Source: Chiloscyllium plagiosum (lineage: Eukaryota). From it: a DNA stretch of 56,991 nucleotides. Below the pieces are notes generated by a model, which was given only the letters and a program-made list of their open reading frames with translations, was not told the origin of the DNA and did not search any database. This document shows, in pieces, positions 1-56,991 of the stretch. Numbering within the stretch: position 1 is the stretch's first letter; every line of letters starts with the position of its first letter. The DNA lies in NCBI RefSeq assembly GCF_004010195.1, contig NC_057752.1:4093286-4150276 (forward strand), read 5' to 3'. The translations under genes and the position numbers were made by a program.

Positions 1-560
1 AGGTGGATAAATCCCCAGGACCTGATCAGGTGTACCCGAGAACTCTGTGGGAAGCTAGAGAAGTGATTGCTGGGCCTCTTGCTGAGATATTGGTATGATT
101 GATAGTCACAGGTGAGGAGCCGGAAGACTGGAGGTTGGCAAACGTGGTGCCACTGTTTAAGAAGGGTGGTAAGGACAAGCCAGGGAACTATAGACTGGTG
201 AGCCTGACCTCACTGGTGGGCAAGTTGTTGGTGGGAATCCTGAGGGATAGGATGTACATATATTTGGAAAGGCAAGGACTGATTAGGGATAGTCAACATG
301 GCTTTGTGCGTGGGAAATCATGTCTCACAAACTTGATTGAGTTTTTTGAAGAAGTATCAAAGAAGATTGGTGAGGGCAGAGCGGTGGATGTGATCTATAT
401 GGACTTCAGTAAGGTGTTCGACAAGGTTCCCCATGGGAGACTGATTAGCAAGGTTAGATCTCATGGAATACAGGGAGAGCTAGCCATTTGGATACAGAAC
501 TGGCTCAAGACAGAGGGTGGTGGTGGAGGGTTGTTTTTCAGACAGGAGGCCTGTGACCAA
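1..560 (+). mobile_element. CR1/HER1 LINE ORF2 (reverse transcriptase) fragment
   Basis: Translation contains DKSPGPD, WRLANVVPLFKKG..PGNYRLVSLTS, SQHGFVRGKSCLTNL and DVIYMDFSKVFDKVPH, typical CR1 RT motifs; truncated at ~560. Confidence 0.95.
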
Positions 561-561
561 G

Positions 562-666
562 TCTCTGAAAGCTTGTGATTTCAAATAAACCTGTTGGACT
601 ATAACCTGGTGTTGTGTGACTTTTGACCTCATCCACCCCAGTCCAACACTGTCACCTCCACATCAT
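562..666 (+). mobile_element. PLE family A terminal-repeat 3' fragment
   Basis: gaaagcttgtgatttcaaataaacctgttggactataacctggtgttgtgtga...ccccagtccaacac matches the terminus of the GIY-YIG-bearing element at 48115-50309 and the copy at 15640-15767. Confidence 0.8.
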
Positions 667-1321
667 AACCATGAATTGGCATTGAATTATTGAAACCAAA
701 TTAGCATGTGTGTAACATCGCTGAGTCACGTACAATGATCTCCTTTGGCTTTGTGCATTTCTGTGACAGTGGGCTGGATTTAATGGAGCCTATCATGTAA
801 GGAAATGCAGAAGAGGTTGCACCTCATCTCCAGAGGGTGGGAAAACCTTCCACACTTACATTGGAGGCACAAATGGACCTGTAGGGAAACCCATCTGCTC
901 GTTGCAGCTTGTGAACAAGGGTTATTATTGAGCCAATGGCAACAGGTTATCTCTGAACCCACTGAAAATTATTGGTAGTGCAGCGATTAAGTGCAAGTGG
1001 CATGGTGTTTCTGTGCCTCAAGAAAGATGTCAGCCATGTTGGTTATCTCTGTGGTCTCCTTGAGGAAGGAGTACGGAGATCTCTTTCAACCCACTTAGCG
1101 CCCAGTTAAGGGACCCAGCATTAGGTAGTGTGATGGCTACGCAGCGCTATGCATTCTCTCATGATCCTATCTCCATTATCTCCATCTTGCCCTCGTTCAC
1201 CCATGTCTTGGGTCTCTCACTGATCCTCTATCTCTCTCTGGGTGCATAATTGTCAGCAATCACCGATCCTGGTAGCTGCTACTGACCAAGGAGAGTTACC
1301 AGCCTCTGATTAGCTATATCT

Positions 1322-2280
1322 CTTGGTGGATAGAATATAATGTGGGAAAATGTGAGGTTATGCAGTTTGGTGGGAAGAATAGAGGAACTGAATATTATTT
1401 AAATTGAGAAAGACTGCAAAAATCTACAGCACAAAGGAATTTGGGGTACCTTGTACATAAACCACAAAACACCAGCATACAGATTCAACAGATAATAGGG
1501 AAGGCAAAAGGAATAAAATTTCAAAGGGAATAAAAATAGGGATGTCTTGCTAAATCTAAACAAGGCACTAGTTAGACTTCACCTGGACTGCAATGAGTAA
1601 TTTTGATCCCCTTGTCAAAGGAAAGATACACTGACATTGTATACAATCCAGGGAAGGTTAACTAGTTTGATTTTGGGTGTGGAGGGTTTGTCTTGTGAGG
1701 AGAGGTTGAGTCAGTCACGCCTGTACTTGTTAGAGTTTAGGAGAATGAGAGGAGACCTAATTGAAACATACAAATTCTTAGGAGACTTGACAGGGCAAAT
1801 ATAGAAAGTTTGTTTCTCCTTGTGTGAGAACCCAGGACCAGAAGGTATAATCTCAGATTAAGGGCTCACTCATGTAAAACAGAGACGAGAAGGGATTTTC
1901 TCTCTCAGAGGGTAGTGAATTTGTGAAATTCTTTTCTGTTGAGGCTGGGTCGTTAAGTATATTCAAGGCTGAGACAGATTTTTAATCAGAAAAGCCAAAG
2001 ACCTGCGGATGGTGGAAATCAGAAACAAAAACAGAAATTGCAGGAAAAATTCAGCAGGTCTGGCAGCATCTGTGGAGAGAAAGTAGAATCAACATTTTGG
2101 GTCCTATGACTCTCCTTCAGAATTTTCAGATTTTTAATCAATAAGGGCATCAAAGTATCTGTGGAAAAGGGAGGAATGTGGAGTTAAGGATTATCAAATC
2201 AGCCATGATCTCATTGAATGAGAGAGCAGACTCAATGGGCCTATTGGCCTACTTCTGCTCCTGTGTCTTATAGTCTTATG
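1322..2280 (+). mobile_element. CR1 LINE 3' portion (RT C-terminus and 3' UTR), decayed
   Basis: aatgtgggaaaatgtgagg (NVGKCEV), agaggagacctaattgaaacatac (RGDLIETY) and CR1 tail ggcctacttctgctcctgtgtcttatagtcttatg. Confidence 0.9.
1989..2126 (-). mobile_element. PLE family C terminal fragment inserted in the CR1 3' UTR
   Basis: Similar to 55716-55965; flanked by 14-bp direct repeat cagatttttaatca (1975-1988, 2127-2140). Confidence 0.75.
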
Positions 2281-2597
2281 GGTGAGCATTCCATTGCTGG
2301 GGTCCTGTATCTTAGGGAAGGCCAGTTAAGTGCCTGACTGGCATTGATTCTGACGGACCTTCCCCTCTGAATCAAAGCCATTTTCCCATTGTTTCTCCAA
2401 ACCAGGACAAAGTTGCATTGGAAACATTAAATTCCACCCAGCATCTCACAAAAACCACAAAAATAACCAATGTGGGATGCAGAAGTGATGCACTAGTGCA
2501 GTAGAGGTTGCAATTCCATGTCCAAGTATTCATCGAGTGGAGTTCATAATGTATACTTGTAACTAAGTGTCTCCCAGCTCTTTGGCTTATATTGATC

Positions 2598-2700
2598 GGA
2601 AAGACTTGTATTTATGTTATTCTTTTCACAATCACTGGGCAGCTTAAAATGTATCACTGTCAATTAAGTACTTTTATTGAAGTGTAGCTATTGTGTTGGA
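2598..2700 (-). mobile_element. DeuSINE 3' tail fragment
   Basis: gaaagacttgtatttat...ttcacaatc...aagtacttt...gaagtgtag is the reverse complement of the tail seen at 19540-19635. Confidence 0.55.
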
Positions 2701-2732
2701 GAGGAAAACTTTACTTCACAAACTGCTGTGTA

Positions 2733-4532
2733 CATACAAACATAAGAATTAGGAGCAGCCCCGTTAGCCTGCTCTGCCAATTGATACGATCATGGCTGAT
2801 CTCATCTCAGCTCCAACTCCACTTTTTTGTCCATTCTCCCTAACGCTTTAACCCATTATTCATTAAAAATCTGTCTATCTTCTCCTTAAATTTACTCAAT
2901 GCCTCAGTATCCACTGCACGCTGTAGTAGTGAATTCCACAGATTCACAACCCATTGAGAGAAGTAATTTCTCCTCATCTCTGTTTTGGATCTGCTTCCCC
3001 TTCTCCTCAAACCTCTTGTTCCAGATTTCCAACATAAGGAAACATTTATTCTACATTTACTTTGTCAATCCCCTTTAACATCTTGTATACCTCAACTAAA
3101 TTTCTTCTCATCCTTCTCAACTCCAGAGAGTATAGACTTAAATTGCTCTATCATTCTTCATGAGACAACGCCCATATCTCTGAAATTAATCATGTGAACT
3201 TTATCTGGACTGCGTCCAATACAACTACATCCCTCCTCAAGTAAAGGGACCAAAATTGCATGCAATAGTTCATTAATGCCTTGTACAGTTGCAACAACCT
3301 TTCTCTACTTTTATACTCTTCCTTTAGAATAAATGTCAAAATTCCATTTTTCTTCCTTATTATCTGTTGATTCTGCATACTAGTTTTCTTTGATTTATGC
3401 ATGAGGACATGCAGATCCCTTTGTGTTGAAGCAAACTGAAGTTTCTCTCATTTAGATAATAAGTTGTCTTTCTATTCGTCCAACCAAAATGGATAACCTT
3501 ATATTTATCCACGTTAAACTTCATCTGCTAAATTCTGGCCCATTCACCTAACCTGTCCATATCCATTCATAAAATTTTTATTTCTTCATTACAACATAAT
3601 TTCCTACTTATTTTAGTATAATCTGCAAATCTGGTGATAGTACCTTCTAACCCTGCATCCAAGTCGTTAACATTGATTGTAAATATCTGGGGCCCAAGGA
3701 CCGAAGGCTGCCACACTCTACTAATTACATTTGCCTACCCAGAAAAAGACCCTTATATTTCCACTGTCTTCTTTCTGTTGATTAGCCAATCCTCTATCCA
3801 AGCTAATAAATTACTCCTAATCTCACATGATCATATCTTTTTAAAAATCTTTTGTGTAGCACCTTATCAAATACATTGTGGAAGTCCAGATATACTACAT
3901 CTACAAGATCCCCATTATCCATATTGCTTGTTATATCTTCAAAGAATTCTAGCAAATTAGTCAAACCTGATTTACCCTTCATAAAACCATGTTGACTCTA
4001 ACGGATTGTGTTTTGACTTTCCAAATGCCCTGTTATTACTCCCTTAATAATGGTTTCCAACAGTTTCCCAATAACATGTTAAACTCGCTCAACTGTAGAT
4101 TCCTACTCTCTGCCTCCCTCCTGTTTTGAGTAAGAGTGTTACATTAGCACTTCTTCTGCATCCAGGGACTTTTGGAATATTATAAACAATAGATCCACTA
4201 TGTCTGCTACCACTTCCTTTAAGATTCTAGGATGTAGGCCATAAGGCCCTGAGGATTTGTCTGTCTTCAATCCCATTAGTTTGCTCAGTACGTGATGTTC
4301 TAAGTTCCTCCTATTCTATAACCCTTCATTACCTCTTACTATTGGGATGGTACTAGTGTCCTCAACCATGAAAACTGAAGCAAAATATTGATTTAGCGAG
4401 TCAATCATTTCTGTGTTCCCCTCTAGTAACTCTCCAGTTTCATCCTTCAGGGGACCAGCATTCACTATAGCTACTCTCTTCCCTTTTATTCACTTATAAA
4501 AGCTTTCGCCATCTGTTTTTATATTTCATGTT
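2733..4532 (-). mobile_element. CR1 LINE, 5'-truncated, decayed
   Basis: CR1 tail (cataagaattaggagcag) at the left end; minus-strand ORF remnant MQFWSLYLRRDVVVLDAVQ; RT-like sequence continues to ~4500. Confidence 0.88.
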
Positions 4533-5184
4533 TTGCTATTTCAATATAGATAATGAAATGAATGTATTAATGCATTTAAATGTAAGGACAGAACATACAA
4601 CTTTATGAGGAATATGAATTATATCCATCTGTCTTGGTCCAATTACTTGCTTCCCTCTAAGATCGTCACCTGGTAACTGTGCTTTGTTTTGATTCCCTGT
4701 GTGCAATTTGGTCAGATACAAAGTACATTTAGTTGAAGAACTTGATACCTAGAATTTTTTATGGCCCATTAACCATCTGTTGGCACACTGCCTTCTCCTT
4801 TGATGGTGATTTTGTGTATAGCCAGAGTTAAAATTGTTCTGTTGTCATCCACTTCAGGTAAACCAGTTTTGTTTCGGCCATTGTAAATTTAAGATTAGTA
4901 AAACAGCTTGATTCAGTGTGACTGAAATATTAATGCTCAGGATGTTAAATATTTAAATCCCAGCACCAAAAGAAGCTTTCCATTTATCACTGATATACAT
5001 CGTTAATATTATTATAAATCAAGATATCTGAGATGAAATAACTTCTGGTTGGGAATTAGACATTAAGATGGAAATCCATGTTTCATCATTCAGTTTTATC
5101 TTTCCACTGAATATCTTGGTTCCTTGTGCTTTCTATTGAATTCTATGAAAAGGAAATATTTATGTACAATATTCATGAGGTCAT

Positions 5185-5362
5185 TTCTGTCCACCTAAAA
5201 GGACAGGCAGGCCCACGGCTTAAATTCTCATCCAGAAAATGTTCTGTACTCCTCAGTACTGCTGTAGAAGGTCAGCCTTAACTTTTGTGCTCACATCCAG
5301 CTCTGGATTCTGGTTCCAGAATCTTGATTTAGGGGCAAGAGTGCTCCCAACTGAGTCACTTT
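5185..5362 (-). mobile_element. DeuSINE head / Deu-domain fragment
   Basis: tccacctaaaaggacagg...cacggcttaaattctcatcc...ctcctcagtactg...gagtgctcccaactgag matches other in-window DeuSINE copies. Confidence 0.55.
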
Positions 5363-6431
5363 GACACATTATGCAGGGAACCGCTACATTGTAATAATCA
5401 GCAGCTTACAATCCTATCAAATCATGGAGCAGTAAAAGAAATGGAGGAAGGCTGAAGTAAAAATAGTAGCTATATTAAGACATGGAGGGAGGTGAGTAGG
5501 CCAAGAGATTTTAGGAAATAAAATACAGAAGATAGGGCAAAGAATCGGAGGAGGAAATGAGAAGGAGCAGTAATCTGGTGTAGGATATGTTCATTGCTGT
5601 AGGGCTGGGGAAGGTCACCCCAACGGGGTGTAGCAATAATGCTGAAATTTGTAAATCATGAGCAAAGTGGCTGGAGGACAGAATGAATTAGGAGCAATGC
5701 TGTACACATACTTCCATGGTAAGTGCTTTTGGGACAAGAGGGCACGAAAAGCCAAAAGGAAGTCAGTTAAGAAATCCTTATCCTCCTGAAACATTGAGGG
5801 ATCACCTAGAGATTGTGTTATGTCATGCCATGCCATGTCTTGTTCAGCTATACCGCGCCATGCTGTATCATGCCCTGTATTCCTAGATAATTAAATTAAT
5901 TGCTGCCAGTGAATGATGTAAACCTTCATCTGTAGTGTTGGGCTGAAAAAGTGATATCTCAAAACCAAATCATGAAGGGTTAATCATTAAACATTAACTG
6001 GACATGACAATGAGCTATTGAAGAAAGTGGAAAATCGCATGGAAATCAGGCCTAGTGCAAAAATAGCCTGTCATGGCTGGGAGTTAACTGCTCGGTGGGA
6101 AACAGAATATTGTGCAGTTAACATGGGGCAAAATGGAAATGTTTTCTGCACAATAGAATACCTGAAAAAGTACTGAAAGTACAACAAAATGGTGATATAG
6201 CACGTAACATTGGATTCAGAACAGTATTAATATCTGGAACTTTGTCCCATTCGTTGGACTTTCACTATCATACCAGGTTCGAAAGACTGGGGCCATGGAC
6301 TTTCGCCATCAGACTGGGGTTCTTGAGACCAGTGCCATGGAATCTGAGATAGAGCTCCGAGTGCCACTGTTGCCAAGTCCTTGATGTACAAAAGGCAATG
6401 AGACTCATTAGATTGCATGTGTATAAAGTAG

Positions 6432-6630
6432 CCATGACATGGAGGTGCCGGTAGTGGACTGGGGTGGACAAAGTTAAAAATCACACAACACCAGATTATA
6501 GTCCAACAGGTTTATTTGGAAGGACTAGCTTTCTGAGTGCAGCTATCTGACGAAGGAGCAGCACTCCGAAAGCTATACTTCCAAATAAACCTGTTGGACT
6601 ATAACCTGGTGTTGTGTGATTTTTTAACTA
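6432..6630. mobile_element. Palindromic mini-PLE, family A
   Basis: Inverted arms (aaaaatcacacaacaccag..tccaacaggtttatttggaag / cttccaaataaacctgttgga..gtgtgattttt); 12-bp TSD tgtataaagtag (6420-6431, 6631-6642). Confidence 0.88.
6544..6578 (+). ncRNA. Minimal hammerhead ribozyme motif (family A)
   Basis: CTGACGA-A-GGAG..CTCC-GAAA-GCTA; core at 6547-6553 and 6568-6571. Confidence 0.6.
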
Positions 6631-6674
6631 TGTATAAAGTAGTTTAAGCTTATAGATTCACTTATTAGTTTGTA

Positions 6675-6702
6675 TGTGTGTGTATATATATATATATATA
6701 TA
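6675..6702. repeat. (GT)n(AT)n microsatellite
   Basis: tgtgtgtgtatatatatatatatata seen directly. Confidence 0.9.
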
Positions 6703-7725
6703 AATAAATATCTCAAGTAGATTAAACCAATAAATTTGCTATATATTTATGCGCATATGATTCTTGTATTCATTTTGATCAGACCTTAAGGAACCTTTTA
6801 GGTACTTTCAGTCTCACAATACACCATCATAACTCAGAAAAAAATATTGGGAATGGACTTTGTTACTGTAACATTAGAAAACAGCCTTTTCCCAGAATCC
6901 CTCCAAATTAGTGGGTAGTGTAGCAAACAAAAGCTTAATGTTCTGGTAAGTTTTAAGGAAATCCACTTAAATGTGCTGTGCTGCACTTGCATTAAACAGT
7001 CTGTTTAGCTAAAAGAGGCTTACAGCCAAGGGCAGTTTGGCAAGGCTTTGGGTGTTGTCTATGGAATGTAGGTAAATGTGAGAATTGTTATTTGTGCAAA
7101 CCCAAGCAATCCGAACAAAGCATTTGAACTCAATAGTGCCAGACCTGCACTTGAGTGGATGAAGTGTCAAACTTGCAAGATGACATTATGTGAATCCTTG
7201 GTAGCCATTTTAAGCAGCTCCCATAACTAAATAATCAAACTTGTAGAAACCAACACGTTTCCCAATTGTGATTCAGAAATAGTTAAATCCATTGCACACA
7301 AAAAGAATCACTAGTTTGCTTTCATTCTAATCACCCAATAGTAAAACTTGTGCATTTAATAACTACAATCATACCTAGCAAGCAGAATAACAAGCAGAAT
7401 CTTGTTAGGCTAGTAACTACCATTCAAATAAAATAACCCTGGCTGGTTATCTTCTCATGGTTTTGTCTACATGTTTTGTTTTTCTTGTTCAGCTAAATGG
7501 ATTGAGTAATTTCTCTTATGTTCAAAAACGTGTGCCCCTTTAGCGTCAATGTTATATTGACCTAATAACTCATGTTATTCCCAGAGTGACAATCATGAGA
7601 AAAGTCACATAATGGCCTTCTACCAATGTTAACAAAGCAAGATTGTTATGGCGTGAGGTTTGGAGATGAACAGCAGAGGCTCCTGGAGGGTTGAGATCAC
7701 CATACTTCATGTATCTTCTATCCTT

Positions 7726-8225
7726 NNNNNNNNNNNNNNNNNNNNNNNNNNNNNNNNNNNNNNNNNNNNNNNNNNNNNNNNNNNNNNNNNNNNNNNNNNN
7801 NNNNNNNNNNNNNNNNNNNNNNNNNNNNNNNNNNNNNNNNNNNNNNNNNNNNNNNNNNNNNNNNNNNNNNNNNNNNNNNNNNNNNNNNNNNNNNNNNNNN
7901 NNNNNNNNNNNNNNNNNNNNNNNNNNNNNNNNNNNNNNNNNNNNNNNNNNNNNNNNNNNNNNNNNNNNNNNNNNNNNNNNNNNNNNNNNNNNNNNNNNNN
8001 NNNNNNNNNNNNNNNNNNNNNNNNNNNNNNNNNNNNNNNNNNNNNNNNNNNNNNNNNNNNNNNNNNNNNNNNNNNNNNNNNNNNNNNNNNNNNNNNNNNN
8101 NNNNNNNNNNNNNNNNNNNNNNNNNNNNNNNNNNNNNNNNNNNNNNNNNNNNNNNNNNNNNNNNNNNNNNNNNNNNNNNNNNNNNNNNNNNNNNNNNNNN
8201 NNNNNNNNNNNNNNNNNNNNNNNNN
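7726..8225. other. Assembly gap (500 N)
   Basis: N run; other gaps at 35507-35546 and 45487-45986. Confidence 1.
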
Positions 8226-8285
8226 GGTTGGTGTGAACTTGTTGGGCTGAAGGGCCCCTTTCCACACTGTAGGGATTCCAGATAG
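8226..8285 (+). mobile_element. HE1 SINE 3' tail
   Basis: gtgaacttgttgggctgaagggcccctttccacactgtagggattc matches the tail at 40735-40785. Confidence 0.75.
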
Positions 8286-8520
8286 GTTTTACTATGGTTA
8301 AAGGAAACAACCATAGTTTAGAGAGGGAATCTTTTAGGTTTCAGATTTCACTTTGAGTAGAGCAGTCCTGTGAAGTCTTTGAAATAAGATAGCTGAATGT
8401 ACCCATACTCCTGAGATAGAAAGGATATATAGTGAACTATACCTTAGAGTATCATGTTAGGATTATCCCTTAGAGTGGGGGTTAGTGTTAGTCTCAGATC
8501 AGGAGTGTTGGAATAAAACC

Positions 8521-9508
8521 CTATAGAGATTATACATAGATAGGCTAAGTGAGTGGGCAAGGGTCTGACAGATGGAGTATACTGTTATTAAATGTGAGGT
8601 CATCAATTTTGGTAGAAATAACAGCAAAATGGACTATTATTTAATGGAAGAAATTGCAGCAGGCTGCTGTGCAGAGGGACCTGGGTGTCCTTGTGCATGA
8701 ATCATAAAAAACTGGTTTGCAGATGCAGCAGGTAATTAAGAAGGCAAATGGAATATTGACCTTCACTGCCAGAGAGATGCACTTTAAAAACAGGGAGGTT
8801 ATGTGCTAGTGAGGCCAGATGCCAAGTACTGTGCACTGTTTTGGTCTCCTTATTTGAGAATTTTTTTTATTGCATTCTCAGGTTGAGGGCATCCCTGGTT
8901 GGGATGTTAAGAGTTACGAGTCAATCACATTGCTATGGGTCTGCAGTCACATGTAGGTCAGACCAGGTAAGAATGGCAGTTTTCTTCCCTAAAGGACATT
9001 AGTGAACTATTTAGTGTTTTCCTCACAATTGATGTACTGGCATTGAAGGGAGTGCAGAGGAGGTTCACGAGGTTGATTCCGGAGTTGAAGGGGTTGGCTT
9101 ATGAAGAGAGATTGAGAAGACTGCGACTATCCTCATTGGAATTTAAAAGAATGAGTGGGGATCTTACAGAAACATATTAAAATTACAAAGGGAATAGATA
9201 AAATAGAAGCAGGGAGGTTGTTTCCACTGGCGGGTGAAACTATAAGTCAGGGACTCAGCCTCAAATAAGGGGCAGCAGATTTAGGACTGAGTTGAACAGG
9301 AACTTCTTCACCCAAAGAGTTGTGAATCTGTGGAATTCCCTGACCAATGAAGCTGTTGAGTGTTGAATGTTTTTAAGGCAAAGATAGATAGATGTTTGAA
9401 CAGTAAAGGAATTAAGGGTTATGGTGAGCAGGCAAGTAAGTGGAATTGAGTCCATGAAAAGATCAGTTTGATCTTATTGAATGGTAGAGCAGGCTTGATG
9501 AGCCAGTT
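8521..9508 (+). mobile_element. CR1 LINE 3' portion; its 3' UTR resumes at 11521-11556 after a nested HER1 insertion
   Basis: gataggctaagtgagtgggca (DRLSEWA), cagagggacctgggtgtc (QRDLGV); UTR ...gagcaggcttgatgagccagtt | ttggcctactcctgctcctatttcttatg is split by 9509-11520. Confidence 0.88.
8861..9032 (-). mobile_element. Short non-coding relative of the tRNA-headed LINE family, inserted in CR1
   Basis: ttaagag..gtcaatcacattgctatgggtctgcagtcacatgtaggtcagaccaggtaag..ttccctaaaggacattagtgaac resembles the 5' region at 38775-38880, joined directly to a T-rich tail. Confidence 0.65.
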
Positions 9509-11520
9509 AGTCACAGAGTCACAGAGATGTACAGCATGGGGAACAGACCCTTCGGTCCAACTCATTCATGCCGACCAGATAGCCTAACCTAATCTGCCAG
9601 CACTTAGTTCATTTTCCTCAAAACCCTTCCGATTCATATACCCTCCCAGTTGCCTTTTAAATGCTGTAATTGTAACCAGCCTCCACCACTTCCACTGGTA
9701 GCTCATTCCATACACGTACCACCCTCTGTGTGAAAAGGTTGCCCCTTAGGTCCCTTTTAAATCTTTCCCCTCTCACCCTAAACCAATGGCATCTAGTTCT
9801 GGACTCCCCCAGCCGAGGGAAAGACCTTGTCTATTTACCCTATCCATGCCCCTCATGATTTTATAAACCTCTATAAGGTCACCCCTCAGCCTCTGACGCT
9901 CCAGGGAAAACAGCCCAAGCCTATTCAGCCTCTCCCTATAGCCCAAATCCCAACACTTGCAACATCCTTGTAAATCCTTTCTGAACCCTTTCAAGTTGCA
10001 TAACATCCTTCATATAGAAGGGAGACCAGAATTGCAGACAATATTCCAAAAGTGGCCGAACCAATGTCCTGTACAGCCGCAACATGACCTCCCAACTCCA
10101 ATACTCCAATACTCAATACCAATAAAAGAAAGCATACCAAACACTTCTTTACTATCCTATCTTTCTGCGACTCCATTTTCAAGGAACTATAAACCTGCAC
10201 TCCAAGGTCTCTTTGTTCAGCAACACTCTCCAGGACTTTACCATTAAATCCTTGTAAATCTTTTCTAAACCCTTTCAAGTTGCATAACATCCTTCATATA
10301 GAAGGGAGACCAGAATTGCAGACAATATTCCAAAAGTGGCCGAACCAATGTCCTGTACAGCCGCAACATGACCTCCCAACTCCAATACTCCAATACTCAA
10401 TACCAATAAAAGAAAGCATACCAAACACTTCTTTACTATCCTATCTTTCTGCGACTCCATTTTCAAGGAACTATAAACCTGCACTCCAAGGTCTCTTTGT
10501 TCAGCAACACTCTCCAGGACTTTACCATTAAGTGTATAAGTTCTGCCCTGATTTGCCTTTCCAAAATGCAGCACCTCACATTTATCTGAATTAAACTTCA
10601 TCTGCCAGTCCTTGGCCCATTGGCCCATCTGATCAAGATCCCGTTGTAATCTGAGGTAACATTCTTCGCTGTCCACTACACCTCCAATTTTGGTGTCGCT
10701 TGCAAACTTATTAACTATACTTCCTATGTTCACATCCAAATCATTTATATAAATGATAAAAAGCAGTGGACCCAGCAGCGATCCTTGAGACCTCCAGTCT
10801 CAAAGGTAACCCTCCACTACAACCCTCTATTTTCTACCTTCAATCAAGCCAGTTCTGTATGCAAATGGCCAGTTCTCCCTGTATTCCATGAGATCTAACC
10901 TTACTAACCAGTCTACCGTGACAAGCCTTGTTGAACACCTTACCGAAGTCCATAGAGATCACATCCACCGCTCTGCCCTCATCAATTCTCTTTGTTACTT
11001 CTTCAAAAAAACTCAATCAAGTTTGTGAGACATCATTTCCCACACACAAGTCCATGTTAACTATCTGTAATCAGTCCTTGCCTTTCCAAATACATGTAAA
11101 ATTTGTCTCTCAGGATTCCCTCCAACAACTTGCCCACCACTGACGTCAGGCTCACTGTCTATAGTACCCTGGCTTATACTTACCACTTTTCTTAAATAAA
11201 GGCACCATCTTAGCCAACCTCCAGTCTTCCGGCATCTCACCTGTGATTATTGATGATACAAATATCTCAGCAAGAGGCCCAGCAATCACTTCCCACAGAG
11301 TCCAAGGGTACACCTGATTAGGTCCTGGGGTTTATCCACCTTTATGCATTTTAAGACAGCCAGCACTTCCTCCTCTGTAATATGTACATTGTTCAGGATG
11401 TCACCATCTTATTCCCCACAATCTATATCTTCATTCCCCACAGTAAACACAATGCAAAAAACTCATTTAGAATCGCCCCCATCTCCTGCGATTCCACACA
11501 TAGGCTACCTTGCTGATCTT
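9509..11520 (-). mobile_element. HER1/CR1 LINE, ~2 kb 5'-truncated copy
   Basis: Minus-strand ORFs KFASDTKIGGVVDSEE..LQRDLDQMGQWAKDWQMKFNSDKCEVLHFG and LRGDLIEVYKIMRG; HER1-type (agtcacag)n tail at 9509. Confidence 0.93.
9964..10531. repeat. 284-bp tandem duplication inside the HER1 copy
   Basis: 9964-10247 repeated at 10248-10531, near identical (ORF track shows the same peptides twice). Confidence 0.9.
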
Positions 11521-12059
11521 TTGGCCTACTCCTGCTCCTATTTCTTATGATTTTATTACTTAAAGCTGAGTACAATGAAGGTCAGGTGTGTGATAACACC
11601 AGGAAGAAGTCTAAAAGTTGAAGTCACAAGTAATAGATACAGGGATTCTGATGTGAGTATTGCACAAATGTAACAGTGGTGTTTGTACTGTACAAAAACT
11701 ATTTTGTTTCTTTTCAATTTACAAAAGGAATGTTTTGGGATTAATTGGACTATACATTTACTGCGTGTTTAAAAATCTGAATTTGTATTAAGCTAGATAG
11801 TTTGGTTTATTCTATTTATTTTTTCTTCATTTCTTTCATTAATAAACATCTGTTTTATTAATAAACATGTTTTATTGTAAAAGCAAAATCTGCAACATTG
11901 TGTGCTTATTTTTCAGTGACAGACTTTTTTGTTAAAACTAAAAACTAATCAAAATATGATCTATCAAGTTAAGTCTTTAACTGGGATCTGACTTGTATGG
12001 TAATAACATCAGCAAGGTTATAACAGGTCATTTAGGGCTTATGGAGTAGCCTGAGCACC

Positions 12060-12500
12060 AGCCTGGCTAAATTCAATTCACTTTGCAAAATCCTTATTTC
12101 AAATTTTTCTATGGCCTCACCCCTCCTTATTTCTGTAACTGCCTCCATTGCCATAATCCTATGAGATATCAGAGTGTCTGTATTTTGGCCCTTCTGTATC
12201 CCCGATTTTAATTGTTTCACCATTGGTGGGCAAGCCTTCAATCAACTAGGTTACAAGCAATTAAATAACCTTCTTAAACCTCTTTGCCTCTTCAGTGATT
12301 GTAACAAGGTCAGTCAGTTGGACCTCATAGAATATGAGTTCCCTGATTAGGGCTGTTAACCTGGTCCAATTATGGAGCCCCGACTGACAGGTAAAAAGGT
12401 AAAAATGTAAAAACTCCTTAACACCCAGCTTTAAGATCACAATTTGGCCATCTGACCTAATATCTCCTCATGTGGCTCGGCATAGTACTTTGTTTTATAA
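12060..12500 (+). mobile_element. L2 LINE 3' fragment, interrupted at ~12297-12410
   Basis: ttctatggcctcacccctccttatttctgtaac...caccattggtgggcaagccttca...ctccttaacacc; related copies at 15900-16335, 23345-23690, 31075-31420. Confidence 0.6.
12297..12392 (+). repeat. ~95-nt dispersed repeat with nested inverted repeats (possible LTR 5' end)
   Basis: Same unit (gattgtaac...ctgacaggt) at 21541-21635. Confidence 0.7.
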
Positions 12501-12635
12501 TGTGCATTGTGCTAACATTGCAAAAGTTGTGTTGAAAGGGTTTGTATATGTGTATGCTCTAGTTGTGATGAAGAGCAACAGATACAAACCAGAGAAAGGT
12601 TAGGGCACATATATAAGAATGTTAAAAAAGAGTTC

Positions 12636-12722
12636 CTGTGGTGCAGTGATAGTTCTCCTACCTCTGGGTTAGCAGGCCCAGGTTCAAGTCCCACCTGGCA
12701 CAGACTGTGCTATAACATATCC
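12636..12722 (+). mobile_element. tRNA-derived SINE head
   Basis: A-box-like tggtgcagtgatag and B-box ggttcaagtccc. Confidence 0.55.
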
Positions 12723-12865
12723 AAATTGATGGAAAACTGACAAGAATCAGTTTCTGCTTAGGTAGGGCTGGTCAGTGGAATGGAAATTGAATCTGCACCA
12801 AAGCGGTATTAGATACTGTAAGTAAACTGACATGGAAGACAGACTAACTCTCCCTTTGTCAGATG

Positions 12866-13048
12866 ATGTGGAGGAGCCGGTGTTGACTGGGGTGTACAAA
12901 GATAAAAATCACACAACATCAGGTTATTGTCCAACAGGTTTATTTGGAAGCACTAGCTTTCAGAATGTTACCACCTGATGAAGGAGCAGTGCTCCTAAAG
13001 TTAGTGCTTCCAAACAAACCTGTTGGACTATAACCTAGTGATTTTTAA
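12866..13048. mobile_element. Palindromic mini-PLE, family A, with degenerate hammerhead core
   Basis: Inverted arms; ctgatgaaggagcagtgctcctaaag; TSD ctttgtcagatg (12854-12865) / ctttgtcaaatg (13049-13060). Confidence 0.85.
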
Positions 13049-14879
13049 CTTTGTCAAATGGATATTTACCAGATTAATATCTTGTTAATGGTTAACTGTT
13101 AAATGTTATCATAAGATCAAGAATCAAATTTTAGATCTTGTGATCAGCGTGATGCTTTTCTTCTTTTTGTTACTCAGCCATTCTGTCCAAAGTCTCCCCC
13201 CACATCTCCCTCCTAATCCTGAGGCCTTTCTTTTACTTCATCTTGACTGCAATGAGTGAAGTATTTTCCTCAGAGACATAGCATGGTTAACATGCTGCCT
13301 TACATGCCTGCCTGTTCTCCATACAGCCGTTTAATCCTTTCAAAATGAATATGCAAACAATGACATTCAAATCTGTCATAAAAACTATTTGCCCAAGAGC
13401 AGTGCCCAACCCCCATAAGATCCATGCAACACTTTATTTTTTCTACATATTTCCCACACTCCTGCTACCCCCTCCCTGACCACACCCCACTCATTATCTC
13501 ATCAGTCTGTCTGCAAGAGATGCACAAACATGGAATGAAACTTTCTCTGACTTTGTCTCTGTCCCTCCCTCCCCTGCAGGGAAGCACAGATAAGAGTACA
13601 AACTCAGCATAGAGCACAGGTTGGAGGTAGGCTGGGTTCTGTCAAGCAGTGTCACAACATAGTGACTTTCCCTAGTGGCAGTGTGAAGGACACATCTATT
13701 TTACTAACTTGCAGGAGCTGCACTCTCCCACTCATCATTGAACTCTCCAGGTTTAGCACTAAGTCAAAGCTGCAAACAGATTGGGTGCTAAAATTTAAGG
13801 GAATACTCACTCCTTTTTTCTTGTCACATTATATCAACACCTGATTTAGGCTGCATAGATAGATATGAATCACAAAACACAAGACAAAGCCACTAAGCCC
13901 ATCACTTCTGAACTAATTTTACAAGGCAGTTATCTAAGTAGCTATCTCCGACCTTTCCCTCTAGCCTATAGCCATAAAATATTAAAGAGTACTCCAGTTT
14001 CCCTTGTGCAACCTCTTATTAAATTTTCTTCCATTGTCCTTTTAAGCATCTTGTGACCACTCTGCGTCACAGGCTTGGGCTCAGCTCTGAAGCCTTCTAT
14101 CAAGGAATAGCTGGACAACACTGCCTCGAGTAGGGGTGAAGTATCAGAGAGATACTGAGAGTGATAGAACCATATCCTAGCGGTATACACCACGTTCAGG
14201 AGCAGAGCCGAGCAAACTGGGAAATTGGCATCTTGGAAAATGTCATTATCCTTCATGGTTTATGTCCTTTCTTAAGATGTTGCATATTTCATTCATATTT
14301 TGTAGGGTTTCACGAAAGAATTATTGTCAAAAAGCAGCACAGCAGATTAGTGTATCATAAAATAAATAAAGCACACAAGAAGGCCATTCAGCGATTGAAT
14401 CTGCACTGACTCTTTCAAATTGCAATCAAGTTAGTCCCACTCCCCTGCTTTTCCCCATGCCTCTGCAAATTTTTTCTCCTTCAAGTATTTTTCTAATTCC
14501 CTTTTGAAGGCAACTATCAAATCTGTATTCACCTTATCAGGCAGTACATTCCAAATTGTAACTACTTGCTAGGAAACCTTTTTCCTCATCATCTCTGGTT
14601 CTTTAATAGTTGGTTACTTGAAATCAATGGCCCCTTCCTGATCCTTTGTCACACATGCGACAGCTGTAGTAAATATTGACCATGTATGTTGCTGTCTTAA
14701 TTTTCACATAAAGCAGTAAGATTTCACAAGCTGAAAGTATTTTTTATTCCCTGATGTGACTCTGTTCTATGTTTATTTCTTACCATGGTTTTTAAAAATA
14801 AAACTTGAGGTAAAACTACTTCCATTTTGTTTTTCTACTGCATGCACTAACCAGAGTTGAGAGAGCAGTCAGAGACTTG

Positions 14880-15238
14880 ATCTGCAACATTCCCTAGGAC
14901 CTTATCATTAAGTGTATAAGTCCTGCTAAAATTTGCCTTTCCAAAATGCAGCACCTCACATTTATCTGAATTAAACTCCATCAGCCCATCTGATCAAGAT
15001 CCCGTTGTACTCTGACGTAACCTTCTTTGCTATGCACTACACCTCCATTTTTGGTGTCATCTGCAAACTTACTAACTACTCCTGTGTTCACATCCAAATC
15101 ATTTATATAAATGATGAAAAGTAGTGGACCCGGCACCAAGACTTGTGGCACTCCACTGGTCACAGGCCTCCAGTCTGAAAAACAACCTTCCACCACCACT
15201 TTCTATCCTCTACCTTAGAACTAGTTCTGTATCCAAAT
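14880..15238 (-). mobile_element. HER1/CR1 RT fragment
   Basis: ORF 14981-15199: SDWRPVTSGVPQVLVPGPLLFIIYINDLD..KFADDTK. Confidence 0.93.
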
Positions 15239-15240
15239 GA

Positions 15241-15767
15241 TCAGACTGATTCTAATCTAAAAAACGGATTTACAGAATCTTACATGGATTCATGCATTAT
15301 TTGAGCAAACTAAAATGTAATTCTGCAAGTTATTTAGATTAGAATCCGTTTTTTTAGATTAGAATCAGTCTGACCATTGTGGCACAGACAGCCTCACAGG
15401 GAGCTAACACCTTCAATACCTTATCTGGGCCGACATGACACCAATTGTTAAAGTTCATTTGAGAATGTAACTTCTAAAAAAGTTTTGCAATTTACATATG
15501 AAAGAACTGAAACCAACATGGTCATTCTAAAAGATGAGAGACTTAATAAACAATCCAGGTCTTTTTCAATATATAATTTCAGTTACATCACACTGTAAAC
15601 TTTTGCTATAAATTCTGTGTCTTACAATCTTATTCTCCACAATCATCTGATGAAGGAGCAGTGCTCCGAAAGCTAGTGCTTCGAATTAAACCTGGTGGAC
15701 AATAACGTAGTGTTGTGTGATTTTTAACTTTGTACACCCCAGTCCAACATCAGCATCTCCAAATCAT
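15241..15767 (+). mobile_element. PLE family A 3' UTR/terminal repeat with short inverted 5' segment
   Basis: 15241-15330 is inverted relative to the UTR (compare 49545-49640); 15343-15767 is colinear with 49605-50309 and ends in the tail gtacaccccagtccaacatcagcatctccaaatcat. Confidence 0.85.
15644..15678 (+). ncRNA. Minimal hammerhead ribozyme motif (family A, intact)
   Basis: cat-CTGATGA-A-GGAGC-AGT-GCTCC-GAAA-GCTA-gtg: core, 5-bp stem II, palindromic AGCU stem III, predicted cleavage after CUA (15675), 3-bp stem I. Confidence 0.75.
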
Positions 15768-15899
15768 ATTCCATCTCAGTCATTCAGATTTATTGTGATT
15801 ACTTGGGGGCTACTTTGTTTTTTTACTGGCAGAGCATTTCACAAAGTGTTCATGTGCAGAACTTTCCGCATGCACAATTTGAACTTTTCAGAGGTGTCA

Positions 15900-16335
15900 G
15901 TGGACTCAGCCATAAAACAAAGTTTGACACTGAGCCACATAAGGAGAAATTAGGTGTGATGAACAAAAGCTTGGTCAAAGAGAGATGTTTTAACAAGTAT
16001 ATTAACAGGTAATTGAGCTAGAAGATGCAGGAAGAGAATTCCAGGGCTTAGGTAGCTGTAGGCACAACTATTAATGGGTAAATAAAATTGGGGTTGCACA
16101 AGAAACCAGAACTGGATGATTGTAGAGTTTTTGGGTGATTACGGGGCTAGAGCCTATTACAGAGCTGGGTATTGTTGGGGGGGTTGGGTTGCGGGGTGGA
16201 GACAAGACTGCAATTTGAAAACAACGATCAAATTTTAATGTCAAGGTGCTGCCTTTCTCGAGATAATTTAGGTAAACAAGCACAGCGGTGATGGGGACAT
16301 GGAACTTGCAATGGATTAAGACATGGGCAGCAGGG
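15900..16335 (-). mobile_element. L2 LINE 3' fragment, old
   Basis: aaagcttggtcaaagagagatgttttaac..gagaattccagggcttagg..ttgaaaacaacgatcaaattttaa is the reverse complement of the L2 tail. Confidence 0.55.
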
Positions 16336-16387
16336 CAATCCTTTCCTATGATCCCTGTACTCATTTTTGGGCTTTGCACAATTTCAC

Positions 16388-16882
16388 AATTGGAAAGGGT
16401 TCAAAAAAGATTTACAAGGATGCTGCCAGGGTTGGAGGGTCTATGCCATCAGGAGAGGCTGAACAGACTGGCACTATTTTTTTCTGTGGCATCAGAAGCT
16501 GAGGGGTGACTTTATAGAGGTTTATAAAATCATGAGGGGCATGAATAGAGTAAACAGGCATGGTCTTTTCCCCAGAGTGGGGAGTCCAAAACTAGAGGGC
16601 ATAGGTTTAAGGTGAGAGGGGAAAGATTTAAAAGAGACTAAGGGGCAACATTTTCATGCAGAGGCTGGTGCATGTATGGAAAAAGCTGCCACAGGAAGTG
16701 GTGGAGGCCAGTACAATTACAACATTTAAAAGGCATCTGGATGATTATATGAATAGGAAGGGTTCAGAGGGATATGGGCTAAATGCTGGCAAATGGGACT
16801 AGTTTAAATTAGGATAGCTGGTTGGCATGAACAAGTTGGACCGAAGGATCTGTTTCTGAGTTGTATATCTCTATGATTCTAT
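16388..16882 (+). mobile_element. HER1/CR1 LINE 3' end
   Basis: LERVQKRFTRMLPGLEGL, gagggggtgactttatagaggtttataaaatcatgagg, tail gttggaccgaaggatctgtttc..tctctatgattctat. Confidence 0.92.
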
Positions 16883-17574
16883 AACAGTTCAGCAGAAAGA
16901 GTCGTGAATGGTCAGCGAAAGCTCATCTGAGAAGCACATGGTGCAGAAGTAACTTCACCTACAGGAGCCCAGCATGGGTCTGAAGGTCAAAGTGGCAGCA
17001 GAAAGAGACCCCTGGGAATTGCCTAAAATACATTCCTGAATTTCTTGCCAAACCACAGTTTGTTATCACAGTTCTGCCTAAAGGGTGAGGTTGGCATGGG
17101 GTGGGGCTGTTGAAAATGAAGCAATTGTTCATAAGCTGCTTTGCATATAGCCCAGCTTGATCATGGATGGCTTCTATGTAAATGTATCCTAAAAAACAAA
17201 ACGTCAACGGATAGGTCAAAGTATAACTTATGGTATTCTCTTTGTTGCTTGAATGGAAAGGTGAAGGGAGCTGGACATCTGATAGTAACTGTTGGTGATG
17301 TTACTGGATGAGCACTTTTATTACACTCCTTCATCACCTATTTTAATAGAAAGGTTAACCTGTTCTTTTTCACTCAGTTGCTCCTGCAGGGAAATGAATA
17401 TCATTTGTTCACTAAAATCGCCAATCATCATGCCTGGTGTTTAGTTCCTGGTGTGAAGAAGAGTCGTGGAGCTTCCAAGGATCTCAGTCTAGTGTCCAAC
17501 AGATCTTAAGTTTACAGGTTGAAACTCCAATAAATTTCATTTTTATGGCCAATAATGCCTGGACATGATTCCTA

Positions 17575-17995
17575 CAACATTCAAGAGGTTCGACATGATC
17601 CAGGACAAACAGGGCCACTTGAACAGCATTCACCCAATATCTTCAACATTTACTCCTTCCAGCACCAACACACAGTAGCAGCAGTGTGTACCATCTACAA
17701 GATGCACTGCAACAACTCCTCAAAGACCCTCTAAAATCATCTTTCAAATCCACGACTACTACCACCGAGAAGGGCAGCAGATTCATGGGAATACCACCAC
17801 ATGAAAGCTCCCCTCCAAGCCACACAAGATCCTGACTTAGAAATATATCGCCTTTCCTTCAGTGTCACTGGTTCAAAATTCTGGAACTTCCTCCTTATCG
17901 TCATTGTGGGTCTACCTACAGCACATGGACTGTGGTTCAAGAAGGCAACTCACCACCATCTTGCACAGGGCAATTAGAGATGGGCAATAAATATC
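17575..17995 (+). mobile_element. 3' end of CR1/L2-superfamily (Zenon-like) LINE
   Basis: Reverse complement of 28095-28520 and 33290-33720; tail gggcaattagagatgggcaataaa. Confidence 0.75.
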
Positions 17996-18539
17996 ATGAA
18001 ACTTCCAGAAATTCATCTAATGAAAGTGAGCAACTCTAACTGCACCCAGTTGTGGCACTACCCTCACCCAACCTCCACATAAGTGCACTTCTCAAGAAAG
18101 ATAGTGATCAGGAGCAGAAATTCCTCTTCCTCACCCTAATATTGGCAAAGGTCAAGTGATCTGCTCCAAATGTTGCCACAGTTCAGATCACCAAAGGCTG
18201 AAATTGAATTTTTGGGCCCTTTTCGACCAGTATGGGCACTGGACAATGACAGTCCTTTAAGGTTTGCAGGTGAGGTGACACTTGTGAAGGGTGCTGCAAT
18301 GTTCTAGTCTCCTGAGATTTTAAAACAAAATAAAAACAAGATATTAAGTTCTGTTCATCTGGTATTGAATATTGCTTCAATCATATGTGAAATTCAAACA
18401 GAAATTGCTCGAAATACTCAGCAATATTTGTAGAGGGAGAAACTGAGATAATGTTTCAGAACCTTTACAGCATTGTGCACAGTGCTGGTTTTCATTCTAT
18501 AAAAATGACATAAAGATTCAAAAATGTTACATTTGGTTG

Positions 18540-18900
18540 ATCTCAGAAAGTTTTATCAGGGAAGTTTGAACAGGCTGTGGCTCGAGAAAAGAGAAGGCTG
18601 ATGCATAGTATTTTAAAATTGGAAAAGAATACGTTCATGCTAATGGAGAGAAGATATTTCCACTTGCAGGCAAGAGCAGAACCATTAGTCATGTGGTCTT
18701 AATAAATCCAAAAGAAAATGTTGGAGAAACATCTTTACATCAAGAGTGGTCAGAACATGAAACTCATTACTACAGGGAGTGTTTGAGGTGAATAACATGA
18801 TTACATTTAAGGCAATGTTTGACAGGCATATGAGAAAGGGAACAGCAAGATTATACTGAAATGAAACAAGTTGGGAGGATGCTTGCATGGAGCAGAAATA
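18540..18900 (+). mobile_element. Old CR1 3' end
   Basis: gaaaagagaaggctga, ggagaaacatctttacatcaagagtggtcagaacatgaaactc, gggaggatgcttgcatggagc. Confidence 0.55.
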
Positions 18901-19290
18901 TCGCCACACCCAGTGCAAACCCTTAACAGCCAAAGTTTGACATAAATGCATCTGTCAGTTATGACATACTTATTCGCACATTTGTCACCAAATCACAAGG
19001 TTCCAGTTGCAAGCCATTGTCAAGATCTGAATACAGAAATAAAGGCTGAAATCTGACATTGAGTGAGTGCTGTCTTTTTGGATGAGATGCTAACCGAGGA
19101 TCTGATTTGCATGTTCAGGTGGCTGTGAAAGACCCCTTTCGAACTATATTGAAGAAGTATCAGTTGAATAACCACAGTAACCTAACCGAACCTAATCTCC
19201 CTCGATCAACAGCACCAGATAAAGATCTAGTCATTATCACATTGCTCTTTGTGGAAGCTTGCTGTGCACAAATTGACTGGTGCATTTCTT

Positions 19291-19519
19291 AGCTGAAAAT
19301 GTGTTGCTGGAAAAGCGCAGCAGGTCAGGCAGCATCCAAGGAACAGGAGAATCGACGTTTCGGGCATAAGCCCTTCTTCAGGAAAGGCTGATTCCTGAAG
19401 AAGGGCTTATGCCCGAAACGTCGATTCTCCTGTTCCTTGGATGCTGCCTGACCTGCTGCGCTTTTCCAGCAACACATTTTCAGCTCTGATCTCCAGCATC
19501 TGCAGCCCTCACTTTCTTT
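19291..19519. mobile_element. Palindromic mini-PLE, family B (perfect 94-bp arms)
   Basis: 19291-19384 is the reverse complement of 19392-19485 with a 7-nt spacer; ~34-nt tail; TSD ctggtgcatttctta (19277-19291, 19520-19534). Confidence 0.92.
19392..19425 (+). ncRNA. Minimal hammerhead ribozyme motif (family B); mirror copy on the minus strand at 19351-19384
   Basis: CTGAAGA-A-GGGC-TTAT-GCCC-GAAAC-GTC; palindromic ACGU stem III, GUC triplet. Confidence 0.75.
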
Positions 19520-19730
19520 CTGGTGCATTTCTTACATTTACAACAGTGACTATAATTAAGAAAGTATTTCATTGGCTGTAAAGCTTTATGAGACATCTGA
19601 TGGTCCTGCAAAGAGCTATATAAATGCAAGTATTTGCTTTTATTTTTAAAGTCTGCATCCTTCATCACAAGGAGCAAGGATTGGCTGCTTCTGGAACTGG
19701 TAAAGAAATACTTCACTGCATTAAGATTTA

Positions 19731-20078
19731 AAGTCATAGAATCATAGAGATGTACAGCATGGAAACAGACCCTTTGGTCCAACCCATCCATGCCAACCAG
19801 ATATCCCAACCCAATCTAGTCCCACCTGCCAGCACCCGGCCCATATCCATCCAAACCCTTCCTATTCATATACCCATCCAAATGCCTCTTAAATGTTGCA
19901 ATTGTACCAGCCTCCATCACTTCCTCTGGCAGCTCATTCCATACACGTACCACCCTCTGCGTGAAAAAGTTGCCCCTTAGGTCTCTTTTTATATCTTTCC
20001 CCTTTCACCCTAAACCTATGCTCTCTAGTTCTGGACTCCCCAACCCCAGGGAAAAGATTTTGCCTATTTATCCTATCA
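19731..20078 (-). mobile_element. HER1/CR1 LINE 3' end
   Basis: (agtcatag)-type tail, gatgtacagcatggaaacagaccc, ESRTREHRFRVKGER. Confidence 0.9.
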
Positions 20079-20312
20079 TGTAGATTGAGCTTCAGTCTCC
20101 ACGGACATCGTAACTGCAACTTAACAACCAAGCAAAAAGAGATTATTTAAATCTATTACAAACATTCACTAAGTAGTGAAAGAATTCATACCTCCACCTT
20201 AATTTAATTAAGTGGGGAATTTAAGCAGAATGGAAGGTAATTTTCTACAGTACTCAAATTTTAAAAAAATTAGTACACAGTTGTGAGCCCATTTTGGGGT
20301 TAATGACTGACA

Positions 20313-20660
20313 AAAGAAAGATGTATAGGCTTTCCCATTCTTAGGACATCCTGAAGCACTTCACAGCCAATTTGAACTGTGGTCACTGTTGTAATGTTGG
20401 ATATTGAACTAATTTGGGCACCGCAAAAAAACACAATCAGCTCCCACAAACTGCAATGAGTGAACAACCAGATCATTTCTCACAGCAACGTTCAGAAGAG
20501 GATGTTGGCCAGGACCTGGGGAATCACCAATGCTCTTCTTTGAATCATGCCCAGGATCTGATGTATCTTCCCAAGAAGGGGTAGGAAGGATCTCAGTTAA
20601 ATGCCTCATCTGAAGGATGACTCCTCTGACCGTGCAGCGCTCCTTCAGTCTCCGAAGGGG
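20313..20660 (-). mobile_element. DeuSINE
   Basis: aggacatcctgaagcacttcacagccaat..gtcactgttgtaatgt..ctcccacaaac..ggccaggac..ctcatctgaagga. Confidence 0.7.
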
Positions 20661-20994
20661 GCCTTGATCTGGAAGCAACGTTGGTACCCACTGATTCTTG
20701 GCTAACAACATTTATCTGCTTCTTCTGCACACAGAAACTTGTGTAACACATCCTTTCTCGTTAACTAGTTTGATAAGAGCATTTAGCTTATTCAAAGGCT
20801 GCTGTTCTCAGATAGGGGACCATTCACACAGGAACAATACTTTGTTCCTGGTACAATAAACATGAATTTGCTTAAGAAACACCAAAGTGGTTGTAGTCTC
20901 TGGGGAAGAATGCAATGTAGCAGTGCTCTCCTGTCTGTACAGTGAATACGTATGAAGGTTTTCATCTTCATTTGATAAATATAATACAGTCACC

Positions 20995-21180
20995 AAAGTC
21001 CTACTCTCCTATTAGAGGCAGGTAATTGATGGTGATTTCACTTGAGGGTTACCACATCTTAGGCAAGGGGAGAGGTTAAGAAGGAAAGCCATCTACAATA
21101 ACATGAGCTAGAGTAGGAATCAAACTCATGCTGTTGGCATTCCTCTATGTAACAAACCAGTCACCCTGCCAACTGAACTA
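20995..21180 (-). mobile_element. tRNA-derived SINE (second copy at 55505-55700)
   Basis: Shared gagggttaccacatcttaggcaagggg..ggaatcaaactc (B box, minus strand)..gccaactgaacta (A box, minus strand). Confidence 0.6.
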
Positions 21181-21540
21181 ATTTGATTAAATTGTGGTTA
21201 AATTGTCTATCTTTTGCTGTAAATGTGATTGTTACTAGAAAGGTGATGGCTTTGATCCATGTACAAAGGAAGCAAAGGGCTTGTCAAGTTATTGCTCCCC
21301 CTTGATATTGTCCATATGACAACCATATTTGCAACAAGAGCGCAGCTGCAAGGAGGCAATTTTACTCCCAGTAAAAATTGAATCCATTGGAAGACAAGAC
21401 CATGATATATCTATGCTGTTTGCATTCAATTATTTTTTTTTAAATCCTAATCCAACTTTTGTTCACCCACCTTCTTGTTACACATGTTTTGGAACAGGCA
21501 CAATCAACCCAGGCGAAAAGTATACCCTTGTACTCCTGTA

Positions 21541-21635
21541 GATTGTAACGAAGTCAGCCAGGTGGACAACATAGAATATGAGTTCCCTTATTGGGGCCGT
21601 TAATCTGGTCAATCAGGGAGCCCTGGCTGACAGGT
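21541..21635 (+). repeat. ~95-nt dispersed structured repeat (second copy)
   Basis: gtcagccagg (21553-21562) / cctggctgac (21622-21631) inverted repeat; matches 12297-12392. Confidence 0.7.
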
Positions 21636-22047
21636 GGACTTAGTTGTTAGCACTGTTCAGAGTGTGGTGCTGGAAAAGCACAGCAGGTTAGGCAGTATCA
21701 GAGGAGCAGGAGAATCGACGTTTCAGGTATAAGCCCTTCATCAGGAATGATCGGGAAGGGCTAATGCCTGAAGCGTCAATTTTCCTGCTCCTCGGATGCT
21801 GCCTGACCTGCTGTGCTTTTCCCGCACCACACTCTCGACTCTGATCGCCAGCATCTGCAGTCCTCACATTCTCCTGGTTAGCTCTGTTGCCTCACAGCGC
21901 CAGGTACCCAGATTCAATTCCTCCCTTGAGCTACTGTCTGTGTGGAGTTTGCACATTCTCCCCGTGCCTGTGGAGGTTTCCTCCAGGTGCTCCAGTTTCC
22001 TTCCACGGTCCAAAGGTGTGCATATCAGGTGGACTGACCATGCTAAA
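21633..22047 (+). mobile_element. HE1 V-SINE interrupted in its tRNA head by a mini-PLE
   Basis: gttagc.ctgttgcctcacagcgccagg..ctgtctgtgtggagtttgcacattctcccc V-domain. Confidence 0.85.
21658..21876. mobile_element. Palindromic mini-PLE, family B
   Basis: Inverted arms agagtgtggtgctggaaaagcacagcagg / cctgctgtgcttttcccgcaccacactct; TSD gttagcactgtt (21646-21657) / gttagctctgtt (21877-21888); degenerate hammerhead cores. Confidence 0.85.
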
Positions 22048-23344
22048 TAAAATACTCAGTAGGTGGCAGTATTGCCTAACAAAACGATCTGCAGAGCCTT
22101 CACAATGATCCCTTTGTACTTGCAGATGCAACCACTCCCCTGATCTCAAGCCATTCCTATCACGTAGAACTTTATCTGTCTGACATGTTCGAGGGTCTTA
22201 TTGAAGAGAATAACACCATGTCACGACTTGCCAATTTTCTGGAAAATTGTACAAGATAAATGATTGTAATGTGCACAATGTGGATAGAAAGATGTAAATT
22301 TCTTTCATCAGGAAAGCAGCCTATTCTGTACATTTTGCATGACTTTAAAAACATCTACATTCCTTTCAAACAGGTTGCCACAGGCTAAACCTGGGTGTGG
22401 TGGATAATCATCCGATTCCATGGAAAAGACTTTAAACAGATTAGGTCATTTTGTGAATAGATTTAAAGCGTGTTTCTGGGGTATTTGATTAATTTTTTTA
22501 TCAACGATAAAGTTCACTGTCTTTTAACTTAAAGCAGAGCCTGCACCTACATAACGCTATCATGAAAATTAAAACCTCTTGTAAACTGGGCAAGAACCAA
22601 GTGACATGTAATAAGATGGGTGAGAAAGATCCAGTTGGCCCCTCCAACATGTCCTATTCAGTAATGAACCTGACAGCCTTAGACACCTGGGACAGGGTGA
22701 CAAGTTACAATTTCATATGGTAGAAAAGTAAGGACAATTTGTCTCCAACATGGTGGCATGATCTAAACTACCCCAAGACATTAGGATCTCAAAGTGGCAC
22801 AGAAAATTGACTTTGGACTTGCATTTTTTCTATTTTATTTCTGTATTACTCTTTGCCCACACACTGCCTAGTCATCTTTCCCCTTCTCCCAAAGCTCCTT
22901 GAGCTGGGTTCTGGCTGGGGTAAGGTTGGCCATGATGAGTTCTGCATTCACTATGGATGTGTGATTCTGCACTGAGCCTTGGCCAAGTTTTCACCATACA
23001 GAGGGTTTTGGGGATCGGGAGTATGGGTTTTTGGGGGATGAAGTGGGGAATGGTTGTTGGTCTTAGCGGGAAGTTGGTTTTTATGTTTGAGCCCACCCCA
23101 TTCTTACTCTGCACAATTCCTAACAAGGGATTGACCAGATGAAGATGAGGAGTGCCCTGATGAGTTTTTCCCATTTTCCTGCTATTTACAATTGAACTCC
23201 AAACCCTGCTGAAACAAACTGACAAAAGCCAGTCTGTGGATTGGGGCTTGGAATTTGGTGTCGTGCATGGCTCAGTTAAAAGCACAGGGCCATTGTCAAC
23301 GATCAAGGAGTAACAGCCCTGTGCCTTTGACCACAACTTAATTT

Positions 23345-23690
23345 ATACAGTGACTTTGAGGGAAAGCCCCAAGGTTCCTGCACAGGAACAATCATGCAGC
23401 AATATATTTCATTATGATATATATTGGGGTGTGCATCCTATGGTTTAAGGTATCTTAAATGTGGCAAAGTAGAAAAGTAAAGAAACTTAGGGAATTTCAG
23501 AGCTTTGAGTCCAGGCAGCCGAAGGCACAGCCACCAGTGATAGAGCAATCAAAATCAGTGATATGCAAGTGACCAGACTTAGTTGAATTCAGAGATCTCA
23601 AAGGGTTTTGGGGCTGGAGGGGTTTACAGAAATAGGAAGGTGGTGAGGCCACAGAGAGATTTGAGAACAAGGATGAGAATTTTAATATCA
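23345..23690 (-). mobile_element. L2 LINE 3' fragment
   Basis: Minus-strand ILKFSSLFSNLSVASPPSYFCKPLQP..RSLNS..GGCAF, L2-type C-terminus. Confidence 0.65.
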
Positions 23691-24574
23691 AAGTCCTGGG
23701 AGCACATGTTGGTCAGCAAGCTTGTTCACTCTGCTCCTGTTGCTGATTATACAGTGAAGTGTTGAAGGATGAAGGACAGATTATTGGTTGAGGTTTGAAT
23801 ACAGTCTTCCACTCACCTCTACATTGTGGCTGTGGGTCCAAATGGCATTGCAAACTGCTGCAGAAGCATCACTGATTCTTTTCCTTTTGTGCAGTCTACA
23901 GACATTAATACTAGGTTAGCCTCGAGTGATGAGGAAAAGACTATTTTTCCCCATTCTGTACTACAGGATTGCTTTTAGTCAGTGAGAAGATAGGGCCACA
24001 ACTAGCTCACTGTGGTTTGTAATTTGCCTGAAAGCTTTATAATCTTACAGTCTGTGTGTTCTAAACTAAATATTCTGCCTTTAACATTATATGTGCATAA
24101 AAGGACTGAACTTGTGTCAATGGACGTTAAGTGTTGTGGAACAAAATATATTTTAAACACTGTAACCTGGATGTAAGAATATTAAATGAAAGCTTCATGT
24201 AACTAGGATTCAATAGCCTCCTTAAAAGCCCTCTTCTTTGACATAAGGCTTAATGTTTCTCTGAGGTGCGTTGCAGTAAAAATAATGTGCATTACTGTAG
24301 CATATTTAAAGTCGGTGCTTTGAGGGAGCAATTGTCAGACAACATTTGGTGTTCAATGACATAATCGGGTATGAGAGTAGATAACTGAAATCTTGGTAGG
24401 GTTTAGAGAGTGTCATAAAGGAGGGAAGAGAGAGACAAGGAGGAGGAAAGGTCACCAGAAGGAATTCCACAATTTAAGGGTGGGGCAACTGAAGGCACAG
24501 ATGTCAGAATGCAGAATTGGCAGAGTGCAGATCTCTCAGAGGAATGTAGAGATCAAAAGAGACAGATTTGCATT

Positions 24575-24970
24575 AGTATAGTAGTTTTCATGATCATTGG
24601 ACAGCTCAAAACATTTTACAGCCAACATTTTGAGAAGTTGGTACTTTTTGATTTGCAGTCTTTGTTGTAATGTAAGAACCGTTGCAGACAAATTTTGCAC
24701 AGAAAGATCCCACAAATGGCAACGTGACAATAACCAGACAATGTGTGTTGTGTGACAAGGATAAATATTGGGCAAGACAGCAGAAAGCTCTCCCCTGCTC
24801 TCAAATTCAAATATGCGGGATTTCGCATGTCCATCTGCCTGTTGCTGTAGTTTAACATCTCATCTGAGCACCCCAGGCAATGCAGCATTCCCTCAGTACT
24901 GAACTGGAGTGTCAAACTAGATGTCAGGCATCCAAGAAACCTTTCTGGGTGAGATTCTTCAGTAGTGCCA
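24575..24970 (-). mobile_element. DeuSINE
   Basis: ttttacagccaac..tgttgtaatgta..gatcccacaaatggcaacgtg..aatattgggcaagac..ctctcccctgctct..tccctcagtactg. Confidence 0.7.
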
Positions 24971-27267
24971 AACAATAGAACAACAACAAAAGGAAATTAC
25001 TGCTGAGAAATACTTAGCAGACCAGGCAGCATCTATGAAGTGAAACAGAACCAACTTTTCAGGTCATGACTTTACATGAAGAAGTCAATGATTTAGCAGT
25101 TTATGTGAGGTTAAGAATGTGGATGAGGGAACAAGAAAAGACAAACGGAATGGCAGGCAGGAATAACAAAAGGGTTCACAGTGGAGGGTGAAGTTGGAGG
25201 ACTATGGCAGAAGCAGCAACATATCGACATGGAGGAGAACTCCATCACAGTAGCAGAACCATCATCAGCAACTACTCACCTACTCTTTGAGGTTTATCTA
25301 AAGTTATCAAAACCTGTATTGAGGTAAAAGGATGCAAGCTTGTCTTATCAAAAGATACAGTTTATTCCTCAATCTCCCATTGCCCAAACAATGAGCACTT
25401 GACTGTTTTGACTCCATGTTAACCAACAACTGGTCTGCTTGTCCCACCATCCTAAACATTTCCCAGGGAGGCATGCAGACAGCAGAGAGGAAAAGTGTTC
25501 ATTGCCATCTGGCTTGAAAGATGACAGCATAGTGTCTAAGCTACTGTATCTCCAGGCACTCCAGTTAGCTTATTAACACATTTCTCATTTATTACGATCA
25601 TTTTTGAAGCCATTGCCCTCTTGCTTTTGAAGTAATTCAAGAATTTGTCAATCTGGGGAAACAATTGTCATATAGTTGATTATCTCTGCCCTGAGGGGGA
25701 TGAGTGAGTGAGGCATCAATCAAAGTAGAGACCAGGAAGGGTGGGGAGGCTAAACATGCGAAAGGAAGGTCGACGGAATGGGTGTAGTCCAATAACTCAC
25801 TGATACTTAAAGCTTTGCTATGTGTTTGGCAGCTCAAAGGCTTGAATTAACCAGTTCTGACAAGTCTTGTCCTAGGATTCCTCTGAGACTGAATGGGTGC
25901 AGGCATTTTGCTGAGGTGTTTGCAGGTTTTACTTTTTCTCATACAACTCAAGTTTGAATAATGACCAGGTACTGAGGCCCAGAAGAGAGCCAGTCATCAT
26001 TGTACGTGCCCCAACTGTGCTGGAATCACCAATCTCAGCAAGCACAACAGTCAGTGTGCCATAATGGGCTTCAGTGAGGGAAGATTAATATAAAGCATCT
26101 GCCAGTTCCTATACTCTTCACTGGAATCTAGTAACAGTTGTTTGAAAGGTGATGTATATAGACACCAAGGGAGAGCAGGGTTGATGTTACTTCATCACTA
26201 CCACTACCTTTCACCCCAGTTGACCAGTTTCCCAACAGTTAGCACCTGGTAAATAGGCAAACAGCTCCCTACAGTTCTCACCACATGTTTTGGTGATTGT
26301 AGTCATCCTTTCGGACTGCGATGGATGGAGTGAGGATCCTGATATACATTGATAAAGGTGCTTTTGGAGGTGCTGCACCCAATGTCAAACATTTTTCAGG
26401 TATTGTGCACAACTTTATCCTATAAAAGGTTTGAGTGAATTAGGAGAAAGCTAGTGATCGAGATATCATTCTGTTAAAGGGGAGGAGAGAGTTTTAAGGT
26501 TTTATACAAAAGTAAGTACTGTTTAGAGAATAGAAATAAGGCATTTGTGCTCCCCCTTTAATTACAGCAGAATTGGGAGAGGTAAGCTTTGAGGCACTTA
26601 ATTTTAGAGGGTGAGGTGTTACTGGTATCCAGGGAGGAAAATTAAAAATATTTGTGTGTACCTTGCCTGCCCTAGTTTGGTCATTGAACTTCTTTCTGCA
26701 CTGATATGCAATTTTATAGGTGAAAGAATTGGTAATCAGTAGTGATGTCCCCTCCCTCCACACTACCAGGGACATTTTTTTCTCTGGCCTTCTCCATTTT
26801 TGACCTTGCCCAGGAGAGGTTTAGGGTTACTATCATAAACACTGCAACCCCTTCTTTTATCCATCATTAACTCGCCCTTGTCCCCCTTACAGTTATCGGT
26901 GACAGATCCTTGCCATTCCTGAAAGGTGGCAATGAGCAGCCTGGAGTGCAACTCACTGATGGTGAATGGAATAATCCAAATGCTTTGCCACTTATCTGTA
27001 GCTATCCTTGCCTGCTGCTGCTTCCATCTTCCTTTTCAAAGGCTGTACTCAGTACTAAGCACTTCCACTCCCCAGCACATTATTTTGCATGGGATTTATG
27101 CCAATGGATCCTCTAATTCACATGCAAACATGGCGTGCCTTGGAATTTTGGAGAAGTAAGAACAGACATGGTCCAGGCAAAGCTTACTCCATGATTGACA
27201 AAACTCACCATATGGAATTCTGGAACTTATGTCTTTAGTATAATTGAGCAAAGAGTTGTTATCTCAT

Positions 27268-27627
27268 GAGAATAGACAATAGGTGCAGGAGTAGGCCATT
27301 CTGCCCTTCAAGCCTGCACCACCATTCAATATGATCATGGCTGGTCATCCTTAATCAGTATCCTGTTCCTGCCTTATCTCCACAACCCTTGATTCCATTA
27401 TCCTTGAGAGCTCTATCCAACTCTTTCTTGAAATGAATCCAGAGACTGGGCCTCCACTGCCCTCTGGGGAAGAGCATTCCACACAGCCACCACTCTCTGG
27501 GTGAAGAAGTTTCTCCTCATCTCTGTCCTAAATGGTCTACCCCGTATTTCTAAGCTGTGTCCTCTGGTTCGGCACTCACCCATCAGCGGAAACATGTTTC
27601 CTGCCTCCAGAGTGTTCAATCCTTTAA
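27268..27627 (-). mobile_element. CR1 LINE 3' end
   Basis: RTRGHSLEIRGRPFRTEMRRNFFTQRVVAVWNALP; tail ggtgcaggagtaggccattc. Confidence 0.92.
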
Positions 27628-27647
27628 TAGAATAGAATGCAGCCACA

Positions 27648-27976
27648 GTAGAATCGTAAAATTCCTACAATGTAGAAGCAGGTCATTTGGCCATCAAGTC
27701 CACATTGACCCACCGAAGAGCATCCCACCCAGACACAAACCCCCTACTTTATCCCTGCATTTCCCGTGGCTAACTCACCTAGCCTGTGCACTGTGGGCAA
27801 TTTAGTATGGCCAATTCACCTAACCGGCACATCTTTGGACTGTGGGAGGAAAATATAGCACCCAGACATCGGGAGAATATGAAACCTGCACACAAATAGT
27901 CACCCAAGGCTGGGATCAAACCCAGGTCCCTCGCACTATGATGCAGCAGTGCTAACCACTGAGCCACCATGCCACC
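27648..27976 (-). mobile_element. HE1 V-SINE
   Basis: Reverse complement of the HE1 head (gcagtgctaaccactgagccaccatgcc), V-domain and tail. Confidence 0.88.
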
Positions 27977-28094
27977 TGAGTACAGTTTGAATTTATAAAG
28001 TGTCAATGTTGTGGTCAGTCATGGGCAAGATTAAGCTCAAATGACATGGCCTTTTCTTTTTGGAGTTAAATCCACTTTCAAAAAAAATTCAAGG

Positions 28095-31027
28095 ATTGTG
28101 GGGTTCAGCCAGTATTTATTGCACATCCCTAATTGCCCTTGAGCAGAAGGTGGTAAACTGCCTTTTTGAATCACTGCAGTCCATGTGCAGTAGTAGACCC
28201 ATAACACTATGAGGAAGGGAATTCCAGGATTTTGGCCCACCTACACTGAAGGAACAATGATATATTTCCAAGTCAGGATGGTGCATAACTTGAAGGGGAA
28301 ATTGCAGGTGGTGGATCTGCTGCCCTATCCTTTCAGGTGGTAATCATTATGGTTTTGGAAGATGCTGCTTCGGGAACATGGGAGAATTTCTGCAGTGTAT
28401 CTTATGGATGGTATCACTGAGTGTTGGTGGTCAAGGCAGTGAATGTGAGTAGGGTACCAATTGAGCAGGCTGTTTTGTACTGGATGGCATTGAGGGATTT
28501 GAAATTGTTGGAGCTGCACTCATTCAAGTAAGTGGGGAGTATTCCATCCTACTCCTGACCTGTGCCTTGTAGATGGTATCAAGGTCAGAAGTCATGTCAC
28601 ACTGGGTTAGAGTCCAACAGGTTTATTTGAAATCACAAGTTTTTAAAGCACTGCCCCTTCATCAGGTGAAGTGACTGTAACATGGTGTTGTGTGACTTCT
28701 GACCTTGTCCACCCTAGTCCAACACCAGCACCTCCATATTGTAGATGGTGGACAGGTTTTGGGGAGTTAGGAGGTAAGTTACTTGCTGCAGGGTACCTAG
28801 CCTCTGACCTGCTCTTGTTGCCACTGGTTCAGTTCAGTTTCTGATCAATGATAGCCCCCACAATGCTGATTGGGGGGATTCAGTGATGGTAGCACCATTG
28901 AATATCAAGGGGGGGCGAGTTAGATTCCCTCTTGTTACAGATGGTCATTTCCTGACATTTGTGTGGTGCAAATGTTACTTCCCATGTTTCAGTTGAAGCC
29001 TAGATATTGTCCAGGTCTTGCTGCATTTGGAGATGGACAGCTTCAGTATCTGGGGAGTCGTGAATGGTGCTGAACATTGTGCAATCAGTGAACACTTCCA
29101 TTTCTGATCTTATGATGGAAGAACAGTATTGATGTCGCAGCTGAAGATGATTGGATCAAGGATACTACCCTGAGGAACTCCTGCAGAGCTGTTTAGGAGC
29201 TGACATGACTAATGTCCAACAAAGACCATCCTCCCATGTGCCAGGTATGATTCCAACCAGGAGTCTTAACTTGATTCCCATTGATTTCAGTTTTGCTAGG
29301 GCTCCTCAACGCGATACTTGGTCAAATACAGCCTTGATATCAAAGATATTCACTTTCACCTCGCCTTTGGAATCCAATTCCCATATGTGAACCAAGGCTG
29401 TAGTAAGTTTAGGAACTGGGTGGCCTTGGCAGAACCCAAACTGGGCGTCACTGAGAAGGTTATTGCTGAGCAGGTGCTGCTTGATAGCACAATGGATGGC
29501 ACCTTCCATCACTTCACTCATGATCGAAAGTAAATTGATGGGGTGGTAATTGTCCGGGTTGGATTTGTTCTGCTTTTTGTTTACAGCACATATCTGGGTA
29601 ATTTTCCACATTGTCAAGGTGTCATTGTTGTAACTGTACTGGAACAGCTTGGCTCGAGATGCAGCAAATTCTGGAGCACAAGTCTTCAGTACTATTGCTG
29701 GAAGGATGTCAGGGCCCATAGCCTTTCCAATGCCCAGTGTCTCCAACCAATACTTGATATCATGTTGAATGAATTGAATTAGCTGAAGACTGACATCTGT
29801 GATGCTAAGGACCTCTGGAGGAGTCCAAGATGTGTTATCCACTTGGCACTTCTGGCTGAATATTGTTGTGAATGCTTTACCCTTAACTTTTGCGCTGATG
29901 TTTTGGGCTCCTCTGTTCTGGAGGATGGAGATGTTTGTGGGGCCTCCTCTTCTGGTAAATGTCCATCACCATTCATCACTAGATGTGGCAGGACTACAGA
30001 TATTACATCTGATTCATTGGTTGTAGAATTGCTTACCTCTATACATCATTTGCTGTTTATACTGTTTCACTCTGTAACATGATGGAGGGTATTCTCAATG
30101 TGAAGGTAAAATTTCAAGGACTGCACTTTGGTCACTTTTATTGATACTGTCATGGACAAATGCATCTGTGGCAGACAGACTGGTAAGGATGAGATCAAAT
30201 TTGTTTTCCCTCTTATTGGCTCCCTCACTACCTGCTGAACAGCAAATCAAGCAGGTATGTCATTAAATTATACAGCACAGAAGAGGCCCTTTAGAAACCA
30301 ACCAGTTCAATCAGTAGTACGGCTGCCAAGACACCTTTGGTGCTGGGCATTGAAGTTCCCTACCCAGAGTACATTCTGTGCCCTCACCACCCTCAGTGCT
30401 TCCTTAGAGTGCTGTTCAGCATGGAGGAGTACTGATTCATCAGCTGAGGGCAAGCAGTACATGGTGAGCAGTAGTAGGTTTCCATGCCCTTGTCTGATCT
30501 GATGCTGTGAGCCTTCATGATGTCCAGAGTCAATGTTGAGGACTACTAGGGTAGCTGCCTCCCAACTGTATACAAGTGTTCCACAACCTCTGCTGGCTCT
30601 GTCCTGCCAGTGGAACAGGACATAGCCAATGATGGTGATGGTGTTGTCTGAGACGTTGTGTGAAAGATATGACTGTCAGGCTGTTGCTTGAGTAGTCTGT
30701 GAGACAACAATCCCAATTTTGCACTAGTTCCCAGATGTTAGTAAAGAGGATTTTACAGAGGGTTGTTGCCCTTGTCATTTCTGGTGCTTTAGCCATTGCC
30801 AGGTGATCCATGCAGTTTTATTCCATTTTTCCTTTCTAGCATTTGATACATCTGAATAGCTTTCTAGACCATTTCAGGGGCAGTTAAGAGTCAACCACAT
30901 TCCTTGGGTTTGGAGAGCAGGTGATGAAACAAATAGTTATATTCCAATTTTTTAAAAATTAAATTATCCACATCCCCAGAACATTACCTTAGTCTCTGAC
31001 AATATCCACTCGGCCATCACCTCCCCC
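28095..31027 (-). mobile_element. CR1/L2-superfamily (Zenon-like) LINE, near full length, decayed, with tRNA-like 5' head
   Basis: ORF 29306-29842: KAMGPDILPAIVLKTCAPE..KSNPDNYHPINLLS..LLSDAQFGFCQG..DIKAVFDQV; head remnant ggggaggtgatggccgagtgg on the minus strand at 30965-31027. Confidence 0.85.
28578..28738. mobile_element. Palindromic mini-PLE, family A variant, inside the LINE
   Basis: caaggtcagaagtca / tgacttctgaccttg arms; cccttcatcagg core on the minus strand; TSD ttgtagatggt (28567-28577, 28739-28749). Confidence 0.8.
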
Positions 31028-31074
31028 TAACGACTACAACATTGCCTGTTTCTACCAGTGCCTTAGCTCACCTG

Positions 31075-31420
31075 CTTTTGAAACTCTCATTTTGTTTTCA
31101 AATTCCCCAATAACCTTGTCTCTCCCTATCTCTGTCATTTCCTCCAACCCCCAAAACCCTCCAAAATACCTGCACTCCTCCAATTCTGGCCTCTTGCATG
31201 TTCCAAATATAATCACTCCACCATTGATAACTATACATTCAGCTGTCAAGGCCCTAACTCCTGGAATTTCCTTTCCAAACCTCTCATTTTCTAGACTTTC
31301 TTTCTCCTTTTAAATCAATCCTAGAAAACTACTTCTTTGACCCAGGATCTTCGTCATCTCCCATAATATCTCCTTCCAGGCTTCAGGATCAAATTCTGTT
31401 TGGAATATTACATTACATAT
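31075..31420 (+). mobile_element. L2 LINE 3' fragment
   Basis: aaactctcattttgttttcaaattcc..cactcctccaattctggcctcttg..ctctggaatttcc-like, matches other L2 copies. Confidence 0.6.
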
Positions 31421-31560
31421 GAATGCATGTTTTTACTGATGAATATATATGAAATGTTGTTACAAAGTAGGTTCAGAGGAAATATTTCCCCTTTTGTGTC
31501 ACTCACAATAATTCAAAAGAGTAGTAGATAACTTGAAGAACTTTGAGAGCAACTGATGCA

Positions 31561-31795
31561 TAGGATCAACACCACCTGCAAGCTCCCCTCTGAGCCACTC
31601 ACCATTCAGACTTGGAACTATATCACTGTTCTTTCACTATGCCTGGATCAAAATCCTGGAAATCCCTCCCCCAGCATTGTGAATGACCCTACATCCCATA
31701 GACTGCAGCTCGCCAACACCTTCTCAAAGGGCTTTCAGGGAGAGGTATTAAATGCTGACCTAGCCAGTGACACCCATATACCATAAAATAAATAT
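31561..31795 (+). mobile_element. Zenon-like LINE 3' end fragment
   Basis: caccacctgcaagctcccctctgagccactcaccattcagacttggaactatatc matches 17795-17860. Confidence 0.7.
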
Positions 31796-33894
31796 TTAAC
31801 AATTTGGAAAAGTTCTAAAGTTTAGAAACAATTTTCCTATGCTTTATATACCATGACTTGAACCTTTGAGTGATGATAGAATCTTCATATGTTTTTCAAC
31901 CAGAATGAAAAACACATTTGTGCCACTACACTGTAAAACAAAGCTCCGCATGAACTGATACATTTTAATCTTATGATACACAGTTGTTGGGTGATATGCT
32001 GAATTCATTAATGTAAATTGTTTCCACCACAAGTTACTGACAGTAATCACTGCTAATGTTGCCCAGTTCTTGCTCTCAAGACCCAACTCAGGCTTGGAAG
32101 AGCAAATTTATATTCTCGGAGTAGTACAATTGCATATCTTGCAAAACGTTTCTATCACTTCCACATCCTACCATTTCATGATGAAGGGGATGAATATTTG
32201 AAACCAAAGAATATGGGAACAAAATTGTATAATCCCTTACATAAATACATAATTGCTGCATGTCCAAGCATGATTTTAAAGGTTAATGAGAAACCAACAC
32301 TGCAATTATAATAGACCCCACACCCCCTACCTCCAGTGATTAAATTTCTTAAACACATGATCTGACAATACCTACAACATTCTTCGTCAAGTACCATAAA
32401 TTGAACTTAATCTGTCTTAAACTGTGAGGTTAATTTACGTCAGATGGGAGGCGGTCACTTATTCATGGTTGTCTCGTATAAAGCATAATCAATTAAAACT
32501 CAACTGAATAATTGGGTAATTAGAGTGTGGGTAATGGACGTTCTGCTGCATGCAACAGTAATGTCATTACAATTGCTGGAATATGAAGGAACAAGACACC
32601 TTTCAACCCCTTCAGCTTGTTCCACCTTTCAATGAGAACCAAATCAACATTTGGTCTATTTAGCACATTTGTTCCTCGACATTGGAAAACAAGAACCACT
32701 TAAACAGATACATTTCATCTTGTTATACACAGTTTTTGGTGATACTCTGAATTCACCAGTATAAATTGTTTCCACCACTCATGGGAACAATAACTTGCTG
32801 TAACTGCATGTTAGCACAGCATATGTGCTACATCTGTAATAAATGTTTATATTGGTATTCAATGACCAACATGACCAATGTTTGCAGCATCTGACAGTCA
32901 TTGACTGAAAACCCATTTCATAAAACCAACTCCTGTGGTTACTTAGAAGGCATGCTGGCTCATCATCACCTTCTCAAGGACAACTAGGAACATTCAGAGC
33001 TAAGAAAGTTGCTTCAACTGAAAAAGAACAAAAAAAAAAGGCCATAGCTGAAACACTGCGTAAGACACAATGCAATGTTTCCTCTCCCAGCTCATGTCAA
33101 AGTGAAAAGTGCTTTTTCAATATGCAATGGCAAAATTATAAAATTGCAACAGATATGTCTATGCATATATACACTCAGAATGCTGTTGGGAAGAGACTAA
33201 TTTAAAGTGTATTCCACCCACAATCTCTCTGAAGAACAGTAATACACAGACTGCAGAAATTTGAAACACTTTGAACCTCAAGTGAATTTTTTTTTCCCTA
33301 TTATTCATTCATGGGATTGGAGCAGTGCTGGCTGGCCAGAGTTTATTGCCGATCCCCAGCTGCCTTTGAGAAGGTGGTGGTGAGCTGCCTTCTTGAATTG
33401 CTGCAGTCCATTTGCTGTGGTTAAACCTACAATCCCTTTAGGGAGGGCGATCCAGGATTTTGACCCAGTAAAATTGAAGGAATGGCAATATATTTCTAAA
33501 TCAGGTTGGTGTGTGGCTTGGAGGGGAACTTGCAGGCAATTGTGTTCCATGTTTCTGCTGCTCTTGTCCTTTTAGGTGGAAATATTTCTCAGTTTCTTAG
33601 GTGCTGTCTATGGAGCCATGGTGAATTTCTGCAGTGCATCTTGTATTTGGTGCATACTGTTGATACTGATCGTCAGGAGTGGAAGGAGTGGATGCCTGTG
33701 CATGTGATGTCAATCAGGCAGGTTCCTTGAGTGTTGTTGGAGCTGCACCCTCCCCTTCCAAGAAGGTGGGAGTATTCCACCACACTCCTGACTTGTGCCT
33801 TGTAGATGGTGGACAGGCTTTGCAGAGTCAGCAGGTGAGTTACTTGTTGAAGGATTTCTAACCTGACCTGCTCATGTAGCCACTGTATTCATAC

Positions 33895-34080
33895 AGAATC
33901 ACAGACAATGCAGACAGAGGCGATGTTGGCCTATCGAGTCTGCACTGACCTTCCAAAGAGTACCCCCAATTTTCGTGACCTCATATTTACTATGGCTAAT
34001 CCACCTACCTCGCACATTCCTGGATACTACAGGGTAATTTAGCATGGCTAATCCGCCTAACCTGCACATCTTTGGATATG
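33895..34080 (-). mobile_element. HE1-like SINE 3' half
   Basis: gggtaatttagcatggctaatccgcctaacctgcacatctttgga. Confidence 0.75.
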
Positions 34081-34290
34081 ACCAATCCAGTTCAGATTTT
34101 GCTCAGTGGTAACCCCCAGGATATTGATAGTGGGGGAAATCAATGATGGTGATAGCATTGAATGTCAAGGAGTGGTGGTTAGGTTGTCTCATATTGGAGA
34201 TGATCACTGCCTGGTGTTTGTAAGGCAGGAATGTTACTGCCATATATCAGCCCAAACCTGAATATTGTCCAGGTCTTGCTGCATTTGGAC

Positions 34291-34436
34291 ATAGAACATA
34301 GAACATTACAGCGCAGTACAGGCCCTTCGGCCCTCGATGTTGTGCTGACCTATGAAACCAATCTGATGCCCATCTAACCTACACTATTCCATTTTTGTCC
34401 ATATATCTATCCAATAACCATTTAAATGCCCTTAAA
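34291..34436 (-). mobile_element. CR1 3' tail
   Basis: (atagaac)2 tail, cagtacaggcccttcggccctcgatgttgtg. Confidence 0.75.
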
Positions 34437-34589
34437 ATGGACTGCTTCAGTGTCTGAGCAGTTGTAAATCATTGAGACATAGAGGTCTACAGCACAGAAA
34501 CAAGCTCTTTGGCCCACCAAATCTGCGCCAGTCAAAACCAAGTGCTTAACTATTCTTCAGAATAGTTTTTCAGAACTTGGTCCAGTGCC

Positions 34590-35090
34590 CATCTCCATCA
34601 GTGACGACCGACTTGACCTCTCCATCTCCATCAGTGACGACCGACTTGACCTCTCCATCTCCATCAGTGACGACCGACTTGACACTGACATCTTCATCAG
34701 TGACGACCGACTTGACCTCTCCATCTCCATCAGTGACGACCGACTTGACCTCTCCATCTCCATCAGTGACGACCGACTTGACCTCTCCATCTCCATCAGT
34801 GACGACCGACTTGACCTCTCCATCTCCATCAGTGACGACCGACTTGACCTCTCCATCTCCATCAGTGACGACCGACTTGACCTCTCCATCTCCATCAGTG
34901 ACGACCGACTTGACCTCTCCATCTCCATCAGTGACGACCGACTTGACCTCTCCATCTCCATCAGTGACGACCGACTTGACCTCTCCATCTCCATCAGTGA
35001 CGACCGACTTGACCTCTCCATCTCCATCAGTGACGACCGACTTGACCTCTCCATCTCCATCAGTGACGACCGACTTGACACTGACATCTT
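34590..35090 (+). repeat. ~15 x 33-bp tandem repeat of PLE RT sequence
   Basis: Unit gacgaccgacttgacctctccatctccatcagt (DDRLDLSISIS), in frame with the downstream RT. Confidence 0.95.
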
Positions 35091-35609
35091 CTACAAACCC
35101 ACCGACTCCCACAGCGACCTGGATTACACCTCTTCCCACCCTATCTCATGCAAAAATGCCATCCCGTATTCCCAATTCCTCCGCCTCCGCCCTATCTGCT
35201 CCCAGGAGGAGCGGTTCCACCATAGAACACACCAGATGGCCTCCTTCTTTAGAGACCGCAATTTCCCTTCCCACGTGGTTAAAGATGCCCTCCAACGCAT
35301 CTCATCCACACCCCGCACCTCCGCCCTCAGACCCAACCCCACCAACCGCAACAAGGACAGAACGCCCCTAGTGCTCACCTTCCACCCTACCAACCTTCCC
35401 ATAAACCAAATCATCCGCCGACATTTCCGCCACCTCCAAACAGACCCCACCACCAGGGATATATTTCCCTCCCCACCCCTCTCCGCCTCCCGCAAAGACC
35501 GTTCCCNNNNNNNNNNNNNNNNNNNNNNNNNNNNNNNNNNNNNNNNACTCTCTCCCCACCCCCCCCCTCCTCTAGCTTATCTCTCCACGCTTCAGGCTCT
35601 CTGCCTTTA

Positions 35610-35644
35610 TTCCTGATGAAGGGCTTTTGCCCGAAACGTCGATT
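35610..35644 (+). ncRNA. Minimal hammerhead ribozyme motif in the PLE 3' terminus
   Basis: CTGATGA-A-GGGC-TTTT-GCCC-GAAAC-GTC at 35613-35640. Confidence 0.8.
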
Positions 35645-36799
35645 TTGCCTGTCCTCGGATGCTGCCTGAATTGCTGTGCTCTTCCAGCACCACTGATCCA
35701 GTGCCTTGTATGTCTTGGCATCACAAGTGTTCTTTTTTCATTCATTCATAGAGAATCATAGTCAGAGAATCATTGAGTCACACAGCATGGAAACAGACCT
35801 CATCTTAAATCATCATCCTCTGATTCTTTATCCTCCTAGTAGGAACAATCTCTATTTTATCTTGACTCCATGACTTTGAGCACTTCTATTAAATTTCCCC
35901 TGTAACCTTTTCCTCTCTAAACAGAAACCATGTTGTTTACTGTAATCTACCCAGATCATCAAATTCCCTGGAATCATTCTCGTGAATCTTTAGGCATCTT
36001 TCTAGTGACTTCACATTCTTTCTAAAGTGTGGATCCTAGAATTGGACACAATACTATAGTTGATGCCAAGTGTTTTGTAAAAAGGTTCACTGAAACATTC
36101 TTGCATTTGTACTCCAAGCCTTATTTATAAAGCCTAGAATCCCATATGATTTATTAACTACTCTCTAAACCTGTCTTGCCATTTATCAAGGATATTTTAT
36201 GTGTGCAGTTCAGTCCAGTCCATTGAATTGCAAATATATTACTTACTGAAGTCACCTTCTAGATCTTTCCTAATCAAGTTGTCCAGAGAAGTGTCTAATA
36301 TTGCCTCTCCTCATTCTTCCTTCCAAAATTAATCATTTTATATTTAATATATTACATTAAATTTTATCTGGAAAGATATACAGTTCTCATGCTTTTATAT
36401 ATATTGAATACAGGTATTAGAGATAGGTGAAAATCAAAAGGATTTGCTAGGTACTGAATCCAACTGAGCAATATATTTCTTTTACTTGATTCAGAATTAA
36501 AGGAAAGCCGAAAGTAATCACTTCCAGAAGTCCAAAAAACTTACAATGAACTTGTGAAAGAGCTATAACTCCTTCTTCCATCCTGATCCTTCATGGCTAA
36601 GAGGATATATGTTACCTGGTGCCTTGATCTCTGAAGTTGTAGTCCTGATGCTCAACACAGTACAATTATCAGCAAATATTCTCACTTCTCAAGTTAAGAT
36701 GGAGGAAAAGTCATTGACGAAGCAGCTGAAGATGTTTGGACCAAGGACAATAGCTTGTTGTACCTGCATGTTAAAAGGTCATGAGCTGAAACAGTGACT

Positions 36800-36897
36800 C
36801 TCCTACTTCTCTGATGCTGCTTGACCTGCTGTCCTTTTTTCAGCTCCACATTTTATCGACTCTAACTTTCCAGAATCTGCAGTCCTCATTTTCTCCA
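36800..36897 (+). mobile_element. PLE family B terminal fragment
   Basis: gatgctgcttgacctgctgtcctttttcagctccacatttt..tccagaatctgcagtcctcattttctcc. Confidence 0.7.
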
Positions 36898-38120
36898 TAC
36901 ACTTGTATTTGTAATAAATGTTCATATTGATTTTAAAAGGCCAAAATGGAACAGCTGCAGAGATGTCCTGGGGCTGAGAGACTGACCTCCAATGACCACA
37001 GCCATCTTCTTGTGTGCCAGATAGGAGTCCAGTCATCTGAGAATTTTCGCCCGATTCCCATTGACTACGTTTTGCTCGAGCCACTTGATGCCACACTTGG
37101 TCGAATGCAGCCTTGATGTCAAGGGCTGTCACTCTCACCTCACCTTTGGAATTCAGCCCCTTTGTCCAGGTTTGAACCAAGGCTGTCATGAGGAACTGAG
37201 TGGCCCAGGCGGTACCCAAACTGGGCATCACTGAGCAGGTTATTGCTGAGCAGATGCTGCTTGATAGCACTGTGGATGACACCTTCCATCACTTTACTGA
37301 TGATCGAACGTTGACTGATGGGGTGGTAACAGGTCAGGTTAGATTTGTTCAGCTTGTTTTTTGTGTACAGGACATACCTAGGCAATTTTCCACATTGTCG
37401 GGTAGATGCCATGTTGTAATTGTACTGGAATAGCTTGGTGAAGGGAGTGGCAGGGTCTGGAGCACAACTCTTCAGAACTATTGCCAGAATGTTGTCAAGG
37501 CCTGTTGCTTTTGCAGTATCCAGTGCATTTAGCCATTTCTTGATATCACATGGATTAAATCAAATTGGCTGAAGCCTGGCCTTTGTGATTCTGGAGACCA
37601 CCGGAGGAGGCCAAGGTGGATCATTCATTCGGAGCTTCTGGCTGAAGAATGTGGCGAATCCTTCAGCCATATCCTTTGCACTGATGTGCTGGGCTCTTCC
37701 TTTCCTGAGGATGGAGATATTTGTGTCGTCACCCCCTCCAATGAGTTGTTTAATTTTTCACCACTATTCACAACTGGATGTAGTTAGACTGCAGATCTTA
37801 GATCTGATCCGTTGGTTGTGGGATTGCTTAGCTCTGTCTTTCACTTGCTGCTTATGCTGTTTGGCATGCAGGTAGTCATGTTTAGTAGATTCACCAAACT
37901 TACCCCTCATTTTTAGCTCTGCCTGGTGCTGCTCCTGGCATGCCCTACTGCGTTCTTCATTGAACCAGGTTTATCCCCTGGCTTGATGGTAATGGTTGAG
38001 TGGGGGATATGCCAGGTTATGAGGTTGTAGATTGTGATGGAGTACAATTCTGCTGCTGTTAATGGCCCACAGTGCCTTATAGATGCCTGGTCTTGAGTTT
38101 CTAGATCTGTTTGAAGTCTA

Positions 38121-38295
38121 GAGCTGAAAATGTGTTGCTGGAAAAGCGAAGCAGGTCAGGCAGCATCCAAGGAGCAGGAGAATCGACATTTCGGGCATGA
38201 GCCCTTCTTCAGGAATGCTGCCTGACCTGCTGTGCTTTTCCAGCAACACATTTTCAGCTCTGATCTCCAGCATCTGCAGTCCTCACTTTCTCCTC
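38121..38295. mobile_element. Palindromic mini-PLE, family B
   Basis: gagctgaaaatgtgttgctggaaaagc / gcttttccagcaacacattttcagctc arms; minus-strand CTGAAGAAGGGCTCATGCCCGAAA; 14-bp TSD ctgtttgaagtcta (38107-38120, 38296-38309). Confidence 0.9.
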
Positions 38296-39700
38296 CTGTT
38301 TGAAGTCTATCCCATTTAACATAGTGATAGTACTACACAACACGATAGAAAGTAGCTCAACGTGAAGGCAAGATTTCATCTCCAGAAGGAATGTGCGGTG
38401 GTCACTCTTACCAGTATGCTCATGGACAGATGCATTTATGGCAGGCAGATTGGGAAGATGAGGTCAAGTAATATTTTATCCTCTTAATAGTTCCCTCATT
38501 ACAGTCCCAACCAGCAGTGCTGCTAAGGCACTCTTGTCTCCCTTTCAGGATACATTCTGTGTTTCTTGCCTGGTACATTATATATAAGGTATGACTTCAT
38601 CAGTATGACTATTTCAGGCTGCTTTTTGATTGCTCTGTGAGAGAGCTCTCCCAATTTTGGCATAGACCCCCTTGCTCTGTCATTCTCAGTGTCTATTTTG
38701 ACGCCAGGTGGTCTGCCCAGTTATGTACCTTTTTGAAACTCTCCAGAGGTTGATACAACTGAGTGGCTTGGGAGGCCATTTAAGAGTCAACTATATGCCT
38801 ATGGATCTGGAGTCACAGAAGCTTGGCCAGCTGAGGATAGCGGTTTTCCGACCTGAAAGGGCATGGGTGAATTCGATGGGCTTTTTACAATAATTGGCAA
38901 TAGTGTCGTGATAATCATTAGAATATTTATTCCAGATTTTTATTGGATTCAAATTCCACCATCTACTGTGGTGGGACTTGAACTCATGTCCCAAGTACAT
39001 TACTTTGGTTTCTGGATTATATGTCCAGCAACAATACCACTACACTGTCACCTACTCCACGTTGAGTGGAACTTGTTCAATTCTCGGACCCAGGGTGAAA
39101 AAGAGTCCATTGATCAATATGTGACTTTATAAACTCAGCTCACAGAATCCTGTGAATTTGCACAACTCATTTTTAAAAAGATTAAAAACAGCATTGTATG
39201 AGGCAGAAGATATCCCATAGTGAGAGCACATCAGTGAGAGGAGAAATGTATTTTTGGAAGAGCAATTGAAATGTGCAAAAGTGCTGAGGTTGTGAGTTCG
39301 CAGCTAGACCATATTCATGGCGGAATAGACAAGGTCTTACATCACATTAACAGATTGTTCAGACCAAAAGGGCAGAACAATCACAAACTGCAAGGTGCAC
39401 ATATTGCCAAGAACATAATTCCAAGGAGACAAAGTCACATTCAGTATGGAAAAAGCACTGCCAGAGCCTGAATGTACAAATGACTACTGGAGAGGCATCA
39501 GCTGAAGGTTCTGGTGATTCACTTGTAAGTCCTACATTTCCAGCTGCACAGCACCTGGACTCTGACCAGCCAGCTCCAAGCCAGTCCCCAGAGTAAGGAA
39601 AATCCTTGAGACTCCTGTTCATTAATATTTCATCACCAGGAAAAGCGCCCATGTGGCCAGTGAACAAGCAAAGCTCAGAATGAGCGAGACTCCTGTTTAT

Positions 39701-40014
39701 TTATTTTTTTTAGGTGTGAGACACAGTGAAAGACACAAAGTGCACGAATCTTTATTCAATTTCCACCACCAGGAAGATAGGAAAACACCCAGGTGGCCTG
39801 TGAAAAACACTGCCCTTCACATCAAAGGACAGTGCTGTGTGATCAAAACAGTGAAGGGGAGGGTAGGGACTAAATCAAAATAGAGTTGGAGGGAGAAATG
39901 ATGCACTCCACTCCCTGCAGCGCCCACCTCTCCCTGAACAACTCCAGGGTGTTGGTCGACACCGCGTGCTCCTTCTCCAAGGACACCCGGGCCCTAACGT
40001 AACCGCGGAAGAGG
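39701..40014 (-). mobile_element. Tx1/L1-clade LINE 3' end
   Basis: Minus-strand LFRGYVRARVSLEKEHAVSTNTLELFRERWALQGVECIISPSNSILI*, A-rich tail; 15-bp TSD gagactcctgtttat (39686-39700, 40015-40029). Confidence 0.8.
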
Positions 40015-40242
40015 GAGACTCCTGTTTATATCTGTTAGCCAGGCTTCTCTTATTTGCCCAGGTTAACATTTCCAGCTAAGAATCTCATATTCAATTAGGT
40101 CCACCTGGCCAACCTCGTTTCAATCACTACACACGGCAAGAACAAATGGCACAAGAATGACATTGCCTGGGGAAGGAACATCACGGAAATGAACAGCCAA
40201 TGACAAAGAACTCGCATTCTATTCAGAGGTTGATATGATTTA

Positions 40243-40392
40243 ATAGAAACATAGAATACAGGAGTAGGAGTATGCCATTCGAATCTGCTCTGACATTCAA
40301 TATGATAATGGCTGATTATCCAACTCAGTACCCTGCTCCCAACTTCTCCTCATACCCTTTGATCTTTTTATCCCTAAGAACTATATCTAGCT
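40243..40392 (-). mobile_element. CR1 3' tail
   Basis: atagaaacatagaatacaggagtagg..cattcaatatgataatggctgat, similar to 27268-27420. Confidence 0.75.
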
Positions 40393-40472
40393 TTAAGCTT
40401 TAAAGAATGTGTATGGAATACATATTCAGATAATGATGAGAATAATTAACTGCTAATGCATGAATACAGTTT

Positions 40473-40789
40473 GGGGGCGGCACGGTGTCTCAGTGGTTAG
40501 CACGGCTGCCTCACAACACCAGGGTCCCAGGTTCGATTCCAGCCTTGGGCGACTGTCTGTGTGGAGTTTGCACATTCTCCCTGTGTCTGCGTGGGTTTTC
40601 ACCGGGTGCTCCGGTTTCATCCCACAGTCCAAAGATGTGCAGGTCAGGTGAATTGGCCATGCTAAATTGCCCAAAGTGTTAGGTGCGTTAGTCAGAGAGA
40701 AATGGGACTGGGTGGGTTGCTCTTCAGAGGGTCAGTGTGGACTTGTTGGGCCGAAGGGCCTGTTTCCACACTGTAGGGAATCTACCTAA
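40473..40789 (+). mobile_element. HE1 V-SINE, full length
   Basis: tRNA-like head (cagtggttagcac; ggttcgattcc), V-domain ctgtctgtgtggagtttgcacattctcc..ccacagtccaaagatgtgc, HER1-like tail gggccgaagggcctgtttcc. Confidence 0.92.
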
Positions 40790-40799
40790 GTTGTGTGCA

Positions 40800-41617
40800 T
40801 AGTGGGTAAATTCAAGACAGAAATATTCCATGATTGGGAAGAAAACCTTGAGCTTGATGTTGCATTACAACATTTATATTACCAGTAATGTGTCTGAAAC
40901 AATTGTGGTTACTGATCATAACCTATTAAAGGCTTTGGAGAAATTTAAGGATAAAAAAATCCATGCTGTTTAGATAGAGCTTATTATTGCAGCTACTAAA
41001 TTTGAAAATTATATACATGACAGAACGAGATCGTAATTGCCAACGCATTGTCGCGACTGATGAAGGAAGACAGAGGCATTTGGTAGCGAGAGTAAATGGA
41101 CTGAAATAGTCTGTAGTAGTGAATGTTTGCATGCTTAGAGTCAATGTAATGTATATGTATTGTACTTGACTAATACAGTAAGACTAAACGTTTTTTAAAA
41201 ATGAAGCCATCATTGTATATTGGTGTTTCTGTTTTATAAGGGGGAGAGTTGCGACGATACTGTGACTTTAAGAAATTATTTTGTCCTTTTTTTTGAAGAG
41301 AGGTTATCAGGCAGAGGTGCCAAGAAATCTACCAGACTGACTGGAATAAACAACTTGGGAGTCATTAGGTTTTTTTAAATAGCCCGAATGGATGTATCCA
41401 GCTCTCACAGATCAGGTTTTCTGGGTTTTTAGGTTGAGCTTTAAGCAGAAGCTCTGGGGGTCTCAACAGAGTTAGAAGCTTCAGTGAATGTCTCCTAGCT
41501 GCTACTATCTCTGAATTTTCTCTTGATGCTTTTTCCTCCTGGATTGGAGAACTGCATGTGAGAATCTGTATCTGAATTTTCCTTTTTGCCAAGGTGTGTT
41601 GGTTTGCAATATTACTG
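40800..41617 (+). mobile_element. Ty3/gypsy (Gmr1-like) remnant: RNase H, polypurine tract and start of the 3' LTR
   Basis: Frameshifted QKYSMIGKKTLSL..VVTDHNLL..EKFKDK..LFR*SLLLQ..VIANALSRL; aagggggagag (41238-41248) followed by TG at 41250. Confidence 0.7.
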
Positions 41618-41619
41618 TA

Positions 41620-41910
41620 CAGGTGTCCCCCACTATCTGAAAGTAGGACATTCCTATGAAACCTTTCATAAGCTGAAATGGCGTAAAATGAAGAAGCAAT
41701 TACCATTAACTTAGATGAAAAAAAAATGTTGAGTATTCCCACACCCAAAAAATAACCTGCCAAATCATACTAAATAACACACAAAACCTAAAATAATGCT
41801 AATATCTCGTAAAAGCAGGAAAATGATAAATACACAGCCTAGATAAGTAGAACGAATACATGTACAGTGTAGTTTCATTCACCAGAATAGGGAACACAGC
41901 GAGCACACTG
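41620..41910. mobile_element. Tigger/pogo-like DNA transposon end
   Basis: TA followed by caggtgtcccccactatctgaaagt, resembling Tigger TIRs; the second TIR was not found. Confidence 0.45.
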
Positions 41911-42469
41911 GAAGGCTGAGGGGTCAAGGTGGTGATGATAGTATGCGAGGCTGAGTCATCAGAAATTGGGGTGGTGGGAGGTAGAGGAGACTTGGTGTAG
42001 GAGAGAGAGGAAGAAGGTATTTTATTAACACTTCCTGGGAGTGCACAAATTAGAAAAGAATACAATATCCTTTACTGCCAGGTGTACTCAAGTACAGGAG
42101 TATGGTGACAAGTTTTACAAAGTTGCCTCTTCTGGTGCCATCTTAGGTACAAGTACTGAGGTACATATCTTAGATACAAAAGAGGAATAACAAAGACAAG
42201 CAGTTGCATTTTCCATTGTTGAAAGAAAAAGTCAGAAATAAGACAGAGTAAAAGGATTGACATAATAGTCAGATAAAAAAAATTCAAATAAACATTCCAT
42301 TGCAAGAGCTGAGTGCAGGGGCTACCACACGCGGACCACCAGGCCACAGTCCAACGACTGCTCTGCTCTAAGCTTCCAGTCCGCAACGTGCTGGGTCTGA
42401 GGGTAAGTTTATTCCGAGCGGGATTCCCCAACTGGCCTCCACCTGAGACTCACTCCCTGCACCAGCACC

Positions 42470-45400
42470 AGCCTGGAACTGTTTCCCAATGCCAGTCACT
42501 ACCCAGGGACTGCTTCCCCAATGCCAGTCACTACCCAGGGACTGCTTCCCCAATGCCAGTCACTACCCAGGGACCGCTTCCCCAGCCCAGTCACTGCTGT
42601 GGGACTGCTTCGCCTGCCCAGTCACTGCTCTGGGACTGCTTCGCCTGCCCGGTCTCTGCTCTGGGACTACTTCCCCTGCCCAGACACTGCTCTGGGATTG
42701 CTTGCCTTGTCCAGACATTGCTCTGGGACTGCATCCCCTGCCCAGTCACTGCTCTGGGACTACTTCCCCTGCCCAGACACTGCTCTGGGATTGCTTGCCT
42801 TGTCCAGACATTGCTCTGGGACTGCATCCCCTGCCCAGTCACTGCTCTGGGACTGCTTCGCCTGCCCAGTCACTGCTCTGGGACTGCTTCGCCTGCCCGG
42901 TCACTGCTCTGGGACGGATTCCTCTGCCCAGTCACTGCTCTGGGACTACTTCCCCTGCCCAGACACTGCTCTGGGATTGCTTGCCTTGTCCAGACATTGC
43001 TCTGGGACTGCATCCCCTGCCCAGTCACTGCTCTGGGACTGCTTCCCCTGCCCAGTAACTGCTATGAGACTGCTTCCGCTGCTCAGTCAATGCTCTGGGA
43101 CTGCTTCCCCTGCTCAGTCGCTGCTCTGGGACTGCTTCCCCTGCCCAGTCGCTGCCATGGGACTGCTTCCCCTGCCCAGTCACTGCTCCAGGACTGGTTC
43201 CCCTGCCCAGTCACTGCTCCAGGACTGCTTCCCCAGCCCAGTCACTACTCTGGGACTGCTTCCCCTGCCCAGTCACTGGTCTGGGACAGTTTCCCCAGCC
43301 CAGTCACTGCTCTGGGACTGCTTCCCCTGCCCAGTCACTGCTCCGGGACTGGTTCCCCTGCCCAGCCCTGCCCAGTCACTGCTCCGGGACTGGTTCCCCT
43401 GCCCAGTCACTGCTCCGGGACTGCTTCCCCTGCTCAGTCACTGCTCTGGGACTGCTTACCCTGCCCAGTCACTGCTCCGGGACTGGTTCCCCTGCCCAGT
43501 CACTGCTCTGGGACTGCTTCCCCTGCTCAGTCACTGCTCCGGGACTGCTTCCCCTGCCCAGTCACTGCTCTGGGACTGCTTCCCCAGCCCAGTCACTGCT
43601 CTGGGACTGCTTCCCCTGCCCGGTCACTGCTCTGGGACTACTTCCCCGGCCCAGTCATTGCCCTGGAACTGCTTCCCCTGCCCAGTCACTGCTCTGGGAC
43701 TGCTTCCCCTGCCCAGTCACTGCTCCGGGACTGCTTCCCCTGCCCAGTCACTGCTCCGGGACTGCTTCCCCTGCTCAGTCACTGCTCTGGGACTGCTTCC
43801 CCATCCCAGTCACTGCTCTGGGACTGCTTCCCCTCCACAGTCACTGCTCTGGGACTGCCCAGTCACTGCTCTGGGACTGCTTCCCCTCCACAGTCACTGC
43901 TCTGGGACTGCTTCCCCAATGCCCAGTCACTGCACGAGGACTGATTCCCCTGCCCAGTCACTGCTCTGGGACTGCTTCCCCTGCCCGGTCACTGCTCTGG
44001 GACTACTTCCCCGGCCCAGTCATTGCCCTGGAACTGCTTCCCCTGCCCAGTCACTGCTCTGGGACTGCTTCCCCTGCCCAGTCACTGCTCCGGGACTGCT
44101 TCCCCTGCTCAGTCACTGCTCTGGGACTGCTTCCCCATCCCAGTCACTGCTCTGGGACTGCTTCCCCTCCACAGTCACTGCTCTGGGACTGCCCAGTCAC
44201 TGCTCTGGGACTGCTTCCCCTCCACAGTCACTGCTCTGGGACTGCTTCCCCAATGCCCAGTCACTGCACGAGGACTGATTCCCCTGCCCAGTCACTGCTC
44301 TGGGACTGATTCCCCTGCCCAGTACCTGCACTGGGATTGCTTCCCCTGCCCAGTCACCGCTCTGGGACTGTATCGCCTGCCCAGTCACGGCTTCCCTACT
44401 GCCCAGTCACTGCATCTCCTGGCCAGTCACTGCCCTGGGACTGCTTCCCCTGCCCAGTAACTGCTCTGGGACTGCTTCCCCTGCCGACTCACTGTTCTGG
44501 GACGGCTTCCCCTGGCCAGTCACTGCTCTGGGACCTCTTCCCCTGCACAGTCACTGCTCTGGGACTGCTTCCCCTGCCAGTCACTGCACTAGGACTGATT
44601 CCCCTGCCCAGTCACTGCGCTGGGATTGCTTCCCCTACCCAGTCACCGCTCTGGGACTGTATCGCCTGCCCAGTCAGGGTTTCCCTACTGCCCAGTCACT
44701 GCATCTCCTGGCCAGTCACTGCCCTGGGACTGCTTCCCCTCGACAGTCACTGCTCTGGGACAGCTTCCCCTGCCCAGCCACTGCTCAGGGACTGCTTTCC
44801 CTGCCCAGTAACTGCTCTGGGACGGCTTCCCCTGCCCAGTCACTGCTCTGGGACTGCTTCCCCTGCCAGTCACTGCTCTGGGACGGATTCCTCTGCCCAG
44901 TCACTGCTCTGGGACTGCTTCCCCTGCCCAATCACTGCTCTGGGACTGCTTCCCCTGCCCAGACACTGCTCTGATACTGCGTCCCCTGCCCAGTCACTGT
45001 TCTGGGACTGCGTCCCCTACCCAGACACTGCCTGGGACTGCTTCCCCAATGCTCAGTCACGGCCCTAGGACTGCTTCCCCAGCCCAGTCACTGCCCTGGG
45101 ACTGCTTCCCCTGCCCAGTCACTGCTCTGGGGCTGCTTCCCCAATGCCAGCCACTGCTCTGGGACTGCTACACCGGCCTCCTCACTGCTTTGGGACTGCT
45201 TCCCCTGCTCAGTCACTGCTCTGGAAGTGCTTCGCCGGCCGACTCACTGCTCTGGGACTGCTTCCCCTGCCCAGTCACTGCCGTGGGACTGCTTCCCCCG
45301 CCCAGTCACTGCCCTGGGACTGCTTCCCCTGCCCAGTCACTGCTCCGGGACTGCTTCCCCAGCCCAGTCACTGCTCTGGGACTGCTTCCCCTGCCCAGTC

Positions 45401-46640
45401 ACTGCTCCGGGACTGCTTCCCCTGCTCGGTCACTGCTCTGGGACTACTTCCCGGGCCCAGTCACTGCTCCGGGACTGCTTCCCCTGNNNNNNNNNNNNNN
45501 NNNNNNNNNNNNNNNNNNNNNNNNNNNNNNNNNNNNNNNNNNNNNNNNNNNNNNNNNNNNNNNNNNNNNNNNNNNNNNNNNNNNNNNNNNNNNNNNNNNN
45601 NNNNNNNNNNNNNNNNNNNNNNNNNNNNNNNNNNNNNNNNNNNNNNNNNNNNNNNNNNNNNNNNNNNNNNNNNNNNNNNNNNNNNNNNNNNNNNNNNNNN
45701 NNNNNNNNNNNNNNNNNNNNNNNNNNNNNNNNNNNNNNNNNNNNNNNNNNNNNNNNNNNNNNNNNNNNNNNNNNNNNNNNNNNNNNNNNNNNNNNNNNNN
45801 NNNNNNNNNNNNNNNNNNNNNNNNNNNNNNNNNNNNNNNNNNNNNNNNNNNNNNNNNNNNNNNNNNNNNNNNNNNNNNNNNNNNNNNNNNNNNNNNNNNN
45901 NNNNNNNNNNNNNNNNNNNNNNNNNNNNNNNNNNNNNNNNNNNNNNNNNNNNNNNNNNNNNNNNNNNNNNNNNNNNNNNNNNNNNNCTGTCCAGTCACTG
46001 CTCTGGGACTGCTTCCCTAATGCCGAGTCACTGCTCTGGGACTGCTTCCCTAGTGCCAGTCACCGCTCTGGGACTGCTTCCTCTGTCCAGTCACTGCTCT
46101 GGGACTGCTTCCCCAGCCCAGTCACTGCCGTGGGACTGCTTCCCCAGCACAGTCACTGCCGTGGGACTGCTTCCCCAGCCCAGTCACTGCTCTGGGACTG
46201 CTTCCCCAGCCCAGTCACTGCTCTGGGACTGCTTCCCCTGCCCATTCACTGCTCTGGGACTGCTTCCCCTCCACAGTCACTGCTCTGGGACTGCTTCCCC
46301 AATGGCGAGCCACTGCTCTGGGACTGCATCCCCAATGCCAGCCACTGCTCTGGGACTGCTTCCCCAATGCCCAGTCACTGCACGAGGACTGATTCCCCTG
46401 CCCAGTCACTGATCCGGGACTGCTTCCCCAGCCCAGTCACTGCTCTGGGACTGCTTCCCCTGCCCAGTCACTGCTCTGGGACTGCTTCCCCAATGCCAGT
46501 CACCGCTCTGGGACTGCTTCCCCTGTCCAGTCACCGCTCTGGGACTGCTTCCCCAATGCCGAGTTACTGCTCTGGGACTGCTTCCCCTGCCCAGACACTG
46601 CTCCAGAACTGCTTTCATGTGCCAGCCACTGCTTTGGGTT
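42470..46640. repeat. GC-rich 31-bp minisatellite (>100 copies, spans a 500-N gap)
   Basis: Consensus gcccagtcactgctctgggactgcttcccct with variant units and higher-order blocks. Confidence 0.97.
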
Positions 46641-46806
46641 CCGTCTCCGGGGCTTCCCATCTTCTCCATTCGAGGGGAAGTAATGAATAGAGAAAAGGAA
46701 AAGAACAGTCGGCGCAGAGGAGCCGTGATCTTTCAACTGAATTCGTTTAGTTCATGACCTCATTACAACCTTGGTCCGGATACGGACAACAGATCTGAAT
46801 TCCTGA

Positions 46807-47193
46807 TCTGAGGGGTGACCTTATCGAGTTTAATAAAATCATGAGGGGCATGAATGGGGTAAATAGACAAGCTCTTTTCCCTGTGGCGTGGGTGTCCAAA
46901 ACTAGAGGGCATAGGTTTAAGGTGAGAGGGGAAAGTTTTCAAAGGAACCTAAGGGGCAACAGTTTCATGCGGAGTGTGGTGCCTGTATGGAATGAGCTGC
47001 CAGAGGAAGCGGTGGAGGCTGGTACAATTAAAACATCTAAAAGGTATCTGGATGGGTATATGAATAGGAAGGGTTTAGAGAGATACAGGCCAAATACTGG
47101 AAAATGGGACTAGATTAATTTAGGATATCTAGTTGGCATGGGTGAGTTGGACAGAAGGGTTTGTTTGCATGCTTTACAACACTGTGACTCTGT
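46807..47193 (+). mobile_element. HER1/CR1 LINE 3' end
   Basis: KTRGHRFKVRGESFQRNLRGN..WNELPEEAVEAGTI; HER1 tail. Confidence 0.9.
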
Positions 47194-48197
47194 GCACGGG
47201 ATAATGCATGCAAATCTTTTTATATTGAAAGGGAATGTTAGGGCTACTTGTAGCTGCCATTGTCATGTGACCTCTACCATGAGGCACTGACTTAGGGGCT
47301 GCCATCTCCAGTCACTTTAAATAAATTCACAGTACAGGTCAAAGTTTTTGCCTTACAAGCTCAAAACGCAATCTTCTCCAGTTGTCAGTTTCTTGATCTC
47401 TCTCCCCAGTTTCCAATGTCCTGCTCTTCTGTCTGTTGTCTATAGTTACATGCAGTTCCCCTCTTCTGCCCCCTTCCATTCCATGTAATGAAGACAAAAA
47501 ATATCAGAAATCATAGCATGGAGAGTCAGCAAGCTGACATTTCGAGTCTAGATAACTCTTTATCAGAGATTTTGTCTTCAGTACAAGGTTCCAGCATCTG
47601 CAGTAATTTGCTTTCCCTTTCATTCCATCCTCCCATGAAGTTGCTGACCCATGTTGCAGCATATTACCACAAGTAGTAACTACCATCCCAAAAACTGGTC
47701 ACACTATCTGAGCCAAAACAGTGAGCCAAGTATATGGGTTAGTGAGAAGTTGGGTTTACTGTGTTATTAAATGAGTTCAGGCCATTTATTTATTATCAAC
47801 AGTATCTCAGGATTTAAAGATTTATCAATAACGCTGAATCAAGTTGGGCCTGAATCAAGTACAGTTTCCTCTGCTTTAGTGGCTGTTACAGACTAGAGTT
47901 CAAGGGACTTACTCAAATACAATTAGTTTCTGGCGAATAATTAGCACTGGCCACCTAACATTCAGCATTTGTTGCCATTAGAAGTTATTTGAAACCTTGA
48001 TTCTTGCAAGCAGTTAATTTTATTAGGTCTCAGCTGTTTTATGTCGGAATTGCACCCAACTGGGCTCAGGCCTGGGCAGTTATCATTTCAAGCATAATCT
48101 GAATTGTATTGATTTGGAGATGCCGGTGTTGGACTGGGGCGGACAAAGTTAAAAATCACACAACACCAAGTTATAGTCCAACAGGTTTGTTTGGAAG

Positions 48198-48232
48198 CAC
48201 TAGCTTTCGGAGAGCTGCTCCTTCATCAGGTG
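48198..48232 (-). ncRNA. Minimal hammerhead motif in the inverted arm (degenerate partner at 50223-50258, + strand)
   Basis: Minus strand cac-CTGATGA-A-GGAG..CTCC-GAAA-GCTA-gtg. Confidence 0.65.
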
Positions 48233-48888
48233 GTCGTGGTGTAGAAGATCATAAGACACAGAATTTATAGCAAAAGTTTACAGTGTGATGAAACTGAAAC
48301 TATATATTGAAAAAGACCTGGATTGTTTGTTAAGTCTCTCATCTTTTAGAATGAACATGTTGTTTTCAGTTCTTTCATATGTAAATCGCAGAACATTTTA
48401 ACACAATTGGTGTCATGTCGGCCCAGATAATGCAGTTAAGGTGTGAGATGCCCTGTGTGAGACTATCTGTGCGACAATGTTCAGACTGATTCCAATCTAA
48501 AAATTAGATTTACAGAATCTTACATGGATTCATGCAGTCTTTGAACAAAGTAAAATGTAATTCTGCAAGTACAATTTCACCCCACAAACTTATATGTGTG
48601 CGTGTGTGTGTGTGTGTGTGTGGTGGGGGGGCGGAGGTTTATGAGTATCTGTGAGAGAGTGTGTGTATGTGAGTGTAAAGGGGTGTAAGCCTGTGAGAGT
48701 GTGCGTGTGTGCATGAGAGTGTACGTGTGAGCATATGAGAGCGCTTGTGTATGAGAAAGGGTCTGTGTGAGTGTATGGGTCTGTAGGAGTGTGTGTGTGT
48801 GTCTGTGGGAGTGTCTGTGTCTGTGGGAGTGTCTGTGTCTGTGTGTATGTCTATCTGTGAGTGTGCGTCTGTCTGTGTGCGCGCCTGT

Positions 48889-49198
48889 CATTGTCTATCT
48901 CATATGTTACAGGCAAGGATGCCCTGAGGCATGGTACATTGGTGAGATCGAGCAGAGGCTAGGGCAATGGATGAATGGACACCGCACAACAATCAACAGA
49001 CAGGAGTGTTCCCTCCCAGTCGGAGAACACTTCAGCGGTCCGGGACATTCGACCTTGGACCTTCGGGTGACCATTCTCCAAGGCGATCTTCGGGACAGGC
49101 AACAACGCAAAGTGGCCGAGCAGAGGCTTATAGCCAAGTTTGGTACCCATGGGGATTGCCTCAATCGGGACCTTGCGTTCATGTCACACTACAGGTGA
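48889..49198 (+). pseudogene. PLE GIY-YIG endonuclease C-terminal fragment
   Basis: IVYLIC..CPEAWYIGEIEQRLGQWMNGHR..PVGEHFSGPGH..RKVAEQRLIAKFGTHGDCLNRD. Confidence 0.88.
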
Positions 49199-49721
49199 CC
49201 CACAGCACTACACACACAGACAGACACGCACACACAGACACTCGTACACACAGATATTCCTACAGACACACACACACACACACTCCTACAGACCCATACA
49301 CTCTCACAGATCCTCTCTCATTCACAAGCTCTCTCTCATATGCTCACACATACACTCCCACACTCACAAACACACATATGTTTACACATACACTCCTACA
49401 CTCATACGCACCCTCTCACAGACTTATATCTCTTCACACTCACACACATACGCACACTCTCTCACAGACACTCATAACCCCCTCCACACCACACCATCAC
49501 CCCACCCCACCCCACACACACTTATAAGTTTGTGAGGTGAATTTGTACTTGCAAAATTACATTTTATTTTGCTCAAAAACTGCATAAATCCATGTAAGAT
49601 TCTGTAAATCCGTTATTTAGAACAGAATCAGTCTGAACATTATGACACAGGCAGTCTCACACAGGGCACCTCACATTACAGGTATCTGGGCCAACATGAC
49701 ACCACTTCTTCAAGTTCACTT

Positions 49722-50036
49722 AGATTAGATGCCCTACAGTGGGGAAACAGGCCCTTCGGCCCAACAAGTCCACACCGAACCTCCAAAGAGTAACCCACCA
49801 AGACCCATTTCCCTTAGACTAATGCATCTAACACTATGGGGCAATTTAGCAAGGCCAATCCACCTGACCTGCACATCCTTGGATTGTGGGAGGAAACCGG
49901 AGCACCCAGAGGAAACCCACGCAGACACAGGGAGAATGTGCAAACTCCACACAGACAGTCACACAAGGCTGGAATCGAACCCGGGTCCCTGGCGCTGTGA
50001 GGCTGGGGTGCTAACCACAGAGCCACCATGCCAGCC
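49722..50036 (-). mobile_element. HE1 V-SINE inserted in the PLE 3' UTR
   Basis: Full head, V-domain and tail on the minus strand; PLE UTR ...aagttcactt | aaagaaaatgtaac resumes afterwards (compare 15450-15475). Confidence 0.9.
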
Positions 50037-50574
50037 AAAGAAAATGTAACTTTAAAAAAGTTCTGCGATTTACATATGAAAGAACTGAAGCCAACATCTT
50101 CATTCTAAAAGATAAGAGACTTAACAAGCGATCCAGGTCTATTTTTAATATATAATTATAGTTACATCACACTGTAAACTTTTGCCATGAATTCTGTGTC
50201 TTACAATCTTATACTCCACAACCACCTGATGAAGGAACAGCGGTCCAAAAGCTAGTGCTTCCAAATAAACCTGTTGGATGAGAACCTGGTGTTGTGTGAT
50301 TTTAACTTTTGAATTGTATTGATTAGCTAACAGATGCCAAACGATGGTCTTGGTATGGGGAATGAGAAGAAAATAATTGCGTTAATGCTGCACATGAGGA
50401 GGACACTTGATCCATTGTTCCTGTGCTTGCTCTTTAGCAGAGCTAGCTAATTAATCCCACTCCCCTGTTCATTCCCTGAAGTCCAGCAAATGTTTTACTG
50501 CATGCTTTTCCACAATGGTGAAAGTATTTTCTTGAAACAATAGTCAGAGAGTTTTACAATCAAGCACCAGTCTT

Positions 50575-51175
50575 GGCACAGTAGGTAGCACAGTCTTGTC
50601 TGAGCCAGTAGGTTTTGACTTCAAGCTCCACTCAAGGAACATGAGCACATAATCAAAACTGACACTTGGTGTGATACTGAGTGCTATGTAGTATCGTTGG
50701 CATGTGTGATGCTGGGACAGAGTCACTTTAAAAGGTGAGTCACGTGACTACTGGTGCATCATCAGACTAGTTCATGGGCTTGTTCAGACTTACTTTGTGA
50801 TTTTACATCTACAGAATAAAACCTCCCTGTTGGATTGCAGCAAATTATGAGTTTGTGTGTTCTTTAGTTCTGTTTGGAGCCTAGTAACTGCCCAGTACAG
50901 AATACTGAAGGAGTGTTCCACTGTCGAAGGTACTCTTTCAGACAATACAGCAAATTCATGTCGAGTTGTAAGAATCTCATGGCACCAGGTTAAAGAAGAG
51001 GACGGGTGTTCTCCCTATGCCCTGGCCAATATTAATAGTTCAATCAACAATGTCTGCAAGATGTTACTGTGTACAATTTGGCTACTGTGTTTTCCTATAT
51101 AATTTCATAAGTATTTCTTTGGCTGTGAAAATATTTAGCGTGTTTTAAGACCATAACAGGTGTTTTATAAATACG
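50575..51175 (+). mobile_element. DeuSINE, old, with internal insertion
   Basis: Head ggcacagtaggtagcac..ttcaagctccactc, tactgaaggagtg, cctggccaatatt, ttggctgtgaaa. Confidence 0.55.
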
Positions 51176-52214
51176 TCATATATTAACACGTGGGAATTTG
51201 GATTTTAAGTAGAAATAAAATAGATTTTGGTTTCAGTTCTATGAAGGTAAACAAATGATCAGAGGCTACGAGTAGTTTGAGTTGAGTTCAGAAGAATCGG
51301 GTTTCAGTTCAGAAAAACAATTTGTCATATCAGAATGGTAGTTTCTCAGTTTTGTAGAACCTCTAAGTTGTGAACATTTGTAAAAGTCTCCTGGCTGTCA
51401 GAGTTGGAAAGATGTCTCTCAAGTATCAAAACCGGAAAAAGTCAGTTAAAGAAAAAAGTAGAGTTAAGATAGGAGTGGGTCTGTTTCCATGCCACTGTGA
51501 TTAAATATCTGTAAAGGATATTGTTGGGGAAATGTTGAATCTTTTGTTAAGATCTTTCTAAATTATCATGTGGAACTCTGTGTTTTTCTTTTATGTGGTA
51601 AACTTGTGTTATTTTGTTAAACAACGTTGGGAGCTCTGTATTAATGCATTCAGAGACTTAACACCTATGATATCAGGTTTCACTTTGGAATTTTACTTGT
51701 CCTGTATTACCATCTTGGGATCATAACAACAGGGGCCATATTTTATCTTGAGCATTTAGAACCGAATATTGGGCATTGAAAATGACTAGCAAGCAATCCA
51801 ATACTACCTTGATTAAACTACCATACCAGACACATATCTGGCTCTCATTTTTTATTTCATTTTAAGTATACTGCATTACATCTGAAAGCTCTTGACATTG
51901 ACACTGGATAAATAACTCTTATCCATAAGAAAGCCTGCTCCTAACATTAATCTTTTGAAGCTGCTGAACTGTATTCATGAAAGATCCTTTAAAAAGCCTC
52001 AGGCAACTTCCATCACCAAACACAGACTATAGTCATAGATGTATCTGGCCTTCAGACTAGAAAGGAATTCTATTCATTATCTCATCCAGTCAGTGGTATA
52101 AAAGGTTCAGCCACTCCCTAGGTAAGAATTTTTACAAATTCACTTCTGGCGTTTGTGACACATATTTATAGTCCTGAACTGACATTTTCAATGAGTTACT
52201 TTCTCTCATCCCTC

Positions 52215-52410
52215 CTGAGTTCACTGATTCTTAACTGATACCCTTTAGAGAGTGAATCCTACCATCCCTTCCCTAGTCTGGCCTAGCATATGCATGACTC
52301 CAGTTCCCACACCTTTGTGGTGTACGCTTATATGCTCTCTGAAGTTATGTCATCCTTCTTCAGTCAGGGCAACCAGGGATGGGCAATAACTGCTTGTCTC
52401 GCTCAATGCC
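52215..52410 (+). mobile_element. Short internally deleted relative of the tRNA-headed LINE
   Basis: cctttagagag..ccatccctt..gtctggccta..tgactccag joined to the LINE tail gggcaaccagggatgggcaataa. Confidence 0.55.
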
Positions 52411-52902
52411 GTCCGCAAGAAAACATATGAGCAGTTCCGCCCACAGTACTCTGCCAACCTGGCCCTTTTACATGTAGAAGTCAATTTGACTGAGTGTTTT
52501 ACAGCCGAGCATGATCTGACCCTTCAACTGGAGAAGGATTCTTTCTGCGCTCCAGCTGAACTGGAAACCTACTTCTAAAGAATGCAATTACAATTCACTA
52601 TACTGAAGAATTCTTCACTCCCTGGTATTAATGCAAATGAACATACCTAGAGACTATTTGAGAATGACAGGAATGGGAACCTTGATTCCTTATTACCTCC
52701 CTTGACGAGGTTCGTGGTCCAAGAAGGTTGTGCCTAGCAATGATGCTCTGAATGCCATCCAAATTGAGTTGGGTAAACTTGGCAGTGCCTGAAGAGCAAA
52801 TCTGAGAACTTTCAGCTCTGTTTTGCACATCAGGCAACAAATGCCTGTGCACTCTTACTTTTTTTGTGTCCATGTACTATAAATAGTATTATGCACTATA
52901 TA

Positions 52903-53290
52903 AAGGAAAGACTTGCTTTTAAATAACTCCTTTCACAACCAGCAGGTATCTCAAGCCACTTTATAGCCAATCAAGTACTGTTGAAGTAGTCACTGTTGTA
53001 ATGTAGGAAACAATCTTCACAAACAAGTTTCCACAAACAGCAATGTTACAATGACCAGATAATTTGATTTTGTGATGTTAAACGACAGATAAATATTGGT
53101 CAGGACAACAGGGAAACCTCTTAGTTCTTCTCGGTACCATAGAGTCTTTTACATCCAACCAAACAGCATTGGTTTAAGGTCTCATTTGGAAGATAGCACT
53201 TCCAACAGTGCAGCACCCCCTCAATGTTATACTGGAGTTTTGGCCAATTTGAAGGCTCGGAGACAAGAGTGCTATCAACTGAGCTACAAG
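52903..53290 (-). mobile_element. DeuSINE
   Basis: aaagacttgc..tttatagccaatcaagtac..gtcactgttgtaatgtaggaaac..aatattggtcaggac..ggtttaaggtctcatttgga. Confidence 0.75.
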
Positions 53291-53694
53291 TTAACATAAA
53301 TGCAAGATACTGAATATGAGATGTGTCATGTGTGTGTTGTGTGTATGTGGTCATGCCACTTGTGCATAGAACATATTGATTACAGAAAGATCAGGCTTGC
53401 AAAACAATATAGTTATGTTCTTACCTTTGCAATTCAACATTATTTTAATGTCTATAAAAGTATCTAACTGTTGATATTCTATATTTCTGCTATGGGACAT
53501 TCTAGGGTTGTGGTCAGGAAGATTGTGAAGTAGCCTCTGTGAATCTGTGTAGGTTACCTGCATATGATACATGGCCTCATAGATATGCAGAATGGTTTAT
53601 CTTTCAAGAGTTAGTCACAAAGTGCTGGCAATTGATATTGTTCACATGTCAATAATATTTCTGAGGATTGGGTAGATTTATTCCGTTATATCAG

Positions 53695-53922
53695 CTATAG
53701 GGAGAGCCTGAATAGGCTGGGGCTGTTTTCACTGGAGTGTCAGAGGTTGAGGGGTGACCTTATAGAGGTTTATAAAATCATGAGGGGCATAGATAGGATA
53801 AACAGACAAGGTCTTTTCCCTGGAGTGGGGGAGTTGAGAACTCGAGGGCATAGTTTTAGGGTGAGAGGGGAAAGATATAAAAGGGACCTAAGCGGCAACT
53901 TTTCATGCAGAGGGTGGTATGC
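53695..53922 (+). mobile_element. HER1/CR1 fragment
   Basis: RGDLIEVYKIMRGIDRINRQGLFPGVGELRTRGHSF. Confidence 0.9.
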
Positions 53923-55715
53923 ACTTTTGTCTTCAGATTTTTAGTTGTCTTTTTGAACTAGCTTTTGCAAGGATATTGCAAACCTGAGTATCACTGCTTA
54001 ATGGTAAGCATTGTACTCTTTCTAACTAAAGCCAAATCTGGTAACTTGTTGGACAAGTACCTGTTAGGTCTGGATTCTTAGGGTGAACTCTTGGATTTTA
54101 CATAACATTGAATATGCCACCTTAGATTTGTTACTACCCATATGTCTACAGTGCAAATATAAGTGTCTTAGTAAAAACCCTAATGTGGAGCAGGGTGAGA
54201 TTTGGTACTCGTAGGGCTTCAGTGTAGGAGGGTATAAAACAGTGAAACTGATCCTTTCGAAAAGGTGCCAGATAAATCAATCAATTGGAATTTAGATTCT
54301 GAATCAGTTCTGGTCAGAGCATGTACTAAACACTCTGCCAGATTTTCAGTTCCTGTACAAATTCATCAAAAGAATTTTTTACTCCGTATCTATAAATTAG
54401 TTTACTGTTCAGTACAAGGAATTTTGTGCCTGACAAGCTCTAACTGGTTGGAAAGGCAGTAAATATTGAACTGCTTCAAAGAAGTAGTTTGAATTTTTGT
54501 GGTGAACTATATCCATGGTTGCTGCAGACATCTCGTGGTAGCAGATGAGGATTTTCAACACATTCTTATTAGCTAGTTAAGCTACATAGTTTGCATTGAT
54601 GTGTTAGTGATTTCAGCTTTATATTGATGCAAATGGTGCAATGTAATTTGGGAGTGAAATTGCCCAAGATACAACAGTGGGGAAACCTATTCTGAGGTAA
54701 CCTCTCACTGCTGATGCTTTGCAAACCCCTGCGTATCAAGTCCCTGCCAGGTCAAAATACAAAGTTTATGATAACATTTGTACTTATCAAATGATTTGTG
54801 AAGTGTTTCAAAGCACTTTACACAATGAATTATGTCTGATGTGAAAACTATTCTGCACCACACCATGCAACTTAGGAGTTAACTTATTGAGCCTATTTTT
54901 ATTTATAGAAATGTTCGAGAACGTGCACTGTTCCATTTCAAGTAATATTTGAGTTCCTTTAACATCCAGTGCACCACCAAAGCAGGGAGATGATGTCTCT
55001 GCTTAACGTCTTATCTCAAAGCTGCAGCTCCAACAATGCAGCATTTTCTCAAAGCTGCACTGCAGAGTCAGTATACATTCGGGGTTCAGTCATGTTATTT
55101 GAGTGCAGTGGCACAAAGTACCTGTACTGAGCATTGTGGATTGTATACCATAATGAAAGAGATGCCCGCTGACACAATTCTGAGACATGACAAGGTGGGT
55201 ATATGTGCAAATCAGAGAAAGGATGGGGTGGGAGAGTGGAGATACACAGCTGCTCTTACAGAGATGCTATATATCCTTAATGTTTTTCCAGAAGAGAAAT
55301 ACATAGAGCAAGTCACTGAACTTAAACTGTACTTCAATGATACAACAAAATACTGCTACAGTTCTTAGAGAGAATGAGAATCTTTTAATTGGAGTCCTGC
55401 AGTCAATCCATTATTTGCAATGTGCAATTAAATTTGCATGTGTAGAGTATTGGTGATCTTCCATTTACATTAAATGCTTGTTTGGGAAATATTTACATGA
55501 GGTAAAATCACCATATTCCTGCTCTCTCATTAGAGAAAGACAACTAGCAGTGCTTTAACCAAAGGGTCACTACATCTCAGGCGAAGGGTCAGGTTGAGGA
55601 GGTAGAACCTTCATGGTAACCCCAGCCAGAATTGGAATTGAAGCCACACAGTTGCTATCACTCTGCGTCGCAAACCAACTGTCTGGCAAACTAAGCTAAA
55701 CAACCCTAATAATGT

Positions 55716-55965
55716 GAAAGCAGAAATTGCTAGAGAAACTTAGCAGGTCTTGCAGAATCTGTGGAGAGAAAACAGAGTCAATGTTTCAGGTCCAGTGATC
55801 CTTCATCGGAACACATCAGATAAAAATGCATTTTGATGAAGGGTCACTGGACCCAAAAACATTGACTCTGCTTTCATCCTCACAGATGCTGCCAGATCTG
55901 CTAGCCTCTCTAACAATATCTGTTCCTTTTTCAGATTTCCAGCACCTCCAGTTCTTGGTTTTATG
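55716..55965. mobile_element. Palindromic mini-PLE, family C (older)
   Basis: cagagtcaatgtttcaggtccagtgatccttcatc / tgatgaagggtcactggacccaaaaacattgactctg arms with degenerate hammerhead cores (stem II GGGTC-ACTG-GACCC). Confidence 0.75.
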
Positions 55966-56100
55966 CCCATGAGGTAATACTGCCATATTGTACAAGGTCA
56001 GCACTTTTGACATAAGTCAGAAAAAAGAAAAACACAGCACTTTTGTATGCTTATTCTCCCTAGTCCACTGGTTGAGCTTATTGTCTAAATTCAATAGTTA

Positions 56101-56312
56101 GAGTGTGGTGCTGGAAAAGCACAGCCGGTCAGGCAGCATCCGAGGAGCAGGAAAATCGACGTTTCAAGCATAAGTTCTTCACCCTCTTCCTGATGAAGAG
56201 CTTATGCTCGAAACATCAATTCTCCTGCTCCTTGGATGCTGCCTGACTGCCTGTGCTTTTCCAGCACCACATTCTCATCTCTGATCTCCAGCATATGCAT
56301 ACCCCACTTTTC
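56101..56312. mobile_element. Palindromic mini-PLE, family B
   Basis: Inverted arms; TSD ctaaattcaatagtta (56085-56100) / ctaaattcaactgtta (56313-56328). Confidence 0.88.
56187..56220 (+). ncRNA. Minimal hammerhead motif with compensatory stem II
   Basis: CTGATGA-A-GAGC-TTAT-GCTC-GAAAC-ATC. Confidence 0.65.
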
Positions 56313-56365
56313 CTAAATTCAACTGTTACCCTGCTTCTTCTTGTTGAACACCTGTCATTATTAAA

Positions 56366-56706
56366 ATAGAATCCCCCTACATTTGGAAACAGGCCATTTG
56401 GCCCAACAAGTCCACACCGACCTTCCGAAGAGCATCTCACCCAGACCCATTCCCCTATCTTATTACTCTACATTTCCCCTGACTTATGCACCTAACCTAC
56501 AAATCCCTGAACATTATGGGCGATTTACCATGGCCAATTCACCTAACCTGCACATCTTTGGACTATGGGAGGAAACCGGAGCACCCAGAGGAAACCCACG
56601 CAGACACAGGGAGAATGTGCAAACTCCACACAGACAGTCACCCGAGGCTGGAATCGAACCCAGGTCCCGAGCACTGTGACACAGCAGTGTTAACCACTGA
56701 GCCCCC
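56366..56706 (-). mobile_element. HE1 V-SINE, head abutted by a PLE
   Basis: V-domain and tail on the minus strand; ends at ..ttaaccactgagcc. Confidence 0.88.
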
Positions 56707-56991
56707 CACCACCAAACCATCATCTCCCAGACCGTCCATAACCTCATCACCTCGGGGGATCTCCCATCCACCGTCTCCAACCTCATAGTCCCACAACCCC
56801 GCACCGCCCGCTTCTACCTCCTGCCCAAAATCCACAAACCTGACTGCCCCGGCCGACCCATTGTCTCCGCCTGCTCCTGCCCCACCGAACTCATCCCTGC
56901 ATACCTCGACATGGCCCTGTCCCCCTTAGACCAAGAACTCCCCATCTACGATCCGGACACCACCCACGCCCTCCACCTCCTCCATGATTTT
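56707..56991 (+). mobile_element. Penelope-like RT, N-terminal part, open to the window edge
   Basis: HHQTIISQTVHNLITSGDLP..PRTARFYLLPKIHKPDCPGRPIVSACSCPTELI..DTTHALHLLHDF; no stop in 95 codons. Confidence 0.92.

Follow-up and report, generated by a model that had tools for sequence, protein, structure and literature searches.

The window analysed here is a stretch of 56,991 nucleotides of the shark Chiloscyllium plagiosum (contig NC_057752.1, forward strand), and all positions given below are counted from its first letter. The window consists of repeat-rich animal DNA. Fragments of LINE-like RT and endonuclease, which we take from their motifs to be of the CR1/L2 type, are found at 99-578, 10275-10799, 29306-29965, 30307-30675 and 36803-37559, with RVT_1 matches at 99-575 and 29309-29965. 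A long GC-rich, strand-skewed and satellite-like array containing several long stop-free frames and a 500-N gap occupies 42313-46690, and a 284-nt direct tandem duplication with 99% identity, possibly an assembly artefact, is located at 9964-10531. The window also contains the copies of a short RNA motif that are the subject of this analysis, together with fragments of the ORFs of Penelope-like elements (PLEs).

The sequence at 15644-15678 (+), CAT-CTGATGA-A-GGAGC-AGT-GCTCC-GAA-AGCT-A-GTG, is, judged by its letters, a complete and intact minimal type-I hammerhead, a self-cutting RNA motif. The 5' arm of helix I (15644-46) is followed by the core (15647-53), an extra A (15654), stem II (15655-67), G12 to A14 (15668-70), the AGCT palindrome (15671-74), A17 (15675) and the 3' arm of helix I (15676-78). 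A previous reading of this DNA, made from the sequence only, had given the core, stem II, the palindrome and the cleavage base at 15675 exactly; our analysis adds a helix I of 3 bp (CAT/GTG, 15644-46/15676-78) with a closing U-G pair, position 15646 being T in this copy versus C in the rest of its family, family A, where the closing pair is C-G. The copies at 19395 and 35613 had also been described exactly (stem II GGGC/GCCC followed by GAA-ACGT-C, with N17 at 35640 for the latter).

The motif was compared with 500 dinucleotide shuffles of the window. The core, a paired stem II and GAAA occur together in 8 copies, for a mean of 0.068 and a maximum of 2 in the shuffles; adding the palindrome leaves 6 copies and none in 500 of 500 shuffles, and adding a helix I of at least 2 bp leaves 5 copies and again none in the dinucleotide shuffles. 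Chance hairpins that happen to be flanked by hammerhead-like sequence would fit the loose pattern without the stem, which is common by itself (17 occurrences for 11.7 expected, a number reached by 9 of 100 shuffles and not significant), the local folding z-scores of the motif, which are not significant either (-0.4 to -0.9 and +0.5), and the Rfam search, in which the 20 matches at E<=5 included no hammerhead family and only miRNA-like hairpins below the gathering scores. A missing Rfam match would, however, be expected for motifs with a loopless helix III, and four families share this architecture and its position within PLE ends. The shuffle test and the linkage to PLEs leave chance a negligible probability, and we consider it ruled out.

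The motif is found in 18 tabulated copies. Three PLE families had been proposed, and these (A, B and C) are present, but a fourth one (D, at 47566 on the minus strand) and further copies had been missed. The families had also been said to differ in sequence outside the structure, which is true of A versus B and C, while B and C are homologous downstream of the motif (~71% identity over 99 nt, E 3e-7). Five of the 18 copies are intact (15647+, 48229-, 19395+, 19381- and 35613+) and 13 are damaged. The core carries nine changes in total, five of them at G12, which follows C11.1 as a CpG, and we infer that the copies decay after insertion by CpG loss at C11.1-G12 and in ACGT.

Family A is represented by the copy at 15647, which belongs to a 5'-truncated arm at 15343..15767 (+) comprising 3' UTR, hammerhead and tail, with an inverted internal piece (15227-15330, -) before it. 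The genomic 3' end of the family maps to ~15767, where the coverage by family-A DNA contigs stops sharply; 54,030 and 46,041 contigs covering 501 bp of family A were counted in two DNA runs at 80% likeness. The 15647 copy is 84% identical over ~420 nt to a head-to-head insertion at 48115..50309 that is flanked by a 15-17-bp TSD. The minus arm of this insertion contains the hammerhead 48229, intact except for its loop-closing pair, and a tail, and the plus arm contains a GIY-YIG fragment, a 3' UTR with a 315-bp insert (49718-50032) and the hammerhead 50226 (G12A, no tail). The insert is one of three ~315-bp SINE-like repeats, the others being located at 40479-40791 and 56375-56706. Smaller head-to-head insertions of family A lie at 6434..6634 (14-bp TSD; hammerhead 6547(+) without G1.1) and 12863..13055 (12-bp TSD; hammerhead 12975(+) with G12U and a broken palindrome). 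Subfamily 2 of family A contributes another one at 28580..28741 (12-bp TSD; hammerhead 28665(-) with G12A) and an arm at 563..667 (+) that starts inside stem II.

The head-to-head insertion of family B at 19291..19520 (16-bp TSD) holds two intact hammerheads, 19395+ and 19381-, locked in one long hairpin, and the arm at 35609..35693 (+) has an intact hammerhead with C3 at 35613, C17 at 35640 and a helix I of 2 bp, U-U and 1 bp. Other head-to-head insertions of this family are those at 21655..21875 (12-bp TSD; both hammerheads damaged or truncated), 38120..38293 (15-bp TSD; hammerhead 38212(-) with AUGU in place of ACGU) and 56098..56312 (10-bp TSD; A10.2-U11.2 in both arms). In the last one the minus arm is cut at N7, and the hammerhead 56190(+) has the stem GAGC/GCTC previously given for it, but its tetramer is ACAT and not ACGT, position 1.1 is A, and helix I is lost. 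Family C forms a head-to-head insertion at 55721..55960 and a single arm at 1990..2125 (-, 15-bp TSD; hammerhead 2120 with A9G and G12A). In the former the stem GGGTC/GACCC reported at ~55840 is real (copy 55833+), but T stands in place of C3 and A in place of G12, and there is one surplus A, which means that the CTGANGA...GAAA pattern attributed to this copy is absent from it; its partner 55809- carries U4C and ACAT. The family-D insertion, also head-to-head, occupies 47481..47612 (14-bp TSD), and its hammerhead 47566(-) has the stem GAGTT/GACTC, G8A and AUGU. Further decayed ends resembling B and C, with a stem of GGTC-ATG(A)-GAC/GCT type and perhaps of a fifth family, were seen at 36770-36895 (+) and 24960-25090 (-).

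TSDs of 10-17 bp were found in 10 of the 15 units tested, and nine of these ten are head-to-head pairs. Because one TSD bounds the pair, each TSD-flanked head-to-head pair is counted as one insertion. A TSD was looked for and not found at 15226-15767, 55715-55960, 36770-36895, 563-667 and the 35613 unit.

Base pairs were counted in an explicit register; a MAFFT alignment of 16 motifs placed family A out of register. The extra nucleotide between 9 and 10.1 is A in all 18 motifs, and pair 10.1-11.1 is G-C in 13 and G-U in 5 of them. Pair 10.3-11.3 is A-U in family A versus G-C in B, C and D, pair 10.4-11.4 is G-C, C-G or U-A depending on the family, and pair 15.2-16.2 is G-C in A and C-G in B; over all 18 copies this last pair is G-C in 4, C-G in 6 and broken, mostly by CpG-type changes, in the remaining 8. 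Helix I measures 3-4 bp in A, 2 bp plus U-U plus 1 bp in B and 2-4 bp in C. When each family is represented by a single set of pairs, all 16 pairs are Watson-Crick (permutation fraction 0.005, uncorrected for relatedness and for the hairpin-based choice of motifs); the reference pairs of the four sets were defined by hand from the copies, and family D is a single copy. Pairs 10.3-11.3, 10.4-11.4 and 15.2-16.2 switch type between the families and stay paired, which supports the earlier claim that the structure was kept across families. Departures within families comprise 7 one-sided, 5 broken and 2 both-sided cells. Both of these last cells belong to the 56098-56312 insertion, one in each arm, and therefore represent one event in the source lineage: the GAGC/GCTC change, which had been called compensatory, is a real both-sided change but the single one within families, and it probably came from the source element and was inherited by both arms. 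The covariation is between families, with a single both-sided change within them. Changed bases amount to 3/110 in the core versus 25/300 in the flank (ten copies, a small sample of copies found through their cores), and the lower core change could mean selection after insertion.

The linkage to PLEs is given by ORF fragments. The plus arm of the 48115-50309 insertion contains at 48881..49198 (+) a putative C-terminal fragment of a PLE GIY-YIG endonuclease with CCHH residues, 57% identical to P0017, an 882-aa RT+EN ORF with a CX4CX2C linker (Neptune/Nematis type). Pfam gave no match to this fragment, and its assignment to GIY-YIG is based on homologues and on motifs read by eye, as are the CX4CX2C linker and CCHH in P0017/P0001. 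Its closest protein relatives are from bamboo, epaulette and cat sharks, the best two at 83% and 87%. From the fragment to the family-A hammerhead 50226 there is a 3' UTR of ~710 nt, the 315-bp insert subtracted, and fragment, 3' UTR and hammerhead all lie within the one TSD-bounded insertion. A CX2-5CxxC linker and a CCHH GIY-YIG are described as traits of Neptune-clade PLEs (PMC8557442). Family A appears to go with ORFs of the Neptune/Nematis linker type, Nematis being a possible assignment, and differs in this from Poseidon, which is described as lacking the linker (PMC8557442). An RT thumb/linker fragment of a PLE at 35053..35505 (+), 28% identical to residues 561-707 of P0017 (E 2e-15), lies upstream of the family-B hammerhead 35613, with a 40-N gap (35507-35546) between them; EN was not seen there. 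A 33-bp tandem array of ~16-20 copies at 34490-35215 forms an in-frame fusion upstream of this fragment, and its unit resembles the coding stretch right after the array. These fragments place the hammerheads of families A and B in PLE pLTRs, and those of C and D are tied to PLEs indirectly, by homology to B, TSDs and architecture. The motif anatomy and the nearby ORF fragments support the identification as minimal PLE hammerheads that had been made before.

The genomic 3' end of family A is at CATCAT (15760-15767), and the commonest DNA loose end past 15767 starts with GACT. The tail may stop at an ORF start codon (ATG ACT, compared with Met-Thr in P0017), a weak suggestion given a consensus agreement of 0.37. 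Scans of viral contigs gave 0 matches with the family-A pattern and 19 pattern matches, 0 of them confirmed, with P0017; a metagenome scan gave 4 loci, none like the shark elements beyond the pattern itself, and a PDB search using P0017 returned nothing useful.

It had been proposed that dispersed copies could pair, either in trans or inside a single long intronic transcript, and would in this way form double hammerheads and cut host RNA. The palindromic tetramers do allow two molecules to form a helix III of 4 bp, a schistosome minimal hammerhead (min-HHR) was cleaved at a low level in dimer and trimer constructs (PMC4209133), and B19395 and B35613 are both intact and on the same strand. These two copies are, however, 16 kb apart, and B19395 lies inside a ~94-bp perfect hairpin. 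The head-to-head units in general fold as long hairpins that bury the motif, the strongest being 19278-19498 at -200 kcal/mol; 38212 is an exception, with a short partner arm and stem II retained. The two intact family-A copies are on opposite strands, leaving A15647 without an intact same-strand partner, and AGCU and ACGU are unable to pair with each other. For 15647 the models give the double hammerhead -14.1 kcal/mol, a pair of monomers -19.8 and the best dimer -31.9. All the intact copies modelled favour two monomers over the double hammerhead, by 5.7 kcal/mol for A15647 and by 5.3-9.5 for the B copies. A tandem dimer also remained uncut in vitro in 8 of 9 Xenopus cases (bioRxiv 10.64898/2026.07.22.740005). 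As for an intronic transcript, the search for host exons gave 0 Pfam matches in 143 of 216 candidate non-repeat frames, a search that short exons can escape, the other frames being the 66 shortest and 7 that are PLE fragments or had already been scanned. With 13 of 18 copies damaged, and given the orientations, the hairpin burial, the non-matching A and B palindromes, the disfavoured double hammerhead and the lack of a host exon in that search, neither form of the proposal is borne out, and we consider pairing among dispersed copies highly improbable.

In the predicted monomer folds stem II forms and helix I does not. The minimum-energy fold of the 41-43-nt motif contains a hairpin AAGC-UAGU-GCUU at 15670-15681 that overlaps helix III, N17 and helix I; in the models it competes with helices I and III in 15647 and is a possible off-state. 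A related hairpin with different bases is conceivable by eye in subfamily 2 (563, 28665). The long head-to-head hairpins at 19278-19498, 6504-6596, 12931-13026, 38128-38255 and 55779-55864 have weak scores against miRNA models, and such hairpins of PLE ends are potential sources of dsRNA or small RNA.

Family A has a further element downstream of the hammerhead. The hexamer ATTAAA lies 10 nt past the predicted cut, at 15685..15690 (+), and the corresponding hexamer in the nine family-A arms is AATAAA in 6 and AACAAA in 2, ATTAAA being that of the 15647 copy. A hexamer, poly(A) sites shortly after it and then a GU/U-rich stretch are the standard layout of a cleavage-polyadenylation signal; in this arm a GU/U-rich stretch is found at ~15709-15727. 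RNA reads were taken from one single-cell poly(A) run of the same species, of which ~2% was read, giving 3749 reads on family A. Only 21 of these match at >=99%, so that the reads report family A and not the 15647 locus. Most of the read depth is in the orientation expected of RNA sense to the hammerhead. Loose ends with A-runs place family-level poly(A) addition at 15700..15705 (+), 10-15 nt past the hexamer, with 330 reads at 15700 and 316 at 15705 (646 of 3749), and 249 more reads are clipped at 15678 and run into the same A-ending sequence. Past 15705 the sense depth falls from 941 to 333 while the opposite orientation is flat. The genomic sequence at 15700/15705 is not A-rich, no arm in the window ends there, and the DNA loose ends among those listed (six per run; 18 of 1426) are elsewhere. 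The polyadenylation signal of family A is apparently in use, although much of the read count may come from duplicates or from a small number of loci.

The hammerhead and AAUAAA of family A could form one 3'-end module, in which slow or protein-triggered cleavage detaches the poly(A) end and limits or redirects the PLE RNA. The hexamer, poly(A) sites and GU-rich stretch in textbook order, the A-run reads and the fall in sense depth agree with this, and the Clec2 3'-UTR hammerhead, which like that of family A cuts just upstream of a polyadenylation signal, acts in this manner (PMC6765202). Our hand count of the 56 motifs in Fig. S3 of PMC4209133 found AAUAAA in the printed 3' flanks of 9 and AUUAAA in 2 more, with none in the 5' flanks, but the flanks are AU-rich and the count had no shuffle control. 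Families B and C have no such hexamer in their aligned 3' part, the adjacency may merely reflect a compact pLTR, and the reads possibly derive from few loci or duplicates; we regard the module as doubtful.

The start points of 19 family-A and family-B arms were also compared. Eight are ~2-6 nt upstream of C3, 5 are within the motif, 2 are ~20 nt past the cut and 4 reach far upstream, while none begins at the scissile bond, which argues that the RNA that was copied had not been cut. The poly(A) reads have a depth of 1474 before the cut site and 1367 across it, and uncut polyadenylated RNA therefore exists; no pile-up of starts or ends was seen at the cut among the 3749 reads of this poly(A)-primed library, in which neither a 5' product lacking poly(A) nor a 3' product of 25-30 nt would be visible. 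The Poseidon element PAc of Anolis carolinensis (Frangieh et al. 2024, PMC11167929) is described in similar terms, with a hammerhead in the pLTR, a genomic 3' end that bears a tail, a template consisting predominantly of uncut RNA and, as reported there, no RNA-seq ends at the cut site. Its hammerhead, the only one of a vertebrate PLE that has been tried with its protein, cuts only when that protein is present, and is dispensable for insertion in vitro (PMC11167929).

If the family-A pLTR worked like a retroviral R region and the RNA started just upstream of the hammerhead, the clustering of insertion 5' ends there would be explained. AAUAAA would be passed over in the 5' copy and serve in the 3' copy, and protein-triggered cleavage would strip the poly(A) as a switch between mRNA and template. 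We offer this only tentatively, as an improbable reading; if it were true, copies numbering tens of thousands or more would also spread functional poly(A) sites through the genomes of sharks.

The same starts could indicate that the main reason for keeping the fold is protein binding or the marking of a template boundary, as an RNA start or an RT stop or switch point, cleavage being incidental. The arms begin just upstream of the motif and not at the cut, polyadenylated RNA across the cut site is abundant, hammerhead mutants had no effect on insertion in vitro (PMC11167929) and Naiad PLEs proliferate without canonical hammerheads (PMC8557442). The nucleotides common to all families are, on the other hand, the catalytic ones (C3, G8, G12 and NUH), and the anole motif cuts in a core-dependent manner when its protein is present (PMC11167929). 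We regard such a main role as unlikely.

The reading that we favour, with a probability of about 0.82, is that these are minimal type-I hammerheads in the pLTRs of several EN-bearing PLE families, and that the dispersed copies in the window are passive. The fold would have been selected in the RNA of the parent elements, and its most likely function is a weak, assisted cleavage of that RNA, occurring only with the help of the PLE protein and/or of a second pLTR copy that supplies the 4-bp palindromic helix III; the activity of min-HHR dimers is low (PMC4209133). The form that is reverse-transcribed would be the uncut RNA. The window copies would then be passive, 5'-truncated and often head-to-head insertions that have decayed since insertion and most likely leave host RNA uncut, and the family-A pLTR would in addition bear a polyadenylation signal, in use in some of the copies.

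The min-HHR class was described in 2014 by Cervera and De la Pena (PMC4209133), including its stem covariation and palindromic helix III, along with the dimer hypothesis. The shark motifs share with the min-HHRs of metazoan PLE pLTRs the CUGANGA core with an extra nucleotide, G10.1-C11.1, the loopless palindromic helix III, a short helix I, the presence of several co-varying families in one genome and the predominance of solo truncated copies with pairs on opposite strands; in Fig. S3 the turtle row also shows AAUAAA after AGCU, and the row of a coral Neptune combines a 4-bp stem of GGGC type with ACGU-C (PMC4209133). The shark stems II are, however, short (4-5 bp), and helix I is shorter than the 4-5 bp of schistosomes, yet within the range of Fig. 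S3. Cartilaginous fish are absent from the 56 rows of that figure and from Table S1, and the description of the 3' flank in that paper terms it AU-rich only and reports no poly(A) use (PMC4209133). The EN+ PLE insertions of Craig et al. (2021, PMC8557442) have the same 5' truncation, adjacent inverted truncated copy, TSD of variable length and 30-40-bp tail at one end only, whereas many of the shark units span just 140-240 bp, with the turn at the hammerhead. Non-LTR retrozymes (bioRxiv 10.64898/2026.07.22.740005) also carry type-I hammerheads from PLE pLTRs, and one chondrichthyan is reported among them, but they form head-to-tail arrays with at least 2 consecutive hammerheads, unlike the solo or head-to-head shark copies. 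Every multi-copy unit in the window is head-to-head, and the head-to-tail architecture of retrozymes is absent from it; the chondrichthyan retrozyme families of that 2026 preprint may overlap the shark families. The Clec2 hammerhead differs from these motifs in being domesticated, split and proven active (PMC6765202), the shark one being a minimal mobile-element motif known from its sequence.

In a literature search of mainly open-access sources, Repbase aside, we found no report of shark PLE hammerheads and none linking PLE hammerheads to a poly(A) signal, and the adjoining, apparently used poly(A) signal of family A is the sole element for which we found no earlier description. Our results add a shark example to a hammerhead class known since 2014. 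The cut site, AAUAAA and poly(A) site of family A form a compact construct for asking whether cleavage controls the 3'-end formation of PLE RNA, and the abundance of family-A copies suggests that host transcripts can acquire poly(A) sites from them.

What the first reader, a model, noticed from the sequence alone, without database searches (positions are those of the whole stretch)
19277..19534. Palindromic, hammerhead-bearing mini-Penelope elements form a recurrent unit across the window
Seen: eight 160-250 bp elements (6432-6630, 12866-13048, 19291-19519, 21658-21876, 28578-28738, 38121-38295, 55716-55965, 56101-56312) consist only of two inverted PLE termini. Seven have visible 11-16 bp TSDs, so they are separate insertion events. 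The best copy here is a perfect 94-bp hairpin with an intact hammerhead core on each strand next to a 7-nt loop. Established: PLEs carry minimal hammerheads in their terminal repeats and often insert with inverted termini. Inference: these are either stereotyped, very short two-sided PLE insertions or a MITE-like non-autonomous RNA family. A transcript from either strand would carry one ribozyme core and could alternatively fold into a long dsRNA hairpin (Dicer/ADAR substrate). About one per 7 kb, from three families.
Basis: partly seen in the sequence, partly recalled or inferred. Interest (0 to 1): 0.8.

Follow-up and report, generated by a model that had tools for sequence, protein, structure and literature searches.

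The report
Mirror-image stubs of shark Penelope retrotransposons
These short DNA palindromes are real, separate insertions built from two head-to-head end pieces of Penelope-type jumping genes in a shark-like genome; they are likely dead-end copies whose shared inner edge likely marks where the element's RNA starts, rather than a new self-copying ribozyme element.

Summary
All 8 inverted-arm elements exist and 7 of 8 have 11-16-bp TSDs. The 19292-19519 copy is a perfect 94-bp hairpin, and a related species has the empty site. Longer copies of two of the three terminal families carry Penelope RT or GIY-YIG remnants; one shows the same inverted-arm, one-sided-tail, TSD build at 2.2 kb, a published PLE layout. 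All 8 junctions differ. Only 1 of 8 has an intact hammerhead core on both strands, and there the hairpin is predicted to beat the ribozyme fold by about 53 kcal/mol. MITE and retrozyme tests fail. The useful residue is mechanistic: 8 of 12 arms that reach the ribozyme stop within about 2-9 nt upstream of it (P about 1e-7 to 1e-6), not at its cut site, and in 6 of 9 two-armed copies neither arm contains the other. Likely model: both target strands are primed, two cDNAs run off a short RNA's 5' end (likely the transcription start) and join head to head. The scan has noted this before (57 notes, at least 13 genomes).

The parts
19277..19291 (+). Left TSD copy (15 bp), inside an older host repeat
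   Evidence: Exact 15-bp repeat at 19520-19534; present once in the organism B contig that joins 19276 to 19520 (table 8, record 10); host repeat runs through the site in two other window copies, 52902-53085 and 24568-24738
19292..19384 (-). Left arm, tail-less PLE end, sense on the minus strand; spans -3 to about +89 relative to the hammerhead's first core base (19381); minimal hammerhead about 19383-19352, predicted cut between 19354 and 19353
19385..19390 (.). Junction letters that match neither arm (with 19391 they form the 7-nt loop)
   Evidence: parent sequence upstream of 19391 differs (table 7)
19391..19485 (+). Right arm, starts at -4; minimal hammerhead about 19393-19424 (core begins 19395), predicted cut after 19422
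19486..19519 (+). 34-bp one-sided PLE tail; ends at a fixed point
   Evidence: 743, 756 and 212 contigs in three runs leave the element behind 19517 into unrelated AT-rich DNA (table 7)
19520..19534 (+). Right TSD copy
21658..21876 (.). Family A stub, 12-bp TSD (1 mismatch); tail-less arm to about -6 with intact core, tailed arm from about +4 with broken core
38121..38295 (.). Family A stub, 14-bp TSD; tail-less arm to -4 with intact core, tailed arm from +46, joined over a 3-nt overlap; arms 96% identical to the 19292 copy but a different junction
56101..56312 (.). Family A stub, 16-bp TSD (2 mismatches); tailed arm to about -3/-8 with core motif, tail-less arm from +1
6432..6630 (.). Family B stub, 12-bp TSD; tailed left arm from +10, tail-less right arm to about -2/-6 with core motif
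12866..13048 (.). Family B stub, 12-bp TSD (1 mismatch); tailed left arm from +18, tail-less right arm to -5, core broken
28578..28738 (.). Family B (second subfamily) stub, 11-bp TSD; tail-less arm to about -3 with broken core, tailed arm from +51
55716..55965 (.). Family C stub, old (arms 76-79% alike), both arms to about -7, both cores broken, no TSD found
1989..2126 (-). Family C one-armed stub with tail and a 14-bp TSD; its 5' end also lies about 3-6 nt upstream of the (decayed) core
48115..50309 (.). Long family B copy with the same build: tailed inverted arm 48115-48863, direct tail-less arm from 48864 with a GIY-YIG remnant (48890-49195) and decayed core at 50226; 15-bp TSD 48100-48114 / 50310-50324
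34590..35693 (+). Long one-armed copy of a family A relative: RT thumb remnant (35008-35505), N gap, intact core at 35613; 12-bp TSD (1 mismatch)
15236..15766 (+). Medium family B copy (-274 to the tail end, intact core at 15647) with an internal 5' inversion; TATAAA 40 nt upstream of the core

Best explanation
Each palindrome is a separate, TSD-flanked insertion of two end pieces of an endonuclease-bearing Penelope-like retrotransposon (Neptune/Nematis type), likely made when the element's protein primed both strands of a staggered cut, copied a short stretch of its RNA from each, and the two cDNAs were joined head to head. Steps: (1) inferred from the TSDs: the GIY-YIG endonuclease makes an 11-16-nt staggered cut in AT-rich DNA. 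(2) Shown for the DNA ends, inferred for the enzyme: the outer ends fall at two fixed sites 34-37 nt apart, one per arm, which match the two internal RT start sites that define the PLE tail in vitro. (3) Shown: many arms stop 2-9 nt upstream of the hammerhead core. [quoted passage not shown] (4) Inferred: the two cDNA 3' ends are joined by short overlaps or added letters, so every junction is new. (5) Predicted: the ribozyme is a passenger, copied uncut and locked in the hairpin if the stub is transcribed.
For: PLE link: family B end sits on a GIY-YIG remnant (83% to P0001 over 102 aa) and a family A relative on an RT-thumb remnant (86% to P0025 over 169 aa); P0025 has Pfam RVT_1, P0041 has GIY-YIG above cutoff, P0001 aligns to P0041 at E 7e-48; all 5 homologues checked have a CxxxxCxxC linker. 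Same build at 2.2 kb (48115-50309). Empty site in organism B. Fixed outer ends genome-wide: family B loose ends before 48110 in 1891 and 1812 contigs and before 48145/48147 in 533/508 and 542/492 contigs (X1, X13). One tail per two-armed copy in 9 of 9. In 6 of those 9 (21658, 38121, 6432, 12866, 28578, 48115) each arm holds sequence the other lacks, so neither was copied from the other. Inner ends of 20 family A/B arms: 8 at +1 to +51, 8 at about -2 to -9, none from there to -273, 4 beyond; P(8 or more of 12) 7e-8 for an 8-nt window and 7e-7 for 11 nt under memoryless truncation. 7 of 7 head-to-head joints shown for family B have one side at +10 to -5. A one-armed TSD-flanked stub (1989-2126) ends at the same place. 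Upstream signals: TATAAA at -40 in 2 of 3 long family B copies; the family A parent reads as an initiator match with its A at -4 (table 7; consensus recalled). In vitro, an anole PLE nicks and extends both strands, starts RT at two internal sites that bound the tail, and uses uncleaved RNA (PMC11167929).
Against: No RNA 5' end was observed: X22 laid 0 reads and contigs cannot show starts. An extra G at the arm's 5' edge, the cap signature reported in earlier scan notes, is seen in only 1 of 9 arms I could read (19390), so it is inconclusive here. One near-symmetric family A junction recurs (13 contigs, depth 12,739 of 405,726 in X1; 9 contigs, 6,612 of 207,558 in X13; table 4), which fits independent run-off but also some copying of stubs. 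TATAAA at -40 is 35-38 nt from the observed ends, a little far, and no TATAAA lies upstream in the family A relative. Family B loose ends at 48231-48234 are confounded by subfamily differences just upstream of the core, and family A pile-ups at 19383-19394 are forced by the reference ending there. Only 15 of 2037 and 15 of 284 joints were shown. Several inner-end positions were read by hand (a few nt uncertain). In D. virilis Penelope the start lies 46 nt before an intron that ends at the ribozyme, so ribozyme edge and start need not coincide. Family C has no ORF link in this window. In the main copy and in 56101 the tail-less arm is contained in the tailed arm, so fold-back is not excluded there.
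Confidence: 0.65

Rival explanations
1. Same independent PLE insertions, but the inner edge is a barrier or processing point rather than the transcription start: RT stalls at the folded ribozyme or a bound protein, or stops at a splice junction at the 5' edge of helix I.
For: The edge coincides with the 5' strand of helix I (2-3 bp). In D. virilis an intron ends exactly there (PMC4209133). The extra-G test is inconclusive here.
Against: After the edge no arm ends for about 270 nt (0 of 4), which looks like two template classes rather than a leaky pause. RT would meet helix II and the core before this edge. A spliced RNA should add a constant 5' exon at the junctions, and the 8 junctions share none.
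Confidence: 0.15
2. The inverted arm arises by self-priming or fold-back of one molecule, with the endonuclease trimming one end (model discussed in PMC3846280 and PMC8557442).
For: Near-perfect palindromes at inverted junctions are reported. Arms of the main copy are identical (93/93) and the short arm is contained in the long one; 38121 has a 3-nt overlap at its junction.
Against: In 6 of 9 two-armed copies neither arm contains the other. The tail-less end is fixed across about 1000 contigs per run, matching a second RT start site.
Confidence: 0.1
3. The stubs are a non-autonomous family that is itself transcribed and re-inserted in trans by the PLE protein.
For: Each stub keeps the RT start region; non-autonomous PLEs exist (MRC1); one junction variant recurs at about 3% of depth at that place; tail-to-tail joints 48110/48145-48146 occur in 41 and 28 contigs.
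Against: 8 of 8 window junctions differ, including two copies with 96% identical arms. The listed joints inside the element rest on at most 4 contigs per run, among 2037 joints over the stretch (part belong to a neighbouring repeat). Stubs lack the upstream TATA region. The 94-bp hairpin would hide the template.
Confidence: 0.07
4. Stubs are long inverted-arm insertions whose middles were deleted later.
For: A long inverted-arm copy exists (48115-50309) and long inverted repeats are unstable (general knowledge).
Against: The youngest copy (identical arms, absent in organism B) is already minimal; deletion does not explain the pile-up at -2 to -9 or the one-armed TSD-flanked stub.
Confidence: 0.03

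Closest known systems
Insertion unit of endonuclease-bearing Penelope-like elements: inverted 5'-truncated copy, pLTR, one-sided 30-40-bp tail, TSD (PMC8557442 Fig. 2 legend and text, passages; Adineta Pen2/Pen2a, PMC3846280, passages)
   Same: Head-to-head inverted ends, tail on one side only (34-37 bp), TSD, hammerhead in the terminal repeat, RT-linker-GIY-YIG parent
   Different: No ORF between the arms; 160-250 bp; about one per 7 kb; TSD 11-16 bp against 8-10 bp in Adineta; inner ends pile up at one point
Minimal hammerheads of metazoan PLEs (PMC4209133, parts 1-2 of 4 read)
   Same: Type I core, unpaired base after A9, G10.1-C11.1, palindromic 4-nt helix III with no loop; the paper already reports pairs 100-700 bp apart on opposite strands and many single truncated copies
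   Different: Helix II is 4-5 bp and helix I only 2-3 bp here; sharks were not among the genomes named in the parts read
Poseidon of Anolis carolinensis in vitro (PMC11167929, parts 1-2 of 4 read)
   Same: Two RT start sites about 90-130 nt downstream of the ribozyme bounding the tail; AT-rich targets (TSDs 69% AT against 58%); uncut RNA copied
   Different: Different clade; the paper does not treat head-to-head joining or run-off at the RNA 5' end in the parts read
Metazoan non-LTR retrozymes (PMC7229834, passages)
   Same: Small, non-coding, hammerhead-bearing, high copy
   Different: Retrozymes are head-to-tail tandem repeats with canonical type I ribozymes that give circular RNA; these are single head-to-head units with minimal, mostly broken cores
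LINE-1 twin priming (recalled, no call)
   Same: Second target strand primes a second cDNA and gives a 5' inversion; 15236-15766 looks like this
   Different: In the stubs both cDNAs start at fixed sites near the same end, so the arms duplicate each other

Membership tests
EN+ Penelope-like element (derived insertion) | Terminus attached to a PLE RT / GIY-YIG ORF | tested here: met
   Families A (relative) and B. Family C: no ORF link found in the window.
EN+ Penelope-like element (derived insertion) | Inverted truncated copy adjacent at the 5' side | tested here: met
   8 of 8 stubs and the long copy 48115-50309
EN+ Penelope-like element (derived insertion) | 30-40-bp tail at one end only | tested here: met
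   9 of 9 two-armed copies; 34 bp in the main copy, 35-37 nt in family B contigs
EN+ Penelope-like element (derived insertion) | Minimal type I hammerhead in the terminal repeat | tested here: met
   Motif intact in 6 of 16 stub arms and 3 of 4 long-copy ends; activity not tested
EN+ Penelope-like element (derived insertion) | Insertion with TSD and empty site | tested here: met
   7 of 8 TSDs; empty site in organism B for the one locus tested
Neptune/Nematis clades | Zn-finger-like linker between RT and EN | tested here: met
   CxxxxCxxC in 5 of 5 homologues checked; the linker itself is missing from the window remnants
Neptune/Nematis clades | RT phylogeny with named reference elements | not tested
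MITE (features recalled) | Terminal inverted repeats reaching both ends and a fixed short TSD | tested here: not met
   One-sided tail lies outside the inverted repeat; TSD 11-16 bp, variable
MITE (features recalled) | Homogeneous internal sequence shared by copies; DNA-transposon parent | tested here: not met
   8 of 8 junctions differ; parents are retroelements
Non-LTR retrozyme | Head-to-tail tandem repeats with canonical type I hammerheads | tested here: not met
   Single head-to-head units, minimal cores
Non-LTR retrozyme | Expressed as circular RNA | not testable with these tools
   No usable raw RNA reads
Self-propagating non-autonomous PLE family | Copies descend from stub masters (junction linked to private variants) | tested here: inconclusive
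   Window junctions unique, but one junction recurs in contigs; linkage could not be read

The most novel reading that the evidence does not exclude
The stubs are a genome-scale fossil record of the unsolved PLE integration step: a dimeric enzyme primes both target strands at two different RNA sites, both cDNAs run off the capped RNA start and are fused head to head; and a minority of stubs are re-copied as whole palindromic units through a joined (tail-to-tail, circular or concatemeric) intermediate, which would make them a new kind of non-autonomous retroelement.
Probability: 0.07. Interest if true: 0.7.

Novelty: new member of a known kind. Interest (0 to 1): 0.3.

Why it matters
As elements they are ordinary PLE by-products, and they are easy to mislabel as MITEs, miRNA hairpins or ribozyme genes. 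Their value is as natural records of PLE integration, which the literature calls undefined (PMC8557442): fixed outer ends match the two RT start sites found in vitro, and the inner pile-up gives a testable position for the RNA start. If the model holds, it explains inverted pLTRs and the one-sided tail in one step and predicts that only tandem copies make full-length progeny. At one per 7 kb they are also a large possible source of intronic double-stranded RNA in sharks, which is untested.

Tried and rejected
No own genome is held, so no genome-wide catalogue of junctions could be made. Rfam gave no hammerhead family; its 14 matches are all below gathering score and mostly reflect the hairpins. 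A 19-nt arm motif gave 0 viral loci and 81 metagenome loci, 0 of 81 with a match of 30 nt or more: chance. Pfam on the two window ORF remnants gave 0 families; the PLE call rests on longer homologues. Raw RNA run X22 laid 0 reads: no test of expression, small RNA or editing. Contigs of guessed-RNA runs X15, X16, X17 cover the arms, but may be DNA and show no starts; A>G places 10-11 against 8-11 in DNA runs: no sign of editing and no real test. Depth profiles of contigs are not copy numbers and were not used as counts (family B depth falls about 8-fold from 48216 to 48235 but rises again at 48264-48297). Ribozyme cut site as the inner edge: rejected, since no window arm of 20 ends at +28/+29 and no loose-end pile-up is listed there. 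Extra-G cap test: 1 of 9 readable arms, inconclusive. TSD searches at 541, 25001, 36786, 15236 and 55716 found nothing convincing. A Pfam scan for host exons was not completed, so whether the stubs lie in an intron is unknown. Sequence look-up in earlier findings gave nothing; a look-up for tail-to-tail joints gave nothing.

Full report
Observation. All 8 elements are real inverted-arm units (8 of 11 inverted pairs), far beyond chance (148 exact 14-mer inverted pairs within 400 nt against 0-1 in 20 shuffles). Seven of 8 have 11-16-bp TSDs; the same test passed at 0 of 2923 random places. The main copy is TSD 19277-19291, left arm to 19384, 7-nt loop, right arm 19392-19485, a 34-bp unpaired tail to 19519, TSD 19520-19534. 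A 384-nt contig of organism B (run X13) joins 19276 directly to 19520, with 8 other letters in 381 aligned: the empty site with one TSD copy (table 8). The insertion is therefore young, in line with its identical arms. Run X1 (organism A) gave no contig across the site. The element sits inside an older repeat that is uninterrupted in two other window copies.

What the arms are. BLAST of the arms against the window finds longer copies of the same ends. Family B: 48115-50309 has a 15-bp TSD, a tailed inverted arm of 750 bp, and a direct arm with a GIY-YIG remnant, 83% identical over 102 aa to P0001. A family A relative at 34590-35693 carries an RT-thumb remnant, 86% identical over 169 aa to P0025, with an N gap before its ribozyme. 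The homologues come from bamboo sharks and other cartilaginous fish, so the host is bamboo-shark-like (inference). P0025 has RVT_1 and P0041 has GIY-YIG above Pfam cutoff, P0026 below cutoff, P0001 none; P0001 aligns to P0041 at E 7e-48. Five of 5 homologues checked have a CxxxxCxxC linker, which marks Neptune and Nematis (PMC8557442, passages). Family C has no ORF link in this window and is filed by its build and similarity of ends only.

Known layout. An inverted 5'-truncated copy, a 30-40-bp tail at one end and a TSD are the published PLE insertion unit (PMC8557442; PMC3846280). Minimal hammerhead pairs 100-700 bp apart on opposite strands were already noted (PMC4209133). Every two-armed copy here has one tail (9 of 9). 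In contigs the outer ends are fixed: family B leaves into unrelated AT-rich DNA before 48110 (1891 and 1812 contigs) and before 48145/48147 (533/508 and 542/492) in X1 and X13; family A behind 19517 (743 and 756). An anole PLE in vitro nicks and extends both strands and starts RT at two internal sites whose spacing is the tail (PMC11167929). I infer that each arm started at one of these two sites.

Two templates, not fold-back. In 6 of 9 two-armed copies (21658, 38121, 6432, 12866, 28578, 48115) the tail-less arm reaches further upstream while only the other arm has the tail, so neither can be a copy of the other. In 19292, 56101 and probably 55716 the short arm is contained in the long one, and fold-back is not excluded.

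The inner edge. I listed 20 arms of 12 family A and B copies (family C and the internal inversion at 15236-15320 were left out; some ends were read by hand). Eight end at +1 to +51 from the first core base, 8 at about -2 to -9, none between there and -273, and 4 run further. Under memoryless truncation 0.7-1.0 of 12 would be expected at the edge; P is 7e-8 to 7e-7. The two arms of 55716 and the one-armed, TSD-flanked 1989-2126 end near the same point. All 7 head-to-head joints shown for family B have one side at +10 to -5 (15 of 284 joints shown). The edge is not the ribozyme cut site (+28/+29), which fits the in vitro finding that uncut RNA is copied. The likeliest cause is the RNA's 5' end. 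TATAAA lies at -40 in 2 of 3 long family B copies, and the family A parent, read from 358 loose-end contigs (agreement 0.34 over 30 letters), matches the recalled initiator consensus with its A at -4, where the main right arm begins. This step is inferred; no RNA end was seen. An extra G before that A is present in the main copy but in only 1 of 9 readable arms.

Self-propagation. All 8 junctions differ, including 19292 and 38121, whose arms are 96% identical. Contigs show 2037 joints over the 1-kb stretch (part from a neighbouring repeat), those listed inside the element on at most 4 contigs per run. Against my reading, one near-symmetric junction recurs (13 and 9 contigs, about 3% of depth at that place), and tail-to-tail joints occur in 41 (X1) and 28 (X13) contigs. 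A fixed RNA end would recreate the first independently; the second is unexplained. MITE and retrozyme features tested were not met.

Ribozyme. Both arms of the main copy have an intact minimal core; 4 other stubs have one and 3 have none. The hairpin folds at -197 and -201 kcal/mol; forcing the ribozyme fold costs 52.5 and 55.7. On either strand the antisense arm is made first. Minimal PLE hammerheads did not cleave as monomers (PMC4209133) and needed protein in the anole element. Activity in the stub is therefore predicted to be absent. Dicer or ADAR action is possible but untested.

Literature and earlier notes. Read: PMC4209133 and PMC11167929, parts 1-2 of 4 each; passages of PMC8557442, PMC3846280, PMC2377424 and PMC7229834; no supplements, which may hold examples of such stubs (notably PMC4209133 Fig. 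S2-S5 and PMC11167929 Fig. S2). Eight searches listed no paper on shark PLE stubs or on run-off at the PLE RNA start; subscription papers and repeat databases are not covered. LINE-1 twin priming, the initiator consensus, TATA spacing and MITE features are recalled. The scan's own notes hold 57 such findings in at least 13 genomes (more), most with the same reading; they are not independent evidence. I ran the inner-edge statistic and the extra-G check after seeing them.

Verdict. Real, ordinary in kind, with a useful mechanistic clue. New member of a known kind; interest 0.3.

Noticed in passing
Read laying, window 48110 with 48145/48146: Tail-to-tail joints: the tailed end abuts the tail-less end on the opposite strand in 41 contigs of X1 and 28 of X13, about 2% of tail ends. 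Could be insertion next to an older copy or joined units; unexplained.
   Followed up: partly
34590-35090: About 15 tandem copies of a 33-bp unit (11 codons of the PLE RT, in frame) at the 5' end of a TSD-flanked truncated PLE; looks like RT stuttering or later array growth.
   Followed up: partly
15236-15766: Family B copy with an internal 5' inversion (positions -331 to -247 reversed), like LINE-1 twin priming; no clear TSD.
   Followed up: partly
56701-56991: Fragment of a PLE RT (82% to P0025 residues 242-338) starting right after a short repeat and running off the window end.
   Followed up: no
541-665, 36786-36894, 25001-25065: Older one-armed PLE end fragments of families B, A and C without clear TSD.
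   Followed up: partly
42458-46700: Large 31-bp tandem array with long open frames rich in Cys, Pro and Leu and an N gap; likely a satellite.
   Followed up: no
49720-50040: Short interspersed repeat inserted in the direct arm of the long family B copy (other copies near 27859 and 56518).
   Followed up: no
P0002, P0007, P0018, P0022, P0030: PLE ORF pieces appear inside several annotated shark and ray gene models (PPP1R12A-like, a GPCR, septin 5a, IQCK, DIPK1C): exonisation or annotation error.
   Followed up: no
9964-10531: 284-bp direct duplication (99%) inside a LINE RT fragment; possibly an assembly artefact.
   Followed up: no
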